This document shows positions 1 through 64,000 of a stretch of 64,000 bases of DNA, piece by piece (the stretch's first letter is position 1; the number at the start of each line of letters is the position of its first letter). The DNA is taken from IMG/VR virus record IMGVR_UViG_3300005537_000001, positions 186,001-250,000 of that record; one strand, given 5' to 3'. The notes beneath the pieces were generated by a model. The model ran no database searches and had not been told where the DNA came from. It saw only the letters and a list, made by a program, of their open reading frames with translations. Both the position numbers and the translations under genes were made by a program.

Positions 1-1
1 T

Positions 2-466
2 GGTGGTTTCGCTGAGCTAGCGATCTTTCGCGGGCACCGCTACGGTGTTACAAAGCAGGAGTTTAAAAAGAAGCTGGAGATGGGTCCAGCGTTTCTGATC
101 GTTGAGCCAAGCGGTATCGATCACTACGTGCAGCCAGCTCTCGATATGGGTGCTGTCTGGTTGAAGTATTTCGTTTACACCAAACCAGCTGAACTCGTTG
201 AACGTTTCAAGAAGCGGTTTGAAGCTGACGTTGCTAAGGTGCTCACCCCCATTGTGAGTCGCGAGGGCTATATTTCGCTTACACCAAATTCCAAAGTGAT
301 TGACACTGTCAAATCCTACACTGATCGTCTTATCCATCTGCTCGGACCTGAAGCGACGTGGTTTGAAGCCAAGCAGTGGGACGGCATCCTGTATGGTGAC
401 AAGCACCCAACCGAAAACTTGAAGATCATCGACGCCGATATCAGATATAAGCTGGATAACAACTGA
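2..466 (+). CDS. gmk: guanylate kinase-like P-loop nucleotide kinase, 5'-truncated by the window edge
   Basis: Frame is open from base 2 (GGFAELAIFRGHRYGVTKQEFKKKLEMGPAFLIVEPSG), resembling the Gmk FLEwAevhGnyYGT...vlLeidxqG segment. The ORF track starts at an internal Met. Confidence 0.6.
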   Translation, partial: GGFAELAIFRGHRYGVTKQEFKKKLEMGPAFLIVEPSGIDHYVQPALDMGAVWLKYFVYTKPAELVERFKKRFEADVAKVLTPIVSREGYISLTPNSKVIDTVKSYTDRLIHLLGPEATWFEAKQWDGILYGDKHPTENLKIIDADIRYKLDNN

Positions 467-489
467 ACGAAGCAAGATTCTAACGAGAG

Positions 490-495
490 TAAATA
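490..495 (+). promoter_or_regulatory. T4-like late promoter core TAAATA
   Basis: TAAATA lies 5 nt before ATG 501, with no Shine-Dalgarno. Confidence 0.55.
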
Positions 496-500
496 ACAAC

Positions 501-1097
501 ATGAAATTCACTGACGAAGAAGCCCTTCAACTTATGCGCGAGGGTGCCAAACTACCTAAGCCAGGGTTTGGAGCTTTGTCTCCAAGAGCGAACATGGTAT
601 CAGATCCAAAGAACGCTATAACTCCTGCTGAAGCGTTGAACAAAATTGAAAAATGGCGTGAAGGTCTACCAACTGACTGGGTTCAAGATATTGCCGATAT
701 GCATACGAAATTTGGTTTCAATGAAAAAACCAAAAAAATGGATACTAATACATTGAAGGCTCTTCTTAACTTTAGAATTGCATTTCTCAATGAAGAGTTA
801 ACTGAATTGCAAGAAGCAAAAAGCGCCGACGATGTTGTAGACGCATGTATCGATTTAATCGTTATCGCGATAGGAACTCTCAATCTATTTGAGGTAGATG
901 CTAATCTAGCATGGAATCGCGTTCACGGTGCCAACATGTCAAAACAAGCCGGAATTAAACCTGGTCGTAAATTTGCATCTGTTGGTCTTGATCTCATGAA
1001 GCCTGATGGTTGGACAGCTCCGACTCACGTAGACAACGTAGGACTGCTGCAATACTGCTTCGGTGTTCAACCATCACAACCATGGTCGGGAAAATAA
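501..1097 (+). CDS. MazG-like / PRA-PH-type all-alpha NTP pyrophosphohydrolase (dUTPase-like)
   Basis: RIAFLNEELTEL...DDVVDACIDLIVIAIG...AWNRVHGANMSK motif set. Confidence 0.8.
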   Translation: MKFTDEEALQLMREGAKLPKPGFGALSPRANMVSDPKNAITPAEALNKIEKWREGLPTDWVQDIADMHTKFGFNEKTKKMDTNTLKALLNFRIAFLNEELTELQEAKSADDVVDACIDLIVIAIGTLNLFEVDANLAWNRVHGANMSKQAGIKPGRKFASVGLDLMKPDGWTAPTHVDNVGLLQYCFGVQPSQPWSGK

Positions 1098-1099
1098 TC

Positions 1100-1315
1100 A
1101 TGCGAAAAATTGAACTAAAACCTAGGGATGATGGGTCATCTGATATTCTCATAGATGGTGAAAACCATCAGATCGCATGGACTAAAGAACTCACCTATGA
1201 CTTTAAGCATAACCATTATGAAAATCTTGAAGATGAAGTGCTCAACGCGCTTATGGGACATAATTTAACACTCGAAGAAGCTCAAGAAGTTATCAGGCTA
1301 GGGAAAACTAAATGA
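1100..1315 (+). CDS. hypothetical protein
   Basis: ATG 1100 just after the upstream stop; in frame with the track ORF. Confidence 0.6.
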   Translation: MRKIELKPRDDGSSDILIDGENHQIAWTKELTYDFKHNHYENLEDEVLNALMGHNLTLEEAQEVIRLGKTK

Positions 1316-1488
1316 CCAAACAAATCAAATCGGTTGACTATATTCTCAACGACAGGGGTGACACTAGCCACGCTATCGTTATCTATCTTGATGGTACTCG
1401 TGAAACTATCTCCTCGAAGGAGCGCATTCTCGAAGTCACCAACCAAATCAAGTTTCAATCTAAGCAAATTTTGATGGAAGGTACATGA
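1312..1488 (+). CDS. hypothetical protein (58 aa, absent from ORF track)
   Basis: MTKQIKSVDYILNDRGD...; ATGA overlaps at both ends. Confidence 0.6.
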   Translation: MTKQIKSVDYILNDRGDTSHAIVIYLDGTRETISSKERILEVTNQIKFQSKQILMEGT

Positions 1489-1670
1489 AAACTACCGTAG
1501 ATCAATTAATGCTGCTCCTGATGGACGAAGCACAGGATCTTCTCGATAAGCAAGATCCAGGCTATGAGATAGCGGTTGCTTATTCTGGAACGTCGGTTAT
1601 TCTCGACCCAACCGGAAAAGTTGTACTAATCATTAAACCGCCGAAGTGTATATTTGACGAGGTAGCATGA
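1485..1670 (+). CDS. hypothetical protein
   Basis: Coupled ATGA overlaps. Confidence 0.6.
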   Translation: MKTTVDQLMLLLMDEAQDLLDKQDPGYEIAVAYSGTSVILDPTGKVVLIIKPPKCIFDEVA

Positions 1671-1882
1671 GCATTTGGGCGCACGAACACGACCCGTCTC
1701 ACGCGATCAAAATCGTCTACCCGAATGAGATTGGGCTCAATAACATAGTCGAGCTGCACTATAGCATCGATCCAGTTACCCAGCTTGCTAAGTTTATTGT
1801 GTCGCTAGAGGCTTTACAAGACCTAGTGGCTTTAGCGAAGACCAAAGGTGTGAATATTGATCTCATAATGCTTGATCGCTAA
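1667..1882 (+). CDS. hypothetical protein
   Basis: Coupled ATGA overlap. Confidence 0.6.
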   Translation: MSIWAHEHDPSHAIKIVYPNEIGLNNIVELHYSIDPVTQLAKFIVSLEALQDLVALAKTKGVNIDLIMLDR

Positions 1883-1907
1883 CGAATTGAAGCGTTGTGC
1901 TTCAAAC

Positions 1908-1936
1908 CGAGTTGAGTACTCAACTCGAATTTTTTG
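1908..1936 (+). terminator. palindrome plus T-tract, probable intrinsic terminator
   Basis: CGAGTTGAGTACTCAACTCG is a perfect 20-bp palindrome followed by AATTTTTT. Confidence 0.55.
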
Positions 1937-1965
1937 ATGTATAAGAAATATTTAGGAGTCTCCAA

Positions 1966-2247
1966 ATGTCAGTATCTAAGTCAGTAGCTTCAGCTCAAAA
2001 GACGAAGCAGTTCCAGAACCTCATCGCCGCCGGTCTTCAGTTCGTATCAACGGACCGTCAGCTCGCCAACGGCTCACTTGCTTTCACCGGTAAGTTCAAG
2101 GCTGGTCGCAAGACGGTTCGTCCTTCTTACGTTGTAACCGCAAACGGCGCGGTACTCAGCAATGAGTTCAAGGCGCGTCAAGTCGGTAACTACCGCGAGG
2201 GTTTGGCCGCAGTTGCTGAAATTCTCAGCAAGCGCATTGGCGCGTAA
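1966..2247 (+). CDS. small basic hypothetical protein
   Basis: AGGAG RBS, biased codons, followed by its own terminator. Confidence 0.75.
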   Translation: MSVSKSVASAQKTKQFQNLIAAGLQFVSTDRQLANGSLAFTGKFKAGRKTVRPSYVVTANGAVLSNEFKARQVGNYREGLAAVAEILSKRIGA

Positions 2248-2271
2248 GCAACCTGCTAATTTAGCTGTTGC

Positions 2272-2307
2272 AAAGGGACTCCTTTAACCGGGAGTCCCTT
2301 TTTGTTT
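2272..2307 (+). terminator. intrinsic terminator
   Basis: AAAGGGACTCC-N8-GGAGTCCCTTT stem followed by TTGTTT. Confidence 0.85.
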
Positions 2308-2317
2308 AGATCCTGAA

Positions 2318-2323
2318 TAAATA
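2318..2323 (+). promoter_or_regulatory. late promoter TAAATA heading the 2357-9713 cluster
   Basis: Motif lies directly after the terminator and 33 nt before the ATG. Confidence 0.6.
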
Positions 2324-2356
2324 CGTAGCGTACTTTACCATCAGGATCATCACTAA

Positions 2357-4228
2357 ATGAAACTCTTTGACATATTTGAAGCTGAAATCGCTACAAAGAA
2401 CGTTAGCGTCGCGCTTCCCAAGATAGCTTCATATCTTGCTAGAAAGCTTGGCGTTAAGCTTCTTCGAGTTCCTGGAGTTGAGCACTTCCACAACTCAGAT
2501 GGAAATGGTTACGGCGTACGCTACATAGTTTCTGGTGGTACCCGCTGCTTCAGAATAAACTGGAATACCGAAGGTAGCGTAGGACAGATTGCTAGCATTC
2601 ATTCGTTCGACATCTTCAACGGTACGTCCCATGATCCGACGTTTACCATTCACACCAAAGGCATCAACTTCGCCCACGCTTTACCAATGGTCGTAGCGAT
2701 AGCTCGTTCACCAGCCCTTGGTCGCCACTACATGTTTCCAGTTGACCCAAAGCTAGCTCTTACTGAAGGCGTTGTCACAGAGGTCGACAAGCCAAACGCA
2801 TTCAAAGAGGCGCTAAAGGTTAAGTGTCCGCTCTGCAAGGCAGAACCCGGTAAGGGTTGCGTAGGCGTGAGTGGTTGGCGCAAGGGCAAACAGCTTAGCA
2901 CCCTTCACAACGAGCGCCTACGAGCAGCTGGGTTTGGCACTCAAATAACGGAGTCAATTGTTGGTAAAAATGTTAGCGTGACATTTACGCATGATGACAA
3001 GCATCGTGGATCCATAGTTGACGCTGTAAGAATCAGAGCTAAAGATGATAAGGACGCTCGTAGAATATTCGATGAGGAATTTTCAAAGAATTATAAAAAT
3101 CCAAAAATCACCCGTATTCTTTTTCATTACCCGATGAAGCCAATGAAAGAAGCTTTGAACGAAGCGCATCGCGATGACTTCACCGCCGAAGAAGCTCTCA
3201 CCGACTTCTTGAAGCAGCTTGCCCAAGGTAAGACGATGACCCGTTCCGACTTCATCGGTCAGTATCACATCGTCAACGCCGGCATCTTCGACACCGTATT
3301 CAACAACTTCAAGGATAAATTTCGCATCGAGCAAAAACGAGTAGCGCTCGCGTCTAATACTAAGCTTGAAGCACTCAAGGATTCCATCCTCTCCAAGGCA
3401 GGAATCGTCGAAGTTACGAAGGGTGGCACCAAGGAAATTTACCTCAAGGGAGCTCAGGAAGAGCAGGTGGAAAAGGAAGCTGGTGATCGAGTTCCCTACG
3501 AAGACACTCTCGAGCACCTTGAAGGTCTCGTGGTGGCGCTCATCAAGGGTTCTACAAACGCCCTGTTTGTAGCTGGTAAGGGTGGCACCGGTAAAACTCA
3601 GACCGTAGAGCGCGTTCTCCACGCGGCTGGTTTATCGGATGGTAAGGGATACTTCAAGAATTCCGGTTCGGCATCAGCTTCTGGCGTCTACACTTTACTT
3701 TATCACCACCGTAATGATATAATTCTATTCGATGACTCTGACGGTGCTCTTCGAGACACAGACGCGCGCAACCTTATCAAGGCGGCCACCGACACGAAGA
3801 AGGTTCGTAAGCTTGTTTGGAACAAGAAATCATCCTTCATTTTCAATCCAGAAGAAGAGGATCCAGAAGCATATGAAGACGATCTTGGTATGGCACCTCA
3901 ATACTTTGACTTCAAAGGCCGAATCATTTTTATTTCTAACTTGTCACTCGATCAACTGGATCCCGATGGAGCCCTTCGTACCCGCGCTTTCGTTATCAAC
4001 GTTGATCCTACTGATGAAGAGCTGGTAAGCCACATGGGCAAAATCCTCATGGACATCAAGCTTGAGGATGGATTGGTTCTTGACAAGGCAGCTCGCGAGC
4101 ACGTGCTTGAAGTGGTTAAAACATCCAAGCGCAAGGGAGCTGTATCTCTCCGAATGTTGGTACGCGCGCTAAATCTCGCGGCCTCGGGAGCTCCCAACTG
4201 GGCAAAACTAGTTGAGCTGTACGCATAA
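2357..4228 (+). CDS. multidomain protein with a CPxC zinc-finger insert and a C-terminal AAA+ ATPase
   Basis: Walker A GKGGTGKT, Walker B IILFDDSD, FISN sensor and ALRTR finger; CPLCKAEPGKGC...H zinc finger; MKLFDIFEAE N-terminus. Confidence 0.8.
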   Translation: MKLFDIFEAEIATKNVSVALPKIASYLARKLGVKLLRVPGVEHFHNSDGNGYGVRYIVSGGTRCFRINWNTEGSVGQIASIHSFDIFNGTSHDPTFTIHTKGINFAHALPMVVAIARSPALGRHYMFPVDPKLALTEGVVTEVDKPNAFKEALKVKCPLCKAEPGKGCVGVSGWRKGKQLSTLHNERLRAAGFGTQITESIVGKNVSVTFTHDDKHRGSIVDAVRIRAKDDKDARRIFDEEFSKNYKNPKITRILFHYPMKPMKEALNEAHRDDFTAEEALTDFLKQLAQGKTMTRSDFIGQYHIVNAGIFDTVFNNFKDKFRIEQKRVALASNTKLEALKDSILSKAGIVEVTKGGTKEIYLKGAQEEQVEKEAGDRVPYEDTLEHLEGLVVALIKGSTNALFVAGKGGTGKTQTVERVLHAAGLSDGKGYFKNSGSASASGVYTLLYHHRNDIILFDDSDGALRDTDARNLIKAATDTKKVRKLVWNKKSSFIFNPEEEDPEAYEDDLGMAPQYFDFKGRIIFISNLSLDQLDPDGALRTRAFVINVDPTDEELVSHMGKILMDIKLEDGLVLDKAAREHVLEVVKTSKRKGAVSLRMLVRALNLAASGAPNWAKLVELYA

Positions 4229-4707
4229 TGAATCTATCTGAAATATTTAATTCGCGCGCTGACGTTGATTGGACTAGTGGATTTGGAAAATTCACGCTAG
4301 ACAACGTTACATATGGGATTTCAGCCGTGAAAGATAGTCTTGGGGATATAAGCGGGCTTGAAATATTTTTCTATACAGTTGACGATAAACATAGAAAAAT
4401 GGAGCTGACAAAACTTGATCAAAACCAATTTAAAGTTATAGGCATCGTTAAAAATGCGATTAAGCAGAAATTTCCAGGGGAAGAAGTTATTTGGTTTGTA
4501 GCAAAACATGGAATTGATGGTGAAGATATAACGCGCAGATCACATTTTTACGGGATGCTACTATCACGATTATCTAGAGAACTCAACTATCTTCAAATTT
4601 CCGGAATGTTCGGTACCGATCATGTTTATGTTCTATTCAAAGATCATTCACTACTCAGCGCGATAGCATCTAAGCTGGATAAAGTTGATGGAGAGTCAGA
4701 AGCATGA
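4228..4707 (+). CDS. hypothetical protein, putative virion-internal
   Basis: Coupled to the upstream gene; MNLSEIF N-terminus. Confidence 0.7.
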   Translation: MNLSEIFNSRADVDWTSGFGKFTLDNVTYGISAVKDSLGDISGLEIFFYTVDDKHRKMELTKLDQNQFKVIGIVKNAIKQKFPGEEVIWFVAKHGIDGEDITRRSHFYGMLLSRLSRELNYLQISGMFGTDHVYVLFKDHSLLSAIASKLDKVDGESEA

Positions 4708-5345
4708 AGCTCTTCGAAATACACAGTCCACCAGAAAAGCAGGATCTTCAGAAGCTTAGAAGCGTACTTTCTAAACCTCTTAGGCTCAAGAAATCAGACA
4801 CAAATGATTTTTATTCTGCCACGCTCTATGCAAATAGAGTGATGCATTGGGCTACGTCAATGTCTGGTACAGCTCGTTTAGATTTATCCACCATAGGTGA
4901 TGATCTACAATCTCTCATTATGCGCTTCACGTTAACGTGGTTTAAGAAAATAGTTGAAGAGCATGAAGGATCCAAGAAAAATTTACAAAACGATCTGCTT
5001 GATATCAAAAAGTGGATTCGCGATCTGAAATTTTCAAAATTTCCAACTGCAGAAATTGATGTGCTCTACAAAGCCATTTCTACACCCACAAAGAAAGTTA
5101 CTGAAGGCACAATTCCTGACGAAGAAATTACCATCACGATGGGTGTGAGGGGTGACGCTAAGCAGAAGATAGCTGAACTCCTTCACTACATCTCAAACGC
5201 ATGCTCGATGGGTTGCAGCCGCACCTGGGGTGTCGTCAATGGTGATCGAGATGAAGATTGGAAGGTTGACTTTGACGGTGATGGCGCGGATAAATTGGTC
5301 GATGTAAAGATTAATGGTCAGAAAGTTAAGGATTTCATGCGATGA
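4704..5345 (+). CDS. hypothetical protein, putative virion-internal
   Basis: MKLFEI N-terminus; divergent copy of the shared helical module. Confidence 0.7.
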   Translation: MKLFEIHSPPEKQDLQKLRSVLSKPLRLKKSDTNDFYSATLYANRVMHWATSMSGTARLDLSTIGDDLQSLIMRFTLTWFKKIVEEHEGSKKNLQNDLLDIKKWIRDLKFSKFPTAEIDVLYKAISTPTKKVTEGTIPDEEITITMGVRGDAKQKIAELLHYISNACSMGCSRTWGVVNGDRDEDWKVDFDGDGADKLVDVKINGQKVKDFMR

Positions 5346-5716
5346 AGCTGGAAGAACTTACGGCGCATCCATGCCGTTGGTCACTAGCTTTTGAAGGCAA
5401 CATGTCGCGCTATTACGGATCTGATGGCGTCGATATGAAGAAGTTGAAGCGAGCAATTTCGAACAAGTTTGATGATCTAGATGCTAAAACGCAGGATGCC
5501 TTGGTAGGTATCTATCACTGGTTAGAATTGAACGAGAAGGATTTAACCAGCAAGAAGAAGGTAATTGCGACGCTGTTAGGATTTTACAAGATGATTGATC
5601 ACAATGATACAGCCGACTATGACATCGTGAAGCAGCTAATTGAAAATTTTAGGACGTTGGGAATAGATTATCCAGAATTCAAGTCGATTGAGAAAAGTAT
5701 GGAGAGCCAGAAATGA
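5342..5716 (+). CDS. hypothetical protein with shared xPEF module
   Basis: C-terminal FRTLGIDYPEFKSIEKSM. Confidence 0.75.
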   Translation: MKLEELTAHPCRWSLAFEGNMSRYYGSDGVDMKKLKRAISNKFDDLDAKTQDALVGIYHWLELNEKDLTSKKKVIATLLGFYKMIDHNDTADYDIVKQLIENFRTLGIDYPEFKSIEKSMESQK

Positions 5717-6546
5717 GTTTAATTCAACAGTTGCTCGAAGCGCTGATGGGCCAAAAGCAGAAGCGGCTCGAGTTTCTAGTGCAAACCTACGCTCCCAAAT
5801 GGAAAGGCGTTGAGGGCTACAAGGACATTGAGAAATTCGTTGAGCGCGTCGGCACGCTCGACCCATCCCACAATGGTGCGTACATGCAGTGGATGATGAA
5901 GCTGGTGCTAAAGGATCCACACGAGAACAAGGTAGAGGATCTCGAGCGAGTTGCCGGTGATCTCAAGACGTTCGAAGAAAATAAGGCGCGCATCCAAAAC
6001 AAGGATGTCAATTCCTACAAGAGTTTCCAGGAACTGTTCAACGTAATCGAGCCATTCACCAAGCCCCGTGAAAAGAGCAAGGAAGAGCTTGAGATGGATA
6101 AGGATCTCGAGAAGCGAGAGAAAATTCGCAAGGACATCGATACCGTTTACGAAGGCCCAGAAGGTTGGATTAAAATTCCAATGACCAAGCAGGCATCGGT
6201 GTACCTTGGTCAACACACCCGCTGGTGCACCGCCGCGACGCAGTCAAGCAACATGTTCGACAGCTACAACAAGCGCGACAAGCTTTTCGTCATCTACGAC
6301 AAGGAAAAGAAAACGCGTACCCAGCTCCACGTTCAAGGAGGAGAATACCGCGACGAGAAGGATGCCTACATCGGCGTGTCAAAGCTTCCAGGCTGGGCTG
6401 GCAAGGCGATCGTTGCGTGGTACAAGAAGAATCCTGAGAAGATGGGACTGAAGCACGTCATGACTCTCGGCTCTCACGACCCGTCAATCGCTAAGGGTAC
6501 GCAGCACGAAGACGTTCTGAAACTAATGCAAAAATATGGGGTTTAG
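5713..6546 (+). CDS. hypothetical protein with a TRWCTA motif (PcfJ-like domain, tentative)
   Basis: ASVYLGQHTRWCTAA..NMFDSY motif; family call from memory of large-phage proteins. Confidence 0.55.
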   Translation: MSLIQQLLEALMGQKQKRLEFLVQTYAPKWKGVEGYKDIEKFVERVGTLDPSHNGAYMQWMMKLVLKDPHENKVEDLERVAGDLKTFEENKARIQNKDVNSYKSFQELFNVIEPFTKPREKSKEELEMDKDLEKREKIRKDIDTVYEGPEGWIKIPMTKQASVYLGQHTRWCTAATQSSNMFDSYNKRDKLFVIYDKEKKTRTQLHVQGGEYRDEKDAYIGVSKLPGWAGKAIVAWYKKNPEKMGLKHVMTLGSHDPSIAKGTQHEDVLKLMQKYGV

Positions 6547-6547
6547 C

Positions 6548-7462
6548 ATGAGTTTATCCAAGTACGCGCTGTTTATCGAGGCGGCCCAGAAGAAGGGTGA
6601 CACCAGGCCACAAGCTAAGGCCGGCACCAAGGAACGTGAGAAGATAAACAACCTAGATGACCTTCTAGGCGGCCCAAAATCGAAGGGAAGTCTCGCAAAG
6701 CCAGAACCTAAAGTTGAACCAAAATCGGCTGGAGCTGCAAAGCTTAAGGCTGCCGGTGCCGAGAAAACTAGCTTCAAGGCAGCATCAGCAACTATCGACG
6801 CAAGCAAGGCACCACGATTTAACCCTGATGAGATAGATACCAGTCAAGAAACGGATGACGTTGAAGCTTCTCACAGCGTTGGTCATTCTACAGCTGGACA
6901 CAAACCAAAACCGGTAACACCTAACACGCTCCCTGCCGTAATCTCAAAGGCGCTCACCACGATTGGTAAGGATGTCGCAAACATCGAACCAGAGTGGCAC
7001 ATGGTAAAGCATCTTCCTGGCTACATGTCAAAGGCGATCCGGGCGCTCGGGCGGCAGGTATTCTCTCCATTCACCAACACAAAGATAGAAGATATTCAAG
7101 TTGTCGCTCACGTTGGCGGTGGACCAAATACTGAAGCTGAAGTTAACGCGGTGTCCAAGTATGTTTCTGGACATGGTACCCGCGATAAAACTGCTGAGCT
7201 TGCCTTTCAAAAGGTTCTTCCAGACTACAAGGCACAGGTTGTTTCCTACAACTGCGATGGCATCACGTTCTTCATGGTGAAGGATTTCGCTGGCCACTAC
7301 ATCTACGCGTGGCCGCAGTCAGATAGCAAGGACGTTGGTGGAACAGCTCAGGCTGGAATAGAACACTCGCGTCAAGCAAGAGCCGAGCTAACTCACGATC
7401 GCAAGCTTATCGGTCATGATACCGACGACTTGAAAGATCTCATGTCAAAATACGGACTATAA
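6548..7462 (+). CDS. hypothetical protein with a K/A/P-rich N-terminal region
   Basis: ATG 6548 follows the upstream stop; long ORF with phage-like codon use. Confidence 0.75.
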   Translation: MSLSKYALFIEAAQKKGDTRPQAKAGTKEREKINNLDDLLGGPKSKGSLAKPEPKVEPKSAGAAKLKAAGAEKTSFKAASATIDASKAPRFNPDEIDTSQETDDVEASHSVGHSTAGHKPKPVTPNTLPAVISKALTTIGKDVANIEPEWHMVKHLPGYMSKAIRALGRQVFSPFTNTKIEDIQVVAHVGGGPNTEAEVNAVSKYVSGHGTRDKTAELAFQKVLPDYKAQVVSYNCDGITFFMVKDFAGHYIYAWPQSDSKDVGGTAQAGIEHSRQARAELTHDRKLIGHDTDDLKDLMSKYGL

Positions 7463-7464
7463 CT

Positions 7465-8730
7465 ATGCTGGTTTCAGAACTCCTATACGAAAGCATAATC
7501 CTTGAGCATCTTGGTAACCTTGCTCAGCTGAAAGTTGGGGCCATGATCAACATCCTCAAGCAAACAGGCCACATGGGTAGTGGTTCTGGCAAGCGGGCGT
7601 CCGGACCATCAACGTCACCAATTGGCAGACGATTTGGTAATTCATATTCCGGATCGGAAATTGGCGCGAGCAGCAAAATAGTTGACGTGGGCGTCATCAA
7701 GGATGGCATCAAAGGTCTAAGGCAGGCGTTCAAAAAGCACAGCGAAGCCAAAGCCTTCGCGCTTTACGTTGGTGGTCACGCGGTAGCCTTTGGGTCATTT
7801 GACGCGCATGATTTAGGAGGGCAGGCGCGTGGAGGTCTATTCGCATATGATTTAACTTCTCTTGAATCGGAAGTCAACAAGGAGCACGAGGCCAATCTAG
7901 CCAAGCATAAAACGCAGAGCTGGACTACTCCACCAACTCGTCTTGCAACAAGCTCTTTTCACCGTAAGATGCCGGAAGGCACGCTTGTATACGCCGACGT
8001 TGCTGACAAGGACGAATTTATCAAGGGTCTGTTGAAGCTTGTAAGAGCTGAAAAATATGGGGCGGTGAAGGCAAGCATCATGCTTGCCAAAAAGGATGGC
8101 CACAAACTTCCCGAGTTTGACAGCATAATCAAGAGCGTTGAGCATTCTGAGAAAATCGAAAATCAGGATCGATACATCTCACGGTGGGACAGGGAGCGCG
8201 ATGAGGTCAAGAATTACCAGGGTAAGATTACATCTACCGGTGAGTTCATGCACTTTCTAACCAGACTCATTGTCTTGGCCGACAAGAAACCAATTACGGC
8301 TAAGTTGGTTGTGCGCGATCCGGATCTTTACCAGCTGCGCGTTGATCGCAATAAGCGCAGACCAGCTGAACTATCTACACAGCAGTCCCTTGAAGACCTA
8401 AAGATTCGGCTTACCAAGTTCAAGCTAGCCAAGAAACCAACGGTCAACTCCATCCATGAATTCATTGATGAAGCAAAGAAGAAGGTTCTCAAGGTTGTCC
8501 AATTTGACGGAAGAAGCTGGAGCACCATCCCTAAGAAAACATGGGATAGTGACAAAATAGCGCCAGAAGATTTACTTGCTGGAAGATCCTTCAAGCTAAG
8601 GTACAGCACCAAGGATCCAGGTGCCTACGAAAGCATTTACATCACCTACAAGTTTGACCCAAGCACAAGCACTATCGCGCCAATCAATGCCGAATGGTCC
8701 GGTAAGAAAGTTACTCTTGGTAAAGAATGA
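7465..8730 (+). CDS. hypothetical protein with shared xPEF module
   Basis: MLVSELLYE start; internal KDGHKLPEFDSIIKSV. Confidence 0.75.
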   Translation: MLVSELLYESIILEHLGNLAQLKVGAMINILKQTGHMGSGSGKRASGPSTSPIGRRFGNSYSGSEIGASSKIVDVGVIKDGIKGLRQAFKKHSEAKAFALYVGGHAVAFGSFDAHDLGGQARGGLFAYDLTSLESEVNKEHEANLAKHKTQSWTTPPTRLATSSFHRKMPEGTLVYADVADKDEFIKGLLKLVRAEKYGAVKASIMLAKKDGHKLPEFDSIIKSVEHSEKIENQDRYISRWDRERDEVKNYQGKITSTGEFMHFLTRLIVLADKKPITAKLVVRDPDLYQLRVDRNKRRPAELSTQQSLEDLKIRLTKFKLAKKPTVNSIHEFIDEAKKKVLKVVQFDGRSWSTIPKKTWDSDKIAPEDLLAGRSFKLRYSTKDPGAYESIYITYKFDPSTSTIAPINAEWSGKKVTLGKE

Positions 8731-9713
8731 TGAAAACGACTTTCAAAAAGTTCATGGGCGTTGATCGTCCGTTCGAACCTAAACCGTTACCACCTCCAAA
8801 GCAGCCGCATCCAGTTCCCAAGGGCTACAAGCGCGTCAAGGATGGAAGCTTCAACAAACTCGTGAAGATTGATGAGGTCTTTGCCCCACACCCATATTCG
8901 ACACATCTCCTTAACGCGCTTGAGCGTGGTATGTATTCAAAGGCGGAGGTGATGAAGGTTATACTCAAAAAGCTTAAAGATTACGGAGGTGATGACAGCT
9001 TTGGCAGTTTAACAAATCTTATCAAAGTATTCCGAGATGCCGGTCACAAATGGCCGGAATTCGATGCGATAGAGAGATCTTTGAAGGAAGAAACTCTTGA
9101 TGAGATTTCGCTCAAGCACGCCGCGGCCGCAACCGTTCTTGGTGCATCAATGCTCGCGCCAAAGCATACAGCTCACGCAACCGACGTCAACCCTCGCCGG
9201 CAAACATTTTCCCAAATGGTAGCCAAGCAGGCAGAAATGCCAAAGCTGGACGCTAAGGAAGAAAAGGCAGTTAATCAAATTGTCAAGCGCTACGGTGTCA
9301 ATGGTGAGCTGGCAGCGAAGGTTGTTCAGCTAGCTCAAAAATATGAGCACCCAGAATTTCCGAAGGCTAAGGATATCCTCGCGATAGTTGGCATTGAGAG
9401 CAGCTTCAACCCGAAGGCAAAATCCGGGTTGAAGAAAGATCCAGCAGTTGGGTTGATGCAGTTTAGACCTTCAGCTTGGAAGGTTGCAGATGCCAATGAC
9501 GTTGAGACGCAGATAAAGAAGGGGGCCGAAATTCTCAACACCTATTACCGTCATCTTTTCAGCCACAAAGATCGCGCGATACAGGCCTACAACATCGGGT
9601 TGGCAAAGTACAAGGAAGCAAGAGACAATCCCGAAGAAAACCAAGAAATTTTGGACGCTCAAAAGCGCTACCTGGACAAGTACAACCGTGAGGTTGTACA
9701 CTACGAGCTCTAG
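8727..9713 (+). CDS. lytic transglycosylase (SLT domain) with N-terminal cargo-like modules
   Basis: AIVGIESSFNP (catalytic Glu), AVGLMQ, AIQAYNIG; upstream AGHKWPEFDAIERSL. Confidence 0.85.
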   Translation: MMKTTFKKFMGVDRPFEPKPLPPPKQPHPVPKGYKRVKDGSFNKLVKIDEVFAPHPYSTHLLNALERGMYSKAEVMKVILKKLKDYGGDDSFGSLTNLIKVFRDAGHKWPEFDAIERSLKEETLDEISLKHAAAATVLGASMLAPKHTAHATDVNPRRQTFSQMVAKQAEMPKLDAKEEKAVNQIVKRYGVNGELAAKVVQLAQKYEHPEFPKAKDILAIVGIESSFNPKAKSGLKKDPAVGLMQFRPSAWKVADANDVETQIKKGAEILNTYYRHLFSHKDRAIQAYNIGLAKYKEARDNPEENQEILDAQKRYLDKYNREVVHYEL

Positions 9714-9759
9714 CTTCACCCATTTAACATAATGGTGTCATTTAACATAATGTGAAAAG

Positions 9760-9787
9760 TGTACTTTCGGTCAGGTCATGATATAAT
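9760..9787 (+). promoter_or_regulatory. early (sigma70-type) promoter
   Basis: TGTACT-N16-TATAAT, preceded by two ATTTAACATAA boxes. Confidence 0.75.
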
Positions 9788-9793
9788 ACCTAC

Positions 9794-10114
9794 ATGATGA
9801 AGACTCGGAAGCGACGTTCAGACCGTATGCACCTCATATACGCTCTGACGAACATGGCAACCAACGAAAAGTATGTAGGCATGGCGGTTTGCATCGATCG
9901 CTCCGGTAAGGAAACACTCGCCGCCCGCTGGTGCCGACACGTGGGTCGAGCGAAGCATCAGAACAAAAACTGGAGCTTGTGCAAGTCGATTCGAAAGCAC
10001 GGACCCCAAGCTTTCTCACAGGAAATTATCGAGTTCGTTCGCGGCAAAGCCGAAGCGCACGCTCGCGAAACTGAAATCAAGAAGACCGGAAAATACGCTC
10101 TCAACACGGCGTGA
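9794..10114 (+). CDS. GIY-YIG-like endonuclease (Seg-like, minimal)
   Basis: LIYALTN...YVG...RW..H...F...IIE...A...E. Confidence 0.7.
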   Translation: MMKTRKRRSDRMHLIYALTNMATNEKYVGMAVCIDRSGKETLAARWCRHVGRAKHQNKNWSLCKSIRKHGPQAFSQEIIEFVRGKAEAHARETEIKKTGKYALNTA

Positions 10115-10126
10115 TGGAGATTCCCG

Positions 10127-10453
10127 ATGTGCTATTCCCGAAACGCGATGATTGAAAATTTCGAAAAGATGGTCAACTATGCCCATCAAGCTGATCCAAC
10201 TGGCCAGCGATTTCAGCAGTTCGCTAAAGATCCTCTTCCTCCCTGGGCGGTGGATCTTCAGGAAACTCTGGAAGCAGACTCCTCCACGGCGATCGAATTT
10301 TTCCAGCTCGCTCAAAACGATTGTCCCCAATGCGGTGGCTTTGGCTACACGATGGAGACCAACGGCGAGGATGGGGAGACGATGGTTGGTTGCTTCCGCT
10401 GTTGGGTTGCCCATCAGGAACGCAGCATTCCGACTCTCGTGGACGCCGTATGA
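10127..10453 (+). CDS. hypothetical protein with CxxC...CxxC zinc ribbon
   Basis: CPQCGG...CFRC; GGAG RBS. Confidence 0.65.
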   Translation: MCYSRNAMIENFEKMVNYAHQADPTGQRFQQFAKDPLPPWAVDLQETLEADSSTAIEFFQLAQNDCPQCGGFGYTMETNGEDGETMVGCFRCWVAHQERSIPTLVDAV

Positions 10454-10668
10454 TGCAGCTTCTTCACCTCGATCCTACAAAGCGATCGGTTTACTTCATC
10501 ACCGACATCGGCGAGGATTTGATTGCGTCAGCCTCCGATGGAACCGAGCTGCCGCTACCGCGCTACGGCGTTTGGCGGCGCGATGTTGGCGTGGTGGAAG
10601 CTGGTGAGGACATCGCGTTTCTTCAGGAAAAGTACAACGTTCCCAACTCTCAGGTGCACGTGCTATGA
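10450..10668 (+). CDS. hypothetical protein
   Basis: ATGA-coupled start at 10450, shorter than the track ORF. Confidence 0.6.
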   Translation: MMQLLHLDPTKRSVYFITDIGEDLIASASDGTELPLPRYGVWRRDVGVVEAGEDIAFLQEKYNVPNSQVHVL

Positions 10669-11030
10669 AAGCCCAGCTCGTTAAACTTCCTCCTGGCCGT
10701 CGTAAATTCGGCAAGTATCCGTGCAACGACGTTGACAGCTGTGGAAATGCGTGGGGAATCCCAACGTTAAACCAAGCGTATATAGATGGATACAACACTG
10801 GTGCCAATTGGAAGGATTCCTACGATCCAGGCGGACCTTTTACACATAGTTGGAGTGAGTACTACGAGCGCGTCCACCCCGAGGACTGGCAGGACCTTAA
10901 AGCTTATTGCGACGCCACCATAGAAAATTACCAGGAATGGCATCGAGGCTTCAAGGATGCTCGTAAGGGCATTCCTCCACTGCTACCCGAACTGAATCTT
11001 GATAAAATCGCAATCTTGGGGTACAACTAA
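10665..11030 (+). CDS. hypothetical protein
   Basis: Coupled ORF. Confidence 0.65.
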   Translation: MKAQLVKLPPGRRKFGKYPCNDVDSCGNAWGIPTLNQAYIDGYNTGANWKDSYDPGGPFTHSWSEYYERVHPEDWQDLKAYCDATIENYQEWHRGFKDARKGIPPLLPELNLDKIAILGYN

Positions 11031-11368
11031 TGAGTGAGCGAGAAGAATTTACGCAAGCTCTCGCGGATATCATTCGTGAGATGCGGAGATGGACGGCCCC
11101 GTACGGGATAATTGTTGGGATGCACGCTGAAGGTCGAGGCAAGGTTCGCACGATAACCTTCGGAGTTGCTCGACTTCTTGACGCAACAGTAAAGGTCTAC
11201 AGCTCCAGCTACATCGTTCTGGAATCTCAGGGTCCGATGGCCCAGTTCGGAAGTCCCATCACGTTTCGAACACCTCGAGATGCAGTTCTTCCAGAGCGAG
11301 AATCAGCAGCTGCCCAACTTCTCGATTTCATCAAGAAGAATTGGGTTTTCGACGACGCCCGGTACTAA
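11030..11368 (+). CDS. hypothetical protein
   Basis: TAATG coupling. Confidence 0.65.
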   Translation: MSEREEFTQALADIIREMRRWTAPYGIIVGMHAEGRGKVRTITFGVARLLDATVKVYSSSYIVLESQGPMAQFGSPITFRTPRDAVLPERESAAAQLLDFIKKNWVFDDARY

Positions 11369-11377
11369 GAGGAAATC

Positions 11378-11536
11378 ATGAACACCAGATTTTTGCTAGA
11401 TGAAGCTGAAAATCAGGATACCTTCGAACGCTTCCAAAAGCGCCGCAAGCTTGACGATGAAAGCTCTCGCGACCGCAAAAACTCGCGAAAGAAGTTCAGC
11501 CATCGGCCTCAGCAACGTGAACATGACAAAGTCTGA
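11378..11536 (+). CDS. small charged hypothetical protein (52 aa, absent from track)
   Basis: GAGG RBS; MNTRFLLDEAENQDTFERFQKRRK... Confidence 0.6.
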   Translation: MNTRFLLDEAENQDTFERFQKRRKLDDESSRDRKNSRKKFSHRPQQREHDKV

Positions 11537-12098
11537 TAAGCCCAAGGCTAAAAGATGGGTTCGGCTTCGGACGATGTCGCTTGAGCATGGACTTGCGTAT
11601 CTCAACGAGCCGCGCCAAGAGCGCAAAATCCGTGACAACTGGGTTGAGAGCACCAGCCAAAGCGCCAAGACGCGGTTGAAGATGTTCAAGAATGGGCAGA
11701 TAAGGTGCGTGAGCTGCGGGCTCGAAGGAAGCCACTGGCACATCGAGCGGGCTATCAACGATCTGGTGATGCCGTTCAGCATCAACCTTTATGGGCTGGT
11801 TCCAATTAGCGTCGGCGACATCAATAAGCCGGATGAAATAAAGTATACATGGGATGAGGTCATGCTTACGCACGATCATATTCTTCCGCGTTCTCTTGGA
11901 GGGTCCAACAACATCGCAAACGCCCAGTGCATGTGCGAGCCCTGTAACAACAAGAAGGCCAACTTTGTAGGTTTGTCCGAGCTGCTGCGAATCGCGTGCC
12001 ATTCAGATCCGATGGCTATTCACAAGCTCAATTCACCCGAAACAGATACGAAAAATTTGAAGTCAACGATCGCGCGGGCCAGAGCTGAGCTTCGATAA
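11523..12098 (+). CDS. HNH endonuclease
   Basis: CVSC...LTHDHILPRSLGGSNNIANAQCMCEPCNNKK; start moved to ATG 11523. Confidence 0.85.
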   Translation: MTKSDKPKAKRWVRLRTMSLEHGLAYLNEPRQERKIRDNWVESTSQSAKTRLKMFKNGQIRCVSCGLEGSHWHIERAINDLVMPFSINLYGLVPISVGDINKPDEIKYTWDEVMLTHDHILPRSLGGSNNIANAQCMCEPCNNKKANFVGLSELLRIACHSDPMAIHKLNSPETDTKNLKSTIARARAELR

Positions 12099-12272
12099 CA
12101 TGAATAAAATCGACCTGATGAGAGAAAATAAGCGCTTAAGATCTCAACTCAAGAAAATTAAAGCGGAATTAGCTAGGATTACGTCAGATCGTGATGCCAA
12201 AACAAAGCGCATGTGGCAGCTTGCGCATGAGTTAGATTGTCTCAAAACCGGTGAACACGATCAGTGGTGAGA

Positions 12273-12536
12273 TTATAACGCCGGAAATATCGACATCGCG
12301 GCTTGAATGGCAGTGAACAGGCGATCTAGATCTTCCTTCAAAATCAACTGGTTTGTTCCAATGAGGATAAGCTTTTCAGTCTTGAGATCTCCAACCAGCT
12401 CCTGGTATTCGGATTGAGAAAGCTGTCCAGCCTTGAATTGATTTGTAATCGTTACAGCTTCCGCCGCGATGGCTCCAGCTTCATCCCCCACTCCAACGAT
12501 GCTGCCCAGCTTGTTTAGGATATCTGACACGTTCAT
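12273..12536 (-). CDS. hypothetical protein
   Basis: Coupled downstream of the lipoprotein gene. Confidence 0.7.
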   Translation of the reverse strand: MNVSDILNKLGSIVGVGDEAGAIAAEAVTITNQFKAGQLSQSEYQELVGDLKTEKLILIGTNQLILKEDLDRLFTAIQAAMSIFPAL

Positions 12537-12943
12537 GGTTTTCCTCCAATTGCCTTCTGGATTGTCGTTGCCGCGCGGAGAAGAATCTGCATCTTGTCAT
12601 CACAGTAAAATGAGCTTACCGAATTTACCGACGCGTAGCGCTTGTTGAGCTCACTTGTCAGCTGATGAAGATTTGCGGTCAGTGCCGCGGTATCTTGATT
12701 TCCGTAAATGCCTTGAGAATATAGAGCGAGTTCGAAAGCTTGGTTGTTGATATCTTCTGCCGCAGTTTTCATGAACGCTTGATCATCGCATCTACCCTCA
12801 TCGACCGCTATCGTGTAGCGGAGGTGGGTGATCTTGTCATATTCTGAACCGTTAAATGAAGCTACGTTCAAGCTCGCTATCTTGCCGACTAAGGAACAGC
12901 CAGATAGACAGAAAAGGAGAGAGACCAGGAGAAGTTTCTTCAT
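12533..12943 (-). CDS. lipoprotein of unknown function
   Basis: MKK plus hydrophobic stretch plus lipobox LSGC; TAAATA at 12967-12972 on the minus strand. Confidence 0.75.
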   Translation of the reverse strand: MKKLLLVSLLFCLSGCSLVGKIASLNVASFNGSEYDKITHLRYTIAVDEGRCDDQAFMKTAAEDINNQAFELALYSQGIYGNQDTAALTANLHQLTSELNKRYASVNSVSSFYCDDKMQILLRAATTIQKAIGGKP

Positions 12944-13059
12944 TGAGATTCCTTGTAGGATAATGATATTTATTATGTTAAATTGAGACCAGAGGAGAAT
13001 CCGAGAGCAGATCGATTATTGTTAAATGAAAATAACCGTCAGTTATGTTAAATGAACGT

Positions 13060-13088
13060 TGTACTTGCTCAGGTTGATAGATTACAAT
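13060..13088 (+). promoter_or_regulatory. early promoter
   Basis: TGTACT-N17-TACAAT with ATTTAACATAA-type boxes upstream. Confidence 0.65.
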
Positions 13089-13122
13089 GTCTTCGTTGTT
13101 TGAACTACTGGAGATCGCTGAA

Positions 13123-14085
13123 GTGTCTAACGTTGCTCAACTCTCCCTGGATGGTCGGTCCAACAAATGGGTCGCTATCTTCGCAGGAAAGATTCTCGCC
13201 TCATCCCCCAACAAGGAATACGTCGTCAACAACATCCGAGCTGGTCGCTGCACCAAAGCGAATCAAGTACGCGTAACGGACGTCAAGGAAATCGGTGAAA
13301 CCGAAACCGTGACCAACGCGGTCGGCAAGGAAATCCAGCAGAAAGTGGACAAATTCGGAATCAACGAGCGGTTCGACTTCATGGAGGACTTCGTCTCCAT
13401 GGTCGCGGACCGAACCTCTCCTTCTCTTCTCGTAACCGGCGAGGGCGGTCTCGGCAAGACCTTCACGGTCAATAAAGCCCTTCGAACCAACAAGCTTCAG
13501 AAACTCGATCTTGAGGAGCTCACCGTTGGAGCTACCATCGACGACCACAAGTTCTACACGGTGGTCAAGGGGTACTCCACGGCAAAGGGCCTCTATCGGA
13601 CCCTCTGGGAAAATCGCAACCGACTGGTGGTCTTCGATGACTGCGACAGCGTCCTCCGCGATCCGGTCGCCCTCAACATCCTCAAGGGCGCTCTCGACTC
13701 CTACGACAAGCGCATCATCTCCTGGAACGCGGAATCCTTCGGAGACGACGATCTTCCCCGCTCCTTCGAGTTCAAGGGTGGAGTCATCTTCATCTCGAAC
13801 CTCCCAATCTTCAAGATCGACCAGGCGGTCCGCTCACGTTGCATCAGCGTGGACCTCTGCATGACCACGGCTCAGAAAATCGAGCGCATGGAAATGATCA
13901 TCAAGGGAGACGAGTTTCTCCCTGAGGTGGACATGAAAACCAAGCGCCACGCTCTGGACTTCCTCGAGAAGATGAAGGACGAAGCACGCGAGCTCTCCCT
14001 TCGAACCCTCATCGCGGTCACCAAGGTGGCTGCACGAGGTGGAGAATGGAAGCGTCGAGCCGAATATCTCCTCACGGCGGTTTAA
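13123..14085 (+). CDS. AAA+ ATPase, paralog of the 2357 ATPase domain
   Basis: GEGGLGKT, VVFDDCD, FISN, AVRSR. GTG start with GGAG RBS chosen because ATG 13087 overlaps the -10 box. Confidence 0.8.
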   Translation: MSNVAQLSLDGRSNKWVAIFAGKILASSPNKEYVVNNIRAGRCTKANQVRVTDVKEIGETETVTNAVGKEIQQKVDKFGINERFDFMEDFVSMVADRTSPSLLVTGEGGLGKTFTVNKALRTNKLQKLDLEELTVGATIDDHKFYTVVKGYSTAKGLYRTLWENRNRLVVFDDCDSVLRDPVALNILKGALDSYDKRIISWNAESFGDDDLPRSFEFKGGVIFISNLPIFKIDQAVRSRCISVDLCMTTAQKIERMEMIIKGDEFLPEVDMKTKRHALDFLEKMKDEARELSLRTLIAVTKVAARGGEWKRRAEYLLTAV

Positions 14086-14107
14086 CGGATACCACGGAGT
14101 TCGGACC

Positions 14108-14740
14108 ATGGCCACATCACGAAAAAAGCAGGAGCTGTACGACCAAGTATACACTCCCCGGGTCCAGCTGAAGGAAGCAATTCGGCTCCTTCAGCTGGCA
14201 GATCCGGATGACGCTCTGGATTACGACGAAAAAATAAAATGGCGTTCTGATCGAGACGCCATCGTCAAGGACGTCGTTTATGGGAGAAACGCACCCAAGA
14301 AAAAACCAACCCCACAAGCCAAAATCCAGCACCCATCGCTCGTCGAATACGTCAGCCGGATAAACTCTGGTCGCGTCGACAAGCTGGCGGTTAGGAGTCA
14401 GGATCTTACCCGAAACGACATCAACGTGATCGACGTGCAGATCGAAACCGATATGGCTTTGGTCGTCAACGGCACCAAGGCCAACAAGGTGTTCATGCAG
14501 AAAGTCATCAACGAGCTGGGTGCCTTGAAGCGGATGATGATCGAAACCGGCGGGAAGAGCTTCGATCGCCTCGCCCTGAAGGACTACCGCGATTTTCCAG
14601 ATGAGTGGAAAAAATTTCTCAGCGGTCCAGCGAGCGCCATCAACAAGATAAATCCGAGCCGTCAAGCTCGATTTTGGACTGGTGCGAGTTCGGAAGTCCG
14701 CACCGCCATCATGCAATCATCTCTTGGGAGAATAACATGA
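14108..14740 (+). CDS. hypothetical protein
   Basis: GGAG RBS before ATG 14108. Confidence 0.7.
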   Translation: MATSRKKQELYDQVYTPRVQLKEAIRLLQLADPDDALDYDEKIKWRSDRDAIVKDVVYGRNAPKKKPTPQAKIQHPSLVEYVSRINSGRVDKLAVRSQDLTRNDINVIDVQIETDMALVVNGTKANKVFMQKVINELGALKRMMIETGGKSFDRLALKDYRDFPDEWKKFLSGPASAINKINPSRQARFWTGASSEVRTAIMQSSLGRIT

Positions 14741-14988
14741 GTTCCATGATCGAGATACCCGAGTTTCGGCTGCCCTTCATTCCGCTCTACATGCTGCTCA
14801 TCGAGCTGACAGACGGGGACGTGCAGCTGGCCAAGTCTGAAAATGGTAAAGGTCCGGTGGTCGCCGTTGAAGGTAACCAATATCTCCTCCGCGAGATGGG
14901 TGACCGACTGCTCACCAAGAAGCTGATCATCGGCTACCAGCTGGTCAAGACTCTGACATATCCAACTAGAGAGGCTCCGGCGTTATGA
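14737..14988 (+). CDS. hypothetical protein
   Basis: GGAG RBS; ATGA coupling. Confidence 0.6.
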   Translation: MSSMIEIPEFRLPFIPLYMLLIELTDGDVQLAKSENGKGPVVAVEGNQYLLREMGDRLLTKKLIIGYQLVKTLTYPTREAPAL

Positions 14989-15139
14989 CTCGAAAACAGA
15001 TGCAAAAGCGCAGGGCAGCAATCGTAACCGAGCTGTGCAAACTGTCCCGCAACGGCTGGAGGGATGCAAAACCTTGCGACTACCAACCGCTTGAAGCTGA
15101 ACTTCGAACATTGGAACCCAAGCTTAGGAGAAATTCGTA

Positions 15140-15325
15140 ATGTACACGTTGAGGATCGAGTCCACGATTAAGGAAGTTGGACCATTTCATCTTCCCAAGG
15201 ACACCTACAATCTCGACGGAGCCGTCAAGGCAGCCGAGCGCTACAAATCTCGAGTGTGGGTGCTCAACGCGAAGGGTGAAACCGTTGCGAGGTGGGATGG
15301 TCTTGGCAGATGGAAAACGCCATGA
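15140..15325 (+). CDS. hypothetical protein
   Basis: AGGAG RBS; TAATG coupling. Confidence 0.6.
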   Translation: MYTLRIESTIKEVGPFHLPKDTYNLDGAVKAAERYKSRVWVLNAKGETVARWDGLGRWKTP

Positions 15326-15789
15326 AGTATCAAGCTGGGGAATGCTCCTGCAAGGAGTGCAAGTCGGCGTGCAGCAACAAGCCTGGCTGGTTCTCACCTG
15401 CTCAGATAAAACCCCTCGCCAAGAAGCTTGGACTTACCGTTCAGGAGCTGTTTAAGCAGCACCTCCAGATCGACTGGTGGGATCGCTATCCCAAGAACGT
15501 GTTCGTGTTATCTCCGCGTCAAACCCGCGGTACAGGTGGCACGATGTTTCCGGCAAATCCAAAGGGTGAGTGTCATTGGTTCAAGAATGGGAAATGTTCT
15601 ATTCACGAGCTCGGAAAACCAATAGAGTGCCAGCTGCTTGGTCACTCCGAGGCAGAGCCGAAAATTAGCAATCACGAACGTGCTATGAAAACTTGGGACA
15701 ATCCCAAAGCTCAACAGATGATTCGTGATCTCTACGGGAAGGAACCAGAAGCTGAAGAATACAGCATGTTCGAATCATTCACATGGTGA
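15322..15789 (+). CDS. YkgJ-like Cys-cluster (Zn/Fe-S) protein
   Basis: CSCKECKSAC...ECHWF..GKCSIH...KPIEC. Confidence 0.65.
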   Translation: MKYQAGECSCKECKSACSNKPGWFSPAQIKPLAKKLGLTVQELFKQHLQIDWWDRYPKNVFVLSPRQTRGTGGTMFPANPKGECHWFKNGKCSIHELGKPIECQLLGHSEAEPKISNHERAMKTWDNPKAQQMIRDLYGKEPEAEEYSMFESFTW

Positions 15790-16088
15790 GTTATGGCTGC
15801 AAGAATTGAGAAGGACGGAAAATTCTTCCGCAAACGCCGCGGCATCCTTGTGGAAATTCCAGGTGAATGGGTTGGCAAAGTTACCCACCCCCAAACGATT
15901 CGAAAGCGACCATCGAAGCGTGGACAAGGTCGCCACTTCCTTGTAAAAGCAGCACGATGATCCAATAGATCCATACACATACTTCTGCAGATTTGATCCC
16001 AGCGCACCTGTTATGTTAAATGCCTCAACCGGTGCTCCGGCTGCGTGTAAAACACATCGACCAGGTGTCGGGCTGAGGTGAAGATTAG

Positions 16089-16117
16089 TGTACATTCGTC
16101 AGGTTATGTGGTAGAAT
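16089..16117 (+). promoter_or_regulatory. early promoter
   Basis: TGTACA-N17-TAGAAT with TG extension. Confidence 0.75.
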
Positions 16118-16148
16118 AGCCTTACGAATTGAATAACAGGAGATTTAG

Positions 16149-16826
16149 ATGGCCGGTATGTTCAAAAAGGTGAATGTTGAAGTCAAGACCGAACCCAAGA
16201 AAAAGGGTAAGGAAAAGATTCAGCTGAAGATTCCTGGACTCCAGCAGCTTACCCTCCTTGATGCCCTCATCAAGCAGGCCACCGCGATGCAGGCCACCCT
16301 CAAGGCCGAAGCCAACACCATCGGCTTCGAAAAATTCGTGAGCCTCGCTGGACAAAGCGAACGTCCCTCCAGCTTCGAAGGTCTCGACGGTTACGCGACG
16401 GCCTCAGTCGAGGTTCGAAAGCGCAGCTCCGGTTCGGTTCTTACCGACGAAGAAGTTGACGTTCTCAAGAAAGCCGGTATAGAAGCGCAAACGAAGGTGA
16501 CCCAACCCCATCTGTTCGCGATCAACCCGAAATACGCGACCAATGAATCCCTCCTGGGCAAGGTGGAAAAAGCCCTCTCGAAGATCGTGCCGGATGACTT
16601 CATCTCCCAGCAGCTGGAAGTTTCCCGCAAGGTCGTCTCGGACGAGATGCTCGACACGGCTTTCCGAAAAGGTGCAGACGAACAAGTCCTCGCCATTCTG
16701 ACCACGATGGCGCTCAAGCCCAAGCTGAGCGAGTCCTACAACATGGACAACCTCATCAAGGACGCCCTCGAGATCATGCAGCCCACCAAGAAAGCCGCTC
16801 CTACCAAGAAGAGCGTCAAGGCCTAA
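16149..16826 (+). CDS. hypothetical basic protein
   Basis: AGGAG RBS; strongly biased codons. Confidence 0.75.
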   Translation: MAGMFKKVNVEVKTEPKKKGKEKIQLKIPGLQQLTLLDALIKQATAMQATLKAEANTIGFEKFVSLAGQSERPSSFEGLDGYATASVEVRKRSSGSVLTDEEVDVLKKAGIEAQTKVTQPHLFAINPKYATNESLLGKVEKALSKIVPDDFISQQLEVSRKVVSDEMLDTAFRKGADEQVLAILTTMALKPKLSESYNMDNLIKDALEIMQPTKKAAPTKKSVKA

Positions 16827-16834
16827 CGTTCTCC

Positions 16835-17470
16835 ATGACAACTTCGTACACAAAGTACCAGTATCTTTGGCCTCCGAGGCCCGAGCAAAAGATCGCTCCT
16901 TCGTCTCTCACGTTCTACGAAAATCGTAAATGGTGGGCCCAAACGAAGAAAAATGGAACTTGCACCTTGATCTTCTCGAATGGGCGCGAGGTCATCTTCA
17001 AGACGCGTCACAATGACGATCACAAGATGTGGACGCCTCAAGCTGAACACATCGAGTTCTTCCGAAGCGGAACCAAGAGTTTCAGTTCGGACAGCAATTG
17101 GAACGTCTACTGCGCCGAGCTTCTCCACTCGAAGGTCTCCAACGGTCCCAAGAATGAGCTGTACATCTTCGACATTCTCGTGAAGGATGGCGTCTATCTT
17201 ACCGGAGAAACCTTCGCGTATCGCCAGCACGTCCTCCACGGTCTGTGGAATGGGAAGCACGAGGGTGACCAAGTTCGAATAACCCCACAGATTACCGTTG
17301 CAACGTGCATCGACAGTGGATTCGCGGAACGCTTCAACAACCTCAAGCCGGAAGATGAGGGATTGGTGCTGAAGGATCCAAACGCGAAGCTGAAATCCTG
17401 CTTCAAGGCAAGCTCGAATGCAGCTTGGATGGTAAAGTGCCGAATCCCCAACAAAAACTACAGCTTTTGA
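16835..17470 (+). CDS. ATP-dependent ligase-type nucleotidyltransferase (adenylation domain only)
   Basis: Motif I KKNG, III CAEL, IIIa YIFDIL, IV DEGLVLK, V WMVKCR; no OB domain. Confidence 0.75.
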   Translation: MTTSYTKYQYLWPPRPEQKIAPSSLTFYENRKWWAQTKKNGTCTLIFSNGREVIFKTRHNDDHKMWTPQAEHIEFFRSGTKSFSSDSNWNVYCAELLHSKVSNGPKNELYIFDILVKDGVYLTGETFAYRQHVLHGLWNGKHEGDQVRITPQITVATCIDSGFAERFNNLKPEDEGLVLKDPNAKLKSCFKASSNAAWMVKCRIPNKNYSF

Positions 17471-17473
17471 CCA

Positions 17474-18220
17474 ATGCCCGAAGGTCCTGAAGTTCGACTG
17501 CAAGCTGATCTTCTCCAGCGCGTTGTTGGAAGCACGATTCACGGCGCGAGAGTTGTCAGCGGCCGGTATCTACGAAAGCCGATTACCGGACTCGATGAAC
17601 TCGCTGGCAGCAGGATCACGGCCATCAACAATCATGGCAAGCTGATTTACTTCGCGCTCGATGGCAAGCGCTACATCCACTCAACCCTTGGCATGAGCGG
17701 TTCGTGGGAAGCTGAAAATTTGAAGCACACCCGCATCTCGCTAACCCTCTCAAAATCTACCATTCACTATCACGATCCTCGAAATTTCGGGACGCTAAAG
17801 ATAGTTTCGGCAGCTGAACACCAAGAGAAACTTTCTCTGCTTGGACCAGATTTTAGCAAGCCGCTCGATGAATCGGTAACGACCGAAATCGAACGTCGGC
17901 TCAGCTCGTACGGTAGCGGCTGCATCGCCCAGTCACTTCTCGATCAGCGAATCTTCTGCGGCATCGGAAATTATCTGCGGGCCGACGCTCTGTATCTCGC
18001 GAAAATCAACCCGCACGCTCTAAAGCTTTCCAAGCGGAGCTTGAAAAATCTCGTCTTACGCTGCATCGAGCTTTCAAGCTTGGCGTACCTCGAGAGGGAA
18101 TCGTACGAATTCATCATCTACAAGCGGCGAATTTCCAAGCTTGGGAACCCGATAGTTTCAGAGCTGATTGGCCCACGCCGAATATGGTGGTGCCCGGTTG
18201 AGCAGGTCAATTTAACATAA
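17474..18220 (+). CDS. mutM: Fpg/Nei-family DNA glycosylase/AP lyase
   Basis: N-terminal MPEGPEV, HGK, LGMSG, H2TH GIGNYLRADALY. Confidence 0.9.
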   Translation: MPEGPEVRLQADLLQRVVGSTIHGARVVSGRYLRKPITGLDELAGSRITAINNHGKLIYFALDGKRYIHSTLGMSGSWEAENLKHTRISLTLSKSTIHYHDPRNFGTLKIVSAAEHQEKLSLLGPDFSKPLDESVTTEIERRLSSYGSGCIAQSLLDQRIFCGIGNYLRADALYLAKINPHALKLSKRSLKNLVLRCIELSSLAYLERESYEFIIYKRRISKLGNPIVSELIGPRRIWWCPVEQVNLT

Positions 18221-18239
18221 TGTGACCTGAAAATAAGTG

Positions 18240-18268
18240 TTTACTTTTGGTAGATCACGTGATAGAAT
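18240..18268 (+). promoter_or_regulatory. early promoter
   Basis: GTTTACT-N17-TAGAAT; ATTTAACATAA box at 18210-18220. Confidence 0.8.
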
Positions 18269-18308
18269 AGATCTGTAAGTTGATAAACCCGCTGCAAAGG
18301 AGATTGAA

Positions 18309-18686
18309 ATGAATTTGACTTTGACCCAGTTGATCGCGAAGTACAACGAATTGGCCACCGCCGCCGGCGTTGCAACTCGCAAGGGCTTCGAAAGCAAGGC
18401 GAAGGCCGAAGCTGCAATCGCGGCTCTGTCGAAGACGACCACGAAGACTGCGAAAGCGTCGGGCGCCACCCTCCGAGTCCGCAAGGCGGCAGCGGTTCGT
18501 GAGAAAGGTCCTCGCGGTTTCAAGTTCGGCCCGGTGTGGCTGGCTTCGATTGCCGCCGGTAAGGGCGTCGCGTTGAAGCCCGCGAACATCAAGAAGGTGC
18601 TCGAGACGGCAGAAGCCAAGGGTGTGACGGTGACGAAGGATCTGACGCAGGCGGAAATCGTAGCGTTGATCGCGAAAGCGATCTAA
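18309..18686 (+). CDS. Lys/Ala-rich histone-like putative DNA-binding protein
   Basis: AAGGAG RBS, very basic composition, own promoter and terminator; paralog at 55299. Confidence 0.7.
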   Translation: MNLTLTQLIAKYNELATAAGVATRKGFESKAKAEAAIAALSKTTTKTAKASGATLRVRKAAAVREKGPRGFKFGPVWLASIAAGKGVALKPANIKKVLETAEAKGVTVTKDLTQAEIVALIAKAI

Positions 18687-18723
18687 TCGGCGCAAACTTC
18701 TCGAAAGAGAAGAGGCCCGGTCT

Positions 18724-18758
18724 GCGGGCCCCTACGATAGAGGGGCCCGCTTCTTTTT
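18724..18758 (+). terminator. intrinsic terminator
   Basis: GCGGGCCCCT-N7-AGGGGCCCGC followed by TTCTTTTT. Confidence 0.85.
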
Positions 18759-19252
18759 CAGAACGCCAACGAAATCAACCACGAACAAAGAATGAGGATG
18801 CCAGCCTTTTCAGCGGCTGGGCCAGGAACTACCTTCTTTGACAGCTTTGCAAGCAGACCAATTGCAGTTGGAATGATGGCATTTGCGGCAACCCACTTAC
18901 AACCGCTAACGTGACCTTCTAAACCAAGCATTGTCAGAAGCATCACAACGGTTCCCCACGTGTGGATCTGTGAGTGCTTTCCATTAGTTAACTTGTCGAC
19001 GAAGTTCGAAAACGTGTTGGAGATCGCCGTGATCGCCAAACCGGTAGCGGCCACAATCGCCAGGATGTGATCGAACCCGGTAGAGAAGTGGTTGAGAAGA
19101 GCGGTACCAAGAACAACGTAAGCTCCATCTAGGTACCAGTGGTAGGGACCATACAGGCCATCACTGATCGTCTCCTGACGAAGAGGTGGGTACAGGTAGT
19201 TCTGAGCCGCGATGACGGCTAAAAGTAGAAGTGCGGCTAGCGCTAGGAACAT
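18758..19252 (-). CDS. multi-pass membrane protein (DUF998-like)
   Basis: About 5 hydrophobic segments; ISDGLYGPYHW; GGAG RBS; TAAATA at 19276-19281. Confidence 0.6.
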   Translation of the reverse strand: MFLALAALLLLAVIAAQNYLYPPLRQETISDGLYGPYHWYLDGAYVVLGTALLNHFSTGFDHILAIVAATGLAITAISNTFSNFVDKLTNGKHSQIHTWGTVVMLLTMLGLEGHVSGCKWVAANAIIPTAIGLLAKLSKKVVPGPAAEKAGILILCSWLISLAF

Positions 19253-19339
19253 GATTGAGACTCCATTAAAAATGATATTTAGAAGAAAACATGTTGTTAT
19301 TGTCTGATACAGATTTTGGACATTCCCATAAATAAATTT

Positions 19340-20191
19340 ATGTCAAAAATACAGAAAACAGTACTGGTATGCCCCGAATGCAGCACTAAATTTGAAAGAT
19401 ATCCTTCTCAAATTAGATCTACTAACAATTATTGTTCTAAACAATGTGCATACAAGAACATGCCGCCTTGCACAAATGAGAGAAAAATCAAACTTAGCAA
19501 GTTGATGTCAGGTGCAGGAAACCCAGCTTATGGTGGTGGGCAATGGGATGATGATAGACGAGCACGACATTCTAAAACTATGAAGCAGGCGATGAAAGAT
19601 CCTCATCGACGTTATGTTTCCGGAAATGCAAATAGAGACAAAAAATTTTCGAAAGAATTAATTCAAAGGATGCATGCGCATAGAACGCCATCTACATATG
19701 GGCACACTCCCTCAGAACAGCGAAGAAAAGAAATAGGAAAGGAATCATCCAAGCGATGGGCTGATCCAGATATAAAAAGACGCATAGTAGAGGGCGGCCG
19801 GGCAACAAAGGAAGCTAAGGGTACAATAATTCCCCGCAGCATGATATCACCATGGAAGATTTATTGGCAACAAGCTGGATGGAAGGCAAGTTATAGATAT
19901 ACACAAGAACTCAATCTTCAAGAAAGAGGGCTTTGTCGAGACCATATTGTAGGTAGAAAACAAGGATTCCTACTTGGTATATTCCCTGAGATACTTCGTC
20001 ATCCAGAAAATTGCCAAGTGATTACACTTTCGGAAAATAGCAGTAAGGCTAGAAGAAAAGCTGACCCTACTCAACCAGATCTACTAATGAGTAGGATAAT
20101 GGAATACAAAGGCGATTACCCAGAACACAATCTTGTGGTTTCACGGGTTATAGATTATTTAGAAGGTAAAAGATATGAACGTTCTCTTTAG
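19340..20191 (+). CDS. putative homing endonuclease (Zn finger, NUMOD3-like repeats, HNH-like C-terminus)
   Basis: CPEC...YCSKQC; GHTPSEQRRKEIG; RDHIVG...HPENCQVIT..ENSSK; AT-rich. Confidence 0.6.
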   Translation: MSKIQKTVLVCPECSTKFERYPSQIRSTNNYCSKQCAYKNMPPCTNERKIKLSKLMSGAGNPAYGGGQWDDDRRARHSKTMKQAMKDPHRRYVSGNANRDKKFSKELIQRMHAHRTPSTYGHTPSEQRRKEIGKESSKRWADPDIKRRIVEGGRATKEAKGTIIPRSMISPWKIYWQQAGWKASYRYTQELNLQERGLCRDHIVGRKQGFLLGIFPEILRHPENCQVITLSENSSKARRKADPTQPDLLMSRIMEYKGDYPEHNLVVSRVIDYLEGKRYERSL

Positions 20192-20720
20192 TTCAGACAT
20201 GCACTATTCGCATCAAAATATTATCAAGTATTGTGACCGACCGTTCTCGACCGTTGAGGAGATGAACGAGCAGCTTATCGCAAACTGGAATGGAGTCGTT
20301 AGCCGCAACGACGTCGTTTATTGCCTCGGTGACATGTTCTTCTGCGATTTGAGCAAAGCGCGGTCCATCATGCACCGCCTGAACGGCACTAAGCGTTTAG
20401 TTCTAGGCAATCACGACAAGATAATTCGCAGGGAGCCGACTCTCCAGGCGCTTTTCGACAAGATCCTCCCAGATCTACACGAGGAGACGATCAACGGTGT
20501 TCGGTTTATCATGTGCCACTATCCCCTGCTTACGTGGAACAAGGCGCATTATGGGTCGATCAATCTCCATGGTCACCAGCATAACAAGCAAGCTATCACG
20601 GCTATAGACCGACGACGATATGACGTTGGAGTAGACGCCAACGGCTACATGCCGGTTAAGTTGGAAAATATTGTTGCCCAGCTTGAAAAGATACAACCAT
20701 CAAGAGGACGAGAAGACTGA
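20175..20720 (+). CDS. calcineurin-like metallophosphoesterase
   Basis: SDMH, LGD, GNHD, HYP, HGHQH, DVGVD motifs. Confidence 0.9.
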   Translation: MNVLFSSDMHYSHQNIIKYCDRPFSTVEEMNEQLIANWNGVVSRNDVVYCLGDMFFCDLSKARSIMHRLNGTKRLVLGNHDKIIRREPTLQALFDKILPDLHEETINGVRFIMCHYPLLTWNKAHYGSINLHGHQHNKQAITAIDRRRYDVGVDANGYMPVKLENIVAQLEKIQPSRGRED

Positions 20721-20869
20721 TGCGCAACATGACTGATCTTCTGAGGAATCACGCTCGAGCTATTTCGATGCAGGTAACAGATTATCGGCTGAAGAAAGCT
20801 GGAATAACTGTCTCGAGGGGAATCGGTATCAGCAGAAATATTCCGAAGGTAGCTAAGTTACCATTGGAC

Positions 20870-21421
20870 CTAATCAAGAGACTTGCTGGCTGACATGCTC
20901 TTCTGTATGGCCTTAAGCTCAGGCCAATTATGCACTTTTTCTAGCGAGTGAAGTAAAGCTGATAAAAACATTTTGGAATCCTCTAAACCAAACCAAAATG
21001 TGCCATGTTCAGAATCGGCATCAACAACTTCTCGATATTTTGCCAACAGTATTTTTATCGTCTTTTCTTTATCTTCGGTACTACCGAGCGCGGCCCGAAC
21101 AAAATCAGCATCGTTGAGCACCTCTATTTCAAAGGGCGGAGTTTCCTCAAGCTGTGAACGTACGATGAAGCATGGTCGTTTACCTCTTAACCATATCACC
21201 GAAACATTATTATTCGCCCCACCATGTTTGGCGTAATATGTTACTTGTTGAGAATTGACGTCGAAACCAGAATTCGTGCGGCCATTCCAACTGTAAAGCG
21301 TACCATCATAATCTATTTCATCTGGGCGCATCGCCATTCCACCACCGACAGTTTCTGCAAATTCATCTAAAGTCTCAACAGAGATCATTTCGTGTGATTC
21401 GAGAAATTCTTTGAATTTCAT
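20870..21421 (-). CDS. hypothetical protein with C-terminal WPEL module
   Basis: MKFKEFLE start at 21421 (ATGA overlap); HNWPELKAIQKSM. Confidence 0.75.
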   Translation of the reverse strand: MKFKEFLESHEMISVETLDEFAETVGGGMAMRPDEIDYDGTLYSWNGRTNSGFDVNSQQVTYYAKHGGANNNVSVIWLRGKRPCFIVRSQLEETPPFEIEVLNDADFVRAALGSTEDKEKTIKILLAKYREVVDADSEHGTFWFGLEDSKMFLSALLHSLEKVHNWPELKAIQKSMSASKSLD

Positions 21422-22005
21422 ATCGTTTTCCCCATCCAAAAAATTCTGCCAATGTTAACGTGCTTAGGATCTTTGTAAGTTTTCTCCGGAACCATTCCAA
21501 TCTTTCGAAGCGCCGAGAAAAATTTCTCATCGAGATGTCTAGCTCGAGTCTCACCGCGCGGCATGACGTGAACCGGAATTCTCTCTGTATCACCATTGAC
21601 CATTCTAATCGCGGTCATCCGCGCTCTACCTTCATGCCCAACTACTTCAACTCGCAGCGGTTCACCTTGACCAAATTCTTTTTCGTTGTATCTAAACTGG
21701 AGAAACGGAGCTCCAATTGGTATTCTATCCTTGATGTGTTCAGCTATTTTAGCCGCGGCGTCACCGCGATATCCCTGAGCTGCTAGCTCTAGAAATTCGG
21801 ATGGTGTGATTGTCATCGCGAAGCCGAAGTATTTGATTTCTTGGTTATTGGGAACTGCTCCCATTCCATCCTTGTTGTCGAACGCTACCTTGCCTACCTT
21901 GTAGCGATCGTCGACGTTCTTCGCGTCTGGCGCGGAGAGATGCTCGAATTCTGTTTCAGACAGATTCTTGTAATCAAACGTTTCGAAGAGTTCTCTAACT
22001 TTCAA
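21418..22005 (-). CDS. hypothetical protein, putative virion-internal
   Basis: TTG start with GAGGTG RBS; TAAATA at 22029-22034; MKVRELFE. Confidence 0.75.
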   Translation of the reverse strand: MKVRELFETFDYKNLSETEFEHLSAPDAKNVDDRYKVGKVAFDNKDGMGAVPNNQEIKYFGFAMTITPSEFLELAAQGYRGDAAAKIAEHIKDRIPIGAPFLQFRYNEKEFGQGEPLRVEVVGHEGRARMTAIRMVNGDTERIPVHVMPRGETRARHLDEKFFSALRKIGMVPEKTYKDPKHVNIGRIFWMGKTI

Positions 22006-22034
22006 GCTATCACCTCAGGTTGATAGGCTATTTA

Positions 22035-22063
22035 TGTACATCTGATTTGGGGCAGGGTATAAT
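22035..22063 (+). promoter_or_regulatory. early promoter, back-to-back with a late promoter
   Basis: TGTACA-N17-TATAAT abutting the minus-strand TAAATA. Confidence 0.75.
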
Positions 22064-22387
22064 GTGACCATGAGAAAATTGTCAAAATCGGTTGATGAGT
22101 ATCTCGCGGCAGGTGGTTGGTCATCCAGCTTGTTCCTGGAACACGCCAGATCGCTGTTTGGTGATCGAGAGATTCTGCAGCGCTGCACCTTCGAAGTTGG
22201 GCGAAACGTCGTCTACATCAAAGCTGGATCGAAACTGCTAAAGGCATACGTTCACCACAACGGTAGAACAAATCAATTTCTCACCTTTACCGATCAAGCT
22301 GGTGTCGAGGTGATCACCTTTCACAACACCCAGTTAACCCACGTCATCAAGCGGTTCATACTCGACTACTTCGCGGAATCAATATGA
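22064..22387 (+). CDS. hypothetical protein
   Basis: ORF downstream of the promoter; true start may be ATG 22070. Confidence 0.55.
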   Translation: MTMRKLSKSVDEYLAAGGWSSSLFLEHARSLFGDREILQRCTFEVGRNVVYIKAGSKLLKAYVHHNGRTNQFLTFTDQAGVEVITFHNTQLTHVIKRFILDYFAESI

Positions 22388-22680
22388 AGTTGGTACTAAT
22401 CTACACTGATTCAGATGAATACACGTATTGTAACGATGTTGTTCTGCCAATAGAATACGAATCACCGGAGCAAGCTCTAGTCGATTTTGAAGCTGCTGCG
22501 CGTCACTGTCGCGAAGAGGGAACACCAAAATTTGAATTCGCTGGCTTCGAATTTTGGCCGTTCCATTTCTTTCCCCACAAGAATCAAATTAACCTACCAG
22601 AAATTCTGACTATCGAGCAGTGGTTCAACAGTTGCGGAAAATTGATGGTCAATTCGCACGGAGCTGGCGCGCATGGCTGA
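22384..22680 (+). CDS. hypothetical protein
   Basis: ATGA-coupled. Confidence 0.65.
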   Translation: MKLVLIYTDSDEYTYCNDVVLPIEYESPEQALVDFEAAARHCREEGTPKFEFAGFEFWPFHFFPHKNQINLPEILTIEQWFNSCGKLMVNSHGAGAHG

Positions 22681-23131
22681 ATACAAGAAAGGTGAGCTCC
22701 TCAACAAGGCGCTGATAATCGCTACCGTCGCCCACGCAAACCAATACGACAAAGGCGGCAAGCCATACATACTTCACCCCCTCGCGGTGATGCACAAGCT
22801 GCGAACTGTTGATGAAGAGCTGATGTGCATCGCGATTCTTCACGACGTCGTGGAAGATACCGACGTCACGTGGCAAAAGCTGCGGGAGGAAGGAATGACC
22901 GATCGAATCATCGAAGGCGTCCGCTGTCTTACCAAGATTCGCGGTGAAACCTACGAAGAATACAAGCTGAAGGTTAAAAGCAACCCAGACTCCATCGCGG
23001 TCAAGAAGTGCGATCTCCAGCACAACACTGACATTCGCCGGCTTCAGGGAGTCACCGAGAAAGATATTCGGCGAATGGAGCGCTACTTCAATTTCTACAT
23101 TGAGCTAAAGAGCTTGGGTTGCAACACGTAA
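22673..23131 (+). CDS. HD-domain hydrolase, SpoT/Mesh1-like ((p)ppGpp hydrolase family)
   Basis: AHANQYDKGGKPYILHP...AILHDVVEDT...VKKCDLQHN. Confidence 0.85.
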   Translation: MAEYKKGELLNKALIIATVAHANQYDKGGKPYILHPLAVMHKLRTVDEELMCIAILHDVVEDTDVTWQKLREEGMTDRIIEGVRCLTKIRGETYEEYKLKVKSNPDSIAVKKCDLQHNTDIRRLQGVTEKDIRRMERYFNFYIELKSLGCNT

Positions 23132-23140
23132 AGGTGATTC

Positions 23141-23689
23141 ATGCATAAGATTCCTAAAGAATACATCGTTTATTGGACTTCCAAGAAAGTTGGAAAACCC
23201 AACCCAGCTAGCACTGAAACGTACAAGGCGAATTTCAAAACCTTCAACGATTATGAAGATGCCATGGAACTGGTTGAGAAACTTCATGGACTGCGGCGAG
23301 TTGGTGGCCAGTACATGGGTCGAATAGTTTATCACGTTGGCGCGTTCAACGGTGGAAGCTTTGGTTGCGCGGCGTTTGACAACGTTCGAGGCCCGGATTC
23401 GGAAGTTAGTCGACATCCAGATGTGGAGAAAGATACTCAAGATCGCGTCATGGAGATAATCGCTGAGGTTCTCGACCGCGAATCAACCGGTGTAAATCTG
23501 CGCGATAACTTCTTTAGCGATCTCAACTGTGATTCTCTCGACATCGTTGAGCTAATGATCAATCTCGAAGAGCAGTTCGACATCACGATTGATAATGACT
23601 TGACAGGCTGCATCAACACAGTTGAAGATTTATTCAACATCGCGCTTAATCGAATTAGGATGAAGTCATGGTTAGTACCGCAAAAATAA
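23141..23689 (+). CDS. acpP: unknown N-terminal domain fused to an acyl carrier protein
   Basis: C-terminal DLNCDSLDIVELMINLEEQFDITI carries the phosphopantetheine-site DSL. Confidence 0.75.
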   Translation: MHKIPKEYIVYWTSKKVGKPNPASTETYKANFKTFNDYEDAMELVEKLHGLRRVGGQYMGRIVYHVGAFNGGSFGCAAFDNVRGPDSEVSRHPDVEKDTQDRVMEIIAEVLDRESTGVNLRDNFFSDLNCDSLDIVELMINLEEQFDITIDNDLTGCINTVEDLFNIALNRIRMKSWLVPQK

Positions 23690-23973
23690 GTTTGACCAAG
23701 GAAGAACTTCTCAAGGAGCTTGAGAGTGAGAGGATCGCGCAGTTCAAGAGATTTTTTGGCTACGCACCAAGCCAGCCCCGCGAGCCAAACAAAGACAAGT
23801 ATTCAAAATGGGAACAAGCGCAAATCAAAAAGGAGAGAGACTCCGGAATCCTCGAAGGATTTGACTTCATCGTTGAGTGGCTTCCTGACAACTACTCTGA
23901 CTTCATCGACAAATTGTCTCACTACAAGTTCAACTCAATTCGTGAAGCTGAAAATGCTTTGAGCGCTCAGTAA
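23668..23973 (+). CDS. hypothetical protein
   Basis: ORF in operon. Confidence 0.6.
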   Translation: MVSTAKISLTKEELLKELESERIAQFKRFFGYAPSQPREPNKDKYSKWEQAQIKKERDSGILEGFDFIVEWLPDNYSDFIDKLSHYKFNSIREAENALSAQ

Positions 23974-24437
23974 TGGACATCAAGTCGGGTAACGGCTACC
24001 CATCATCGGCTTTGTCAAACTTCGCTCCACACCCCTTCGTTTTCGATGGGGTTCCGGTTGCCTCGATGGAGGGTCTCCTCCAAGCCTTCAAATTCGACAA
24101 GGAGCACATCCAAGTCGAAGTGTGCAAGCTGGTAGGCAAGGCGGCGAATGCGCGCGGTCGTCCTCGCAACTGGCAGGAACGACAGACGCTATACTGGAAG
24201 GGCGTCGAATACCAGCGAGAAGGTGATGCGTACCAGCTTCTTCTGGATCGAGCCTACCAGGCGATGGCGGATCAGAATGAGGGATTTCGAAAGGCGCTGC
24301 TCGCGACGCAGAATGCCGTTCTTGATCACAGCATCGGTCGCTCCAAGAAGAAGGAGACAGTGCTGACGAAATCTGAATTCTGCTCCCGCCTCATGTTCAT
24401 TCGCGGCAAGCTGCGGTCAACCGGACTCAATTGGTAA
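23973..24437 (+). CDS. NADAR-family protein (T4 gp30.3-like)
   Basis: YPSSALSNFAPHPFVFDG...SMEGLLQAFKF...ALLATQNAVLDHSIG. Confidence 0.8.
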   Translation: MDIKSGNGYPSSALSNFAPHPFVFDGVPVASMEGLLQAFKFDKEHIQVEVCKLVGKAANARGRPRNWQERQTLYWKGVEYQREGDAYQLLLDRAYQAMADQNEGFRKALLATQNAVLDHSIGRSKKKETVLTKSEFCSRLMFIRGKLRSTGLNW

Positions 24438-24461
24438 AATCAACCTGATTTTCAATCAAAT

Positions 24462-24490
24462 TTTACTTCTCGCTGATTGCATGTTATGAT
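24462..24490 (+). promoter_or_regulatory. early promoter of the envelope operon
   Basis: TTTACT-N17-TATGAT with TG extension. Confidence 0.7.
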
Positions 24491-24524
24491 GATTCCACGA
24501 TAATTTTGACTCAGGATTAAACTT

Positions 24525-25186
24525 ATGGCTAAGAGCTTGTTCGCCAAATTGGGACTCGTTGAAGATAACGCACTTGAACCGGTAACAGCACACCAGTTCA
24601 AGTTGCACCCGCCGCTCCCATGGCACCATCCTACGCACCAGCTGGTTATGCCTTTACGCCTGGCCCTCAGTTTCAACCACAGGCTGGAATTGCCGATCCC
24701 GAGATGGTCGGCAAGATCAAATCTTCAGTGTTTGCGGCATCGCCGATCATCAGCCAGTTCATGCAGAACCTTGAATTGGTTCGACCGCAGTTTCCGAATG
24801 ATGAAGGTGCCTGCATGAAGGCGGCGCTGGCGTTCACTCGAGTCGACAAAAATTCGCTCATCAGCGAGCTCAACAAAACGGTATCGGCAGCTCTTCTCCA
24901 CACGAGAAGTGGGTTGGAATCCGAGCACAAGCGAGCTCGTGATTCAGCTGTTGGTGGGCTTGAACAGCAGCTTTCGTCAATCAACTCCGAAATTTCGGAT
25001 ACGACGAATCAAATCGCGCAGCTGCAGCAGGCGATCGCCGGAAAGCAGGTGGCCGCGACCGATCTGCAGGGAAAAATTCGAGATGCCGAGGCAAACCTTC
25101 AGCAACAGGATGCCGTGGTGAAGGGTTCTCTAACCCAAGTTGAACAGTTCGTTGCTAACCTCGGTCAAACTTTCGCAAGGCTCTAA
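24525..25186 (+). CDS. coiled-coil protein split by a -1 frameshift near 24590
   Basis: RBS-led MAKSLFAKLGLVEDNALEPVTA joins TPVQVAPAAPMAPSY... in another frame; heptad-rich C-terminus. Confidence 0.65.
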
Positions 25187-25196
25187 AGGAGATTTT

Positions 25197-26243
25197 ATGG
25201 ACTCGTCGTCTAACACAATTGCCGGACTACCGGTTCCCTCCAAGGAAAAGGCGACCCGCTGGGTAGCCCACGCTGGTCTTGCAGCTCTTGGGGTTGCGGC
25301 AATTCTTTTCTTCATGCCGTACATCAATCAAGCTCTCAACCTCCTCGTCAACGGAGCGGTATCGATCGCTGAGCTTGGAGCGATAGCAGCGGGTGTTTGC
25401 TTTGGTTCATTCGCCCTCATTTCCATCTGGCCAGCCTACAAGCGACTCATCGAGAGCTTCGCGAATAAGGCCACCTGGGCAATTTTCGAGTGGGATCCAA
25501 TCACTCCCATGCAGCTCTGGCTCAAGGAAGTTAACGGGGACAAAGAAGAACTTGAATCGCAGTATTCGCAAGTCGGCGCCGTCATCTCGCAAAATGAGCA
25601 GGTAGTTTCCGATGATGAGCGCAAGGCGCTGAAAGCTGATAAGCTATTCGCTCAGGCGGTAGCTCAGTACGGTGCCGACAGTCAAGAAGCAAAGCTGATG
25701 TCGCTCGAACCAGGCACCCTCCGTGAAACGGCGGCACGCATCAAGAGCAGCACGCAGCCCCTCTACGTCGTTCGCGACACCCTCAAGGAAGTCGTTGACG
25801 CGACAGCATACATGCAGCGCAAGGCTGAGCTGGACGTCGAGGCTCTTCAGCAGGAATGGACTGCCGCGCAAAGCGTCGATCGCGCTACCAGCGCCGCAAC
25901 GCGAGTTCTTCGTTCACGAAGCGATCGCAAGCAGAACGCGATGTCCTCGATGAAGATCATTCACGATAAGTACGCTGGCAGCCTCGGACGGTTGCAGTCT
26001 CTCCGCGCCTTGTCGAAGGACGTCATCACGAGCGTTGACATGGACAAGGGTACCTATCATCAGGAAGCGCTTGATCGTCTGCGCAACGAGAGCCGCATGA
26101 TCACCGGCGGAAAAGCACCGGTCACGGTAACGGCAACCGTAGTTCCAACGGCGGCCCTACCGGCACCGAATGCTTCAGTAGGCATCCCGTCATTCTACAG
26201 CGTACCGAAGGTAAAAGTTACCCAAGGCGCAACCAAGATTTAA
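25197..26243 (+). CDS. membrane-anchored PspA/IM30-like coiled-coil protein
   Basis: AAGGAG RBS; two N-terminal TM helices, a WDPI motif, then a long helical region. Confidence 0.6.
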   Translation: MDSSSNTIAGLPVPSKEKATRWVAHAGLAALGVAAILFFMPYINQALNLLVNGAVSIAELGAIAAGVCFGSFALISIWPAYKRLIESFANKATWAIFEWDPITPMQLWLKEVNGDKEELESQYSQVGAVISQNEQVVSDDERKALKADKLFAQAVAQYGADSQEAKLMSLEPGTLRETAARIKSSTQPLYVVRDTLKEVVDATAYMQRKAELDVEALQQEWTAAQSVDRATSAATRVLRSRSDRKQNAMSSMKIIHDKYAGSLGRLQSLRALSKDVITSVDMDKGTYHQEALDRLRNESRMITGGKAPVTVTATVVPTAALPAPNASVGIPSFYSVPKVKVTQGATKI

Positions 26244-26261
26244 CGTTGATACACAAAGGAG

Positions 26262-27962
26262 ATGAAAGTTATGTTTCGCAATAAGCAAGTCGGTGCAATC
26301 ACAAAACTCGGTATTGGAGTTTTGGCGGTTCTAGCTGGCGCTGTAGTCTTCGGTGGACTCTACGGTGTACAGCGGATTCACAAGAGCAACCTCGCAAACG
26401 GTTCGGCGTATGTGGCAAAGGGCACACCGACGAACAATGGCAGCGACGGCGCGACACCAGCGCAATCCGCTCCAACCGCGGCCCCAGTCGATTCGAATAC
26501 CTTGACGGTATCGATCGTGTCATTCCACGGTTACGCTCCAGCTATCCTCGCCAACGGTGGGTCGTTGAAGACTCAGCCCGGCTCGATCTACGCTAAGCTT
26601 GGTCTCAACCTGAACTTGGTCGTTCAAGACGATATTCCGACGCTGCAGACCGTCTTCACTTCGAAGACCGCGCAGTGCGCCTGGCGCACTTCTGACTTCT
26701 GGGCGCAGGAACAACCCAACCTTCGCAACGCGAAGCTTGACGCGCGAGCGGTGATGATCGTAGACAATACGCAAGGCGGTGACGCCATCGTCGCGCGCGA
26801 TCCCTCGGTGCGAACCGTCGAAGATCTTGCTGGCAAGAAAGTAGCTCTGCTGCAGTTCACGCCGTCGCATGGTCTTTTGATCGACGCGATCAACAACAGC
26901 TCCCTGTCTGCCAAGAAGAAGTCATCCATCCAGATGGTCTTCATCAACGCCGATGAGGGAACGGCTGGTGTTCGAGCCGCCTTCGAAAGTGGAAAGGTCG
27001 ACGCGATCGTGCTGTGGGATCCGGATCTCTCCTTGGCGATGCGTCAGCCCGGTTCTCACGTCGTGTACTCCACCAAGCAAGCCACCAACCTCATCTACGA
27101 CGTGATGGTTTGCAACAAGGAAGTTATCGACAGCCAGCAGGGTCATACCGCGGTGCAGAAGTTCGTGCAGGGCTGGTTGGCCGGAGTAGATTATGCCCGC
27201 GTTCACCAAGATGAAGCTGTATCGGCACTAGCCAGCTCCGAGCAGATGTTCGGCGCGATTCGAGATAAAGAAGGTCCCTCCTTCATCAAGGGTCTCTTCA
27301 CTAACCTCGTGTGGACGAACCTTTCGGATAACGCTCGCATCCTCGGTTTGATCGCCGGCGGCACGAACCACTACGAGCGCGTGTATCATGAGTTCGACCA
27401 GATCTACCGTGAGGCCGGCGCTCTTGCTAATCCTAATTCACCGGTGATCAACGCGTCTGATTCCTTCGACTACAGCTTCGTGAAGACCCTGCTCGCCCGC
27501 GACGCGTCAGCTCAACAAGCGGCCACCGTCGAGAAGACAAGCTTCACCACCAGCGGTGCGACCGTCGCTCAGTCTTCAGTAGCGTCCCTAACGAAGCCGG
27601 TCTCGGTCAACTTTGGAACGGGTTCAGCTGAGCTCACCAAGAAGGGACAGGAAGTTATCGACAAGCAAATCGTCCCCTTCCTCGAGGACAATGGCACGGC
27701 ATACATTGAGCTCAGCGGCAACGCGGACTCGACTGGTAGCGACGCGGTCAACCGCCCGCTCTCCCTGGCACGCGCCAACGCGGCGAAGAAGTACCTTGTT
27801 GAGCAGTGGGAAATCCCAGCCGCTCGCTTGGTCGTAGCTGGCAACGGTTCAAGCAAGCCCATCTGCCGCGAGCCGGGTACTGAAGATGGTTTGAGCCTCG
27901 AAGATTGCCGCGCCGCAAACCGCGCAACTCGCGTAGCGATTCTGCAGTCAGCATCGAAGTAA
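26262..27962 (+). CDS. ABC substrate-binding protein (NitT/TauT/SsuA-like) fused to an OmpA-like peptidoglycan-binding domain
   Basis: N-terminal TM anchor; DLAGKKVA, GKVDAIVLWDP; C-terminal SGNADSTG..N..LS.ARA...G.G...P..NRATRV. Confidence 0.85.
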   Translation: MKVMFRNKQVGAITKLGIGVLAVLAGAVVFGGLYGVQRIHKSNLANGSAYVAKGTPTNNGSDGATPAQSAPTAAPVDSNTLTVSIVSFHGYAPAILANGGSLKTQPGSIYAKLGLNLNLVVQDDIPTLQTVFTSKTAQCAWRTSDFWAQEQPNLRNAKLDARAVMIVDNTQGGDAIVARDPSVRTVEDLAGKKVALLQFTPSHGLLIDAINNSSLSAKKKSSIQMVFINADEGTAGVRAAFESGKVDAIVLWDPDLSLAMRQPGSHVVYSTKQATNLIYDVMVCNKEVIDSQQGHTAVQKFVQGWLAGVDYARVHQDEAVSALASSEQMFGAIRDKEGPSFIKGLFTNLVWTNLSDNARILGLIAGGTNHYERVYHEFDQIYREAGALANPNSPVINASDSFDYSFVKTLLARDASAQQAATVEKTSFTTSGATVAQSSVASLTKPVSVNFGTGSAELTKKGQEVIDKQIVPFLEDNGTAYIELSGNADSTGSDAVNRPLSLARANAAKKYLVEQWEIPAARLVVAGNGSSKPICREPGTEDGLSLEDCRAANRATRVAILQSASK

Positions 27963-27976
27963 GCTGTAACGAATGC

Positions 27977-28003
27977 GGGAGAGTAGGACTGTCCTACTCT
28001 CCC
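27977..28003 (+). promoter_or_regulatory. intercistronic stem-loop, probable mRNA stabiliser or attenuator
   Basis: GGGAGAGTAGGAC-T-GTCCTACTCTCCC inverted repeat with no U-tract. Confidence 0.7.
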
Positions 28004-28027
28004 AGCTTCTAACCTGGAGATTTCAGC

Positions 28028-28828
28028 ATGAGCAGCAACTTTTTCAACCCCCACGCCCCACTAACCGGTCTTCAGCGGGAAGAATATGGAATCGGAGCTA
28101 TCTTCGCCCTCATCACGGTGTGGGCAGGTATCACGATGTTGGATTTGGTTGACGCAAACAAGCTTCCATCTCCAATTCAAGTTTTCAACGCTTTCCTGTA
28201 TCTCTCATGGGATCATGGACACAGCATTCTTCTTGGGGCTATGGGCGCAAGCCTTACGCGCATCGGTATCGCGGCTCTCCTCGTATGCGCCGTTGGTATC
28301 CCATTTGGAATAATCCTTGGAGCTTCACCGCGGCTTAATTCAATCTTCTCGCCGATTATCGATCCTTTCCGCTCAGCTCCAATCGCCGCTCTGCTGCCGA
28401 TATTCGTGATGTGGTATGGAATTGGTGATGGCATGAAGATCGCATTCCTCTTCACCGCTGCAGTCGTTTACATCATACCGATGGTTAGAGACGCGATGCT
28501 TGGAGTAGCTTACTGCTACTGGGAAGCGACGGCGGATCTCAGCGCAACGCCCATCGAAAACATCCTGAAGGGAGTGCTGCCGATAGCGATGCCCAGAATT
28601 TTTGACGCGATCATCGTGTCAACGTCAATCCTCTGGACGTACATAACCGTCGCAGAATATGTCAACGCCGACAGTGGTCTAGGACAGATGATTCAAAACG
28701 CGAAGCGCTTCAGCGCGATGGATCAAGTCTTTGCTGGCATCATCGTGATTATCGGATTAGCGCTGCTGACAAACTTGACGCTAACGTACGTCAAGAAGCG
28801 CATTTACTTTTGGGAAGGAACGCAGTGA
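28028..28828 (+). CDS. ABC transporter permease (SsuC/TauC-like)
   Basis: LPSP, SLTRI, PIAALLPIFVMWYGIG, EAA-like loop, VAEY...SGLG. Confidence 0.9.
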   Translation: MSSNFFNPHAPLTGLQREEYGIGAIFALITVWAGITMLDLVDANKLPSPIQVFNAFLYLSWDHGHSILLGAMGASLTRIGIAALLVCAVGIPFGIILGASPRLNSIFSPIIDPFRSAPIAALLPIFVMWYGIGDGMKIAFLFTAAVVYIIPMVRDAMLGVAYCYWEATADLSATPIENILKGVLPIAMPRIFDAIIVSTSILWTYITVAEYVNADSGLGQMIQNAKRFSAMDQVFAGIIVIIGLALLTNLTLTYVKKRIYFWEGTQ

Positions 28829-29373
28829 CAAAGATCATCAACCTCTACGGTGGTCCAGGGACTGGAAAGTCAACAACCGCCGCGGCTCTCTTCGCGGAGC
28901 TCAAGTATCGAGGAGTCAACTGCGAATATGTTCAGGAGTACGCGAAGGACAAGGCTTGGGAGTTCGGCACGAATCATCTCGGTACCCCCAAGGTGTTTCA
29001 AGCTCAGGAATACATCTTTGGAAAGCAGCACTTTAGACTGCGAAGGTGCGCTGAAGATGTCGATGTGATCGTGACGGACTGCCCGTTGTTCCTAGGTTTG
29101 ATTTACATGCCGAAGAACTTTGGTATTCCTTCTCTGAAGAATTGTATTCGCGAGGCTTACGATTTGTACGACAACTTGAATATCTTTTTGGTACGTCATA
29201 AGGAGTACAATCCCAAGGGTCGATTTCAGTCGGAAGAGCAAGCGAAAGACCTCGATGTAAAGGTCAAACAGATGTTGACAAATCAAGCTGTTCCTTTCCA
29301 CGTCGTTGATTCTGATAGAACTGCTGTTGGTGCGATCATTGCGAAGGCTAACGAATGGGGGTGGAAACTATGA
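28825..29373 (+). CDS. NadR/AAA_28-like P-loop kinase
   Basis: INLYGGPGTGKST, EYAKD, VIVTDCP; GTGA overlap. Confidence 0.75.
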   Translation: MTKIINLYGGPGTGKSTTAAALFAELKYRGVNCEYVQEYAKDKAWEFGTNHLGTPKVFQAQEYIFGKQHFRLRRCAEDVDVIVTDCPLFLGLIYMPKNFGIPSLKNCIREAYDLYDNLNIFLVRHKEYNPKGRFQSEEQAKDLDVKVKQMLTNQAVPFHVVDSDRTAVGAIIAKANEWGWKL

Positions 29374-30146
29374 GCGCTACTATTCTCGAATTGAGCGGTG
29401 TTGTCCAGGAATACCCGGATCCACAAAATCATGGTCAAGTAAACCGCATTTTGGATCCACTTACATTGACTTTAGCTGGTCCATCGATCAACGTCATCAT
29501 GGGACGTAGCGGATGCGGAAAGTCGACCGTGCTACGAATGCTAGGCGGTGTTCGACCACCAAAGGTGAAGACGCCAACGCTCGGCACGATCAAGCTTGAT
29601 GGTGTTGAGCTCCACGGCAAGTCCCAAGATGCAGTTACCGTTTTTCAGCAGCCAGTTAACCGTCCAGATCTGACGGTAAAGAAGAACATTGAGTTCCCAT
29701 TCAAGGTTGGCCCGCGGCGCGGCGCGGCTAAGGCTGAAATCGCCCAGCGAGTTGAAGAGGCGATGATAGCCGTCAGCTTGAAGGACAAGGAGTCCCACTA
29801 TCCCAGCGAGCTGAGCGGTGGACAGAACCAGCGCGTCATGCTTGCCCGTGGGTTGGTGACCAAGCCGAAGATTCTTCTGCTTGATGAGCCGTTCAGCGCG
29901 CTCGATCCCATCCTTCGCGTCGACATGCAGAAGCTTCTCGTTGACATCTGGGCGAAGCATCCTTGCTTGGTAGTGATGGTGACCCACGACGTGGGTGAGG
30001 CTATCGCGGTTGCCGACCGCATCATCGTGCTGAACGGCAAACCAGCAAAGATTGCCCTCGATCATTCGGCTGCAGGTGCTCGCGCGCAGGCACTTCGTCC
30101 AGAAGATGCTATTCTCCACAATCAAATTTCACAGGCGCTAAAATGA
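29370..30146 (+). CDS. ABC transporter ATP-binding protein (SsuB/TauB-like)
   Basis: GRSGCGKST, VFQ, LSGGQNQR, LLLDEPFSALD, VTHD. Confidence 0.95.
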   Translation: MSATILELSGVVQEYPDPQNHGQVNRILDPLTLTLAGPSINVIMGRSGCGKSTVLRMLGGVRPPKVKTPTLGTIKLDGVELHGKSQDAVTVFQQPVNRPDLTVKKNIEFPFKVGPRRGAAKAEIAQRVEEAMIAVSLKDKESHYPSELSGGQNQRVMLARGLVTKPKILLLDEPFSALDPILRVDMQKLLVDIWAKHPCLVVMVTHDVGEAIAVADRIIVLNGKPAKIALDHSAAGARAQALRPEDAILHNQISQALK

Positions 30147-31096
30147 GCATCACCATCGGCGGAAATAACAACGGAATCGTGATTAGCTCCAACGCGATTT
30201 TTCCCACCACGTTGGTTGTAAATTCAGAAGATTTTCACTTCGATGAACAGAAGTTGAAATCGACCATCACGATGGATCACTTTGATCAACGCATCAGGAA
30301 AATCTTGACGGCTCTTTGCGACCGCTACAAAGCCGGCGACGTAGAGCCTCTTATCGATTTTCTCGGCGACTACGTTTCGTGGAACGGAGTATTCGCAAAT
30401 GGCGTCGTTAGATTGACTTCACTTATCGGGGCGGCCCGTGAAATTTTCATTGATCCCAGCCAGCGCATCAAGGCGGCGGCCGATCGATCAAACTTCATTG
30501 CGTCATTCATATTTGAAGCTGCTCGTGATGAGTACTCTCACGTTCCTTCTGGTAAGCGGGCTTGCCATCGCTCACTCGCGCAGGCGCTGCTGGTACGCAT
30601 TTCAGAGCTACACCCAAGCTTGGACTATGATCGCCTGTTTGGAGATTGTGAGCTGGTTATAGCTGCAAATAGAGCAACCCTGACTGGATATAGCGGTGGT
30701 TGGGGTGACACCCGCGAGGAGCTAGCTGAGAATTTGTTCTTCGGTATGGGTTACCACGCCGGCTCTGAGATTCTCGCGGACATTGAATTTACGCTCATCG
30801 ACAACGCGCTGCGCGATGAAGTGCCCACTCTTTCAAATGAGCTCTTGAAGCATACAGCTCAGGTAGGTGTAGGCGCTCTTGACGTTGATACCTACCACTG
30901 GATTAGAGTGCACAGCGGCAACGGAGTTGCAGTAGAACAGCACCATGCTCAGATGGCGTTAAGCGCCATAAACTACGGACTCAATTTCGTGACTGTCAAC
31001 AAGCAAATTTGCAGGCGCGCCGTTGAAGCTGGGTTCAGAGCCTTCTCAGAAGCTCAACACGAATTTTTCAACAAGCACGCCCCACACGGAGTCTGA
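30143..31096 (+). CDS. heme-oxygenase-like diiron oxidase/oxygenase (HDO)
   Basis: Ligand pattern AARDEY...HR, HAGSE, HSG...EQHH. Confidence 0.7.
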   Translation: MSITIGGNNNGIVISSNAIFPTTLVVNSEDFHFDEQKLKSTITMDHFDQRIRKILTALCDRYKAGDVEPLIDFLGDYVSWNGVFANGVVRLTSLIGAAREIFIDPSQRIKAAADRSNFIASFIFEAARDEYSHVPSGKRACHRSLAQALLVRISELHPSLDYDRLFGDCELVIAANRATLTGYSGGWGDTREELAENLFFGMGYHAGSEILADIEFTLIDNALRDEVPTLSNELLKHTAQVGVGALDVDTYHWIRVHSGNGVAVEQHHAQMALSAINYGLNFVTVNKQICRRAVEAGFRAFSEAQHEFFNKHAPHGV

Positions 31097-31097
31097 T

Positions 31098-31367
31098 ATG
31101 ATTTCATTTACCCTCGTTGCCATTATTTGCGGATCATACTGTGGTGATAACGGTATGACAACCGTTCGCGTTGACCGTATCCCAACCCTTGCATCTTGTC
31201 AGATCATCGCTGATTATTACAAGAAGCAATATGACATGCCAGGCAGTCATCAATCGGCTATCTGCATTCCCGTTAATGAAATTCCCGCAAACGTAAGGAT
31301 CTCAAATGAAGACAATTCTATCACTAGCAGCTCTTCTCCTAGCAAGCTCCATCGCCACCGCCGGTGA
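31098..31367 (+). CDS. small Cys-containing putative secreted protein
   Basis: Hydrophobic N-terminus and 4 Cys; start moved to ATG 31098. Confidence 0.5.
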   Translation: MISFTLVAIICGSYCGDNGMTTVRVDRIPTLASCQIIADYYKKQYDMPGSHQSAICIPVNEIPANVRISNEDNSITSSSSPSKLHRHRR

Positions 31368-31740
31368 TCTGGAGCTCAGCCTCGGCATCGGTCTTTCAAA
31401 CGCCAACGTAACGTCGGCAACGTGGGCAAAGCCAGGCTGCTGCTACACCCTTGACTACCAGTGGACTAAGCCGAACAGCAGCGCCAGCCTTGGTATTTTT
31501 GGTGGTAAGCTTGGAGAGGGCATCTACTTTCTAGGTCCTAACTACGGATATGTTCTTGGCCCCGTAGCCCTCGGAATTGCGGTTGGAGCCGATCTAGATC
31601 ACGGCACGTACAAGCTGGCGACGGCTCCAGTTATCGAGTACTCGATAAAGCAGTTCTCAATCGATCTTGCCTACCTTGAAAGCCCAATCCGCGCGAGCAA
31701 CGGTTTGATCTTGGCTGTTGGATATCATTTCACGCTATAG
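31306..31740 (+). CDS. signal-peptide protein, possible small outer-membrane beta-barrel
   Basis: Sec signal ending IATA; alternating beta pattern; C-terminal LAVGYHFTL. Confidence 0.55.
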   Translation: MKTILSLAALLLASSIATAGDLELSLGIGLSNANVTSATWAKPGCCYTLDYQWTKPNSSASLGIFGGKLGEGIYFLGPNYGYVLGPVALGIAVGADLDHGTYKLATAPVIEYSIKQFSIDLAYLESPIRASNGLILAVGYHFTL

Positions 31741-31749
31741 GGGGTAACA

Positions 31750-31971
31750 ATGAGCGACTTAACGGAAGAAAGAGTGAGGGAAATCGTACGGGACGAAGCA
31801 TATCGTTCTGAAATGGTGTATTATATTTCAGCATATCCTGAAGCGGTTATCGAGATGGTGCGTAAGCACACAAGTACTGACGATGTTGAAAAGGCGTACA
31901 TTGAATCACTAGCCAAATCGGCTCAAAATGTAATAGATAAGAGACCCAAAAAACGTTGGTGGAAATTATAA
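31750..31971 (+). CDS. hypothetical protein
   Basis: GGGG RBS. Confidence 0.6.
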   Translation: MSDLTEERVREIVRDEAYRSEMVYYISAYPEAVIEMVRKHTSTDDVEKAYIESLAKSAQNVIDKRPKKRWWKL

Positions 31972-32927
31972 TGCAAATCATTCTAGACCCGACCCTGAAG
32001 AAGATTGAACCACCTCGCCGCACGACAGATCGCGAGGCGCTCGCGAAGGTAATTCACCGGCGCCTTGGTGAAAACCACAAGTTCATCGGCAGCTATCTCC
32101 GCGTAGACACCGACAAGCAGCTTGGATTTGTCGGCATGCTCAGCTCAGCTTATTCTCTCCATGAGAAGGTTGAGATAGCTCCACACGATATCTGGTACCT
32201 CGTGCTCAGCGAGATCGCAACGATCATCAAGAGCCAAGAACAAGCGTGCCGGCCGCTGTTTACGAGAGCCGAGACCGGTAAGATTGATATTAAAATCCCA
32301 GTGTCCGACATCACCGAGATCAACCTTCACGCGGTAGTCGTCGCGCTGAAAGAGCTTGTTCCAGTGGATGTAAACGTTTTCGTCCCTCGCCTCAGCAACA
32401 TCACACCTGAAGCCCAGGTGGCACTCTACGCGGCGCTCGCCGACGGGGTGCAGGGATATTACTCCTACTCAACATTCATGTGCGGTATCCCAGAGATTAG
32501 GCTTACTGGAACTCCAGAAGATTGGAATACTCTGTACGAGAGCGCTCGTCAAATCTCAAGCATGTTCGCTTCGGTGAACTTCAAGTCGGCTGTATCCTAC
32601 ATGGATGAGGTTTCGAAGATTATTGAGAGCATCACTGAAACCATCGCCATCGACAACCGAGATTTCTGGAAGGATATCTTCCGCCAGAAAAACATTGGTA
32701 GCGGTGGTGAGCTGGAAATCAACGGTTGGATAACCAAGCTTTACTACAAGGTTAAGCAGCCGCGTAAGCTGGAAAACTTTACCGTTAACAACACGATCGT
32801 CCCATACAAAAATCTGAGCACCGGTAGAAACTTCAAGGGAGTATATGGGGCGTTTGAGCGAATTAGGACGGAAGATGATTTTCTCCGAACAATATATTCT
32901 CACTTCATCTTCGAGGTAATGGAGTAG
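31971..32927 (+). CDS. DUF4419-like protein
   Basis: HEKVEIAPHDIW...YYSY.TFMCGIPEIRLTGTPEDW. Confidence 0.65.
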   Translation: MQIILDPTLKKIEPPRRTTDREALAKVIHRRLGENHKFIGSYLRVDTDKQLGFVGMLSSAYSLHEKVEIAPHDIWYLVLSEIATIIKSQEQACRPLFTRAETGKIDIKIPVSDITEINLHAVVVALKELVPVDVNVFVPRLSNITPEAQVALYAALADGVQGYYSYSTFMCGIPEIRLTGTPEDWNTLYESARQISSMFASVNFKSAVSYMDEVSKIIESITETIAIDNRDFWKDIFRQKNIGSGGELEINGWITKLYYKVKQPRKLENFTVNNTIVPYKNLSTGRNFKGVYGAFERIRTEDDFLRTIYSHFIFEVME

Positions 32928-33054
32928 ATGTTCCTCCTTATCGCTAAGATCTACGTTGTGATTTGGGTGTTGGCATTAGCTCTCGAGCTGGGAAGTAATG
33001 ACCCAGTGGAGCCCTGGAGCTAGGTTAGATACGACCATTTAACAATAATTCAGG

Positions 33055-33083
33055 TGTACATCTGAACGGACCTGTGATACAAT
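33055..33083 (+). promoter_or_regulatory. early promoter
   Basis: TGTACA-N17-TACAAT; ATTTAACAATAA box upstream. Confidence 0.8.
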
Positions 33084-33113
33084 AGTCTTACCATACGAAA
33101 ACGAGAGAGGACA

Positions 33114-35168
33114 ATGGTAAAGACTATCGAGCAGAAGTTCAAAAAGCTTACAGAAGTAGAACATGTCTTAAAGCGTCCAGGTCGTTACATCGGTGCGATC
33201 ACACCCCATACCGAAGAAACCTTCGTATATGCGGAGCCGACGTTGGGTGAAGGCGATGAGGATGAGGTATTGAAATCACCTGACGATGAGCTAGATGATG
33301 GGGATGGGGATGCTGAAGAATTCATCGAAAAGCGGATGATTAAAAAGTCCGTCACCTACAACCCTGGTTTCATCAAGCTTTTCGACGAGATCATCTCCAA
33401 CTCGGTAGATTTCTCCAAGACCCCGGAGGGCAAGCATCTCGATATCGTTCGAGTCGAGGTTGATCAAGAGAAAGGAGAGATCAGCGTTTACGACAACGGT
33501 GGAATACCGGTCGTGAAGCACAAGGAATACAACCAGTGGGTTCCTGAGATGATCTTCGAGCTTCGAGCTGGCAGCAACTTTGACGATGAAGATCAAGCGA
33601 TGCTCACCGGCCAAAATGGAGAGGGCGCCGCCCTAACCAACATCTTCTCAACTAAATTCGTCGTTGAAACGTGCGACGCCGTTAAGAAGTTCAAGATGAT
33701 CTTTGAGGAAAATTCTCAGGATCGCCGCAACCCCAAGATTCAAGATGCGGAGGGAAGCAAGGGCTACACCCGCATTACCTACTACCCCGACTTTGAGAAG
33801 CTGGGCTGTAAATTTACTGACGACAACATGGCGATGCTGCTCAAGCGCGTAGTTGACGTAGCTGGAGTCAACTCCCACCTCAAGGTCTACTGGAATGGTG
33901 ATCGTATTCCCACCCGCTCCTTCAAGGACTACGTTGAGCTCTACGTTGAGCAGCAGGAAAATGGAGCTCCCGGCGAATTTGCCTACGACGAGACTGAGAA
34001 TTGGAAGGTAGCTGTTTCCGCCTCAACTGACGGCTTCCAGCAAGTATCCTTCGTGAATGGTACCCACACGAAGGTCGGCGGCACCCACATCCTCTACGCG
34101 GGCATGCAGATTTGGGAGCACATTCGCGAGCACATCAAGAAGAAGCACAAGGTTGACATCAAGCCTTCCGAGCTTCGACAGCACATGACGCTCTACATCG
34201 ACTGCAACATCGTTAACCCACGCTACAACTCTCAAACGAAAGAAGAGCTGATGACCGAGGTCAAGGACTACAAGACCTCGTGGGAAGTTCCTGATAAGAT
34301 GATCAACAAGATCGTCAAGTCGTCGATCATTCAGTCGATTCTTGATTGGGCAGAAGCAAAGCAGAAGATGGAGGAGCTACGAGATCTGCGCAAGCTCAAC
34401 AAGGACGTTGTTGGTGCCAACCCATCACGAGTTGAAAAATTCTGCGACGCTCTTGAGAAGCACCAGCGTCACAAGTGCATTCTCTTCCTAGCGGAAGGAG
34501 ACTCAGCAGCCAAGTCGCTCTTCGCAGCATCGGATCATCAATTTATCGGTACCTTCCCTCTCAAGGGCAAGCCGCTTAACGTGCGTGAGAAGGAAATCGC
34601 GCGAGTGCTTGGACTCGACAAGAAGAAGGAGGGCAAGACAGAACCCAACGAGATCCAAAAGATTCTCACCATCATTGGACTGCAGATCGGACATGAGGTG
34701 AAGTCGCTCAACGAGCTTCGCTTCGGTAAGGTTGCCTTCGCCACCGACGCCGACGTTGACGGAGCCCACATCGCTGGGCTGCTCATGAATCTCTTCGATC
34801 ACTTCTGGCCCGAGCTCTTCAAGCTTGGATTCATCCACATCCTCCGCACCCCAGTCGTGAAGGTGTTCGTCAAGAATCAGATCCACATCGAATTCTTCAC
34901 CGAGCGTGAGTTCAAGGAGTGGGTCAACAAGGACGGTCAAAAGCTGAAGGGCTGGACACACCGTTACTTCAAAGGATTGGGTACCTCGAAGACACCGGAT
35001 TTCATTCCATACATGACTAACCTCAATAAGTATCTTTTTCAGGTAGCCATGGAGGACACTCCAGACAAGCAGGCAATTGATCTCGCCTTCAATGGAGAAC
35101 GAGCGGACGACCGCAAGGTATGGCTTGAGACTCCGGCAGATAATTTCGAAGATTTCATCATAGCGTGA
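33114..35168 (+). CDS. 39: type IIA DNA topoisomerase ATPase/TOPRIM subunit (T4 gp39+gp60 fused type)
   Basis: EHVLKRPGRYIG, DEIISNSVD, DNGGIP, GQNGEGA, AEGDSA, PLKGK, TDADVDG, YFKGLGT. Confidence 0.95.
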   Translation: MVKTIEQKFKKLTEVEHVLKRPGRYIGAITPHTEETFVYAEPTLGEGDEDEVLKSPDDELDDGDGDAEEFIEKRMIKKSVTYNPGFIKLFDEIISNSVDFSKTPEGKHLDIVRVEVDQEKGEISVYDNGGIPVVKHKEYNQWVPEMIFELRAGSNFDDEDQAMLTGQNGEGAALTNIFSTKFVVETCDAVKKFKMIFEENSQDRRNPKIQDAEGSKGYTRITYYPDFEKLGCKFTDDNMAMLLKRVVDVAGVNSHLKVYWNGDRIPTRSFKDYVELYVEQQENGAPGEFAYDETENWKVAVSASTDGFQQVSFVNGTHTKVGGTHILYAGMQIWEHIREHIKKKHKVDIKPSELRQHMTLYIDCNIVNPRYNSQTKEELMTEVKDYKTSWEVPDKMINKIVKSSIIQSILDWAEAKQKMEELRDLRKLNKDVVGANPSRVEKFCDALEKHQRHKCILFLAEGDSAAKSLFAASDHQFIGTFPLKGKPLNVREKEIARVLGLDKKKEGKTEPNEIQKILTIIGLQIGHEVKSLNELRFGKVAFATDADVDGAHIAGLLMNLFDHFWPELFKLGFIHILRTPVVKVFVKNQIHIEFFTEREFKEWVNKDGQKLKGWTHRYFKGLGTSKTPDFIPYMTNLNKYLFQVAMEDTPDKQAIDLAFNGERADDRKVWLETPADNFEDFIIA

Positions 35169-35176
35169 GGAATATT

Positions 35177-35494
35177 ATGAGCGATTTTGTAGAAGCAACT
35201 GATGAAAATTTTGATGGAGAACTTTCAACGAGTGAGCCAATTGTTCTCAAGTTCAGCTCCCTCGGATGCGGACCGTGCCAAGGTCTTGCGATGCTCCTCT
35301 CGGACATCGTGCCAGCTTATTCTGGGAAGGTAAAATTTATCAACGTCGACGTTGATAAGACGAACATCGTCCAGAAATACGGTATTCGTGGAATACCGAC
35401 GATGCTCTTCATCAAGAACGGCACCGTCGTCGACACCTTGGTAGGTGGACAGCCCAAGAGTCGAATAGAGTCAGCTCTGAACTCGCTTATCTGA
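35177..35494 (+). CDS. trxA: thioredoxin
   Basis: CGPC active site; GIRGIPT; GAGG RBS. Confidence 0.9.
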   Translation: MSDFVEATDENFDGELSTSEPIVLKFSSLGCGPCQGLAMLLSDIVPAYSGKVKFINVDVDKTNIVQKYGIRGIPTMLFIKNGTVVDTLVGGQPKSRIESALNSLI

Positions 35495-35499
35495 AAAGT

Positions 35500-35528
35500 T
35501 TTACTTAACGCTGGCAACAGGATATAAT
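35500..35528 (+). promoter_or_regulatory. early promoter
   Basis: TTTACT-N17-TATAAT. Confidence 0.75.
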
Positions 35529-35533
35529 GACTT

Positions 35534-36907
35534 ATGACCACAAAAGGTGCAAATACGATGACTTCAGCCTTATCAGCTGTTCGCCGCATTCTAGCTCGTC
35601 ACTTCTTCGGCTCAGCATTTAAAGAGTTTTCCCTTTACGACAATGTCCGTTCGATTCCTCTTCTCACTGATGGCTTGAAGCCCTCACAGCGAAAGGCGAT
35701 CTATGGAACCTTGGATCGTGGAGAGAACGCTGGCTTGATGACTGTCGAGCGTCTCGCATCACACGTAGCTTCAAAGACTGACTACCACCATGGTGGTGGA
35801 TCTATGCAGTCTACTATTGTAGGACTCGCGAATGACTACCCCGGGTCAAACAACATGAACCTCTTCCTGCCTGAGGGGCAGTTTGGCTCAAGGCTCTCTC
35901 CCGACCCAGCCGCCGCTCGATACATCGAGACGAAATTATCACCGTTCTTCCGCGCCCTGTACCCCAAGCAAGATGACGGAATCCTAGAGCACAACGAAAC
36001 TGATGGTGAGAAGATCGAGCCAAAAAGTTACGCTCCCATTCTCCCAATGTCGCTCATCAATGGAGCTCAAGGCACGGGTACGGGGCACGCGTGTCTCATC
36101 ATGGCGTACAACCCGAACCAAGTTCGAGATGCGGTTCTGAAGGTGCTAGATGGAGGAAAGCTCAAGCCGGGCAAGTTGGTTCCATGGTATAAAGGCTTTG
36201 ACGGAACGATCGAGCGCAATTCAGAAACTGGACAAGTAGTTATCACGGGCAAGCTGGAAGTTGTTAACTCAACTACGATTCGAATCACCGAGCTCCCAAT
36301 CGGAACCTATCTTGACGACTACAAGGCGCATCTCAACAAGCTGGAAGAGGCGCAGTTTCTGAAAGATCATGAGAGCCGATCTACAGAAACTGAGTGGGAT
36401 TTCAACGTAATCGTTCCTCGGTCGACATCTGCTCTTGGCAAAGAAGAATTGTACAAAAAGTTTAAGCTGATCAAGCGGGACACCGAGAACTTCACGCTTT
36501 GGAATGAGCGTGGTACCTTGGAGGATTTCGGGTCAGCTGAAGCAATCATAACCCGCTTTACCGAATGGCGAGTTACCAAGTACGAGGAGCGCCGGTTGCT
36601 GCTCATCAAGGACGTAACTGAAGCCATTCGCTGGCTGAGCGAGAAGCTCCGCTTCATCCTCTTCTACCTTGACCACGTGGATCAATTCAAGAACAAGAAG
36701 AAGGACGATCTGATTGCCCTGCTCCTGAAGAACGATTTCTCCGACTACGATCGCCTGCTGCAGATGCAGATGTGGAACCTAACCCGCGAGAAGATCGAGG
36801 AGCTTAAGTCCGAGATCGGAGATCAGAAAAAGTATCTCTCGTCGCTCAAGGGTGATACGGCGGTCGAAATGTACCGTAGGGAGCTGAAGGAGTTCAAATA
36901 TGGCTGA
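35534..36907 (+). CDS. 52: type IIA DNA topoisomerase breakage-reunion subunit (T4 gp52-like)
   Basis: DGLKPSQRK, YHHG, GQFGSR, AAARYI (catalytic Tyr), ITELP. Confidence 0.95.
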   Translation: MTTKGANTMTSALSAVRRILARHFFGSAFKEFSLYDNVRSIPLLTDGLKPSQRKAIYGTLDRGENAGLMTVERLASHVASKTDYHHGGGSMQSTIVGLANDYPGSNNMNLFLPEGQFGSRLSPDPAAARYIETKLSPFFRALYPKQDDGILEHNETDGEKIEPKSYAPILPMSLINGAQGTGTGHACLIMAYNPNQVRDAVLKVLDGGKLKPGKLVPWYKGFDGTIERNSETGQVVITGKLEVVNSTTIRITELPIGTYLDDYKAHLNKLEEAQFLKDHESRSTETEWDFNVIVPRSTSALGKEELYKKFKLIKRDTENFTLWNERGTLEDFGSAEAIITRFTEWRVTKYEERRLLLIKDVTEAIRWLSEKLRFILFYLDHVDQFKNKKKDDLIALLLKNDFSDYDRLLQMQMWNLTREKIEELKSEIGDQKKYLSSLKGDTAVEMYRRELKEFKYG

Positions 36908-37211
36908 TTCAGCCGATAGACGATCTGAAGGAAAGCGATCATCAAACTGCAGCGCAATGTATTCTCGTCGCCGAAATCGTCGGCTCATAAATGCAGGAAA
37001 ATGCCTTCGTTGTGGATCAGCAACAGTTCAGAACCGACAGATGTGCTATAGGTGCTCAGACGCGCACCACATACCGGCAGTTATCGAAACAAATGCACGT
37101 CGATTTTTCAAGGTGCGGGGAATAACTCGTGAAAATCTTAAAACCGTTGAAGGTAAGAAATATGCCCTTCAACATATCACCGATTTATTTACGCGAGGTA
37201 AACATGTCTGA
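36900..37211 (+). CDS. basic Cys-rich hypothetical protein
   Basis: CLRCG...CYRC. Confidence 0.5.
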   Translation: MADSADRRSEGKRSSNCSAMYSRRRNRRLINAGKCLRCGSATVQNRQMCYRCSDAHHIPAVIETNARRFFKVRGITRENLKTVEGKKYALQHITDLFTRGKHV

Positions 37212-37365
37212 GATGAAGTGGTTTGCCATCATGGTCATCGGCATTGCGATGAGCGGGGCTGTGGCAGGGATTACGATAAAGCGCTCGCACACGCAGTGCA
37301 TCATCGCCGTCGTTCAAGCTAACAGTAGCATATCGCCGGACGTGGCAAGCAAGCTGTGCGAGTAG
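37204..37365 (+). CDS. small membrane protein
   Basis: GAGG RBS; one TM segment. Confidence 0.55.
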   Translation: MSEMKWFAIMVIGIAMSGAVAGITIKRSHTQCIIAVVQANSSISPDVASKLCE

Positions 37366-37374
37366 GAGAAGCTT

Positions 37375-37710
37375 ATGACAGCATATGCTAGCGTTATCAT
37401 AGAAGAACTTCAAAAGATTCTTGGTTACCCTGGTCGCATGCTGAGCGGATCGAAGAGCGGATACTCCGAGAAGCACCCCACCCACAAGGTCGTCTTAAAC
37501 GGTAACATCTGCACAAAATCCCATGGCAAAATTTGGTATGGAGACATTGACATTACCAGGGATGAGGAAAAGCTGAAGGCCGTCAGCGCCGCGCTTGAGG
37601 ATGACCTATTCATCCTCCGCGAGATGGATGCTCGTTTTGAAAACGAGGCGGCTCCCCGCCTCGATCGTGCTGTCGCAATCGTAACCCCCGTGGAGATAAT
37701 TTACTCATGA
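37375..37710 (+). CDS. hypothetical protein
   Basis: AGGAG RBS. Confidence 0.7.
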   Translation: MTAYASVIIEELQKILGYPGRMLSGSKSGYSEKHPTHKVVLNGNICTKSHGKIWYGDIDITRDEEKLKAVSAALEDDLFILREMDARFENEAAPRLDRAVAIVTPVEIIYS

Positions 37711-38108
37711 TTACCATTGACTGTGGCGTTCGCGTGGTCGAGTTCGAAAAGAACATGCAGCTTGATGAATATGTCACCCTTCCAAGCAAGGCGGCCCTCA
37801 ACCTTGATGGAACCTTTACGTTTGCTTATGACTACCCGCTCTCCAAGGAAGCCCGCTTCGAACACCGCGTATCTCCCGACATGTCGGCGCTCGATATCCT
37901 CACGATCGCGCGGGCTGACTATGAGCGCATCTACCAGGAGGAAGATGAGGACGTCGGTCGATCGACTGGAATGATTCCGGGAATGCTCAACCGCCAGCGA
38001 TCTGACGGTCGCTGGGGTATCTGGGGTCACGTCATCGATGATCTCTTTTTCGAAGCCATCCAAATCAACGACGTCAAGAACACCATCGAGTTCGGAATCG
38101 GTAGCTAG
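37707..38108 (+). CDS. hypothetical protein
   Basis: ATGA-coupled. Confidence 0.7.
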   Translation: MITIDCGVRVVEFEKNMQLDEYVTLPSKAALNLDGTFTFAYDYPLSKEARFEHRVSPDMSALDILTIARADYERIYQEEDEDVGRSTGMIPGMLNRQRSDGRWGIWGHVIDDLFFEAIQINDVKNTIEFGIGS

Positions 38109-38111
38109 AAC

Positions 38112-38546
38112 ATGAAGCTACCACCCGACCTAATCAAGAGGCTTGCTCCAACAATTCCGAAAGGATACCGCCTCACCGTCGTTTCATGGGAAAATGATGG
38201 CGATAACTACAACACCAAAATCAAAAGTGGACTGACGAAAGAGTACGCCTTGTTCTTCGTTGATCTTTGCAAGGCTGTCGACCACGACAGTGAGATTGCT
38301 AATCTCTACGAACCATCCGATGAGGAGGTAGGAGACGCTCACCGGGTGTTGAGAGATGTGATGATCAAGCACAGGAAGGCTGATGAGAATGAACCTCTTG
38401 ACGAGGTTGGTGATTCGGCGATGGAATACCTGTATGATCTTGGGCTCTGTCACGGAGAATTCTTTACCCGCGTCTGCGAGTCATTCAAGGTCGAGTTAGT
38501 TCCCGAAGACGTGCACTTTGAGGACGTCACCAAGGATTTCACGTGA
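38112..38546 (+). CDS. hypothetical protein
   Basis: In operon. Confidence 0.7.
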   Translation: MKLPPDLIKRLAPTIPKGYRLTVVSWENDGDNYNTKIKSGLTKEYALFFVDLCKAVDHDSEIANLYEPSDEEVGDAHRVLRDVMIKHRKADENEPLDEVGDSAMEYLYDLGLCHGEFFTRVCESFKVELVPEDVHFEDVTKDFT

Positions 38547-39580
38547 GCTTTGAGACCAAAAATGCCGGATACGAAGTAAGCGTTAGCTACACCGAGGTTG
38601 GTGATCTCACCTACTCGCGGTGGAAGCTGGAGCAGGCTCCAGGAAACTACGAGCAGCTTATGTTTACGGCCAAGAACGTCCGTGAAGCATTCTCGCTGTT
38701 GTGCGAGCACTTCAAGCTCAAGTGGTATAAAGATGCAACTGGAACGGCGCATGGGTACAACAAGCACATCTTCTTGACCCACGGAAGTCACCTAGCGATT
38801 CAGTTTCATGAAAGTAAAGCTGCACAGGTGGCTGCAATCTTAGCGACCATTCCAAGGGCGAAGCCGGAATCATCAATCAAGTGGTGGTACATGGGCGTAA
38901 AGGAACCAGAGGGCATAACGATGCCCCTTGAAGGTTTTAGTCCAACTGATGAATTCTATCCCTGGATGTCAAAATCAATCGCAACATTCGCGCGGGAATA
39001 TTCTGAATCATCGGCAAACGTGCTGCTCCTGCTGGGACAACCCGGAACCGGTAAGACCTCGTTCATCCGCGGGCTCATCAGGGAAATGAGCTACGAGACG
39101 TGGGTGACGTATGATTCGAAGGTTCAGCAGAACGAGCAGTTCTATATTCAATTTACAGCGATCGCGAGAAACGCGGATATCCCCGCTAGTCTCCCTGAAG
39201 AGCTGCGCGACGGTTCAAAGCGCGATGATGGTCGCTGCCTGGTGCTGGAGGATGCCGATGAGATGCTCTCCAAGCGAACCGAGGGCAACAAGATCATGAA
39301 CCGCCTGCTGAACCTTTCAGACGGTCTTGTCTCGCTGCCGGCCCGCAAGATCATCTTCTCAACCAACCTCCCTGGGTTGAAATCAGTTGATGAAGCCCTC
39401 CTTCGCCCTGGTCGCTGCTTCGCTGCGATTAAGTTCAGAGATCTAACACGCGCGGAAGCTCAGCGCGCTTGCCGCAGCGTCGGCATCGACCGCGCGATCA
39501 CGAAGGAAAAATTAACTCTTTCGGAAGCTCTCAATGGCCATCAGGAGATGAACATTGGAATTCAACACATTGGTTTTTAG
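38543..39580 (+). CDS. AAA ATPase (classical AAA clade)
   Basis: GQPGTGKT, LVLEDAD, LLNLSDG, DEALLRPGRCF. Confidence 0.85.
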   Translation: MSFETKNAGYEVSVSYTEVGDLTYSRWKLEQAPGNYEQLMFTAKNVREAFSLLCEHFKLKWYKDATGTAHGYNKHIFLTHGSHLAIQFHESKAAQVAAILATIPRAKPESSIKWWYMGVKEPEGITMPLEGFSPTDEFYPWMSKSIATFAREYSESSANVLLLLGQPGTGKTSFIRGLIREMSYETWVTYDSKVQQNEQFYIQFTAIARNADIPASLPEELRDGSKRDDGRCLVLEDADEMLSKRTEGNKIMNRLLNLSDGLVSLPARKIIFSTNLPGLKSVDEALLRPGRCFAAIKFRDLTRAEAQRACRSVGIDRAITKEKLTLSEALNGHQEMNIGIQHIGF

Positions 39581-39591
39581 GAGAACATGAA

Positions 39592-39783
39592 ATGATTGCA
39601 AATTCACCAAGTCGAATCGCGAAGCGCCGCAAGGGTGCCCTCGAGCGTCGAACGAAGGATCTCAAGAAGTGGGAAGGCAAGCTTGGAGCTGATGCTGACA
39701 ACAAGGAGCTAAAAGCTAAGGTTGAAATAGCGAAGGCCGAAGTCACAACGCTTAACAAGAAAGTTGGAAGCGTCTTTTCGTGA
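39592..39783 (+). CDS. small basic coiled-coil protein
   Basis: GGAG RBS; start moved to 39592. Confidence 0.55.
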   Translation: MIANSPSRIAKRRKGALERRTKDLKKWEGKLGADADNKELKAKVEIAKAEVTTLNKKVGSVFS

Positions 39784-40025
39784 AGCCAAGCCGACAAGCT
39801 CAAGGCGCGATCGACGCCCTGGTGCGGGCTGTTGAAGGCAAGGGCGACGTAAGGTACTTCAAGGCGGCCCTTGAAAAGTACGTCCTTGGTCTGGAGCGCA
39901 GCCTGGTGGCCGCCCAAGTTAGCCAAGCTTACTCGGCCGCGGTCTCGGCAAAGCGGCAGAGAGCGGCACGAGCTGGTCAAGAAAATCATGAGGCGCACAT
40001 CGCCATCTTAACTAGGAAGAAATAA
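39780..40025 (+). CDS. hypothetical protein
   Basis: GTGA-coupled. Confidence 0.55.
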   Translation: MKPSRQAQGAIDALVRAVEGKGDVRYFKAALEKYVLGLERSLVAAQVSQAYSAAVSAKRQRAARAGQENHEAHIAILTRKK

Positions 40026-40231
40026 TGTCAAAGAAAACCGTAGCGTATGAAGCTCGCCTAACCGAAATTATGGTTGGAATCGGTGTCTTCGTAAAACCGA
40101 TTGACCATCCGGATTCTGAAAATGTATCCAACAAGAAGTTCGTGTACACGAGCAACGTAGTCAAGGATCTCGGCGATGGAGTGTTTGAAACACAGAACAC
40201 TATCTACGTGCCGTCTCGGGAGCTGAATTGA
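40025..40231 (+). CDS. hypothetical protein
   Basis: TAATG-coupled. Confidence 0.6.
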   Translation: MSKKTVAYEARLTEIMVGIGVFVKPIDHPDSENVSNKKFVYTSNVVKDLGDGVFETQNTIYVPSRELN

Positions 40232-40623
40232 AGATGAAGCCGAGTGACTTGGGCTATTTGATCGCGCCTTGCCTGCTGGTAGCTAACGCGCTGACGCACA
40301 GCTTTATCTTCATCTTCGCGTATGGAGCGCTGCTGGTACTCGCCCTCGTCATGTCGGTGTTTATGTTTCTGTTCTACGGGTTCATGCGCTCGCACCAGCC
40401 AAAAGAGTACAAAAAGCTAATCGTGAAGATTTCAGCTGAATACGGGGCGCAGCGGAAAAGATCAGTCTTGACTCTCATCGCGTCGATCATCACTGCATTT
40501 GCCGGTGGTCTTTACATGGTTGATCAGGGATTTTTCACGATGGCAGCGCTCGTCATCGCGGTTGCGGTGCTGTCGCAGTTGTTTTTGTGGATGATTAGGA
40601 AGGACGTCAAGGCGTTATCATGA
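40228..40623 (+). CDS. membrane protein (about 4 TM)
   Basis: Hydrophobic segments. Confidence 0.7.
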   Translation: MKMKPSDLGYLIAPCLLVANALTHSFIFIFAYGALLVLALVMSVFMFLFYGFMRSHQPKEYKKLIVKISAEYGAQRKRSVLTLIASIITAFAGGLYMVDQGFFTMAALVIAVAVLSQLFLWMIRKDVKALS

Positions 40624-40928
40624 GTTGGGCTGATAACTACGTCAGGAAACTTCTAGATGGAGAGAAGATGCAATTCCGTCCACGAGGTAACTCGATGGCA
40701 CCTTTCATAGAGTCAGGTGAACTTGTTACGGTCGTTCCCGCGACCAATGGCATGATCAAGATTGGTGACATAGTGCTGTGCAGGGTGAAGGGCAACCAGT
40801 ATCTCCACCTCGTGAAGGCGATTGACGAGACTAAGGAGCGGTATCAGGTTGGAAACAACCGCGGTGGGATAAACGGCTGGGCTCAAGGTGGCAACATTTA
40901 CGGTCGAGTGACCAAGGTGGAAGCATGA
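40620..40928 (+). CDS. S24/S26 peptidase-like protein
   Basis: RGNSMAPFI..G, GDIVLC...YLHLVK. Confidence 0.7.
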   Translation: MSWADNYVRKLLDGEKMQFRPRGNSMAPFIESGELVTVVPATNGMIKIGDIVLCRVKGNQYLHLVKAIDETKERYQVGNNRGGINGWAQGGNIYGRVTKVEA

Positions 40929-42515
40929 CGGTTAAAATGACGGCGGCTCAGAAGGAACACTACGAGAAAGTGATGAAGGAGCTCAGCGATGATCTCACCA
41001 AGCTGCAGCTCAAGTACGACAGCAAGTATCTTGCCGTCGCCCTCCTAACCAAGGCGGTTTGGCTGATGCAGCTGCTGCAGGCGGCAAAAGTTTGGTCTCA
41101 AGATGAGGTCAGCGTTATCGTTCAAGCCGCGTTCGCGGACGTGCATGAAGTCGTCAAATCACCAACGATCATGACGATTGACCCGAGCAATCCAACTCCG
41201 CAGCCACGAGCGAGCTGATGTCACAGTGGAACAAGAAGGATGTGGATGGTTGCGTTAATGGCGTCGAATTTCATGGGCCTCACCATGAGGATGGCTGCCT
41301 AGAGGATATTGGGAGCAAGCTTACAGACATGCTCCTTCGTCCGATAAATGTTGGCGATACCGTAGCCCGCGCCACCACGTATGGGAGATCCGCTTTTATC
41401 GAGATACGAAAGGTCACTAGAATAGATGGCGGAAAGATCTACCTCGGTGAAAGCAAGGTTGCGATCAAGTACCCAAGCCGGCTGCTCGTCATCACGTCGC
41501 TGCGACAGAAAGGATAGGTGAATGCCGAAGCTCGAAATCAAAACTATCTCAGAGGTTGACGTCGACGTGGCGATGCTGGCAAGATGCTTCGCCCACATGA
41601 ACGATGAAGATCAAGCTCAATTCTTCATCGAGGTCGCTAAGATTGGAGAGACCTGGGGAAACCTTGGTGGAGAACAGCAGTGGTGGTTTATCGGCCGCCA
41701 CCTGAGTACGTGTGAGTGTTCAACTGATTCGGCACGTGATATGATACGCTCTATAGCAGACGCGATCAACTACAAGCAGGTTAAGGCGGCATGAGCGATA
41801 AACCAATTACCGACGACGAGATGCTGGCGCGGCTGGATGCCAAGTTTCTGTACGTCCTCAAGCACGTGAAGCATCCGGCTGACCACTACCCGCGCGACAC
41901 GTACACCGTAATCTTCGAGGAAGGTGACAAGATAAAGATTGGCGACATCACTAGTCCATTCTACCACCTTCACGGCATCGACACGTACGCAACGTGGAAT
42001 GGGCGGCGGCACTGGTTTAAATCGGGTCTGATCGCCGATGAGATGCCAGATCGATATCTTGAACACATGCAGACCATGTTTGACGGTCATCTTCCAATGG
42101 AAGATGGCAAGTATCTGGTTCTCTTGGATACGTCAAAGCTTGAATTATCACGCTGAGGAGAAGCACGGTGAAGGAAAGAATCAACGCGGTTGGTAGCAGC
42201 ATTCCAGAACGATTCGCGCTCTCAGCCATAGCGCAAGTCATCGAAAATAAGGGCGTCTTTGACGCAAAATTCAAGGGCAACGCGGCTGACGGGGTTGAGG
42301 TTGAGCTTATCGTAAATGGAGTTTCACTCTCCTTTACGGACGTCATCAACGACTGGTATCAGCGGATTAACTCAAGGCGCGAGTATGAGGTTCGCCAGGC
42401 CGCCATGAAGATGGTTAGTGAAGCTGGGCTAGACCAAGTCGCTGGCGCGCTTCGGCACGCGGAGCTCGCGATCACCCACGCCATTGAGCAAGTAACGTAC
42501 AGCGCTGAACGATAA
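40925..42515 (+). other. run of five hypothetical CDS (40925-41218, 41218-41517, 41522-41794, 41791-42156, 42168-42515)
   Basis: Tightly coupled plus-strand ORFs with no recognisable motifs. Confidence 0.65.
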
Positions 42516-42569
42516 CCTGATAAATATTGGCAGAGACGCGCTAAGCAGCCGCTTTGCATAGGAAGAAAA

Positions 42570-43529
42570 ATGAATGACAAGAAGCTAGGTGCCATCTACG
42601 GCGCCCTTATCGGCGACGCCACTGGCTGTCCCTACGAATTCAACAGCCCTGAAAAGCTACCCCATCCCGACGAGATCGACATGTTTCCTCCGTCATGGTG
42701 GGAGTGCGCGTATCCCAACGTAAAGCTTGGGACCTACACCGACGATGGAGCTCAAACCCTCTGCCTGCTCGAGTCCCTCATCGAGGGAGGAGACCTCATC
42801 ACGGTGCTTCGAACGAAGCTGCAGAAGTGGCTGCACGAAGGCTACATGGCGGTTGACAGCTACGTGTTCGACGTGGGTAGCCAAACTCGCGCCGCGCTGC
42901 TAACGAAAGATCACACGAAGGTCTTTGCCGAAGAAGCTTCAAACGGTAACGGCGCGCTGATGCGCTGCATTCCTGTCGCGGTAATGGCTCAGTCAGAAGA
43001 TTACGCGATCACCATCGCGATGGAACAAGCCAAGGCTACCCACCCCCACATGTGGTCCCAGCTGACGTGCGCGGCATATGCCCTCATCGGATATTGGATG
43101 ATACGCGGTCACAAGATCACGATATCCGATTGCGTTGGGGCTCCAGTGGAGCAGGTGGTCAGCGACGCTGAATCGCTCATCATTCCAGCCTTCAGCCTGC
43201 TGCAGCGCAAGTTCCCAGAACATCGTCAGCACCTCGCATACATCTATAACTACCGCTATACCGAACCAACCGGCACCGGCTTCGTCGTTGATGCCTTCTG
43301 GTCGGCGCTCTTCGCGCTTCGAGTCGGTGATACGTATGAGAAGGTGATAAAGAGAGCCATCGAGCTTGGGCACGATACCGATACTACCGCGTGCATCGCC
43401 GGCGGGTTGGCAGGCATCAAGTTTGGAATGGCAGGAATACCGCGAAGGTGGATTGATGGACTGCGCGGTAGGGAGCTAATCGATTCGCTAGCGGCACGTG
43501 CGTCCCTCGGAGTAGAGGTCAACGAGTAG
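42570..43529 (+). CDS. ADP-ribosylglycohydrolase (DraG/ARH family)
   Basis: GALIGDATG, GTYTDDG, SNGNGALMR, TH, GHDTDTTACIAGGLAG. Confidence 0.92.
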   Translation: MNDKKLGAIYGALIGDATGCPYEFNSPEKLPHPDEIDMFPPSWWECAYPNVKLGTYTDDGAQTLCLLESLIEGGDLITVLRTKLQKWLHEGYMAVDSYVFDVGSQTRAALLTKDHTKVFAEEASNGNGALMRCIPVAVMAQSEDYAITIAMEQAKATHPHMWSQLTCAAYALIGYWMIRGHKITISDCVGAPVEQVVSDAESLIIPAFSLLQRKFPEHRQHLAYIYNYRYTEPTGTGFVVDAFWSALFALRVGDTYEKVIKRAIELGHDTDTTACIAGGLAGIKFGMAGIPRRWIDGLRGRELIDSLAARASLGVEVNE

Positions 43530-43546
43530 GACGGGGAATTTCAGTC

Positions 43547-43846
43547 ATGATGTACATACTTACCCAAGAAGAGTTCAACGCTCTCACCGCGAAGAAAGAT
43601 AGCGTTAAATTGGAAAACACGAAGAAGCTGCAGCAGCTGTGCACGAAGATAGCAAATGAAATGCCAATCAGTCGATCTTGGAATCCAAAGGATGAGCCAA
43701 AACCGTGGGGCTGCATCTTGAACGTTAAAAGCGGCCGGCACATGAAAGAAAGCTATGAGCCAAAGGAAGGGAGAAATCCTGGGTACTGTGACGAATGTCC
43801 AGTTGAAACTATCTGTCCGTATCCCTACAAGGAGCACAGTCAATGA
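43547..43846 (+). CDS. Cys-rich hypothetical protein
   Basis: GYCDECP...CP. Confidence 0.6.
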   Translation: MMYILTQEEFNALTAKKDSVKLENTKKLQQLCTKIANEMPISRSWNPKDEPKPWGCILNVKSGRHMKESYEPKEGRNPGYCDECPVETICPYPYKEHSQ

Positions 43847-44067
43847 ACGCGCGGTTCGACTATCACGGTTGGAAGCTGCACGAAGCTCTATCAGACATCG
43901 AGCGACATGTCAGCGCAGTCCGTGAGAAGAGGGAGTGCAGGGACGTCGAGCTCATCACGGGTCATGGCATAATACAGCAGGAAGCCATCAGGCTGTTGAA
44001 ATCCTACGGGCTTAATCCGACGATCAAGCTTGGCAACAGCGGAATTATCGTATGCGAGATCGAGTAA
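43843..44067 (+). CDS. stand-alone Smr-like domain protein
   Basis: DYHG...EA...VELITGHG...GNSG. Confidence 0.7.
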   Translation: MNARFDYHGWKLHEALSDIERHVSAVREKRECRDVELITGHGIIQQEAIRLLKSYGLNPTIKLGNSGIIVCEIE

Positions 44068-44068
44068 C

Positions 44069-45779
44069 ATGAGCAAGACGCTGCTTGAACGATTGGAGAC
44101 TGTTGGTCCACTCTGTGCCGAAGCGGCCAAACACGTGCGAACGTTGGAATCGTATCTTGCTAGAACAGGTGCTGATTTCTTTATCGAAACTAAACCGACC
44201 GACGAGGAACTAGCTGAAGCTATCAGATGCGCCGCCGCCCATGGAGAAAAGCTGATAGCCGAGCTGAATCGACGAAAGGGATACACGACCCACTCGGCAG
44301 GTTCACTCGACAAGAACTGCATCTGCTACGGTAACTGGAGAAAGATAGTAGCCGATACTGAACACCTGCTGGACAAGGAGTTCGTTCGCGACTACGATGG
44401 TAAGATATACAGCTTCACCGGCGTGATGCACGGCTCGGATGATTTCTACTACGTAATGTGGAGCAAAGAGCGTACCATCTTCAGTTCTTGCGTTGGATCG
44501 CTCGAGACGAACGGTTTCACGCCGCTGGTGGTGGGCGGGTGAGCGTAGCCTACCTCATCACCGAATATTGGTACGACGCTCTCGAGAATCGCAACTTCGA
44601 GGGCTACAGCTCCATCGGCATCATCTATGACAAGGCAGAGGCTGAAGCCTTCGTCAAGGCGGGTGGAGAGGTACCAGGAGACGGCATCCTTATCTACCCG
44701 TTGCTACCTAACGGTTGCTCGGATTTCAGCAAGCAACCGACATTAGGTCGTCAGATGAACGCGCGTTATCACGCGCACGAACTGCCGATCATCAATTAAC
44801 CGCGCGGTGAATCATGAGCAACAAGCTTACGAAGGAAGAACGCATCGAGTGCCTGCAGCTCCTCATCGACAACATCGATAAGCATGACCGCAACATGGTT
44901 CTCTACGTCGAGAAGGTCGCGTATGAGCTAGCGATAGTTGAAAACAAGATGGTTGGCATGAGCGAGTTAGAGATGCGCAAGTTTCTCGGGCTCTATTACG
45001 AGGGACGTGAGAAGGACTACGACGCTGGCATCTATTATGAATCTGAGCAGTTCGATCACTACACCATCTACGAAAATGGGCAAGTCAAGGATGAGAGCTT
45101 TAACCAAGTTATGGATGGCTCGTCGATTCGGGTTTCACTGGTAGACGGCAAGGTGTACAAGGTTGGGCTTGGTGCTGGTCGATTGATATACGCGAGAGAC
45201 AAGGTACCCAAGGAGCTGCTACCGTGACCGAAGCTCAGTCATACGTCACTCCCTGGGTAACCGGTCATCGAATCGACTGCTCCATCCAGTCGCTGAGCCG
45301 CTACGCTAAAGCGCGCTGCAGCTGCTACGAGTTGAACAGCACGTGTCAGACATGTGGCCGCCGCCTTAATCCAGCTGACGCGACCGAAGGTAATCCAACT
45401 TGCGAGGGTCATGCGCGTGAAGCCTAACCGAATTCGCATCATGAACACAACCACGCTTGAGCACAACGGTGATCAGTGCATGGTCATCCGCATCGACATG
45501 GATGGCAGCTGCTCCGTCGGTTCAATCGAGCCTGGAGAAAGCTTCGAGATGAACCTGCCATATGGCAGCACTCTAACGGTTCGTGAGAGCGTCTCAGCAA
45601 TCCACACGAAGGGTCAACGGGTAACTGAGAATGGAATAACGAGAGCGCTGTATCCTACAAGGGAGCGACAGCCAAACGCGCCGCTCACCGACCCACACCC
45701 CTTCACTCCGCTGTTTGTTAACTGTCTAATCTGCAAGTTGTGCGGCAACGGACCAAACGTGGCGTTCCATAATGTTTAG
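44069..45779 (+). other. run of hypothetical CDS (44069-44542, 44539-44799, 44814-45227, 45224-45427, 45411-45779)
   Basis: Coupled plus-strand ORFs. Confidence 0.6.
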
Positions 45780-46728
45780 ATCAGACGCCCACAAGATTCT
45801 CGGCACCACCGACCAGATGTCCGATGAGGAGATCAAGAAGCGCTACCAGAAGCTGCGCTCGCTCTACCATCCCGACAAGAACCCTGGCAATGAAGCGGAA
45901 TCGAAGAAGAAGTTTGAGGCGGTGCAGGAAGCGAAGGACGTGCTGGACGGTAAGGTTAAGCAGCCACCTCCTAACTCCGGCTTTAGGCAGCAGCCCGGCG
46001 GCTTCAGCACGCACTACGTCAATCCAGAGGATCTCGCCGAGTTCCTCAAGAACTTCCAGCAGGCCTTCCACCCTGGGCCGGACAACCGACCGCGCCCAGA
46101 CAAGATAGACGACTACCAAGACAGCTGGGGTTCATCTGGCCCAGGAGCCCGCTCCCACGGTCCACAGGTACAGCAGCTGAACGCGGTCATCGTTATCTCC
46201 CTTGAGGAGGCCTTCAACGGCTGCACCAAGGAGATCAACATCCCAGTTCCAGGTGCCCTCGCGGCGCAGGAACCCCACAAGGTAGTCATACCGCGGGGCG
46301 CGTCAGAGTCGGACGTCGTCGCGGTAATCGAGAAGCCGACCCTCACAATCCGCTGCTTCATCCGTATCGCCCCGTCGGAGTACAAGGTGCAGTTCGCAAG
46401 CCCATTCAACGTCAATGGAGCTGGCAACGTCATCCGCGAGCAGAAGGTATCGCCCTTCCTGATGATGACAGGTGGCTTCATGGAGGTCAAGACCCTCGAC
46501 GGTACCATCAACGTGCGGGTGCCCGAAGGTCTTGAGGCAAACATGATGCTCAAGGTGCAGGGCAAGGGCTACTGGAAAGGATTCAGATCTACCGAGCGCG
46601 GCGACATGTTTCTACGAATGGTACCCGACATCAAGCCGATCAAGGACATACCGCTCGCCGAATACGCGCGGTTCACCCAGGTGGTAGACGAGTACCGCAA
46701 GGGACAGAAGGTGGATGAAAAGGTATGA
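45772..46728 (+). CDS. dnaJ: DnaJ-class co-chaperone (J domain, G/F-like linker, C-terminal domain, no Zn finger)
   Basis: IKKRYQKL...YHPDKNPG, ISLEEAFNG, VKTLDG, GKG...GDM. Confidence 0.9.
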   Translation: MFRSDAHKILGTTDQMSDEEIKKRYQKLRSLYHPDKNPGNEAESKKKFEAVQEAKDVLDGKVKQPPPNSGFRQQPGGFSTHYVNPEDLAEFLKNFQQAFHPGPDNRPRPDKIDDYQDSWGSSGPGARSHGPQVQQLNAVIVISLEEAFNGCTKEINIPVPGALAAQEPHKVVIPRGASESDVVAVIEKPTLTIRCFIRIAPSEYKVQFASPFNVNGAGNVIREQKVSPFLMMTGGFMEVKTLDGTINVRVPEGLEANMMLKVQGKGYWKGFRSTERGDMFLRMVPDIKPIKDIPLAEYARFTQVVDEYRKGQKVDEKV

Positions 46729-49114
46729 TTAACGCTACAGTCCTATTCGCTATCTTCTTCATCGCCATACCGGCCGTGGCCATCTTCGCCTCGAAGCGCG
46801 CTACCCGAAGGCGCGAGCGCGAAGAAGACGAAAGGCTCCGCGCCGAGAGAGCTCACGGCATTCTTGACGAGCTCGCGGTTGATTTCAACCCAGAGCTGGC
46901 CTTCAAGAGGGTGGCTGACCGTAGAGGTCTAACGGTAGAGCAGCTTCAGGAAGAGCTTCACGCCAGGGCTCAGTACGCGTCAGATCATCCCAACGAGTGC
47001 GTCTTCTGCAAGGTAACATCAGATCCCGTCCACTCGTTCGAATCATGTCCAGAGCTGAGGAGGCAACGTGACAACCGAGTTCAATGAGGAGTGGTGCCTG
47101 ACGATGGCGCGCCTTGAGGACAACGACAGCTGGAACCGAGCAGAAGCTATCAAGCGGGTTGCCGCCAAACACAACATTTCAGTCGAGGAGCTTGAAGCCG
47201 ACATCCGCCCGCGCCTGGCGTACACGACCGAGCGCGCCTACCTGGAGCTGCTCGATGGACCTGACGACACCTACCCACCCTGGAATCCCAACCTGCCAGC
47301 CAACCGCCAGGGACCCTTCGCGCTTCCTAAGAAGGAAGGCAGAGACTATATTTTTGGTGACTCACTCGCCGCGGTAAACCTGTCGAAGATGATCTACGAG
47401 AACCATCCCGAACAGTTCCGCCGGGTCGCCAGGGTGATGAACAACATCAACGCGCTGATCAAGAAGGGAGCCGCGGTTGAAGACGGCGGGCTCAGGTCAT
47501 GGCTGTACAAGGCGATCAGGAAGCACATCGCTGAATCCTTCGAGACCGTGGAGGTCAAGGCGGTCGCAACCCACGCGCGCAACGTGCTGATCAGCAACCT
47601 CCGCTCAGCCTTCAACCGGACGACAGCATGACCGGTCCACCCAGCTACAGTGATCCTGACGACCGCTTTGGACGGACCTGTCGGTGTGGCAACGCGCTGT
47701 ACCTGGAGATCGGCATCATTGAAAACCGCAACGGCATCCCGCACCTGAACAAGCAAAAGCATCCCTGCTTTCCCGGCAGCATCGAGATCGTTGAGTGCGC
47801 GGCCAAGTGCGGCTATTTTGCTCCAAGATACCGGAGGTACGATACGTGAAGCTTCTCTACAACCTGGTGATCTGCTTTCTAACGGCGGCCGCCATCTTCA
47901 TAACCTACAAGCTGGTAACTACATGATCCACAATCACGCGCAGCAGTTCCACCTCGGTCCAGCCGCGGTCATACTGCTCGTCATCGCGGCAGCCTTTCTA
48001 ATCCTACTGATCAAGGGATTTACGGACGATGAGTAGCGTACAGCGATCCGCCCCCAACCACCGTTCCCGCGGTCCGAATAGCTCAACTACCAACAACCTC
48101 TGGCACCGCCTGCACAAGAGGATAGCCGACAGGATGAGCAAGCAGCTGGAGAAGCTAAAATGAACAACGACTGGAACGACATCAAGTGGAACTGGTACCA
48201 CAAGCCACGAATGACCTTCGAGCGCTGGTGCAAGACAGATTCAACCTATGACCTGATAATATCAATCGCGACGGCGGTGCTGCTATTCGGCGCGATCATC
48301 GCAGGTCACTACCTGACGGCTGGTACCATAATCAGCTGCACCGCGGCTCTCGCCGGCATAACCTGTTACTTCAGGAGACATTACTGATGAGCTGGTACTA
48401 CTGTCCTGATGTGAACCGCAGCGTCTACGGGTGCTGCGCCTCGTGCAACTGCTCAAGAGGTAACGGTACCGCACCAGCTCCGCGAAAGAACCAGCGCCGC
48501 CCTACTACAAACATACCTACCTGCGGTACCGTTTATGCTAAAAGCAGTTCGACCGGCACCAACTGTCTAAAATTACCAGATCATCCAGGACCATGTGGAC
48601 CAACTCCACCGAGCTCAGGCATACCATTTAGAAGCGAAAGCGGCGACCTGTACCTGGTACCCGACCAACAGCAGATACTCGACTACAAGGCGGCGATCGA
48701 ACGCGGTGACGAACCGGCGATGCTACGCTTTGAAGAAGGTTGGACTGGTTGGGAAGCAATAACAGATGACTCAACGCCATGGTAACTAAAGAGCTAACCG
48801 AGGAAGAGATACGGCGGCAGATACAAGCTAAGGCTGTGGCAAGGCTGCTCAGCCCATATCAGGTTGAGCAGCTGGAGATAGTTCGCCGAATAGCTGAGCG
48901 AGGACTGATGGTAGCCCAGAAAGAAGGCAGCGGCCACTTCTGCGATCTGTTCACGCACCTGCTTGACAACCTGGTGCTGCTGCGCAAGGGAGATGCCTAT
49001 ACCGACGGCACACCATGGGCACTACCTGCTGTCGACCTGCAAACTAAGGAACCACCGTCCATTGCGGTTGGTTCCGCTACGCCCTTGTTGTGGGGTTCAG
49101 GACGCCTCCCTTGA
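46725..49114 (+). other. run of small hypothetical CDS (46725-47087, 47068-47631, 47628-47849, 47846-48036, 48160-48387, 48387-48785, 48779-49114)
   Basis: Coupled plus-strand ORFs; several have a TM segment or Cys pairs. Confidence 0.55.
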
Positions 49115-49128
49115 CCGGATTAATTGAC

Positions 49129-49644
49129 ATGGGTTATTCCGGGTTGCGGAAGATCATATCCGGCGGTCAAGTCGGTGTAGACCGGGGTGCCCTCGCTGCC
49201 GCCTTAGCTTTCGGTGTAGCAACGGGCGGCTGCGCGCCTCGTGGATGGCGAACGGTAACTGGCAGCGCACCAGAATTAGGTAGTTTGTATGGCTTGATAG
49301 AGCACGTTAGCCCAGAGTATCCCCCTCGAACCGAGGCGAACGTTCTCGCGGGCGACGGTACGCTGGTGATAGCTTCAGATCGCAACAGCGCGGGAACGGC
49401 GCTGACGATTCGCTACTGCTTGAAGCACTCGAAGCCGTACCAGCTGGTAGAGCCGCGGCGAACCGAAAGCTGGATAGCTCCGGTAAAGGAGCTCGCCGAG
49501 TGGATTATAAACCGGGAGATTGAAGTACTTAATGTAGCTGGTAACCACCGTGATGGAGCGTACCACGCGGACGTGACGATGGTGATCGTTAACCAGCTGT
49601 TCGTGGAGCTAGAGAAGCGTGATAGATTGGTTAAGAAGGATTAG
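49129..49644 (+). CDS. SLOG-superfamily protein (MoCo-carrier/DprA-like)
   Basis: IISGGQVGVDRGAL...TGG.AP.G...Y..RT..NV...DGTL...GT.LT...LNVAG. Confidence 0.8.
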   Translation: MGYSGLRKIISGGQVGVDRGALAAALAFGVATGGCAPRGWRTVTGSAPELGSLYGLIEHVSPEYPPRTEANVLAGDGTLVIASDRNSAGTALTIRYCLKHSKPYQLVEPRRTESWIAPVKELAEWIINREIEVLNVAGNHRDGAYHADVTMVIVNQLFVELEKRDRLVKKD

Positions 49645-49730
49645 AGATAAGCTGACGTGGGAGCCGGGCAGGGACTACGATCGCTACCTCGCGCGAAGGT
49701 CGCTGGTAAGCGGAGATGAACCGGGATGCG

Positions 49731-50045
49731 TTACTTGCGAAACAGTCCAGCGCGGTACGTTTCGGTCCGCTCTTCGGCGAGCCTTAAGGCTGCCTCCTCC
49801 AACACCGTAACGATCGGGTTGTAGTCGACCTTGTCGGTGTCTGGTACCGGCAGCGAGCTGGTACCAACCGAGGTGATGCCGTCCAGCAGCGAGTCGTTAG
49901 CGCAGCACGGTTCGGCGCAGTCAGCTTCCCACTCGATGCAGCGGCCGACCGTTACGTTGTCACCGTACCAGCTGGTCGGTAGCTCGACGCGTCCGTGCAG
50001 GTTGATGGTGAACAGGCGGTCGAACTCGGTTGGATGTCGGGTCAT
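49731..50045 (-). CDS. hypothetical protein
   Basis: First ORF of the minus-strand block. Confidence 0.5.
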   Translation of the reverse strand: MTRHPTEFDRLFTINLHGRVELPTSWYGDNVTVGRCIEWEADCAEPCCANDSLLDGITSVGTSSLPVPDTDKVDYNPIVTVLEEAALRLAEERTETYRAGLFRK

Positions 50046-50291
50046 GGTAGCAGCTCCACTATCTTCTTGGTTAGCGAATCGATCTCAGCTTGAGCAACCT
50101 GAGTATTATCCTTTACCCACTTATCTATCCTGGCGCGCAGGGCGGTCTGCTGCTCATCGCGCTTCTCACGCAGCGTTTCGATCGTATCTTCCTTCATAGG
50201 ACCACTATGTGGTGAGGTCTAGTGCAGACGTGCGTTAGACCAAAGTGGATGAGACCCTTGCAGGTGGGGCAGCGGACTTCTACGTACTGGC

Positions 50292-50516
50292 TCATTTAAC
50301 TATCCTCAGCTTCTTCTTGAACTTTGAAACGGATGGGCGGTGCTTCTTCGCGGCAGGTCTAACTGACGGTGGCTCGGTAGCCACGCCATCTCGCAGGATG
50401 AAGTCATGGTCCTTTATCTCGAGGGTAAGGGAGGTACCCTTGCCAAGCACCAGCTTGAAGTCGTTGACTGAGCTTATCTGCAGCTCACCTTCTACCGCGG
50501 TAAGGGTTACCTTCAT
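50292..50516 (-). CDS. hypothetical protein with a basic tail
   Basis: MKVTLTAVEGELQI...KKKLRIVK. Confidence 0.55.
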   Translation of the reverse strand: MKVTLTAVEGELQISSVNDFKLVLGKGTSLTLEIKDHDFILRDGVATEPPSVRPAAKKHRPSVSKFKKKLRIVK

Positions 50517-50599
50517 GCGCTGCTCACTTAAGATACCCCAGGTTGAAAGCCAACCCGCGCGAGAGCGTCTTGCACTGTGGTACCTTCGGTCTCCCACTG

Positions 50600-50740
50600 T
50601 GTAGTCGGACGCTGTGCGTCACGACACACTTCGCGGTACGCAGAAGCTGAGATGTGAAGGAGGGTGTAGGTGTCTGTCATGCTCGTATTTATCTAGAAGG
50701 GGTTCAGCAACTGTAGTCGGACGCTGTGCGTCACGACACA
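50600..50740. repeat. two identical 29-bp palindromic direct repeats (50600-50628 and 50712-50740)
   Basis: TGTAGTCGGACGCTGTGCGTCACGACACA x2 with an 83-nt spacer. Confidence 0.9.
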
Positions 50741-50764
50741 GCTTAGTAACGGCGCCTGCGCAAA

Positions 50765-50847
50765 CCCCTTATGAGGTAACCAGGTGTGTAGATATCCCCT
50801 TATGAGGATAGATAAGCCTCTGGAATCCCCTTATAGTGATATATCAC
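50765..50847. repeat. three CCCCTTAT(G)AG boxes at 31-bp period plus a 12-bp palindrome
   Basis: Boxes start at 50765, 50796 and 50827; GTGATATATCAC at 50836-50847. Confidence 0.8.
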
Positions 50848-50990
50848 CTCTGGGGAAAGACCTCTGGCGCTACGGGGGACCCAGGTATTTTTCGCGCGCA
50901 GATTCAGGAGCGGCAGGAATAAATTGCCGATCGCGACACCTGCTCCGGGATGACCCGGATTTTTCTGGTGCGTTAGATCCAAGTCACCTA

Positions 50991-51239
50991 CTACAGTCCG
51001 ATCACCAGAGCTTTGGGCAGCTCCCGCATGTTCGCGTACTCTTCATCGTCCATGCAGCAGTCCTTCGCGCTCCACTCGGTGAAGTATGGCGTGATGTCTC
51101 GGCCGTCCATGTCGAAATTAGCTTCAGCCATTGCCTCAGATAGAAAGTGGTAATGATTACCCTCTTCGTCGGAAGATATCAGGACTACAGCCTCAGGATC
51201 ATGGCTCTCGAGAATTTTTATCAGTTCGCGTACGTTCAT
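50991..51239 (-). CDS. acidic hypothetical protein
   Basis: AAGGAGG RBS. Confidence 0.75.
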   Translation of the reverse strand: MNVRELIKILESHDPEAVVLISSDEEGNHYHFLSEAMAEANFDMDGRDITPYFTEWSAKDCCMDDEEYANMRELPKALVIGL

Positions 51240-51340
51240 GACATCTCCTCCTTACTTGTGGATTTCCTTAAGGGAACTGGACGTACAACCTGGACGTGAC
51301 ACCTTCTCCCGGCGGTCCCGGGAATTTTGGCGCGGTTGGA

Positions 51341-51881
51341 TCAGAGCGTCCAGTGAACCTTTTCATCTTCTACTACGTGCTCGATGCCAGCTAGGGTGAA
51401 CACGCTAGCCATATCCTGGGATAGGTAGCAACCTTGATCGGTGCCGGTCAGCGCCCACAGCAGTCCGCGGAGCATACCATCCAGATGATCGGCGCTGCCT
51501 CCACCGCTCTCAAAGGTCTGCGCCGCCTTGATGATCGCTTTCTGCAGCTCCAGCTTTCTTAGCATCGAGTTATCTCCACAGCTTTTTCTTGACGGCTAGC
51601 TCATGGTGCCTCGCTGCACTTTCACCGCACGGCATCCTGCCGCTGGCTAATCCCTGTCCTCCTGAGTACCTCGCGCTCGGCAGCTGCATCCGCCGCTTCC
51701 CGTAAACGACGTCGGTTGGTACGTGTGGACCGCTGCAGTACGGCGGAAATGGGCCGACGGCGCGGATGAACCACCTGCAGTCCTTGCAGAGCTTCACTTC
51801 GTTCCAGCTCCGTTTAGCAGGTATTGTTCCAGCTGGGCGGCGCGTTGGATCAGTTCCTCGGTGGCTGGATTGTATCTCCAC
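51341..51881 (-). other. two hypothetical CDS (51341-51565, and 51570 to about 51800 with CxxC motifs)
   Basis: Minus-strand ORFs. Confidence 0.55.
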
Positions 51882-51953
51882 GGCGCTTTGATCGCGGCTA
51901 CCAGCGCGAACGCTCGTACTGAAACTGGTGAGGAAGTTTGTGGATAGTGAATG

Positions 51954-52382
51954 TTAAAGTCCTGCATTTAATTTCCCTCGGTCGTTGAGTAAGCTTCTCG
52001 CGATGATCTCCAGCTCATGATTGACGAAGCTGACAGCGTAAGCCGCGCCGATGATTCGAAGCACCAGCTCCTGTTCATCATCTGCAATCGCCTTCTTTAG
52101 CCCCTTTAGGATCCATGGAACCAGGTCGACGAGTGGAGTTATCGCTAACCAGGGTACGTCTTGACCGTACTGGTTCAGGTGCCACCCCACCGTTGAATAA
52201 TATCCACTGCGTCCTACAACGCCACCTTGGGATATGTCTATCAGCTCGCTAAGTGCGATTGTAGATAGCTGAGTTTCCAGCTTTCTGATTTCAAACAACA
52301 GCTCTAACTTTCCCAGCTTGAACGGGTTGTCGAACGGGTTAATCGTTTGACGCGACCTGGTGGCGATAAGGTATTGGTTCAT
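51954..52382 (-). CDS. hypothetical protein, paralog of 52469
   Basis: TPLVDLVPWILKGL...NHELEIIARSL; promoter TGTACT-N17-TAAAAT at 52391-52419. Confidence 0.7.
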   Translation of the reverse strand: MNQYLIATRSRQTINPFDNPFKLGKLELLFEIRKLETQLSTIALSELIDISQGGVVGRSGYYSTVGWHLNQYGQDVPWLAITPLVDLVPWILKGLKKAIADDEQELVLRIIGAAYAVSFVNHELEIIARSLLNDRGKLNAGL

Positions 52383-52468
52383 CTGCGCCTATTTTAACCC
52401 ATCTGGAAACGTAAGTACAACCTGGACCTGACACCTTCTCCGGATGCTCCCCGGATTTTTGGGGCTGG

Positions 52469-52885
52469 TCAAAAGGCGCGCGGGAACGTAAAAGCGCGCC
52501 GCGCGAATTCCGCGCGTCTGTCTTCAACTACCTCGGACCTCAGGCTGTTCTCGATGATGTCAAGCTCCTGATCCTGGTGACCGCTCTCCTTAACGATCTC
52601 GATTATCAGCAGGATCTCGGCCGCGAGACCGGTAGCGACGGCGTCCCGGAGCCCAGCGAGCAGCCACGGTACCAGCTGGGACAGCGGCGTTAGCTGGACC
52701 GGATGCTGCGTGATCCCAACCTTCTTTATCCCTAGAAATTCCTTCAGCGTCTGCGGCGGTTGAAGCGCGTACTCGAGAGAGCGCAGCGTCTGCCAGTCCA
52801 TGACGAGATAATCGGTCGTCGGTCTGTCGACCAGCTCGGCCTGCCAGCCGTGAGCCAACCCAATCAGGAAGTCTGTTTCACTCAT
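52469..52885 (-). CDS. hypothetical protein, paralog of 51954
   Basis: TPLSQLVPWLLAGL...GHQDQELDIIENSL. Confidence 0.7.
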   Translation of the reverse strand: MSETDFLIGLAHGWQAELVDRPTTDYLVMDWQTLRSLEYALQPPQTLKEFLGIKKVGITQHPVQLTPLSQLVPWLLAGLRDAVATGLAAEILLIIEIVKESGHQDQELDIIENSLRSEVVEDRRAEFARRAFTFPRAF

Positions 52886-52927
52886 GCGCTAATTGTAACA
52901 CCAGGCGAGCTGGTAGTAAATAGACGC

Positions 52928-53638
52928 ATGCTGATACAAGATCTACAATCAATTCTAACCGAAGCTCAGGCTCGGCTGTACGCCGGCTGGGTTGGAGCTC
53001 GATCCCACAACTCTTCGGCTATTCACATTTTTATTCCAGATCATAATCATCCGGGTAATAGCCCTAGCAGCCCAATATATGTTTATCCAGGCTTACCATT
53101 TTCAGCTAGTAACGGTGCTCCAGGTACAACAGCTCCAGCTGGAACGAAGGTGTCAATCGGTGGTAAAACAAGCATCAAGGAATTTATCAATTCTGACTAT
53201 GGGATTCGGATGTACGGTCCGTTCATCAAGTTGATTAAATCCCAAAAGATTACAGATCAACAGCTACTTGATTTTGGCGCCAACATCTTAGCGCAAGTTA
53301 TCGCGAGCGGCGCCGACGAGGATAAATATTTTTCGTTTAAAGCCAAGCTACCGACCCAAGATGATATCATTCGGGGAATTCTCAAGATTTACAAGGATGA
53401 GCCCAAGGAGGTTAAGAGATTTATCTCCAACGCCAAGAAGCTTGGGTACAAGATTCCAGACGACGTGCTTGGAGCGATCTCAAAGTCGATCACCCACACT
53501 CGCAAGACTGAGGAGGCGGCGCGTCATGATAGCGCCGTCGCGGCGGCAAAGTCAGCTTTAGATAGAGCGCACCAGCGCCACGAGGATGCGGTTGCACGGC
53601 GTAACGCCTTCTTGAAGAAACACGGATTAGAAAGCTAA
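52928..53638 (+). CDS. late hypothetical protein with shared helical module
   Basis: TAAATA at 52917-52922, 5 nt before the ATG; MLIQDLQSILTEA; KLGYKIPDDVLGAISKS. Confidence 0.75.
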   Translation: MLIQDLQSILTEAQARLYAGWVGARSHNSSAIHIFIPDHNHPGNSPSSPIYVYPGLPFSASNGAPGTTAPAGTKVSIGGKTSIKEFINSDYGIRMYGPFIKLIKSQKITDQQLLDFGANILAQVIASGADEDKYFSFKAKLPTQDDIIRGILKIYKDEPKEVKRFISNAKKLGYKIPDDVLGAISKSITHTRKTEEAARHDSAVAAAKSALDRAHQRHEDAVARRNAFLKKHGLES

Positions 53639-55239
53639 GGTTTCTTTTTCTTCCGAGCCGCGGCGCGCTCAACTCCGCCGGCGTAGACTTCCTGAGCTCG
53701 CGCGCGGCTGTCGAACGGCCCGTACATGTACCACTCGACTACGATGTACCACTTTGCCCAAATCCTGAACGGCTTAACGTTCATCGGTTTTTCTCCGGCG
53801 CTCGGCGGCTCTCCGAAGTTCAGTCTGATAACCAGCTTCAGCCGCTCCCTTGTTAGTCCACGGTCCGTACTGCACACCGTTAACTATGACCCACCAGCCA
53901 GTTCGAAGCGCGAAGGGACCGTGGTTGTTCGCAACCTCTCTCAGCTTCTTTAGGCGATCATACTCATCCTGGCTGATGTGCTCGATGCTGTCCTTCGGCT
54001 TCAGGCAGATGTGACAGCGGCTTTTATCCCGCGCCGTCGCCAAGAAGACGTGGCGGAGGTCCTCGTCTGGCCATGCATCCTTTTCCATGGCTAAATTCCA
54101 ATCAGCTCTAGTTCGACAATTTCGGCGCGATCGTCGAACCACATCTTTTGCGGCGAGGCGAGGTGTTCTTCTGCCGCCTCAAGCGTGACGTAGGCGGCTC
54201 TCGCGCTGATGTTTCCGATAGACTTATTTTCTCCGACGATAACGAAAATCTTCATCGCGTTTCTCCTTAGTTAGACCATCAACCCGTACTGGTGTAGAAA
54301 GAAGGCTCCGTCTGGTTCTTCATTGATCATCTCCATCACCTCGGCAGCGAGCTGGCGCTGGTGTGGCTCCAGCTTCCACCAGAGCACCGCCAGCTGGCGC
54401 AGGTACTTCTGCCTGGTCCGCTGGGTCTTGGCGGCCCGGGCCAGTCGAAAGCAAGTCATGAAGGCAGGGAGGTACGTCATGGCGGGTCACTCGTCGGTTA
54501 CCTCGTCGCACGCCTGCGCGATCGTGTTCAGCCAGCTGCTAACCGCGTCGAGCGCGATTCCTCCCTCCTGAACCGGATGATCCGCCATCCCCTGCAGGAA
54601 CAAGCTGATCATGTAGCCAACGTCCTTGGGACTGACGTCGATGCCGAGCGCGTTTGCCGCGGCGGTTACGTCATCGACGAGTGAGGCGATAGTTTTGATT
54701 TCTCGCGTCATAGCAGCATCATCCTGTAGCCGTGGCTACGTCTTCAACCTCGTCAACGATGTCGGCGACAAGCAGCAACCACGTCGTAACGTAGTTGATT
54801 TCAGGTCCGTCGCTCTCATCATCTGGTCCATCGGCAACTCCCTGCAGGAACAAGCTGATGATGAACGCCGCCTCTCGTGGGCTGATAATTACGCCAACCT
54901 GGGTTGAGGCTAGAGCCGCGTTGTGAACAAGCGCTTCAATCTTGTGCATGGCGTTCACCCGGTGTTGTTCGATACCCACATCCGGGCGATCAGCAGATCA
55001 AGCTGGTGCAGGTCGCTGTCGAGTGACGCAAGCTCAGCTTGAGCGCTTCCATGGCAGCTGCCACCCTTGTGGATCTTGGTGATGTCGCCGACAACTCGAT
55101 CGCGCTCGATTCGCGCGTGGCGCAGCAGGCAGAGCAGCTCAACTCGGTTGTCGATGACGAACGGTGTTTGAAGCTTCAGCCCGATGATCCGGCTGCCTGC
55201 CGTCATCGTTGAAGTTGTATTGATCGGCGGGATTGACAT
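53635..55239 (-). other. run of small early-type CDS (53635-53784, 53774-54088, 54271-54480, 54487-54711, 54719-54958, 54955-55239)
   Basis: Coupled minus-strand ORFs including two paralog pairs. Confidence 0.6.
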
Positions 55240-55261
55240 GACACATTCTCCCTTTGGGCTC

Positions 55262-55285
55262 GGGCAGAGTGTCAGTCCTCTGCCC
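55262..55285 (-). terminator. stem-loop after the histone-like gene
   Basis: GGGCAGAG-N8-CTCTGCCC with no clear U-tract. Confidence 0.45.
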
Positions 55286-55298
55286 TACCCAGGCACCA

Positions 55299-55697
55299 TC
55301 ACAGCGCCGGCTTGATGGCCTCCGCGATGTCGCGTGGGGTGGTATCCTTTCGGTTGGGTACCTGGACTCCCTTGGCCTTCGCCAGCGATAGGAGTTTCGG
55401 TAGGTTGGCTGGCCGTACAGCCACACCCTTGCCCTCGGCTACCGACTTGAGGAATACCGCTCCGTAGCGGAATCCGCGGGGCCCGGCGCGGTGGACCGAC
55501 TTCTTGACCGTCTTGATCCGCTTCGTTACCGCTTCGGCGGTATCCTGATCGACTCGAATTCCCGACGGTCGATTTTGGATGAAGGAGGTCAGCTTCGACA
55601 CCGACTGAATCTTGTGCTGCCGGATCAAGGCTCGAGCCTCGTCCGCGTCCTTAAGACCAAGTTCAGCCGCCTTTTCGATCAGTGCATTCATCTTCAT
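55299..55697 (-). CDS. basic putative DNA-binding protein, paralog of 18309
   Basis: AGPRGFRYGAVFLKSVAEGKGVAVRPANL matches the 18309 protein; AAAGGAG RBS. Confidence 0.75.
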   Translation of the reverse strand: MKMNALIEKAAELGLKDADEARALIRQHKIQSVSKLTSFIQNRPSGIRVDQDTAEAVTKRIKTVKKSVHRAGPRGFRYGAVFLKSVAEGKGVAVRPANLPKLLSLAKAKGVQVPNRKDTTPRDIAEAIKPAL

Positions 55698-55875
55698 GGT
55701 CGTCTCCTTTGCTGTGTTGCGTTATGTTCCTGATGGAGCTATTCCATCAGGTAGGGATATCATACAACCTGTCATCAATCAGTTATATAGTCCTTTAGGC
55801 CAGGTTCATGTAGTCCCAGGACTACAAGGTTTACAAATTATGTTAAATGAAGATCTTCCTATTATGTTAAATCGG

Positions 55876-56208
55876 TTAGTCACCGCCGGCAAGCGACTGC
55901 AGGGCGAGCAGCGTCAGCAGGTGGGCCCGGTCAAGTCGTCTAATCTTTCCAGCTTTGAGATCATCGTGCATCGCGTCCCGCGCCTTCCGAAGAAATATAA
56001 TCGCGTCGTGCAGCGGAGTGTTTCCACTTCGCCTCCCCTTGTCCAGCTTCTGCTTCTCAAGCCCGAGCTGCTGCCGCCACTTGTAGAGGGCGGAGTTCGG
56101 AATTTTAAGATTGTCAGCGATTACCTGTGGGCTCTCCTTCTTCATCCGCGCGACCGCCAACCGCTTGAACTTTTCGGTGTACGTCTTTCGCTTCTTCATT
56201 TTCTTCAT
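55876..56208 (-). CDS. helix-turn-helix protein resembling IS3 OrfA (HTH_Tnp_1)
   Basis: RKTYTEKFKRLAV...QVIADNLKI..SALYKWRQQ. Confidence 0.7.
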   Translation of the reverse strand: MKKMKKRKTYTEKFKRLAVARMKKESPQVIADNLKIPNSALYKWRQQLGLEKQKLDKGRRSGNTPLHDAIIFLRKARDAMHDDLKAGKIRRLDRAHLLTLLALQSLAGGD

Positions 56209-57314
56209 CGTCCTCGTCTCCGTGCTGGTGTTTCAACGTGGTCCATGCGGCTAGAGTACCTCGCTAGGTCGTCCCTCCGCTTCACTATCTCGGCGGGTCG
56301 CCGCTTTGCCCAGCTGTTCAAATTTGCTCGACACCTTTGACACGTGTCGAGCTTGCTCCGTGGGCTCAGCTCATCTCCGCAGTTCTTGATGACGCATCGT
56401 CTTACTGTCATGCGAATTATCCTGTTTGTTTGGGTTTTACTTCTTCAATCGTCAGCGCCGCGTCCAACTCCTGTCTCGGCAGCGTTCGACTCCAGAGCTC
56501 CGCCAGAAGTTCAGCGTGCCTCGCGGTCCGCCGCTTTATCTCTTCTGTTTCAAGCCGGAGATCTAGAATGAGCTCCTCCATCGTCATATCCTCAAGCTTA
56601 ACCATCTGCTCCCCTCCCCTTCGCGCCTTAGCGCTTGAACAAACCCCTGAAGCGCTGAATCATGGATTCAGACGCGTCTAGGTGTTCCTTAACCTCCATC
56701 TCGGATGGTTTAGGCTCTACAAGCTCAGCCGGCGGTTGGACTATGTCGGTCACCTTGATCTTCGTAGACGTATCTCCGCTCTTCTGATCTCCGCGCAGCT
56801 TGCGATCGATCCACTCAAAGTAGTTCATCCCGCGACCTCCCTATCGCTATCTTCATCGTTGCGCCGGAGCAGCTCCTCCATTTCCTCCGCCGTAACTATC
56901 ATCGCGCTTATCGAACTTTTGAAGCTGTCCAGCTGCTGCAGGCACTCCTGTACCGACTGTCGAAGGGCCTGAACCTCATACCACTTAGTCGCGGCGGGAT
57001 GTTCGGCAACCATCCGATTTATTAGCTTCTGGCAAGCTATGGTCATCTTTAGCACTTTCTCTTGTAGCATCTGTCGCTCCCTAATTTTGTGGGCGCTCTG
57101 GATCCTTCGAGGCGTTTCTAACGCCGGCAAAAAAACCAGAGATGTAAACCGTCAGCAGCAGCTCCTTCAGCAGCAGCTCCCTTTCAGGAACATCTTGACA
57201 GAAGAAACCAACCACCTCTGCCTTTTCCTTCATTATCGAATCGACGTGAAGAGATACTTCCTGGGTTTTCTCCTCTGGCGCCAACCGAATGGTATCTTCA
57301 GTCTGTATGATCAT
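56205..57314 (-). other. run of small CDS (56205-56411, 56417-56605, 56628-56828, 56825-57070, 57081-57314)
   Basis: RBS-led minus-strand ORFs. Confidence 0.6.
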
Positions 57315-57400
57315 GTGCTCACCCCAGCACCGAGGCAAGGTTGAAGCTGAAAAATTTCTTCATTGAAACTCCTAGTTGTTAAAGAACGTGAAACGTTCTA

Positions 57401-57429
57401 ATTATAACATGAACCTGGGCCAGGTTACA
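57401..57429 (-). promoter_or_regulatory. early promoter driving the leftward block
   Basis: TGTAAC-N17-TATAAT with TG extension on the minus strand. Confidence 0.75.
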
Positions 57430-57478
57430 TAGGAGGGAAAGTGCAGGTTGGAGGGTGGGATAATTGCCGGTTAGCGTG

Positions 57479-57484
57479 TAAATA
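57479..57484 (+). promoter_or_regulatory. late promoter TAAATA
   Basis: 29 nt before ATG 57514. Confidence 0.6.
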
Positions 57485-57513
57485 GTTGAACGCACGTTAG
57501 CTGGAAGTGAAAA

Positions 57514-57783
57514 ATGCTACTCAAAGATTTGCTTGTGTACGAAGAAACAAAGTCAGCTGCCGTCCACCCGCACACGGAAACTCTCTCCAAGCTAATTCAC
57601 GACATTCGAAATCCGCTCGGCGCGATCTTAACGACGAACCGGATGCTAGCTTCTGGTGTGTCTGACGAAAGTCTTTTCAAGTTTATTGAGCTACAGGATG
57701 TAGCGTGCCGGGAGATAAAAGAGCTGCTGCGGGTCGCGGCTGAAACCTTACCAGCTAAAGCTAATTGGCTGAAGAAAACCTAA
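57514..57783 (+). CDS. stand-alone histidine kinase dimerisation/phosphoacceptor (HisKA/DHp)-like protein
   Basis: LSKLIHDIRNPLGAI H-box, second helix, no ATPase domain. Confidence 0.75.
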   Translation: MLLKDLLVYEETKSAAVHPHTETLSKLIHDIRNPLGAILTTNRMLASGVSDESLFKFIELQDVACREIKELLRVAAETLPAKANWLKKT

Positions 57784-57796
57784 GCTGGAGCGTCAC

Positions 57797-58363
57797 GTGA
57801 ATTTACATCAACTTCTAGAAGCAGCAGCTCCAACATTTGATAATTTGACAGGTAAAGACATTGGGCTTCATCCACACATATTTGGGGCTCCATTCGTGGC
57901 TGTCAGGTGGAAGATAGGTGGAAATAATGGGCAAGCCCTCGTGGATTTCCCGGCTGGTAAGCCGCCCATCGTATCAACGCGCGGCGAAGATACAGAGCGA
58001 GCATTCATAGCAGCAAATAAAAGCCTACTGATAGATTTTGCAAGTAACCTACTGCTGCAGGCGGTCGCGCTAGGTACTGATTTCACAGGTGCCCGCGATC
58101 GCCCATCGAAATATAAACCGGTATCAAGTCAGGCCTTGGCGCGCGGAATTTTATCGTGGTACAAAACAGTTAACCATAAAATGATGACCAATCTGCTTGC
58201 GACAGTTAAGGCGGTGGGTGGTCATCTACCAGCTGACGTTGTAGCCGCTGTGGGAAAGAGCATTGGCGTTACTCGTGTCGTGGAGCTTAAAAAGCGAATC
58301 GCGTCAACTAAAGCTAGTCTTGCTAAAATGGAAGCCGAACTAGCGGAGCTGGAAGCAAAATAG
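57797..58363 (+). CDS. late hypothetical protein with shared helical module and coiled-coil tail
   Basis: MNLHQLLEAA; KAVGGHLPADVVAAVGKS. Confidence 0.7.
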   Translation: MNLHQLLEAAAPTFDNLTGKDIGLHPHIFGAPFVAVRWKIGGNNGQALVDFPAGKPPIVSTRGEDTERAFIAANKSLLIDFASNLLLQAVALGTDFTGARDRPSKYKPVSSQALARGILSWYKTVNHKMMTNLLATVKAVGGHLPADVVAAVGKSIGVTRVVELKKRIASTKASLAKMEAELAELEAK

Positions 58364-58441
58364 CGTCGACGTTATAGCCTAGCTCTAATTTGTTCGAGCA
58401 GTGATTGTATCGTTTTGAGCAGCTCAATTATCTGCTGTGTT

Positions 58442-59549
58442 TCAGTCACGTGATTCTCCAAGCTTTGAGTTGTGCAGCTCTACGATGTGGTGAGCTATCT
58501 TTTGTCCAACGTTAAAGGCAACACCTTCTTGATTCTTGTACTCGACCCCAAAATCAGATCTACCTGGCTTTACCACAGCTGAGAAGATGCTGCCACCTCG
58601 AGCAACCCATTTCTCCTTGAGCAGATCGCTCATTTACCAATTCCAAGCTGATCACCGCAGCGGCAGTCGCTGAAAAATCCGCACTTGATGATGCAGATAC
58701 CGCGTGAGTCGTATTGCGGTAAGGTCGAAACCAACCACGTGGTGCTGCCGCATTCTGGACAGCTATCGGCGTCTTTCGTCCAAAGATGTCCGCACTTAAC
58801 GCACTGATTTTGCTTAATTGTCATTATGCATGCGCCACATCTTCACAAGCCCATCGATCTGGTCTTGTATTCGCTTGACGCAGAGGAGCTTCGCGTTTTT
58901 GTAGTGAGAGTTACCATTTACGAATCGCGGGATCCAAAAGTGGTGTTCATCCTCCCACACATACGCTAGCGACCACTCACCCTCTACTACGCTGTAATTT
59001 TCTTCAGTCGATTTAAGAGGATACGTGAACGTAAGTGGCTCGTTCAAAAATGCCATCATGATTTCGAATTGAACGAAGTGACCACCGCTACCCATGCGAT
59101 CAACAAAGTAGGCATCGCTTATCGCGAGAATGTGATCGAGGTCGATGTAGCGACCTATTAAATCTGAATGGTAGACTCTCATGCTTCTTTGTCCTTGTGC
59201 CAATTGCTCTCACGACACAATGGGCACTGAATGAATGGTGGATTCTGCAGTGGGAGTACTAGGTCGCTGTAGTTGTACGTGAAGATGCTCTTGCATCGCC
59301 CGCACTTCATCTTGTACAGCGTAGGAGGCCCGAGATTATCCTTAATGATGGTTACTGTCATTTTGCTGCTTTTCCTGTTCTACCATCAACGTCGCACCAG
59401 GGACAAATGTGCAGAGCGCCACGATCAGCTGTATCCTTACTCATCCCCCACTCACTTTGTAACTTTTCAGACCAAGCGTCCTTGAGAATTTGGATCAAGT
59501 GACCATATCCGATTCTATCCGCCAACTCGATGACTTGAGCTTCATTCAT
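58442..59549 (-). other. run of small CDS (58442-58633, 58630-58824 Zn ribbon, 58814-59182, 59179-59361 Zn ribbon, 59358-59549)
   Basis: ATGA-coupled minus-strand ORFs. Confidence 0.6.
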
Positions 59550-60010
59550 ACCGGTTGCACCAACCAATGTCGGCGGTCTTGAACGACGTCACGCTTAGCT
59601 TTCAAAAAGACATACGCTGCGTCCAAATCTGGTTGTAAACCATTCTTGACCATCCACGTGGCTAGAGTGAGCGGGCTGCGCTCAACTCCACCAAGACAGT
59701 GAATCAAGAGTGGTCTGTAGCTGTCGTAGTAATCATCAAGAAGCAGGTGGGCAACTGCCAGCTTGCCTGGGTCAACAAGCCGCTTGCGCTGAATACGATT
59801 TATTTCTTCCTCAGCTCCCTGCGTCGCGAAGTAATCTCCAATGACCAGTGGTACTTCCGGCTCTACGTTAAGGATAGGAACGTGGAATGTCGGCGTGTAG
59901 CCAGGAACTATATCCTCATGGACATAGAGGGTGTCCATCTTTGTCTGCTCACCAGCGAAGGTAGCATCCTTGATGTTGCCAAGGTAGATGCTGCGGATTA
60001 TGTTGTTCAC
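59546..60010 (-). CDS. dual-specificity/tyrosine protein phosphatase
   Basis: CX5R loop LIHCLGGVERS; IYLGN. Confidence 0.85.
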   Translation of the reverse strand: MNNIIRSIYLGNIKDATFAGEQTKMDTLYVHEDIVPGYTPTFHVPILNVEPEVPLVIGDYFATQGAEEEINRIQRKRLVDPGKLAVAHLLLDDYYDSYRPLLIHCLGGVERSPLTLATWMVKNGLQPDLDAAYVFLKAKRDVVQDRRHWLVQPV

Positions 60011-60468
60011 GTGTTGACGCTTGCTTTAATTTGGGAAAAGTTATCTACCCGCTCCACCCAACCAGTGCCTTCACACGTCTCGCATCTTATCCGCGGCCAA
60101 ATCAACGTATCAAACGTATCTTGCTTGCCTATTTCTCGTAGATTATCATGTGTGCCAAAATTTTCGAAACAACCAAAAACAGTCCTCCAGGCCGGAGGTC
60201 TCTGAAGTTTATCGAACAGTTCAAGCGTAACAAAACGTTTTCTGATGGTTCCCAGATTACCGCATGTTGTACAAATAATTTTCATTTACTTGCTCACCTT
60301 TTCTTCAATGCATATCCATGACCCTGGAGCTACAGCTTGAATAGCTTGATACTTCATGCCGCCCCACCTGTACAGCACCAACGTTCCTTCATCTTCGATT
60401 GTAAAGCGATCAGCTTTTACATCGATACCGCTCGTATTCCAAGTGGTCCACATGGTGAATGTTTTCAT
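60007..60468 (-). other. two small CDS (60007-60285 with CxxC pairs; 60286-60468)
   Basis: Coupled ORFs. Confidence 0.55.
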
Positions 60469-60803
60469 GAGTATCCTTTACAGCTTCGTGAGCGCGATGA
60501 TCGCGAGGAGCCCAATGAGAAACTTCAGCTTGAAAATTTGAATGTCAGCGTACTCATTCATCGCCGCTCGCCGAACGTGCTCAGGTTGAATAGCTTCTGT
60601 TCTGTCCGAAGGGGAGATAGGACCCATGATTCTCTTGAAATATTCCATGCGCGCTCCAGGGGTGAGGATTCATCTTAACACGTTGAGAATGGGATGTATA
60701 CGGATATTTGGGCGGACTCAGGTGTTCATCTGATCCTCGCCGTGATAAAATCTCATTCTATCCTAGATTGCGATCAAAGTAAATAATTCAGATACGTGTC
60801 AGC

Positions 60804-61064
60804 TTGGATGCAAATTTGTTCAGCGGAATCATCTCAAGTCTTCTCTCAATCAGCGCCAAATCCCTCAAAGATGATCTGAAAAAGGTTGAGGCAACATGGG
60901 CGCCGGCAAAGCGAAATCTTATCGTCGCCCACGATCAGAAGGACACGCTGCAGGTATACGCCGACATAGAATACAAAGCTTACGTTCCCAAAAAGTACAA
61001 CGCTTGGAACGTCACCTTCACCCAGTGGGGTAGCGACACCCACGTAGTAGAGTTTAGCATATGA
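60804..61064 (+). CDS. hypothetical protein, paralog of 62222
   Basis: TAAATA at 60780-60785; KAYVPKKY motif. Confidence 0.55.
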   Translation: MDANLFSGIISSLLSISAKSLKDDLKKVEATWAPAKRNLIVAHDQKDTLQVYADIEYKAYVPKKYNAWNVTFTQWGSDTHVVEFSI

Positions 61065-62222
61065 AAGCAAACCACGAATATGAAGCTGGTGAATATGAAT
61101 TTCACGAGTGGATGAAGAAATATTGGACCGGCGTTCCGCGAGTTTGGCTTTCACAGGCGGCAGAATATTTTGACACCGGCGTTCAAATCGGCTGGGAAAT
61201 CTGGCAGCGCTTCTTTCCCAAGGATGAACCAGACGTAAAGGTTTGGAACATGTTCCGCGGCGCTCGATATCGCGATGGCAAGCTTATCGAAAGCTACGAT
61301 CATGGCGCCCTTAGCTCAACGCCACCAGCGATGGTGGAATACGCTGACTACGCCGCGCTGTGGGAAAGTCACCGCAAGCTTAAGCAGCTCTACGGTGAGC
61401 TTGAGGATCAAGTTTTCGGAGGAGATAGAACATGAGCGATCCTGGATATTTCGTCAAGAAAGAGGGACTGTGGGAGTACAGCGTGAAGCGACTCTCTTCA
61501 GAATCCCGCGAAGAAGCTATCGAGCAGCTCAGGGCTATACCTATTTCAGATGATCTTAAGAGGTTCATGCAGCTATGACCGGAGATTACCCGCCAACGCC
61601 TGAATTTGGAGCATTTCCACCAGAACCCGGCGTGCTTTTCGTAAATCAAAATAACGTATTAAGCTTCAACATGGGAGCCCCTGGAGCAACGCTGACACTC
61701 CATCCATCACCCAGCGAACTCGTGTTAACCATCAGCGGCATCGATGGGGATATCGCTACGATAGGTCAGGATGGCACCGTTAAGCTTACCAAGGAAGGAT
61801 CAGCTCCTGAAGCTGCTCAGGCTTTTTGGCAGTGTATTAGCCTATGCTATCAGGGTATAATGGCTGAACGTGATGCTCTTAAGCTTCAGGTTGAAGATCT
61901 TCTCGAAGAAATTCAGTCGTTGGAAGAAGAGTATAACGATATGAAATCCGATTTTTGGGATTTTCCGTAACCACAACTTAAGGAACTTTACATGACTGAA
62001 GTAACCGCGGTAGCTCCTCCCATCTCAAAGGCCAAGGCGCGGGAAGCTGCCTTCGCAAATCTCAGTCACGATGAACTGTTGGCCCTCGTGGTACAGCAAT
62101 CACGCTTCCTCGCCGAAGCAAAATCACTCCTTCGAATTGCCGCCAAGACGTTTCGCTGGGTGAACAAGCCAACCGACGCGCAAGTCATCGACGATTTTTT
62201 GCGCCGCGTCAAGGGTGACTAG
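61061..62222 (+). other. hypothetical CDS (61061-61435, 61575-61970, 61992-62222)
   Basis: Plus-strand ORFs. Confidence 0.6.
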
Positions 62223-62437
62223 TGCAAGAGGCATGTGAGAAGCTTCGCGAGGAGCTTAGAAAGGTAAGCCCGAAGATCTACGTATCCCACGATAACGTAA
62301 GCATCATAGAGGTGCACGGTGATCCAAGCATCAAGGCCTACGTACCCAAGAAGTATGATGGCTTTGACGTTCAATTCAGCGTTTGGGATGGTCAAGAAAT
62401 TATTCTTGATATCGACGAAATAATTGTCAGCGGTTAG
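62222..62437 (+). CDS. hypothetical protein, paralog of 60804
   Basis: KAYVPKKYDGFDV. Confidence 0.6.
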   Translation: MQEACEKLREELRKVSPKIYVSHDNVSIIEVHGDPSIKAYVPKKYDGFDVQFSVWDGQEIILDIDEIIVSG

Positions 62438-62535
62438 TCGGCGCGCTTCAGCACACCGGGGCATAGATGGATGCAAAACGGTTCGAATCCTAAATACGGC
62501 CGAGGAGCGCGTTGACACTTTGAAGGAAAATAACA

Positions 62536-63462
62536 ATGGAAAGAGCTTATCTTGATCTCCTGAGTGAGGTTCTGCGGGATGGTGAAGATCGAATGGATCG
62601 TACCGGCGTGGGTACAAAATCCGTATTCGGTCGTCAGCTGCGCTGCAACCTAAAGAATAATTTCCCACTCATCACCACCAAGCGAATCCCATGGAGACCA
62701 GTTCTTGGTGAGCTGCTTTGGTTCATAGAGGGATCTGGAGATGAGCGGCGACTTGCCGAAATTACCTACGGAACTAGAGATCCAGAACAAAAAACTATCT
62801 GGTCTCCAAATGCCGAGTACACCACGGGATCCAAATTCAAGCCGGAGTTCACTGGTGACCTCGGGCGAGTCTACGGTGTGCAGTGGCGGACTTGGCAGCA
62901 TCACGTTGTGCGCCACGCTGGGACATCGGTAAATCACCCAGATGGTGGAGAAACTTTCTACAGCGCAAGCGTTCTCCGTCAGGAAATTGATCAGCTTGCT
63001 AACATCATCAACAAGATCAAGACGAACCCAGCTGATCGTAGGATGGTGCTGACGGCGTTCAACGTTGGTGAGATGGATCAAATGGCCCTGCCACCTTGCC
63101 ACATGTTTTCCCAATTTCACGTTAACGAAATGAAGAAGGAGCTGGACTGCCTTGTCTACATTCGAAGCAATGACTTATTCCTTGGGACGCCGTTTAACAT
63201 CGCGTCATACGCGATACTAACGTACGCGATCGCGCACGTTACAGGGTACACTCCGGGTGATCTCATCGTTACGATAGGCGACGCGCACATCTATCGCAAC
63301 CATCTAGATCAAGTTAAGGAGCAGCTCGCGCGAGAGCCACTCCCTCATCCATATTTGGTTTTAAACCCAGAAGTTACCGATATCGACAAGTTTACCATGG
63401 ATGATTTTCGATTGGTTAACTACAAATCGCATGAGGCGATAAAGGCGCCGATGGCTGTGTAG
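62536..63462 (+). CDS. thyA: thymidylate synthase
   Basis: DRTGVGT, FPLITTK, ELLWFI, GRVYGVQWR, MALPPCH, RSNDLFLGTPFNIASY, GDAHIY. Confidence 0.97.
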   Translation: MERAYLDLLSEVLRDGEDRMDRTGVGTKSVFGRQLRCNLKNNFPLITTKRIPWRPVLGELLWFIEGSGDERRLAEITYGTRDPEQKTIWSPNAEYTTGSKFKPEFTGDLGRVYGVQWRTWQHHVVRHAGTSVNHPDGGETFYSASVLRQEIDQLANIINKIKTNPADRRMVLTAFNVGEMDQMALPPCHMFSQFHVNEMKKELDCLVYIRSNDLFLGTPFNIASYAILTYAIAHVTGYTPGDLIVTIGDAHIYRNHLDQVKEQLAREPLPHPYLVLNPEVTDIDKFTMDDFRLVNYKSHEAIKAPMAV

Positions 63463-63623
63463 CATGGATAAGCGGTTATTAGAAATTTTAATTCTTGCTG
63501 AAGAGCAGGTTTTTCTACGCACGCAAGAATATCCATTTCAAGATCAATCTGAGCGTAGTCACTGTTGGAATACTCTCAAAAAAATTCAAGATGCGATACG
63601 CGTAGAAACTACAGGGGATAAAG

Positions 63624-63890
63624 ATGACAATGTCAAATAGGGGGCTCACCAAGCTTATCGAAGAGTGTGGTGAGCTTGCGCAGATTGCCGCTAAGAAGAT
63701 AGCCTATCCCGATACCGACGTGCATCCGGATGGTAAAGGTTCTTTGATTGGTCGACTTGAAGATGAAGTTGCAGACGTCATGGCCGCGATAGCGTTTGTA
63801 GCTGAGAAATTGGGACTTGATGAAGCAAGAATGTTCGCTCGCGGTGATGCAAAGCGCAAGCAATATCAAGAATGGGATACGGAAAAATGA
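63624..63890 (+). CDS. MazG-like NTP pyrophosphohydrolase
   Basis: KLIEECGELAQ...K...LEDEVADV. Confidence 0.8.
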   Translation: MTMSNRGLTKLIEECGELAQIAAKKIAYPDTDVHPDGKGSLIGRLEDEVADVMAAIAFVAEKLGLDEARMFARGDAKRKQYQEWDTEK

Positions 63891-64000
63891 AAATAGTAGT
63901 CGAAGATCCTATATCAGGGCAACCTCTCATAACATCTGGCTACATGCAGGTCAGACCAGAACCATTAACAGTAGCGGAACTTCGAAATACAGTGCGTTTG

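What the first reader, a model, noticed from the sequence alone, without database searches (positions are those of the whole stretch)
50600..50740. Paired 29-bp palindromic direct repeats in the longest non-coding stretch
TGTAGTCGGACGCTGTGCGTCACGACACA occurs twice, 112 bp apart. Each copy folds as TGT/ACA, GTCG/CGAC and GACGC/GCGTC around a 3-nt loop. It resembles a CRISPR repeat, but there are only two copies and an 83-nt spacer. Candidates are recombination sites, nicking or packaging hairpins, or an ncRNA processed between the repeats (for example a mini-array or anti-CRISPR RNA decoy).
Basis: partly seen in the sequence, partly recalled or inferred. Interest (0 to 1): 0.65.

Follow-up and report, generated by a model that had tools for sequence, protein, structure and literature searches.

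The report
REP-like hairpin pair flanking phage promoter
The two 29-base repeats are identical copies of a small bulged DNA hairpin with a GTAG head, a kind of element best known from bacterial chromosomes, which here brackets a late promoter in a 368-kb uncultivated phage and recurs, with its stem kept paired, in the same operon of related phages; it is not a CRISPR array.

Summary
TGTAGTCGGACGCTGTGCGTCACGACACA occurs exactly twice (window 50600-50628 and 50712-50740, + strand) and nowhere else in the 368,054-bp jumbo-phage genome.

The CRISPR, mini-array and decoy readings fail. The 83-nt "spacer" is native sequence. On the minus strand it holds the conserved box GCTGAACCCCTT, the phage's late-promoter motif GATAAATA, and the start codon and first 17 codons of a conserved small gene. 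Relatives that lack the repeats at these positions have the same sequence there.

Metagenomic relatives of the adjacent 74-aa gene carry hairpins of the same architecture in or just before the first gene of the same operon: TGT, bulged A, 4 bp, 5 bp, 3-nt loop, 5 bp, bulge, 4 bp, ACA. Their stem sequences differ but stay fully paired (48 of 48 cells, 5 pairs changed on both sides). Position varies between lineages, and in the window the orientation is inverted.

The anatomy matches GTAG-tagged REP elements. High copy number and a RAYT transposase, which also define REPs, were not found in the phage, and no host REP family was found.

Best reading (about 0.4): a conserved, locally mobile, REP-like hairpin handled as a folded single strand. 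Main rival: a cis-acting mRNA hairpin. No expression or read data could be obtained.

The parts
50600..50628 (+). Hairpin HP-B, copy 1 (the GTAG-headed strand is the + strand): TGT A GTCG GACGC TGT GCGTC A CGAC ACA. It lies inside the remnant first gene, directly after its 17 conserved N-terminal codons.
   Evidence: (47.2 bits); position relative to the gene
50712..50740 (+). Hairpin HP-B, copy 2, identical 29 nt. It sits immediately upstream (in operon sense) of the conserved promoter box. It is absent at the homologous place in L027, L057 and L062.
   Evidence: (44.8 bits)
50574..50599 (+). Flanking unit HP-A (ACTGT GGTACC TTC GGTCTCCC ACTG), a degraded second small hairpin. Together with copy 1 it is inverted in place relative to L062 and L027.
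   Evidence: window 50604-50574 equals the reverse complement of L062 796-826, 28/31, E 3e-5
50686..50693 (-). GATAAATA, the phage's late-promoter-like motif, between the two copies and pointing into the operon.
   Evidence: ATAAATA is the most enriched 7-mer upstream of genes, and 51 of 82 occurrences lie within 100 nt of a called start. (G/T)TAAATA is conserved at the same place in L027, L057, L060 and L062.
50697..50708 (-). Conserved box GCTGAACCCCTT just upstream of the late-promoter motif.
   Evidence: 12/12 in L057 and L062; GAACCCCTT in L027
50528..50680 (-). Remnant of operon gene 1 (50 codons). Its ATG lies 5 nt after the promoter motif. The N-terminal MTDTYTLLHISASAYRE is conserved, and the roughly 41-codon core present in relatives is missing and replaced by copy 1.
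50292..50516 (-). Operon gene 2 (74 aa, MKVTLTAVEGELQISS...), the conserved marker that led to all related loci.
50042..50197 (-). Operon gene 3 (51-aa coiled-coil protein), syntenic in all relatives.
49731..50045 (-). Operon gene 4 (104 aa), syntenic in L029 and L032. It converges on the cpYpsA gene.
50763..50844 (.). Three iterons ATCCCCTTATGAGGATAGAT at 31-bp spacing, part of the conserved regulatory region upstream of the promoter.
   Evidence: conserved as 4-5 copies in relatives
50944..50969 (+). Terminator-like hairpin plus T run on the + strand (antisense to the operon). The hairpin and the adjacent GGAGCAGGTGTC are conserved in L027.

Best explanation
The repeat is a small structured element, not an array. 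It is a GTAG-headed, bulged hairpin of the REP (repetitive extragenic palindrome) type.

Shown:
- The same architecture recurs in the first-gene region of one conserved late operon in at least four other uncultivated phage lineages. That architecture is a 3-bp TGT/ACA clamp, a bulged A, 4 bp, 5 bp, a 3-nt loop and a second bulge.
- The stem letters differ between lineages but stay complementary.
- The element sits at different positions in different lineages. In this phage it is in the opposite orientation and is duplicated.
- The pairing that covaries needs a one-base offset between the arms. It therefore exists only in an extruded single strand, not in a symmetric duplex site.

Inferred:
- The element is recognised and handled as a folded single strand by a structure-specific protein supplied in trans. 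This would most plausibly be single-stranded DNA at replication or recombination. A host RAYT/HUH-type enzyme is the known model.
- Such handling lets it be copied, moved a few hundred bases and flipped locally.
- In this phage one copy, with its flanking small hairpin, was inverted in place at the junction of a deletion that removed the core of gene 1.
- A second exact copy landed just upstream of the promoter box. The pair now forms a head-to-tail dimer around the late promoter and the first 17 codons.
- When transcribed, copy 1 forms a stable stem at about +52 to +80 of the late mRNA, and copy 2 forms one in read-through transcripts. The likely side effects are mRNA stabilisation or insulation, and a 29-bp homology that could delete the promoter.
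For: - Exact pair, unique in the genome.
- Model hits in relatives: L027:771-803 (43 bits), L062:820-852 and L063:335-367 (34.8 bits, E 4e-6), and weaker variants L028:36-67 and L029:16-44.
- Covariation: 48/48 cells paired, 5 pairs changed on both sides, 0 of 500 shuffles reach it, and slid controls collapse to 17-58% paired. Symmetric pairing without the bulges gives only 69%.
- Insertion-like behaviour: both window copies are absent at the orthologous places in L027. L027 has a 75-nt in-frame insertion carrying the unit relative to L029/L030. The unit is inverted in place in the window, although the operon converges on the cpYpsA gene in L029 and L062/63 just as it does in the window.
- REP hallmarks as defined in PMC8266576 and PMC3733652: 20-50 nt palindrome, 5' GTAG, stem bulge, 3-nt loop, 12-13-bp stems with 1-bp bulges, CT just 5' of GTAG (ACTGTAG in copy 2 and L029), dimers 20-100 bp apart, and occasional intragenic copies.
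Against: - There are only two copies in 368 kb, both at one locus. Relatives also carry the element at this same operon, which looks more like a locus-bound functional element than a dispersing repeat.
- No Y1/RAYT or TnpB family in the phage.
- No multi-copy family with this architecture in 151 sampled Gammaproteobacteria or in the two genomes checked in full. No sequence match in genome, metagenome or viral collections beyond chance.
- In all four relatives the GTAG strand is the mRNA sense strand, which would also fit an RNA element.
- Head-to-tail REP dimers are the rare type.
- No read or expression data could be obtained.
Confidence: 0.4

Rival explanations
1. It is a cis-acting RNA hairpin of the late operon. 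The stem is transcribed as part of the gene-1 mRNA and acts as a protein-binding or nuclease-blocking structure that sets mRNA stability, processing or translation of the operon. The window's arrangement would be a decayed or re-wired version.
For: In L027, L028, L029 and L062/63 the GTAG strand is the operon's sense strand. The element stays with one operon across lineages whose gene 2 is only about 42-89% identical, with compensatory stem changes that suggest selection in place. Both orientations fold equally well, so a purely structural RNA role would survive the inversion. The hairpins appear in the minimum-energy fold of the minus-strand transcript.
Against: The conserved GTAG and bulged A lie on the antisense strand in the window, so a sequence-specific RNA reader would be lost here. 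Yet the window shows the most recent activity, an exact duplication. In three relatives the element lies inside the coding sequence, where ribosomes would unwind it. Position varies from just 5' of the ATG to the 3' part of the gene. There is no U run for termination on either strand. No RNA data.
Confidence: 0.27
2. The palindromes are neutral or mutational by-products. They would be quasi-palindromes created and reshaped by template switching or slippage in a recombination-prone region, without a dedicated reader.
For: The locus is visibly unstable: the core of gene 1 is deleted, the small hydrophobic ORF between genes 1 and 2 is lost, and L030 has a 32-nt duplication. Short inverted ACTGT/ACAGT repeats flank the unit and could drive the inversion.
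Against: Template switching does not explain why TGT-A-G, the two bulge positions, the 3-nt loop and the stem lengths stay the same across lineages while five stem pairs change on both sides. It also does not explain an exact 29-nt copy with sharp ends 112 bp away.
Confidence: 0.12
3. The two copies are duplex operators for a dimeric repressor that loops out and shuts the late promoter lying between them, as with the gal OE/OI operators.
For: The copies bracket the promoter almost symmetrically (centres at 50726 and 50614, promoter motif at 50686-50693). The inner 13 bp, GACGCTGTGCGTC, is a perfect palindrome. The gal operators are about 114 bp apart (own knowledge).
Against: The covarying middle stem pairs only with a one-base offset. 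Symmetric duplex pairing gives 69% against 100%. Relatives have one copy, inside the gene rather than around the promoter. A spacing of 112 bp is about 10.7 helical turns, poorly phased for a short loop. No DNA-binding fold was recognised in the neighbouring small proteins.
Confidence: 0.07
4. The copies are sites for a site-specific recombinase that excises or inverts the 112-bp promoter cassette, acting as a genetic switch.
For: Direct repeats flank a promoter. The unit is found in inverted orientation relative to relatives.
Against: No resolvase/invertase or tyrosine recombinase family is present in the complete phage genome. A 112-bp circle is too small for standard synapsis. The promoter and gene start are in the native orientation. 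Relatives have single copies.
Confidence: 0.05
5. It is a CRISPR mini-array, solitary repeat units or an anti-CRISPR RNA decoy.
For: A 29-nt palindromic repeat occurs twice.
Against: The 83-nt spacer is outside usual spacer lengths and is native promoter and gene sequence shared with relatives. The stem spans the whole repeat and leaves no handles. The repeat core has 0 hits in 185,579 species genomes and in IMG/VR. The 23 metagenome hits outside the phage's own contig are single hits in high-GC DNA without the TGTA head. No other local repeat arrays occur in the genome.
Confidence: 0.01

Closest known systems
GTAG-tagged REP elements of bacteria (REP/BIME; group-2 type with a bulged stem; mobilised by RAYT/TnpAREP)
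   Same: Shared features are a 29-nt imperfect palindrome, the 5' (T)GTAG head, a stem interrupted by single-base bulges, a 3-nt loop and 12-13 bp of stem. CT lies just 5' of GTAG. Family members differ by complementary stem changes. Dimers sit 20-100 bp apart, and some copies lie inside genes (PMC3733652, PMC8266576).
   Different: The element is in a phage, with two copies in 368 kb, and is tied to one operon across lineages instead of dispersed. No RAYT was found in the phage and no matching host family was found. The dimer is head-to-tail, the rare type. TGT of the head pairs with a 3' ACA, whereas in many REP families the tag is unpaired.
PeSL cassettes (promoter-early stem-loop) of T4-like phages
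   Same: Both are short repeated stem-loop-plus-promoter sequences in variable regions of T4-type genomes, and both act as points of rearrangement (PMC2839356, PMC4122927).
   Different: PeSLs are composite terminator and early-promoter motifs present many times per genome. Here the promoter is of the late type and lies between the repeats, not in them. The hairpin has no U run, and there are only two copies.
Rickettsia palindromic elements (short palindromic repeats inserted in frame in protein genes; own knowledge, not checked here)
   Same: A small palindromic element sits in frame inside a protein-coding gene without breaking it (L027, L028, L062, and the remnant gene in the window).
   Different: RPEs are about 100-150 bp and occur in many genes. 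This element is 29 nt (about 55-75 nt with its companion hairpin) and stays in one gene.
IS200/IS605 ends and their miniature derivatives (PATEs)
   Same: Both are subterminal imperfect hairpins with extrahelical bases, read as folded single-stranded DNA by an HUH tyrosine enzyme.
   Different: There is no TnpA or TnpB in the phage. The DNA between the two hairpins is native promoter and gene sequence, not cargo. The left and right hairpins are identical and directly repeated.

Membership tests
CRISPR array / mini-array / solitary repeat unit | Spacer of foreign origin and usual length (about 26-72 nt) between the repeats | tested here: not met
   The spacer is 83 nt and consists of the native box GCTGAACCCCTT, GATAAATA, the ATG and 17 codons of gene 1, alignable to L027, L057 and L062.
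CRISPR array / mini-array / solitary repeat unit | The repeat matches a CRISPR repeat of a host or of other genomes | tested here: not met
   The core pattern has 0 hits in genome contigs and viral contigs. Apart from the phage's own contig, the metagenome hits are single matches in high-GC DNA without the TGTA head. No dedicated CRISPR-repeat database was available.
REP (GTAG superfamily) | Palindrome of 20-50 nt preceded by a conserved GTAG | tested here: met
   The element is 29 nt. TGTAG is present at the 5' end in both window copies and in L027, L028, L029 and L062/63.
REP (GTAG superfamily) | Stem irregularity (bulge), as in group-2 REPs, with complementary stem variation among members | tested here: met
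   The two bulge positions are conserved. All cells (100%) pair, with 5 two-sided changes. The no-bulge model reaches only 69%.
REP (GTAG superfamily) | High copy number, dispersed and mostly extragenic in the genome | tested here: not met
   The complete 368-kb phage genome holds only 2 copies, both at one locus. Copy 1 and the copies in L027, L028 and L062 lie inside an ORF.
REP (GTAG superfamily) | Cognate RAYT/TnpAREP (Y1 HUH) gene | tested here: not met
   PF01797 is absent from the phage. The host is unknown, so supply in trans is not testable. A sample of 151 Gammaproteobacteria gave no multi-copy family, and scoring in that sample was limited to 47 candidates per genome.
REP (GTAG superfamily) | Cleavage at a CT next to the folded single strand | not testable with these tools
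   CT is present 0-2 nt 5' of GTAG (ACTGTAG, ACTGTGTAG). Cleavage needs a bench assay.
PeSL (T4-type promoter-early stem-loop) | Composite early promoter plus terminator stem-loop, repeated many times in variable regions | tested here: not met
   There are two copies only, no U run after the stem on either strand, and the promoter between the copies is of the late type.
Intrinsic terminator | G+C-rich hairpin followed by a U run | tested here: not met
   The terminator scan does not call either copy. The flanks are CTTCGCGG and GCTTAGTA on the + strand, and CAGTGGGA and GTTGCTGA on the - strand.
Paired duplex operators (gal/lac type) | Two-fold symmetric duplex site bound by a dimer | tested here: inconclusive
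   The outer TGT/ACA and the inner 13 bp are symmetric, but the covarying 4-bp middle stem is offset by one base. No binding protein was identified.

The most novel reading that the evidence does not exclude
The hairpin is a phage-owned structured element with a dedicated, still unknown reader, not a stray host REP. For example, it could be a site where a single-strand nick or fold is made next to a T4-type late promoter to load the replication clamp that activates late transcription. Alternatively, it could be a phage-specific mobile hairpin that moves without any RAYT. Either reading would explain why it stays with one late operon across divergent jumbo phages while its stem, position and orientation change.
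Probability: 0.15. Interest if true: 0.75.

Novelty: new variant of a known kind. Interest (0 to 1): 0.5.

Why it matters
REP-type hairpins are regarded as features of bacterial chromosomes that depend on a domesticated transposase. Here a REP-like hairpin is conserved with compensatory changes inside one late operon of uncultivated jumbo phages, and it is locally copied and flipped. This raises two possibilities: phages pick up and keep such elements from hosts, which would give a host clue, or phages have their own reader for folded hairpins. The locus also gives a compact regulatory region to test, consisting of iterons, a conserved box, a late promoter directly in front of a start codon, and hairpins on both sides. 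Finally, it shows that a pair of identical palindromic repeats in a phage should not be read as a CRISPR remnant without checking what lies between them.

Tried and rejected
- Nucleotide searches of the locus against cultured phages, near and distant mode: no match.
- Protein-guided searches of IMG/VR with four neighbouring proteins and with the gene-2 profile: none. tblastn of gene 2 against cultured phages: none.
- Pattern scans:
  - Repeat core in IMG/VR: 0 hits.
  - Repeat core in metagenomes: apart from the phage's own contig, 23 single hits in high-GC DNA without the TGTA head.
  - Two patterns in 185,579 species genomes: 0 hits, and 24 chance hits without the hairpin.
  - Two further IMG/VR patterns (flank plus head; promoter box plus TAAATA): 131 loci, none with operon genes or the hairpin.
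- Rfam: nothing relevant. There was a sub-threshold Guanidine-II row at 50911-50958.
- Hypothesis that the element keeps a fixed strand relative to the genome and that the operon block was inverted here: rejected. In L029 and L062/63 the operon converges on cpYpsA just as it does in the window.
- Hypothesis of a host REP family: not found in 151 sampled Gammaproteobacteria or in two genomes scanned in full. Sensitivity was limited, so this means 'not found in those searched'.
- Pfam and PHROG scans of operon proteins: nothing significant.
- Structure models: the gene-2 model was poor (pLDDT 59) and had no fold match. The gene-1 model (pLDDT 82) gave only weak FosA/VOC-like rows. No binding partner could be proposed, so no complex prediction was run.
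Read termini, deletion or inversion variants and transcription remain untested.

Full report
**Observation.** The 29-mer TGTAGTCGGACGCTGTGCGTCACGACACA is at window 50600-50628 and 50712-50740 on the + strand. Both copies are exact, and shuffles expect none even with three mismatches allowed. The window is bases 186001-250000 of a 368,054-bp virus record with terminal repeats, contig Ga0070730_10000005. The two copies are the only ones in that genome, even with seven mismatches allowed. One extra flanking pair extends the stem in both copies, with a two-sided change: G..C in copy 1 and C..G in copy 2.

**Setting.** The phage is a T4-like jumbo phage. Its topoisomerase II large subunit is about 50% identical to those of Xanthomonas phages X1, BUDD and XacN1. 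The window also holds DnaJ, an ADP-ribosylglycohydrolase and a cpYpsA SLOG protein. The repeats lie in a block of small minus-strand genes (about 49731-60650). They sit between an 82-aa gene ending at 50991 and a 74-aa gene starting at 50516.

ATAAATA is the most enriched 7-mer upstream of genes in this genome. Of its 82 occurrences, 51 lie within 100 nt of a called start, typically 20-45 nt before it. By established knowledge this corresponds to the T4 late promoter TATAAATA. One such motif, GATAAATA at 50693-50686 on the minus strand, lies between the two repeats. An ATG follows 5 nt later (50680).

**Relatives.** Nucleotide and protein-guided searches of cultured phages and IMG/VR found nothing. 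The 74-aa protein has metagenomic relatives, and I fetched their short contigs. The loci are L027 (89% identity), L028, L029, L030-32, L057-59, L060-61 and L062-63. Synteny is conserved: a first gene of 71-146 aa with the N-terminus MTxTYALLxxSASxYxEI and the core IVMDGIGLV, then the 74-aa gene, a 51-aa coiled-coil gene and a fourth gene.

The upstream regulatory region is also conserved. It has palindromic iterons, the box GCTGAACCCCTT, (G/T)TAAATA, and the gene-1 ATG 3-5 nt later. In the window, gene 1 survives as a 50-codon ORF (50680-50528). It keeps the first 17 residues and a C-terminal stretch, but about 41 core codons are missing. Copy 1 of the repeat sits exactly at that junction. That excludes a CRISPR-type spacer.

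**The hairpin family.** L027 has neither window copy at the homologous positions. Inside its gene 1, however, it carries TGT A GCGG ACAGC GCA GCTGT A CCGC ACA. This is the same architecture as the window's TGT A GTCG GACGC TGT GCGTC A CGAC ACA. A genome-wide scan of the 368-kb phage for this architecture with no bad pair finds only the two window copies.

A covariance model built from these sequences then found further members:
- L062:820-852 and L063:335-367: TGT A GCAG GGAGC GAA GCTCC T CTGC ACA, 34.8 bits, E 4e-6.
- L028:36-67: a weaker variant.
- L029:16-44: a weaker variant, directly 5' of the gene-1 ATG.

Across the three distinct full-architecture sequences, all 48 cells pair and five pairs change on both sides. 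No shuffle of 500 reaches this, and slid controls fall to 17-58% paired. A symmetric pairing without the bulges gives only 69%, because the covarying 4-bp middle stem needs a one-base offset. So the conserved object is an extruded single-strand hairpin with fixed bulges, not a symmetric duplex site. The invariant parts are TGT-A-G at the 5' end, ACA at the 3' end, the closing G:C pairs and the bulge positions.

**Mobility and rearrangement.** The element is at a different place in each lineage:
- L029: just 5' of the gene-1 ATG.
- L028 and L062: eight codons after the conserved core.
- L027: within a 75-nt in-frame insertion relative to L029 and L030.
- The window: two places.

In all relatives the GTAG strand is the operon's sense strand. 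In the window it is the antisense strand. The inversion is local. Window 50604-50574 is the reverse complement of L062 796-826 (28/31, E 3e-5), so copy 1 and its companion small hairpin (HP-A) were flipped in place. The operon as a whole converges on cpYpsA in L029 and L062/63 just as in the window. Copy 2 is an exact 29-nt copy with sharp ends. It was inserted between the last iteron and the promoter box, where L027, L057 and L062 have unrelated short sequence. The locus shows other damage as well, including loss of a small hydrophobic ORF that relatives have between genes 1 and 2.

**Comparison with known systems.** By the published definitions, REPs are 20-50-nt palindromes preceded by GTAG. 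One group has a bulged stem that is needed for activity, and cleavage occurs at a CT next to the folded single strand. Loops are mostly 2-3 nt, stems reach 12-13 bp with 1-bp bulges, dimers sit 20-100 bp apart, members differ by complementary stem changes, and some copies lie inside genes (PMC8266576, PMC3733652). The phage element meets all the anatomical criteria, including CT directly before GTAG in copy 2 and L029.

It fails the genomic criteria. There are two copies at one locus and no Y1/RAYT gene in the phage. It is also not a PeSL: there are few copies, there is no U run, and the promoter is of the late type and lies between the repeats rather than within them. The phage has no TnpB, resolvase or integrase family.

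I looked for a host REP family with the model in 151 sampled Gammaproteobacteria and in two genomes in full, and by pattern in the large collections. I found only single, chance-level hits. That sample was small and only part of the candidates were scored, so the result is 'not found in those searched'.

**Verdict.** What is shown:
- The pair is real, unique in the genome, and folds as described.
- It flanks a late promoter and the start of a conserved gene.
- It belongs to a small family of GTAG-headed bulged hairpins that is conserved by structure in one operon of related uncultivated phages.
- Its position and orientation vary between lineages, and in this phage it is duplicated.

What is inferred: the element is read as a folded single strand by a structure-specific protein, and local copying and flipping by such a process produced the present head-to-tail dimer. 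I favour a REP-like DNA-level element at about 0.4. A cis-acting mRNA hairpin is the main rival at about 0.27, because the element stays with one operon and is on the sense strand in every relative. The remaining rivals are a by-product of template switching (0.12), duplex operators (0.07), recombinase sites (0.05) and CRISPR-like readings (0.01).

**Limits.** Structure models of the two conserved small proteins gave no clue to a binding partner. All relatives are short contigs found through gene 2, so only this locus is visible in them. Only the window's own genome shows that the element is absent elsewhere in a genome.

Noticed in passing
window 50763-50844: Three iterons ATCCCCTTATGAGGATAGAT sit at exactly 31-bp spacing and are unique in the genome. 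The middle one is itself palindromic. Relatives have 4-5 copies of CCYnWWWRGGGGAT at the same place (L027, L057, L062), and L060 has iterons of a different sequence. This looks like a binding array for a regulator that co-evolves with its sites.
   Followed up: partly
window 50697-50708 (-) and 50678-50693 (-): The box GCTGAACCCCTT is conserved 12/12 in L057 and L062. It is followed by (G/T)TAAATA and then an ATG only 3-5 nt later in the window, L027, L057 and L062. This suggests a leaderless or nearly leaderless late mRNA.
   Followed up: partly
whole genome (G000), e.g. window 2317, 12973, 22035, 42520: ATAAATA occurs 82 times, and 51 of these lie within 100 nt upstream of a called start. 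In about seven cases a start codon lies 4-5 nt after the motif (for example genome 51706, 106298, 279827, 326481). This hints that leaderless late genes recur in this phage.
   Followed up: partly
window 50838-50849: The perfect 12-bp palindrome GTGATATATCAC gives TGnTATAT on both strands. It resembles the TGATATAA(T) words enriched upstream of genes, and GGTGATATATC is conserved in L027. It may be a two-way extended -10 element or an operator.
   Followed up: no
window 50944-50969, 51306-51324, 52439-52455 (+): CCGGG-type hairpins followed by T runs lie on the + strand inside a block of minus-strand genes. The first is conserved in L027. They may stop antisense transcription or end a small + strand RNA that starts near 50850.
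   Followed up: no
window 50514-50528 (-); L027:828-921, L029:255-365, L031:127-214: Relatives encode a hydrophobic peptide of about 30 aa between gene 1 and gene 2. In the window only GTGAGCAGCGCATGA is left.
   Followed up: partly
L030:242-273: A 32-nt duplicate of the 5' end of gene 2 (94% identical to window 50517-50486) lies about 120 nt upstream of the real gene start. This is another sign of local duplication in this operon.
   Followed up: no
L029:42-254 (gene 1 of relatives); window 50528-50680: The gene-1 model (pLDDT 82) is a beta-alpha-beta-beta-beta unit plus a helix, with only weak FosA/VOC-like structural rows and a sub-threshold DUF6732 hit. Its function is unknown. The C-terminal motif IxRxFK is conserved in L027, L029, L030 and L057.
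   Followed up: partly
window 49090-49644, 45772-46728, 42570-43529, 26262-27962: Neighbouring accessory genes are a circularly permuted YpsA (SLOG) protein, a DnaJ-like chaperone, an ADP-ribosylglycohydrolase, and a 566-aa protein with NMT1/THI5-like and OmpA domains.
   Followed up: no
L067:1501-1532 (-), a bacterial genome G136: A single intergenic hairpin ACTGTAGTCGAAGGCTCTGCACTCGACACA shares the first 10 and last 7 bases with the window element but is not repeated in that genome. It is probably chance.
   Followed up: yes

What the first reader, a model, noticed from the sequence alone, without database searches (positions are those of the whole stretch)
50765..50880. Iteron-like boxes with exact 31-bp periodicity next to a perfect palindrome
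CCCCTTATGAGG (50765), CCCCTTATGAGG (50796) and CCCCTTATAG (50827) are three helical turns apart, so they lie on one DNA face. The third runs into the GTGATATATCAC palindrome. This is typical of initiator- or terminase-binding arrays and lies about 1 kb from the plus/minus strand switch. Inference: a replication origin or packaging site.
Basis: partly seen in the sequence, partly recalled or inferred. Interest (0 to 1): 0.65.

Follow-up and report, generated by a model that had tools for sequence, protein, structure and literature searches.

The report
Phased protein-binding boxes beside phage promoter
Three 12-bp boxes spaced exactly 31 bp apart in a 368-kb soil phage genome are real, are kept in the same helical phase in related phages, and most likely form a protein-binding control array next to a late-type promoter rather than a proven replication origin or packaging site.

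Summary
CCCCTTAT occurs only three times in the whole 368,054-bp phage genome, all three here and 31 bp apart.

Metagenome contigs from related uncultured phages carry a homologous roughly 300-bp non-coding cassette:
- The closest relative has four boxes at 31/31/31 bp.
- A second lineage has five boxes at 21/31/20/22 bp.
- A distant lineage has diverged boxes at 23/42/42 bp.

All of these spacings are near multiples of about 10.5 bp. The box is a dyad, CCyC-WWWW-GGGG, which suggests a dimeric binder.

In every lineage the array lies upstream of an inverted half-box and a T4-late-type (A/G)TAAATA promoter motif. That motif sits 4-6 nt before a start codon and drives an operon containing a conserved 74-aa protein. 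At the far end of the cassette is a conserved stretch closed by an intrinsic terminator that points away from the operon.

Packaging-site reading: rejected. The large terminase gene lies about 150 kb away, and no assembly ends at the locus.

Origin reading: neither supported nor excluded. There is no AT-rich unwinding element, no recognisable initiator gene and no skew change.

Best reading: a helically phased operator or enhancer array. The protein that binds it is unknown.

The parts
50765..50776 (-). Box 1, the promoter-proximal box. CCTCATAAGGGG on the gene (minus) strand; dyad CCyC-WWWW-GGGG.
   Evidence: Aligns with the third box of L019 on its 5' side. Its 3' flank resembles that of the fourth L019 box.
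50796..50807 (-). Box 2, identical in its 12 bp to box 1 and 31 bp from it.
   Evidence: 10 of 12 positions identical to the homologous L019 box.
50827..50838 (-). Box 3, the distal box. CACTATAAGGGG on the minus strand. In relatives it is the perfect palindrome CCCCTATAGGGG.
50836..50849 (.). The 12-bp palindrome GTGATATATCAC (50836-50847), inside the conserved element GGTGATAT(AT) that abuts the distal box.
   Evidence: Unique in the genome. GGTGATAT is invariant in 4 sequences, but the palindrome itself is lost in L019 and L014.
50697..50704 (.). Inverted half-box, AACCCCTT on the gene strand, between the array and the promoter motif.
   Evidence: Present at the matching place in L019 and L014-L016, 10-23 bp before the TAAATA motif.
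50686..50692 (-). ATAAATA, the phage's T4-late-type promoter motif. Five nucleotides separate it from the ATG at 50680, which implies a leaderless-type start.
   Evidence: The motif occurs 82 times in the genome, 62 of them within 120 nt upstream of a same-strand start. (A/G/T)TAAATA lies 4-6 nt before the ATG in all five lineages. T4 late promoters are an 8-bp TATA box about one turn before the start site (PMC2988020).
50528..50680 (-). Remnant of gene X, a 50-codon ORF. Only about the first 17 codons match the 71-96-aa X proteins of the nearer relatives, so it is probably a pseudogene or leader.
   Evidence: Not called by the JGI or ENA annotation. Marginal coding score. Low language-model recognition score.
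50600..50628 (.). 29-bp hairpin repeat, copy 1, inside the X remnant.
   Evidence: Unique to this locus in the genome.
50712..50740 (.). 29-bp hairpin repeat, copy 2, inserted between box 1 and the inverted half-box. Absent at this place in L019.
50850..50943 (+). Conserved non-coding body, including CCTCTGG at 50861. It could be the body of a small RNA read on the plus strand.
   Evidence: 53-55 of 78 positions identical to L019, L014 and L015 over 50848-50925. There are 1-nt indels, so no conserved ORF. Consensus fold with G-U pairs and 2 compensatory pairs in the plus orientation. No Rfam family. No phage-type promoter found for it.
50944..50969 (+). Intrinsic terminator, a hairpin followed by a T run, pointing away from the operon.
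   Evidence: All lineages have a hairpin with a T run in this same orientation. In L015 the hairpin sequence is replaced by a different one, and the diverged L022 also keeps a hairpin with a T run.
50292..50516 (-). Gene for a conserved 74-aa protein: a five-strand beta domain with a basic tail ending in LRIVK. It is the constant cargo of the cassette.
   Evidence: Homologs at 43-89% identity in metagenome contigs. AlphaFold pLDDT about 75 for residues 1-45. No fold match. No Pfam or PHROG family.
49731..50197 (-). Downstream operon genes: a 51-aa coiled-coil protein (50042-50197) and a 104-aa protein (49731-50045).
   Evidence: Homologs of the 51-aa gene follow the 74-aa gene in the relatives.
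50991..51239 (-). Upstream 82-aa gene, the last gene of the early transcription unit. It differs from the upstream genes of the relatives.
   Evidence: Early-type promoters at 52419, 52920 and 60783 on the minus strand.

Best explanation
The three boxes are binding sites for a sequence-specific, probably dimeric, DNA-binding protein. Integral numbers of helical turns separate them, so bound dimers sit on one face of the DNA and can bind cooperatively. The array belongs to a conserved non-coding cassette of about 300 bp in a hyperplastic block of small early genes of a T4-like jumbo phage.

The cassette runs as follows on the gene (minus) strand:
1. A terminator that faces away from the operon.
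2. A conserved body of about 95 nt.
3. GGTGATAT.
4. Three to five phased dyad boxes.
5. An inverted half-box.
6. An (A/G)TAAATA late-type promoter motif, 4-6 nt before the start codon of an operon (gene X, then the 74-aa and 51-aa genes).

The most likely function is transcriptional control, as operator or enhancer, of that promoter. It may also control a divergent terminator-ended RNA of about 125 nt.

Shown here: the boxes, their uniqueness in the genome, conservation of sequence and phase, and the constant link to the promoter motif and the operon.

Inferred: protein binding, the identity of the binder, whether it activates or represses, and the existence of the plus-strand RNA.
For: - Uniqueness and statistics of the boxes.
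- Homologous cassette in relatives: L019 positions 239-444 match window 50971-50765 at 77% identity (E = 2e-35). L014 positions 989-1135 match window 50970-50823 at 71%.
- Conserved phasing: 31/31 here; 31/31/31 in L019; 21/31/20/22 in L014-L016.
- The distant lineage L017, L018 and L022 has diverged boxes (TTAGGA in place of AAGGGG) at 23/42/42 bp. Pooled phase concentration is R = 0.87, p about 7e-4.
- Two boxes in L019 and one in L014 are perfect 12-bp palindromes, which fits a dimeric binder.
- Copy number differs by exactly one 31-bp unit between the window and L019, so phase is kept.
- ATAAATA is a genuine promoter-type motif of this phage, with 62 of 82 copies upstream of genes. The phage has T4-type Gp23.
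- The motif, the inverted half-box 10-23 bp before it, and an ATG 4-6 nt after it recur in all lineages, even though the flanking genes differ.
- No early-type promoter lies in the region. The best matrix score is 2.9, against 10-20 or more for real ones.
- The independent JGI gene calls leave the same 474 bp uncalled; the ENA calls leave an even larger gap.
Against: - No binding protein has been identified. All neighbouring small proteins lack Pfam or PHROG families. The 74-aa protein has no fold match and no language-model match.
- T4-type late promoters are not known to use upstream sites (PMC2988020), so a regulatory array here would be unusual.
- The late class of the ATAAATA motif is inferred from its similarity to the T4 box and from its position before the operons holding the capsid and terminase genes. 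It is not shown by expression data.
- Contigs from the two closer lineages (L011-L013, L020, L021) are too short to show whether they carry the array.
- No RNA data exist for this phage.
- Only four or five lineages are available, and some share ancestry.
Confidence: 0.55

Rival explanations
1. The array is an iteron-type replication origin. An initiator would bind the phased boxes, and the adjacent promoter or the plus-strand transcript would supply a primer. This resembles the proposals for T4 oriE and the primary origin of T7.
For: - Evenly spaced 12-bp repeats on one DNA face, unique in the genome and conserved in relatives.
- The locus is 1 kb from a strand switch. Active T4 origins tend to lie near such switches, and T4 oriE has evenly spaced 12-nt repeats (PMC3016281).
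- Transcription signals lie next to the array on both strands.
- No other long intergenic region of the genome has an iteron-like array.
Against: - There is no AT-rich unwinding element. The gap is 54% G+C, while several other long gaps are 37-39%.
- No initiator-like gene lies beside it.
- Cumulative GC skew has no turn at 236.8 kb.
- The array sits in an accessory block that Xanthomonas phage X1 lacks.
- Box number varies from 3 to 5, and the array always travels with one promoter and operon.
- The T4 oriE repeats were never tied to replication. They are the 24-bp codon repeat of the gene 5 beta-helix.
Confidence: 0.15
2. The array is a packaging recognition site (pac or cos) bound by the small terminase.
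For: Repeated boxes on one face resemble the terminase-binding boxes of lambda cosB and SPP1 pac. This comparison is from general knowledge and was not tested here.
Against: - The Terminase_6N gene is at 20.5 kb, about 150 kb away by the shorter way round the circle.
- The T4-type capsid gene fits a T4-like phage; T4 itself has a circularly permuted genome without defined ends (PMC3016281).
- The 110-bp terminal repeat is an assembly overlap.
- The JGI and ENA assemblies are opened at different points, neither at the locus. A 76.8-kb Logan contig runs straight through it.
Confidence: 0.02
3. The conserved cassette is mainly a recombination module, like the PeSL terminator-promoter cassettes of T4-type phages. 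Its conservation would reflect use as a point of gene exchange, and the boxes would be incidental.
For: - The same cassette is flanked by different upstream genes: an 82-aa gene here, a 41-aa ORF in L019 and L014, other sequence in L015.
- It lies in a hyperplastic block of small ORFs.
- The surroundings show a deleted gene X, a duplicated 29-bp element, and a 32-nt duplication in L011.
- PeSLs are composite terminator/promoter motifs that mediate shuffling (PMC4122927).
Against: - By their published definition, PeSLs are small motifs that carry an early promoter. This cassette is about 300 bp, carries a late-type motif, and its terminator faces the other way.
- Exchange alone does not explain dyad boxes held at integral helical turns while the spacers diverge.
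Confidence: 0.1
4. The functional unit is a small RNA gene on the plus strand (about 50845-50968), and the boxes are its promoter or upstream elements.
For: - The terminator orientation is conserved in all lineages, even where the hairpin sequence has been replaced.
- The conserved body has 1-nt indels and no conserved ORF.
- The consensus fold has orientation-specific G-U pairs and 2 compensatory pairs.
Against: - Folding energy is not better than shuffles, z = -0.42.
- No Rfam family matches.
- There is no early-type or late-type promoter on that strand.
- Stem-loop 1 does not appear to be kept in the diverged L022 lineage, judging by eye from the sequence.
- No RNA runs are available.
Confidence: 0.12
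5. The boxes are tandem promoters for a T7-like single-subunit RNA polymerase. Their cores resemble CACTATAGGG and CACTAAAGGG.
For: A resemblance by eye to the -7 to +3 core of T7 and T3 promoters. This is recalled from memory, not tested.
Against: No PF00940 match in the genome, although the control genomes did not match either. The motif occurs nowhere else in the genome.
Confidence: 0.02

Closest known systems
Bacteriophage T4 oriE 'iterons'
   Same: [quoted passage not shown]
   Different: The T4 repeats are GTTGAAGGTAAT every 24 bp, inside gene 5, where they encode the beta-helix octapeptide repeat. No replication role was ever shown for them. The boxes here are non-coding, dyad-symmetric, 31 bp apart (not a multiple of 3), and linked to a promoter.
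Iteron origins of plasmids and lambdoid phages (R6K gamma origin, lambda ori)
   Same: Several in-phase copies of a short site, each with dyad character, unique in the replicon. Iteron origins bind initiators at direct repeats (PMC3016281).
   Different: Those origins have an adjacent AT-rich unwinding element and lie in or beside the initiator gene (general knowledge). Both features were looked for here and neither was found. Usual iteron spacing is about 22 bp (from memory) rather than 31.
PeSL promoter-terminator cassettes of T4-type hyperplastic regions
   Same: A conserved composite non-coding cassette with a terminator and a promoter, between variable small ORFs in a plastic region of a T4-like genome (PMC2839356; PMC4122927).
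   Different: This cassette is about 300 bp, whereas PeSLs are described as small. It has a late-type ATAAATA motif rather than an early promoter. Its terminator faces away from the downstream genes. It contains a phased array of dyad boxes.
Helically phased operator or centromere arrays next to promoters (for example R1 parC bound by ParR, or looping operators such as gal OE/OI); recalled from general knowledge
   Same: Multiple short sites at integral helical turns flanking or preceding a promoter, bound cooperatively by small dimeric proteins that are often encoded in the operon they control.
   Different: No ParR-, ribbon-helix-helix- or HTH-type protein could be recognised in the operon. 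Sequence family and phage context are different. Membership cannot be claimed.
T4 late promoter (TATAAATA box)
   Same: An ATAAATA motif about one helical turn before the presumed start, with no -35 element, spread through the genome before many genes, including the operons that hold the capsid and terminase genes (PMC2988020).
   Different: Here it directly abuts the start codon, giving a leaderless layout. It is preceded by a site-specific box array, which is not a known feature of T4 late promoters.

Membership tests
Iteron-type replication origin | Three or more direct repeats of an initiator site in helical phase | tested here: met
   Three boxes at 31/31 bp. Relatives have 31/31/31 and 21/31/20/22.
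Iteron-type replication origin | Adjacent AT-rich DNA-unwinding element | tested here: not met
   The gap is 54% G+C. The only AT-rich runs are about 10-17 bp. Other gaps of the genome are 37-39% G+C but have no repeats.
Iteron-type replication origin | Initiator gene in or beside the origin | tested here: inconclusive
   Flanking genes encode 33-104-aa proteins with no Pfam, PHROG or fold match. A new small initiator cannot be excluded.
Iteron-type replication origin | Strand-composition switch or replication start at the site | tested here: inconclusive
   Cumulative GC skew has no turn at 236.8 kb, but skew in T4-like phages follows transcription. No raw reads or infected-cell data are available.
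pac or cos packaging site | Located in or next to the terminase genes | tested here: not met
   The only Terminase_6N match is at 20,469-21,125, while the locus is at 236.8 kb.
pac or cos packaging site | Physical genome ends or read-start pile-up at the site | tested here: inconclusive
   Assemblies are circular-type and are opened elsewhere. Contigs span the site. Raw reads were not available.
T4 oriE iterons | 12-nt repeats every 24 bp within the gene 5 region | tested here: not met
   The T4 repeats lie inside gene 5 at 24-bp spacing. The boxes here are intergenic at 31-bp spacing.
PeSL cassette | Stem-loop terminator directly followed by an early sigma-70-type promoter, both serving the downstream gene | tested here: not met
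   No early-type promoter is present (best matrix score 2.9). The terminator has its T run on the opposite strand.
T4-type late promoter | TATAAATA-like box about 10 bp before the start, no -35 element, many copies before late genes | tested here: met
   ATAAATA at 50686-50692 on the minus strand. 62 of 82 genomic copies lie upstream of same-strand starts, with no conserved -35 columns. T4-type Gp23 is present. The start site itself was not mapped.
T4-type late promoter | Dependence on gp55, gp33 and gp45 | not tested
   Homologs were not searched for, and no expression data exist.
Any described RNA family (Rfam 15) | Match to a covariance model at the gathering score | tested here: not met
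   The best match is Guanidine-II at 17.7 bits against a threshold of 32, E = 0.68.

The most novel reading that the evidence does not exclude
The cassette is a self-contained, sequence-specific control unit new to T4-like phages. A small phage protein would nucleate on one face of the 3-5 dyad boxes and switch a leaderless late-type promoter. That would be a fixed enhancer or operator where T4 itself uses only the mobile sliding clamp. The same protein could also fire a divergent, terminator-ended RNA of about 125 nt. That RNA could act as a regulator or as a primer, which would make the cassette a combined iteron and transcript origin.
Probability: 0.15. Interest if true: 0.7.

Novelty: new variant of a known kind. 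Interest (0 to 1): 0.45.

Why it matters
Cis-acting control sites in jumbo and T4-like phages from soil are almost unknown, because nearly everything we know comes from T4 itself. This cassette is an undescribed, conserved non-coding element whose architecture is clear enough to test directly: dyad boxes kept at whole helical turns, a half-box beside a late-type promoter, a leaderless start, and a terminator facing the other way.

If the boxes regulate a late-type promoter, some T4-like late promoters would take sequence-specific input. If they mark an origin, this would be the first iteron origin with comparative support in this phage group. In T4 the supposed iterons coincide with a 24-bp repeat inside gene 5, which I read as that gene's beta-helix codon repeat.

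The work also yields the early and late promoter consensus of this uncultured 368-kb phage, which is useful for annotating its relatives.

Tried and rejected
- DNA similarity to 50,697 phage records: none.
- Exact 29-mer search in IMG/VR: none.
- Relatives of the neighbouring cpYpsA gene in IMG/VR: none.
- Three CCCCTTAT boxes with 21-25-bp gaps in IMG/VR: three hits, all unrelated tandem repeats in other viruses.
- Word-index protein searches with the 82-aa and 104-aa neighbours found only the query itself. tblastn against phages gave nothing useful.
- The relatives came from the exhaustive profile search with the 74-aa protein and a follow-up search with its alignment.
- My first DNA pattern for the conserved body was mis-specified by one N and found nothing. 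The corrected pattern found only the phage's own contig, L016 and chance coding matches.
- The 50-aa ORF as a ribbon-helix-helix autoregulator was rejected: no PDB or Atlas support, a low recognition score, and it is a remnant of gene X.
- The 74-aa protein as an AbrB-like binder has no support. The single-sequence model was poor. The alignment model gave a five-strand beta domain with no fold match.
- Overall RNA folding of either strand is not better than shuffles.
- The sigma-70 consensus scan was not enriched over shuffles. The TAGATA-17-TATAGT hit on the plus strand is not conserved in relatives, by my reading of the alignment.
- T7-type polymerase promoters: no polymerase gene found.
- Read laying: only Logan contigs of the source sample were available. 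It showed no variants, no ends and no copy-number change.
- Complex prediction was not used, because no candidate pair was well enough founded.

Full report
**Context**

The window is positions 186,001-250,000 of a 368,054-bp IMG/VR virus record from a soil metagenome. Its 110-bp terminal repeat is an assembly overlap.

The phage is a distant T4-like jumbo phage:
- It has a T4-type major capsid protein, Gp23, with E = 1e-94.
- It has a Terminase_6N large terminase at 20.5 kb and a family B DNA polymerase at 283.7 kb.
- It has topoisomerase II subunits 44-52% identical to those of Xanthomonas phages X1, BUDD, XacN1 and Xoo-sp13.
- It carries 44 tRNA genes.

**The observation**

- CCCCTTAT occurs only three times in the whole genome, all here, against about nine expected.
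- A repeated 8-mer in three copies arose in 15 of 5000 shuffles of the region.
- A matrix built from 12 boxes of three lineages, including these three, scores them at about 20 bits. The best site anywhere else scores 15.2.
- Boxes 1 and 2 are identical, while their spacers match at only 2 of 17 positions by my count from the units printed. This speaks against a recent slippage copy.
- Once tRNA clusters are set aside, this is the most repeat-rich intergenic gap of the genome.

**Gene context**

- Plus-strand genes end at 49644 with a cpYpsA SLOG protein.
- From 49731 to about 60650 there is a minus-strand block of about 35 small ORFs. Its G+C content is higher than the rest of the genome.
- In Xanthomonas phage X1, topoisomerase II and thymidylate synthase are 14 kb apart with all genes on one strand. 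The minus-strand block therefore looks like an accessory, hyperplastic region.
- The JGI gene calls leave exactly 50517-50990 (474 bp) uncalled, between an 82-aa gene and a 74-aa gene, both on the minus strand; the ENA calls omit the 74-aa gene and leave a larger gap.
- The boxes therefore lie upstream of a minus-strand operon, not between convergent genes.

**The phage's promoters**

K-mer enrichment in upstream regions gave two classes:
- An early class, TGTACTT or TTTACTT followed by N17 and (gTGa)TAtAAT, found before about 43 genes.
- The heptamer ATAAATA. Of its 82 copies, 62 lie within 120 nt upstream of a same-strand start, and there is no conserved -35 element. This matches the T4 late promoter described in PMC2988020.

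Early-type promoters sit at 60783, 52920 and 52419 on the minus strand. None lies in the 474-bp gap on either strand. An ATAAATA lies at 50692-50686 on the minus strand, five nucleotides before an ATG at 50680.

**Relatives**

DNA searches and word-index protein searches found nothing. The exhaustive search with the 74-aa protein found homologs, and a search with their alignment found more. Their contigs are short, but several include the upstream region.

- L019 encodes a homolog 89% identical. It aligns to window 50971-50765 at 77% identity (E = 2e-35).
- L014-L016 align to window 50970-50823 at 71%.
- On the gene strand the box consensus is CCyC-WWWW-GGGG followed by (A/C)T. Two boxes in L019 and one in L014 are perfect palindromes.
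- Spacing is 31/31/31 in L019 and 21/31/20/22 in L014-L016.
- The most distant lineage (L017, L018, L022) has diverged boxes with a TTAGGA core at 23/42/42 bp.
- Eight non-redundant spacings give a phase concentration of R = 0.87 at a 10.5-bp period, with p about 7e-4.
- The window and L019 differ by exactly one 31-bp unit. Window box 1 looks like a fusion of L019 boxes 3 and 4.

**The cassette**

In all lineages the order on the gene strand is the same:
1. A hairpin preceded by an A run, which is an intrinsic terminator for the opposite strand. L015 and L022 have hairpins of different sequence, but the T run is on the same side.
2. A body of about 95 nt, identical at 53-55 of 78 positions, with 1-nt indels and so no conserved ORF.
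3. GGTGATAT.
4. The box array.
5. An inverted half-box, AACCCCTT.
6. (A/G/T)TAAATA, followed 4-6 nt later by an ATG.

That ATG opens gene X: 96 aa in L019, 143-146 aa in L014-L016, and about 71 aa from its first ATG on the truncated contig L020. In the distant lineage it opens the 74-aa homolog directly.

In the window, gene X is reduced to a 50-codon remnant, and only the first 17 or so codons are homologous. A 29-bp hairpin element is present twice, at 50600 and 50712, and the second copy has been inserted between box 1 and the half-box.

**Interpretation**

Four features point to a dimeric sequence-specific protein binding cooperatively on one DNA face and acting on that promoter:
- The boxes are dyad-symmetric.
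- They are kept at whole helical turns while the spacers change.
- There is a half-box right beside the promoter motif.
- The link to one promoter and one operon holds whatever the flanking genes are.

I put this at 0.55.

The binder is unknown:
- None of the small neighbouring proteins has a family.
- The 74-aa protein folds as a five-strand beta domain with a disordered basic tail, and has no structural match.
- An HTH_Tnp_1 protein lies 5 kb upstream. Similar genes sit next to the 74-aa homolog in the distant lineage. This is a lead only.

The outward-facing terminator and the conserved body suggest a divergent small RNA. Against that, its folding energy is unremarkable, no promoter was found for it, and there are no RNA data.

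**Origin and packaging readings**

- A pac or cos site is very unlikely. The terminase gene is about 150 kb away, the assemblies are of circular type and are opened elsewhere, and contigs run through the site.
- An origin cannot be excluded, but it lacks an AT-rich unwinding element, a recognisable initiator gene and a skew signal.
- The nearest precedent is the set of evenly spaced 12-nt repeats at T4 oriE (PMC3016281). Inspection shows them to be GTTGAAGGTAAT every 24 bp inside gene 5, which I read as the codon repeat of its beta-helix. According to the review, no replication role has ever been established for them.

**Limits**

- All relatives are short metagenome contigs.
- Lineages are few and partly related.
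- No expression, binding or replication data exist.
- The late class of the promoter motif is inferred.

Noticed in passing
G000 genome 90242-90646, 104836-117851, 139898-145869 (outside the window): ARAGORN finds 44 tRNA genes and a tmRNA-like gene in two clusters. Two tRNAs at 124199 and 126682 have anticodon CTA and would read TAG.
   Followed up: no
window 60783, 52920, 52419 (minus strand) and genome-wide: The phage's early promoter consensus, TGTACTT or TTTACTT, N17, (gTGa)TAtAAT, often has CAGGTT in the spacer. It lies upstream of about 43 genes.
   Followed up: partly
genome-wide; in the window for example 2317, 42520, 12967: ATAAATA, a T4-late-like motif, is found 82 times, 62 of them just upstream of same-strand genes. 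Five copies lie only 5-6 nt before the start codon, which suggests leaderless mRNAs.
   Followed up: partly
window 49731-60650: A minus-strand block of about 35 small ORFans, with G+C of 0.53-0.58 against 0.47 for the genome. It is missing between topoisomerase II and thymidylate synthase in Xanthomonas phage X1, so it is a hyperplastic region.
   Followed up: partly
window 55876-56208 (minus strand); L017 568-912; L022 1303-1623: A 110-aa protein with an HTH_Tnp_1 domain (29.4 bits). Similar genes lie next to the 74-aa homolog in the distant lineage. It is a possible DNA-binding candidate.
   Followed up: no
window 50600-50628 and 50712-50740: Two identical 29-bp imperfect hairpins, 112 bp apart, bracket the promoter motif and the start of the gene X remnant. 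They are absent at these places in L019. They may mark the rearrangement that truncated gene X, or act as paired operators.
   Followed up: partly
L040 3927-4070 (T4 genome 79426-79569): The T4 oriE 'iterons' are GTTGAAGGTAAT every 24 bp inside gene 5. I read them as the codon repeat of the gp5 beta-helix.
   Followed up: yes
L011 242-273 and 366-397: A 32-nt duplication of the start of the 74-aa gene lies 124 bp upstream of the real start in one relative. This is a sign of local recombination.
   Followed up: no
window 59546-60010 (minus strand): A 154-aa ORF with a weak dual-specificity phosphatase match, DSPc at E = 2e-5, below the family cut-off.
   Followed up: no
window 50194-50295 (minus strand): An uncalled 33-codon ORF with a CxxC...HxC pattern and a good ribosome-binding site. 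Its ATG overlaps the stop of the 74-aa gene (TAAATG), so it may be a real small zinc-binding protein.
   Followed up: no

What the first reader, a model, noticed from the sequence alone, without database searches (positions are those of the whole stretch)
57479..57783. Stand-alone HisKA/DHp domain with late promoter and cargo-like N-terminus: candidate two-component signalling decoy
This 89-aa protein has an intact H-box (IHDIRNPLGAI) and a two-helix hairpin, with no sensor, HATPase or receiver domain and no response regulator in the window. It could heterodimerise with a host kinase, act as a phosphate sink or phosphotransferase (ChpT/Spo0B-like), or dephosphorylate a regulator. If packaged, it would act immediately on injection.
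Basis: partly seen in the sequence, partly recalled or inferred. Interest (0 to 1): 0.8.

Follow-up and report, generated by a model that had tools for sequence, protein, structure and literature searches.

The report
Phage gene: kinase phospho-acceptor hairpin alone
A 368-kb soil phage carries a small, intact gene for only the histidine-bearing helical hairpin of a bacterial sensor kinase, which most plausibly interferes with a host signalling pathway, but it has no known relatives and its function is untested.

Summary
ORF 57514..57783 (+, 89 aa) is the coding frame and carries a canonical HisKA H-box (IHDIRNPLGAI, His29). The kinase and phosphatase motif H-D-x-x-N is complete. The predicted fold is a two-helix hairpin that superposes on the DHp of kinase HK853.

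The Pfam HisKA match is below threshold (22.1 bits against a cutoff of 26.9, E 1.6e-4). Ten consecutive residues identical to a real kinase H-box, the ESM Atlas results and the fold searches make a kinase origin very likely.

No catalytic ATPase, receiver or sensor domain lies in the window, and no kinase remnants flank the gene. Three short HisKA-only database proteins I inspected were pieces of frameshifted kinase genes, so this gene differs from them. It is a singleton: no homologue in 5.8 billion protein clusters, 50,697 phage records or BFVD.

The "late promoter" claim is partly supported. TGTAAATA matches 7 of 8 bases of the T4 late consensus, and TAAATA is enriched upstream of genes. 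The "cargo-like N-terminus" is not supported, because those residues align with the kinase linker helix.

The function is inferred only. Candidates are a response-regulator phosphatase or sink, or poisoning of a host kinase dimer. Interest is moderate.

The parts
57315..57513 (.). Divergent intergenic region between a minus-strand block of small genes (ending at 57314) and the plus-strand two-gene unit
   Evidence: JGI gene calls mapped to window coordinates. No sigma-70-type promoter was predicted here.
57477..57484 (+). TGTAAATA, a 7-of-8 match to the T4-type late promoter TATAAATA, 35 nt before the start codon; a candidate promoter of unproven timing class
   Evidence: 11 of 17 TAAATA copies are intergenic, and intergenic DNA is 9.6% of the window. 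8 of 43 genes with a free upstream region carry it 29-49 nt before the start, against 1.28 expected; no shuffle out of 5000 reached this. The exact TATAAATA is absent from the window but present upstream of the 905-aa gene in L001.
57503..57507 (+). GGAAG ribosome-binding-like site, 6 nt before the ATG
   Evidence: Read from the sequence. The downstream gene has the similar AGCTGGAG before its GTG.
57514..57783 (+). CDS, 89 aa: stand-alone HisKA-type DHp (dimerisation and histidine-phosphotransfer) domain
57595..57627 (+). H-box IHDIRNPLGAI: His29 (57598-57600), Asp30 (kinase acid), Asn33 (phosphatase residue), Pro34
   Evidence: H29, R32, N33, P34 and L35 are invariant in the alignment with seven bona fide kinases. 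The motif H-E/D-x-x-T/N is defined in PMC3510030.
57568..57747 (+). Predicted helical hairpin: alpha1 residues 19-46, loop 47-50, alpha2 residues 51-78
   Evidence: AlphaFold2. Foldseek top hits are HK853 DHp, rmsd 1.1-1.7 A over 56 columns. All ten ESM Atlas structure hits are HisKA proteins, TM 0.66-0.73.
57797..58363 (+). Downstream gene, 188 aa, starting 13 nt after the stop; probably co-transcribed; function unknown; not a kinase catalytic domain
   Evidence: No Pfam, PHROG, NCBIfam or PADLOC match. No match to a kinase CA-domain HMM. A weak DarA_N-like lead only, score 0.74. AlphaFold2 pLDDT 61, with a long C-terminal helix at 146-187.

Best explanation
The gene encodes a soluble 10-kDa protein that is only the DHp domain of a HisKA-family sensor kinase. 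It has the phospho-acceptor helix with its H-box, a short loop and the second helix. It was derived long ago from a cellular kinase gene and is kept by a 368-kb T4-related jumbo phage as an independent, translated gene.

It has no ATP-binding domain, so it cannot phosphorylate itself. The most likely action is interference with a host two-component pathway during infection. As a homodimeric four-helix bundle it would dock the cognate response regulator. It would then either dephosphorylate it through Asn33, the HisKA phosphatase residue, or take the phosphoryl group back onto His29 as a sink. Either route switches the pathway off.

Alternatively, or in addition, it could pair with the DHp of the host kinase and block autophosphorylation.

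Shown here: gene integrity, the coding frame, a kinase-derived H-box with all catalytic residues, a hairpin fold, and the absence of a CA, receiver or sensor domain in cis or nearby. Inferred only: dimerisation, the target, and any phosphatase, sink or poisoning activity.
For: - The H-box is complete. HDIRNPLGAI is identical over 10 residues to a GAF-PAS kinase (L008), and H29, R32, N33, P34 and L35 are invariant across seven real kinases.
- H-D-x-x-N fits the H-E/D-x-x-T/N motif. In that motif the T/N is required only for phosphatase activity and the E/D only for kinase activity (PMC3510030).
- That paper's reference list cites 'Phosphatase activity of histidine kinase EnvZ without kinase catalytic domain'. 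This is precedent that a DHp alone can dephosphorylate its regulator.
- The hairpin fold superposes on HK853 DHp from HK853-RR468 complexes. ChpT and DivL are also among the hits.
- ESM Atlas feature scores are 0.98-0.99 to HisKA clusters, and all ten structure hits are HisKA.
- The ORF is trimmed to the domain boundaries, has normal codon usage and a ribosome-binding site, and is tightly followed by a second gene.
- There are no flanking kinase remnants. Three of three inspected cellular short HisKA proteins were frameshift pieces lying next to HATPase_c.
- Phages are known to target host kinases with small early proteins. [quoted passage not shown]
- Natural inhibition between two sensor kinases is known for RetS and GacS (PMC12148439 abstract).
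Against: - The gene is a singleton. There is no homologue in any phage or short-protein set, so purifying selection cannot be shown.
- The Pfam score is below the gathering threshold, and the second helix has lost the usual LLDxSR end. hhalign aligns only residues 16-56, and its templates were chosen by H-box, so the 98% probability is inflated.
- Pro19 breaks helix 1 ten residues above the His.
- The host and any target regulator are unknown.
- Dimerisation could not be modelled with the tools at hand.
- 304 kb of the phage genome was not searched for a phage-encoded partner.
Confidence: 0.4

Rival explanations
1. It is a relic of a captured kinase gene: an open but functionless fragment that happens still to be translated or is merely still open, with no role in infection.
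For: It is a singleton with no relatives in related jumbo phages. The HisKA score is sub-threshold and the end of helix 2 is degenerate. Jumbo phages carry many orphan small ORFs, and this one sits among arrays of them.
Against: The best cellular match is only 34-43% identical, so the capture is old. Even so, the ORF is intact and cut at the domain borders, and it has phage-like codon usage, a ribosome-binding site and a promoter-like element. The flanks hold no kinase debris. Every catalytic H-box residue is retained.
Confidence: 0.2
2. It is a phosphotransfer shuttle or one half of a split kinase. His29 would be phosphorylated in trans by a CA domain, host or phage-encoded elsewhere in the genome, or by a phosphorylated receiver. 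It would pass the phosphoryl group on, like Spo0B or ChpT, to activate rather than silence a regulator.
For: His29 and Asp30 are both kept. ChpT (4fmt, 4fpp) is among the structural neighbours, TM 0.60. From my own recall, not checked here: isolated EnvZ domain A can be phosphorylated in trans by domain B (Park, Saha and Inouye 1998). RedE accepts phosphate from a receiver onto its His (PMC2755868).
Against: No CA or receiver domain lies in the window or in the next 3.8 kb. Spo0B, ChpT and RedE all keep a CA-like domain, and this protein has none. The downstream 188-aa protein shows no ATPase features.
Confidence: 0.15
3. It is a helical hairpin repurposed for something unrelated to phosphotransfer, for example a coiled-coil adaptor that works with the 188-aa neighbour. 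The H-box would then be an inherited but idle feature.
For: The gene is tightly coupled to a gene whose product ends in a 40-residue helix. Helical hairpins are generic: the Foldseek E-values are all above 0.1, and encapsulated ferritins and designed bundles score similarly.
Against: An idle H-box would not be expected to stay identical over 10 residues to working kinases at this overall divergence. The ESM Atlas places the protein with HisKA by both sequence features and structure.
Confidence: 0.15

Closest known systems
HisKA (PF00512) DHp domain of sensor histidine kinases, e.g. Thermotoga HK853 and E. coli EnvZ domain A
   Same: It has the H-box with H-D-x-x-N-P, the alpha1-loop-alpha2 hairpin, and a length matching the isolated domain. 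It superposes on HK853 DHp at 1.1-1.7 A over 56 columns.
   Different: It is encoded alone, by a phage, with no sensor or CA domain. It scores below the Pfam threshold. The end of helix 2 lacks the usual LLDxSR, and helix 1 is interrupted by Pro19 above the His.
Spo0B / ChpT histidine phosphotransferases
   Same: These are DHp-type helical hairpins with a phospho-accepting His and no autokinase activity. ChpT is a structural neighbour.
   Different: They retain a C-terminal CA-like domain and sit in defined relays between receiver proteins. Here there is neither the domain nor any receiver nearby.
Phage LSL4 PIT4, a small early phage protein that binds host histidine-kinase domains (PMC10714779)
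   Same: It is a small phage protein proposed to act on host two-component systems.
   Different: PIT4 (131 aa) has no conserved domain, and its function is shown by experiment. The present protein is itself a kinase domain, and its function is only inferred.
RetS-GacS inhibition between sensor kinases in Pseudomonas (PMC12148439 abstract; DHp-DHp pairing from my own recall)
   Same: A kinase-family protein silences another kinase by direct interaction rather than by signalling to its own regulator.
   Different: RetS is a full multi-domain membrane kinase of the same cell, not an 89-aa viral protein.
Short HisKA-only proteins in genome and metagenome databases
   Same: They have the same length class and the same Pfam domain (203 hits).
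   Different: All three inspected are artefactual or pseudogene pieces of frameshifted kinases, flanked by dCache, REC and HATPase_c ORFs on the same strand. The phage gene has no such flanks.

Membership tests
HisKA DHp domain (Pfam PF00512) | Profile match at or above the curated gathering score | tested here: not met
   22.1 bits against a cutoff of 26.9; E 1.6e-4; profile positions 4-50 of 66. Real kinases with the same H-box score 43-62 bits.
HisKA DHp domain (Pfam PF00512) | H-box with the phospho-acceptor His in the motif H-E/D-x-x-T/N-P | tested here: met
   H29-D30-I31-R32-N33-P34. H, R, N, P and L are invariant against seven kinases. The motif definition is from PMC3510030.
HisKA DHp domain (Pfam PF00512) | Antiparallel two-helix hairpin | tested here: met
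   Prediction only. Helices 19-46 and 51-78. HK853 DHp is the top Foldseek hit, with insignificant E-values of about 0.3 as expected for a hairpin. 10 of 10 ESM Atlas structure hits are HisKA.
HisKA DHp domain (Pfam PF00512) | Homodimeric four-helix bundle; phosphorylation on the His | not testable with these tools
   No multimer prediction or biochemistry was available.
Sensor histidine kinase (complete transmitter) | HATPase_c catalytic domain in the same protein or in an adjacent ORF | tested here: not met
   The protein ends about 10 residues after helix 2. There is no CA match in any six-frame ORF of the window or by Pfam. tblastn with the full kinase P0002 hits only the DHp ORF.
Spo0B / ChpT phosphotransferases | DHp-like hairpin plus a C-terminal CA-like alpha/beta domain, working between two receiver proteins | tested here: not met
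   89 aa, hairpin only. No receiver domain in the window.
HPt domain (PF01627) phosphotransfer proteins | Profile match to the monomeric four-helix HPt domain | tested here: not met
   No Hpt hit at E up to 1.
Spo0E-type aspartyl-phosphate phosphatases | Helical hairpin carrying the SQELD motif (motif recalled from memory); Pfam Spo0E match | tested here: not met
   No such motif in the sequence and no Pfam hit at E up to 1.
T4-type late promoter | TATAAATA about 10 bp upstream of the transcript start; dependence on a phage late sigma factor | tested here: inconclusive
   TGTAAATA matches 7 of 8 bases. The hexamer is enriched upstream of genes. The exact octamer lies upstream of the 905-aa gene in L001. 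Timing and sigma dependence cannot be tested here.

The most novel reading that the evidence does not exclude
The phage uses a kinase-derived DHp as a counter-defence or takeover factor. It would drain or block phosphotransfer in a host two-component pathway that matters for infection. That pathway could be an envelope-stress or receptor-regulating system, or a defensive two-component system of the Detocs type, in which kinase-to-receiver phosphotransfer triggers ATP degradation (bioRxiv 10.1101/2023.01.24.525353). This would be the first viral protein that mimics the phospho-acceptor domain itself.
Probability: 0.08. Interest if true: 0.8.

Novelty: new variant of a known kind. Interest (0 to 1): 0.45.

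Why it matters
Two-component systems control receptor expression, envelope stress responses and, in Detocs, immunity itself. Phage proteins that bind host kinases are known, but a phage-encoded copy of the phospho-acceptor domain would be a different route: molecular mimicry of the signalling hub. If active, an 89-residue natural DHp that silences a pathway would also be a compact tool for probing or switching off specific two-component systems. If inactive, it is an example of how jumbo phages hold on to trimmed fragments of host genes.

Tried and rejected
- Homologue searches found only the protein itself or one marginal kinase hit. These were word-indexed, exhaustive phmmer, phage tblastn at E up to 0.01 and up to 10, IMG/VR pattern scans with this protein and its neighbour, and BFVD Foldseek.
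- PDB sequence search: nothing significant. The best kinase hit was the ERS1 DHp at E 0.75.
- PHROGs, NCBIfam and PADLOC gave nothing, or only weak kinase DHp hits at E 0.03-0.1.
- The idea that the 188-aa neighbour is a decayed catalytic domain was rejected.
- The idea that the two-gene unit is a bounded mobile cassette was rejected. There are only short chance repeats, no composition shift and no terminator.
- CAGGTT, the second most common upstream hexamer, showed no consistent position and was dropped.
- A scan of viral contigs with a receiver-domain alignment, meant to look for a partner elsewhere in this phage, could not run because the alignment had no conserved stretch.
- Walking the remaining 304 kb of the contig was not attempted. 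Each look-up adds only 10 kb, and the cap would leave it incomplete.
- One literature search for isolated-DHp dominant negatives returned only irrelevant papers.

Full report
**What is there.** The window is part of a 368-kb metagenomic jumbo phage. It is JGI sample 3300005537, contig Ga0070730_10000005, also listed as IMGVR_UViG_3300005537_000001, and an identical ENA assembly exists. The window encodes T4-type topoisomerase II subunits, a gp30.3 homologue, thymidylate synthase, DnaJ and many orphan small genes. By the topoisomerase medium subunit, the nearest cultured relatives are Ralstonia phage RsoM2USA (48.7% identity) and the Xanthomonas phages BUDD, X1 and XacN1.

The finding's ORF is 57514..57783 on the plus strand and encodes 89 aa. 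It is the first gene of a two-gene plus-strand unit. The second gene, 57797..58363 (188 aa), starts 13 nt after the stop. The unit is wedged between two blocks of small minus-strand genes.

**Is it a gene?** The annotated frame has a codon-usage log-odds of +0.117, and the mean for small genes in the window is +0.108. The other five frames score -0.36 to -0.73. GGAAG lies 6 nt before the ATG. The protein is soluble (GRAVY -0.03, 10 kDa, no hydrophobic segment).

**Is it a HisKA/DHp domain?**
- Pfam HisKA matches residues 22-68 to profile positions 4-50 of 66. The E-value is 1.6e-4 and the score 22.1 bits, below the gathering score of 26.9.
- The exhaustive search of 1.84 billion representatives gave one non-self hit at E 9.6e-4. 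It is a 403-aa PAS-HisKA-HATPase_c kinase, 43% identical over 46 residues that include the H-box.
- A pattern scan of 185,579 species genomes found six loci sharing HDIRNPLG. All six are complete kinases with HisKA scores of 43-60 bits plus HATPase_c. One of them (L008) is identical to the phage protein over HDIRNPLGAI.
- In the eight-sequence alignment, H29, R32, N33, P34 and L35 are invariant. The phage protein spans the linker helix, helix 1, the loop and helix 2, and stops about where the linker to the catalytic domain begins.
- hhalign gives 98.2% probability. Its templates were selected by the H-box, so this is not independent evidence, and only residues 16-56 align.
- Independent support comes from the ESM Atlas. 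Feature scores are 0.98-0.99 to clusters carrying HisKA, and all ten structural neighbours are HisKA proteins with TM 0.66-0.73.
- AlphaFold2 predicts helices 19-46 and 51-78.
- In Foldseek the best PDB matches are HK853 DHp, at rmsd 1.1-1.7 A over 56 columns. ChpT, DivL and LvrB also appear. The E-values are near 0.3, as expected for a bare hairpin, and ferritin-like and designed hairpins score similarly.

I conclude that the H-box helix is certainly of kinase origin and that the whole protein is very probably a DHp hairpin. It is a divergent one: the end of helix 2 lacks the usual LLDxSR, and Pro19 interrupts helix 1 above the His.

**Stand-alone status.** No sensor, CA or receiver domain is present in the protein, in the neighbour or anywhere in the window.
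- Pfam on 70 further ORFs of 95 aa or more found none among the 25 best-scoring of the 43 families listed (all with E 1.2e-4 or better).
- Local HMMs for receiver and kinase-type CA domains found nothing better than E 0.9 and 2.5 in 629 six-frame ORFs. The positive controls scored 1e-24 and 4e-34.
- tblastn with the complete kinase P0002 hits only the DHp ORF.

Short HisKA-only proteins are common in databases (203 hits). All three that I inspected on long contigs are pieces of frameshifted kinase genes, with dCache or REC ORFs before them and HATPase_c ORFs after. The phage gene is therefore different in kind from those.

**Uniqueness.** No homologue was found in 5.8 billion protein clusters, in 50,697 phage records even at E up to 10, in IMG/VR by pattern scan or in BFVD. 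Conservation, and hence selection, cannot be assessed.

- *Late promoter.* The finding's start, 57479, is a TAAATA hexamer. With the two preceding bases it reads TGTAAATA, a 7-of-8 match to the T4 late consensus TATAAATA. Eleven of the 17 TAAATA copies in the window are intergenic, and intergenic DNA is 9.6% of the window. Shuffles of the intergenic regions give a mean of 3.8, with P about 0.0015.
- Eight of 43 genes with a free upstream region carry the hexamer 29-49 nt before the start, against 1.28 expected. None of 5000 shuffles reached eight. The exact octamer is absent from the window but sits before a 905-aa fn3-containing gene just beyond its end.
- The element is therefore probably a real promoter feature of T4 type. 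'Late' is unproven, because thymidylate synthase and an ADP-ribosylglycohydrolase carry the hexamer too.
- *Cargo-like N-terminus.* Residues 6-28 align with the helical linker preceding the H-box in kinases. Residues 1-18 are of low confidence, with a short helix. Nothing indicates a packaging signal, and this cannot be tested in silico.

**Mechanism.** For HisKA kinases the motif is H-E/D-x-x-T/N. The acidic residue is needed only for kinase activity and the T/N only for phosphatase activity (PMC3510030). The phage protein has H-D-I-R-N.

Without a CA domain it cannot autophosphorylate. A DHp alone can still bind its regulator. For EnvZ, a DHp alone also dephosphorylates the regulator. This rests on the title 'Phosphatase activity of histidine kinase EnvZ without kinase catalytic domain', cited in PMC3510030. 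The details are from my own knowledge.

My preferred reading is that the protein silences a host pathway, as a regulator phosphatase or phosphate sink or by pairing with the host kinase DHp. Precedents for the general strategy are phage PIT4 binding several host kinases (PMC10714779) and the RetS-GacS interaction (PMC12148439).

Every step beyond 'it is a DHp hairpin with intact catalytic residues and no partner nearby' is inference. The rivals are a functionless relic, a relay or split kinase with a partner elsewhere in the unexamined 304 kb, or a repurposed hairpin working with the 188-aa neighbour.

**Novelty and score.** The domain is among the best known in bacteria. What is unusual is its natural occurrence alone, as a phage gene. 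I found no report of this: a jumbo-phage comparative genomics survey mentions histidine kinases only to say that its divergent receiver domain is never linked to them (PMC7824862). I rate it a new variant of a known kind. Interest is 0.45, because the idea is attractive and testable but rests on a single orphan sequence with a sub-threshold domain score.

Noticed in passing
window 59546-60010 (-): A 154-aa protein with a canonical Cys-X5-Arg phosphatase loop (HCLGGVERS) and a sub-threshold DSPc match (E 2e-5, 24.8 bits against a cutoff of 33.5). It is a second candidate phospho-signalling gene, 1.8 kb from the DHp gene.
   Followed up: partly
window 26262-30146 (+): A phage-encoded ABC-importer-like cassette. 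It comprises a 566-aa NMT1/THI5-type binding protein fused to an OmpA domain (26262-27962), a BPD_transp_1 permease (28028-28828), an AAA_28 protein (28810-29373) and an ABC_tran ATPase (29355-30146).
   Followed up: partly
window 2318, 12972(-), 19281(-), 22034(-), 42521, 57479, 60780, 62491; L001 about 16665: TAAATA hexamers lie 29-49 nt upstream of eight gene starts, mostly as xATAAATA. The full T4 late consensus TATAAATA precedes the 905-aa fn3 gene just past the window. This suggests T4-type late transcription in this phage.
   Followed up: partly
window 51292(-) and 52424(-): Two intergenic regions share a longer motif, GAGAAGGTGTCANGTCCAGGTTGTAC, 42-53 nt upstream of minus-strand genes. 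It is a possible second promoter or operator class.
   Followed up: no
window 57797-58363 (+): The 188-aa neighbour has no family match. The ESM Atlas gives a weak lead (0.74) to DarA_N-like 'defence against restriction' proteins, which in phage P1 are packaged head proteins (the P1 detail is from my own recall). The lead is too weak to use.
   Followed up: partly
window 42570-43529, 45772-46728, 49090-49644, 55876-56208(-): Other accessory genes: an ADP-ribosylglycohydrolase (E 2e-56), a full DnaJ (J domain plus C-terminal domain), a cpYpsA SLOG-family protein and an HTH_Tnp_1 protein.
   Followed up: no
L011, L012, L013 (cellular contigs): Short 'HisKA-only' proteins in public protein sets are often pieces of frameshifted kinase genes: dCache|HisKA|HATPase_c, DUF4118|HisKA, and REC|HisKA|HATPase_c. 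This is a caution for anyone counting stand-alone DHp proteins from databases.
   Followed up: yes
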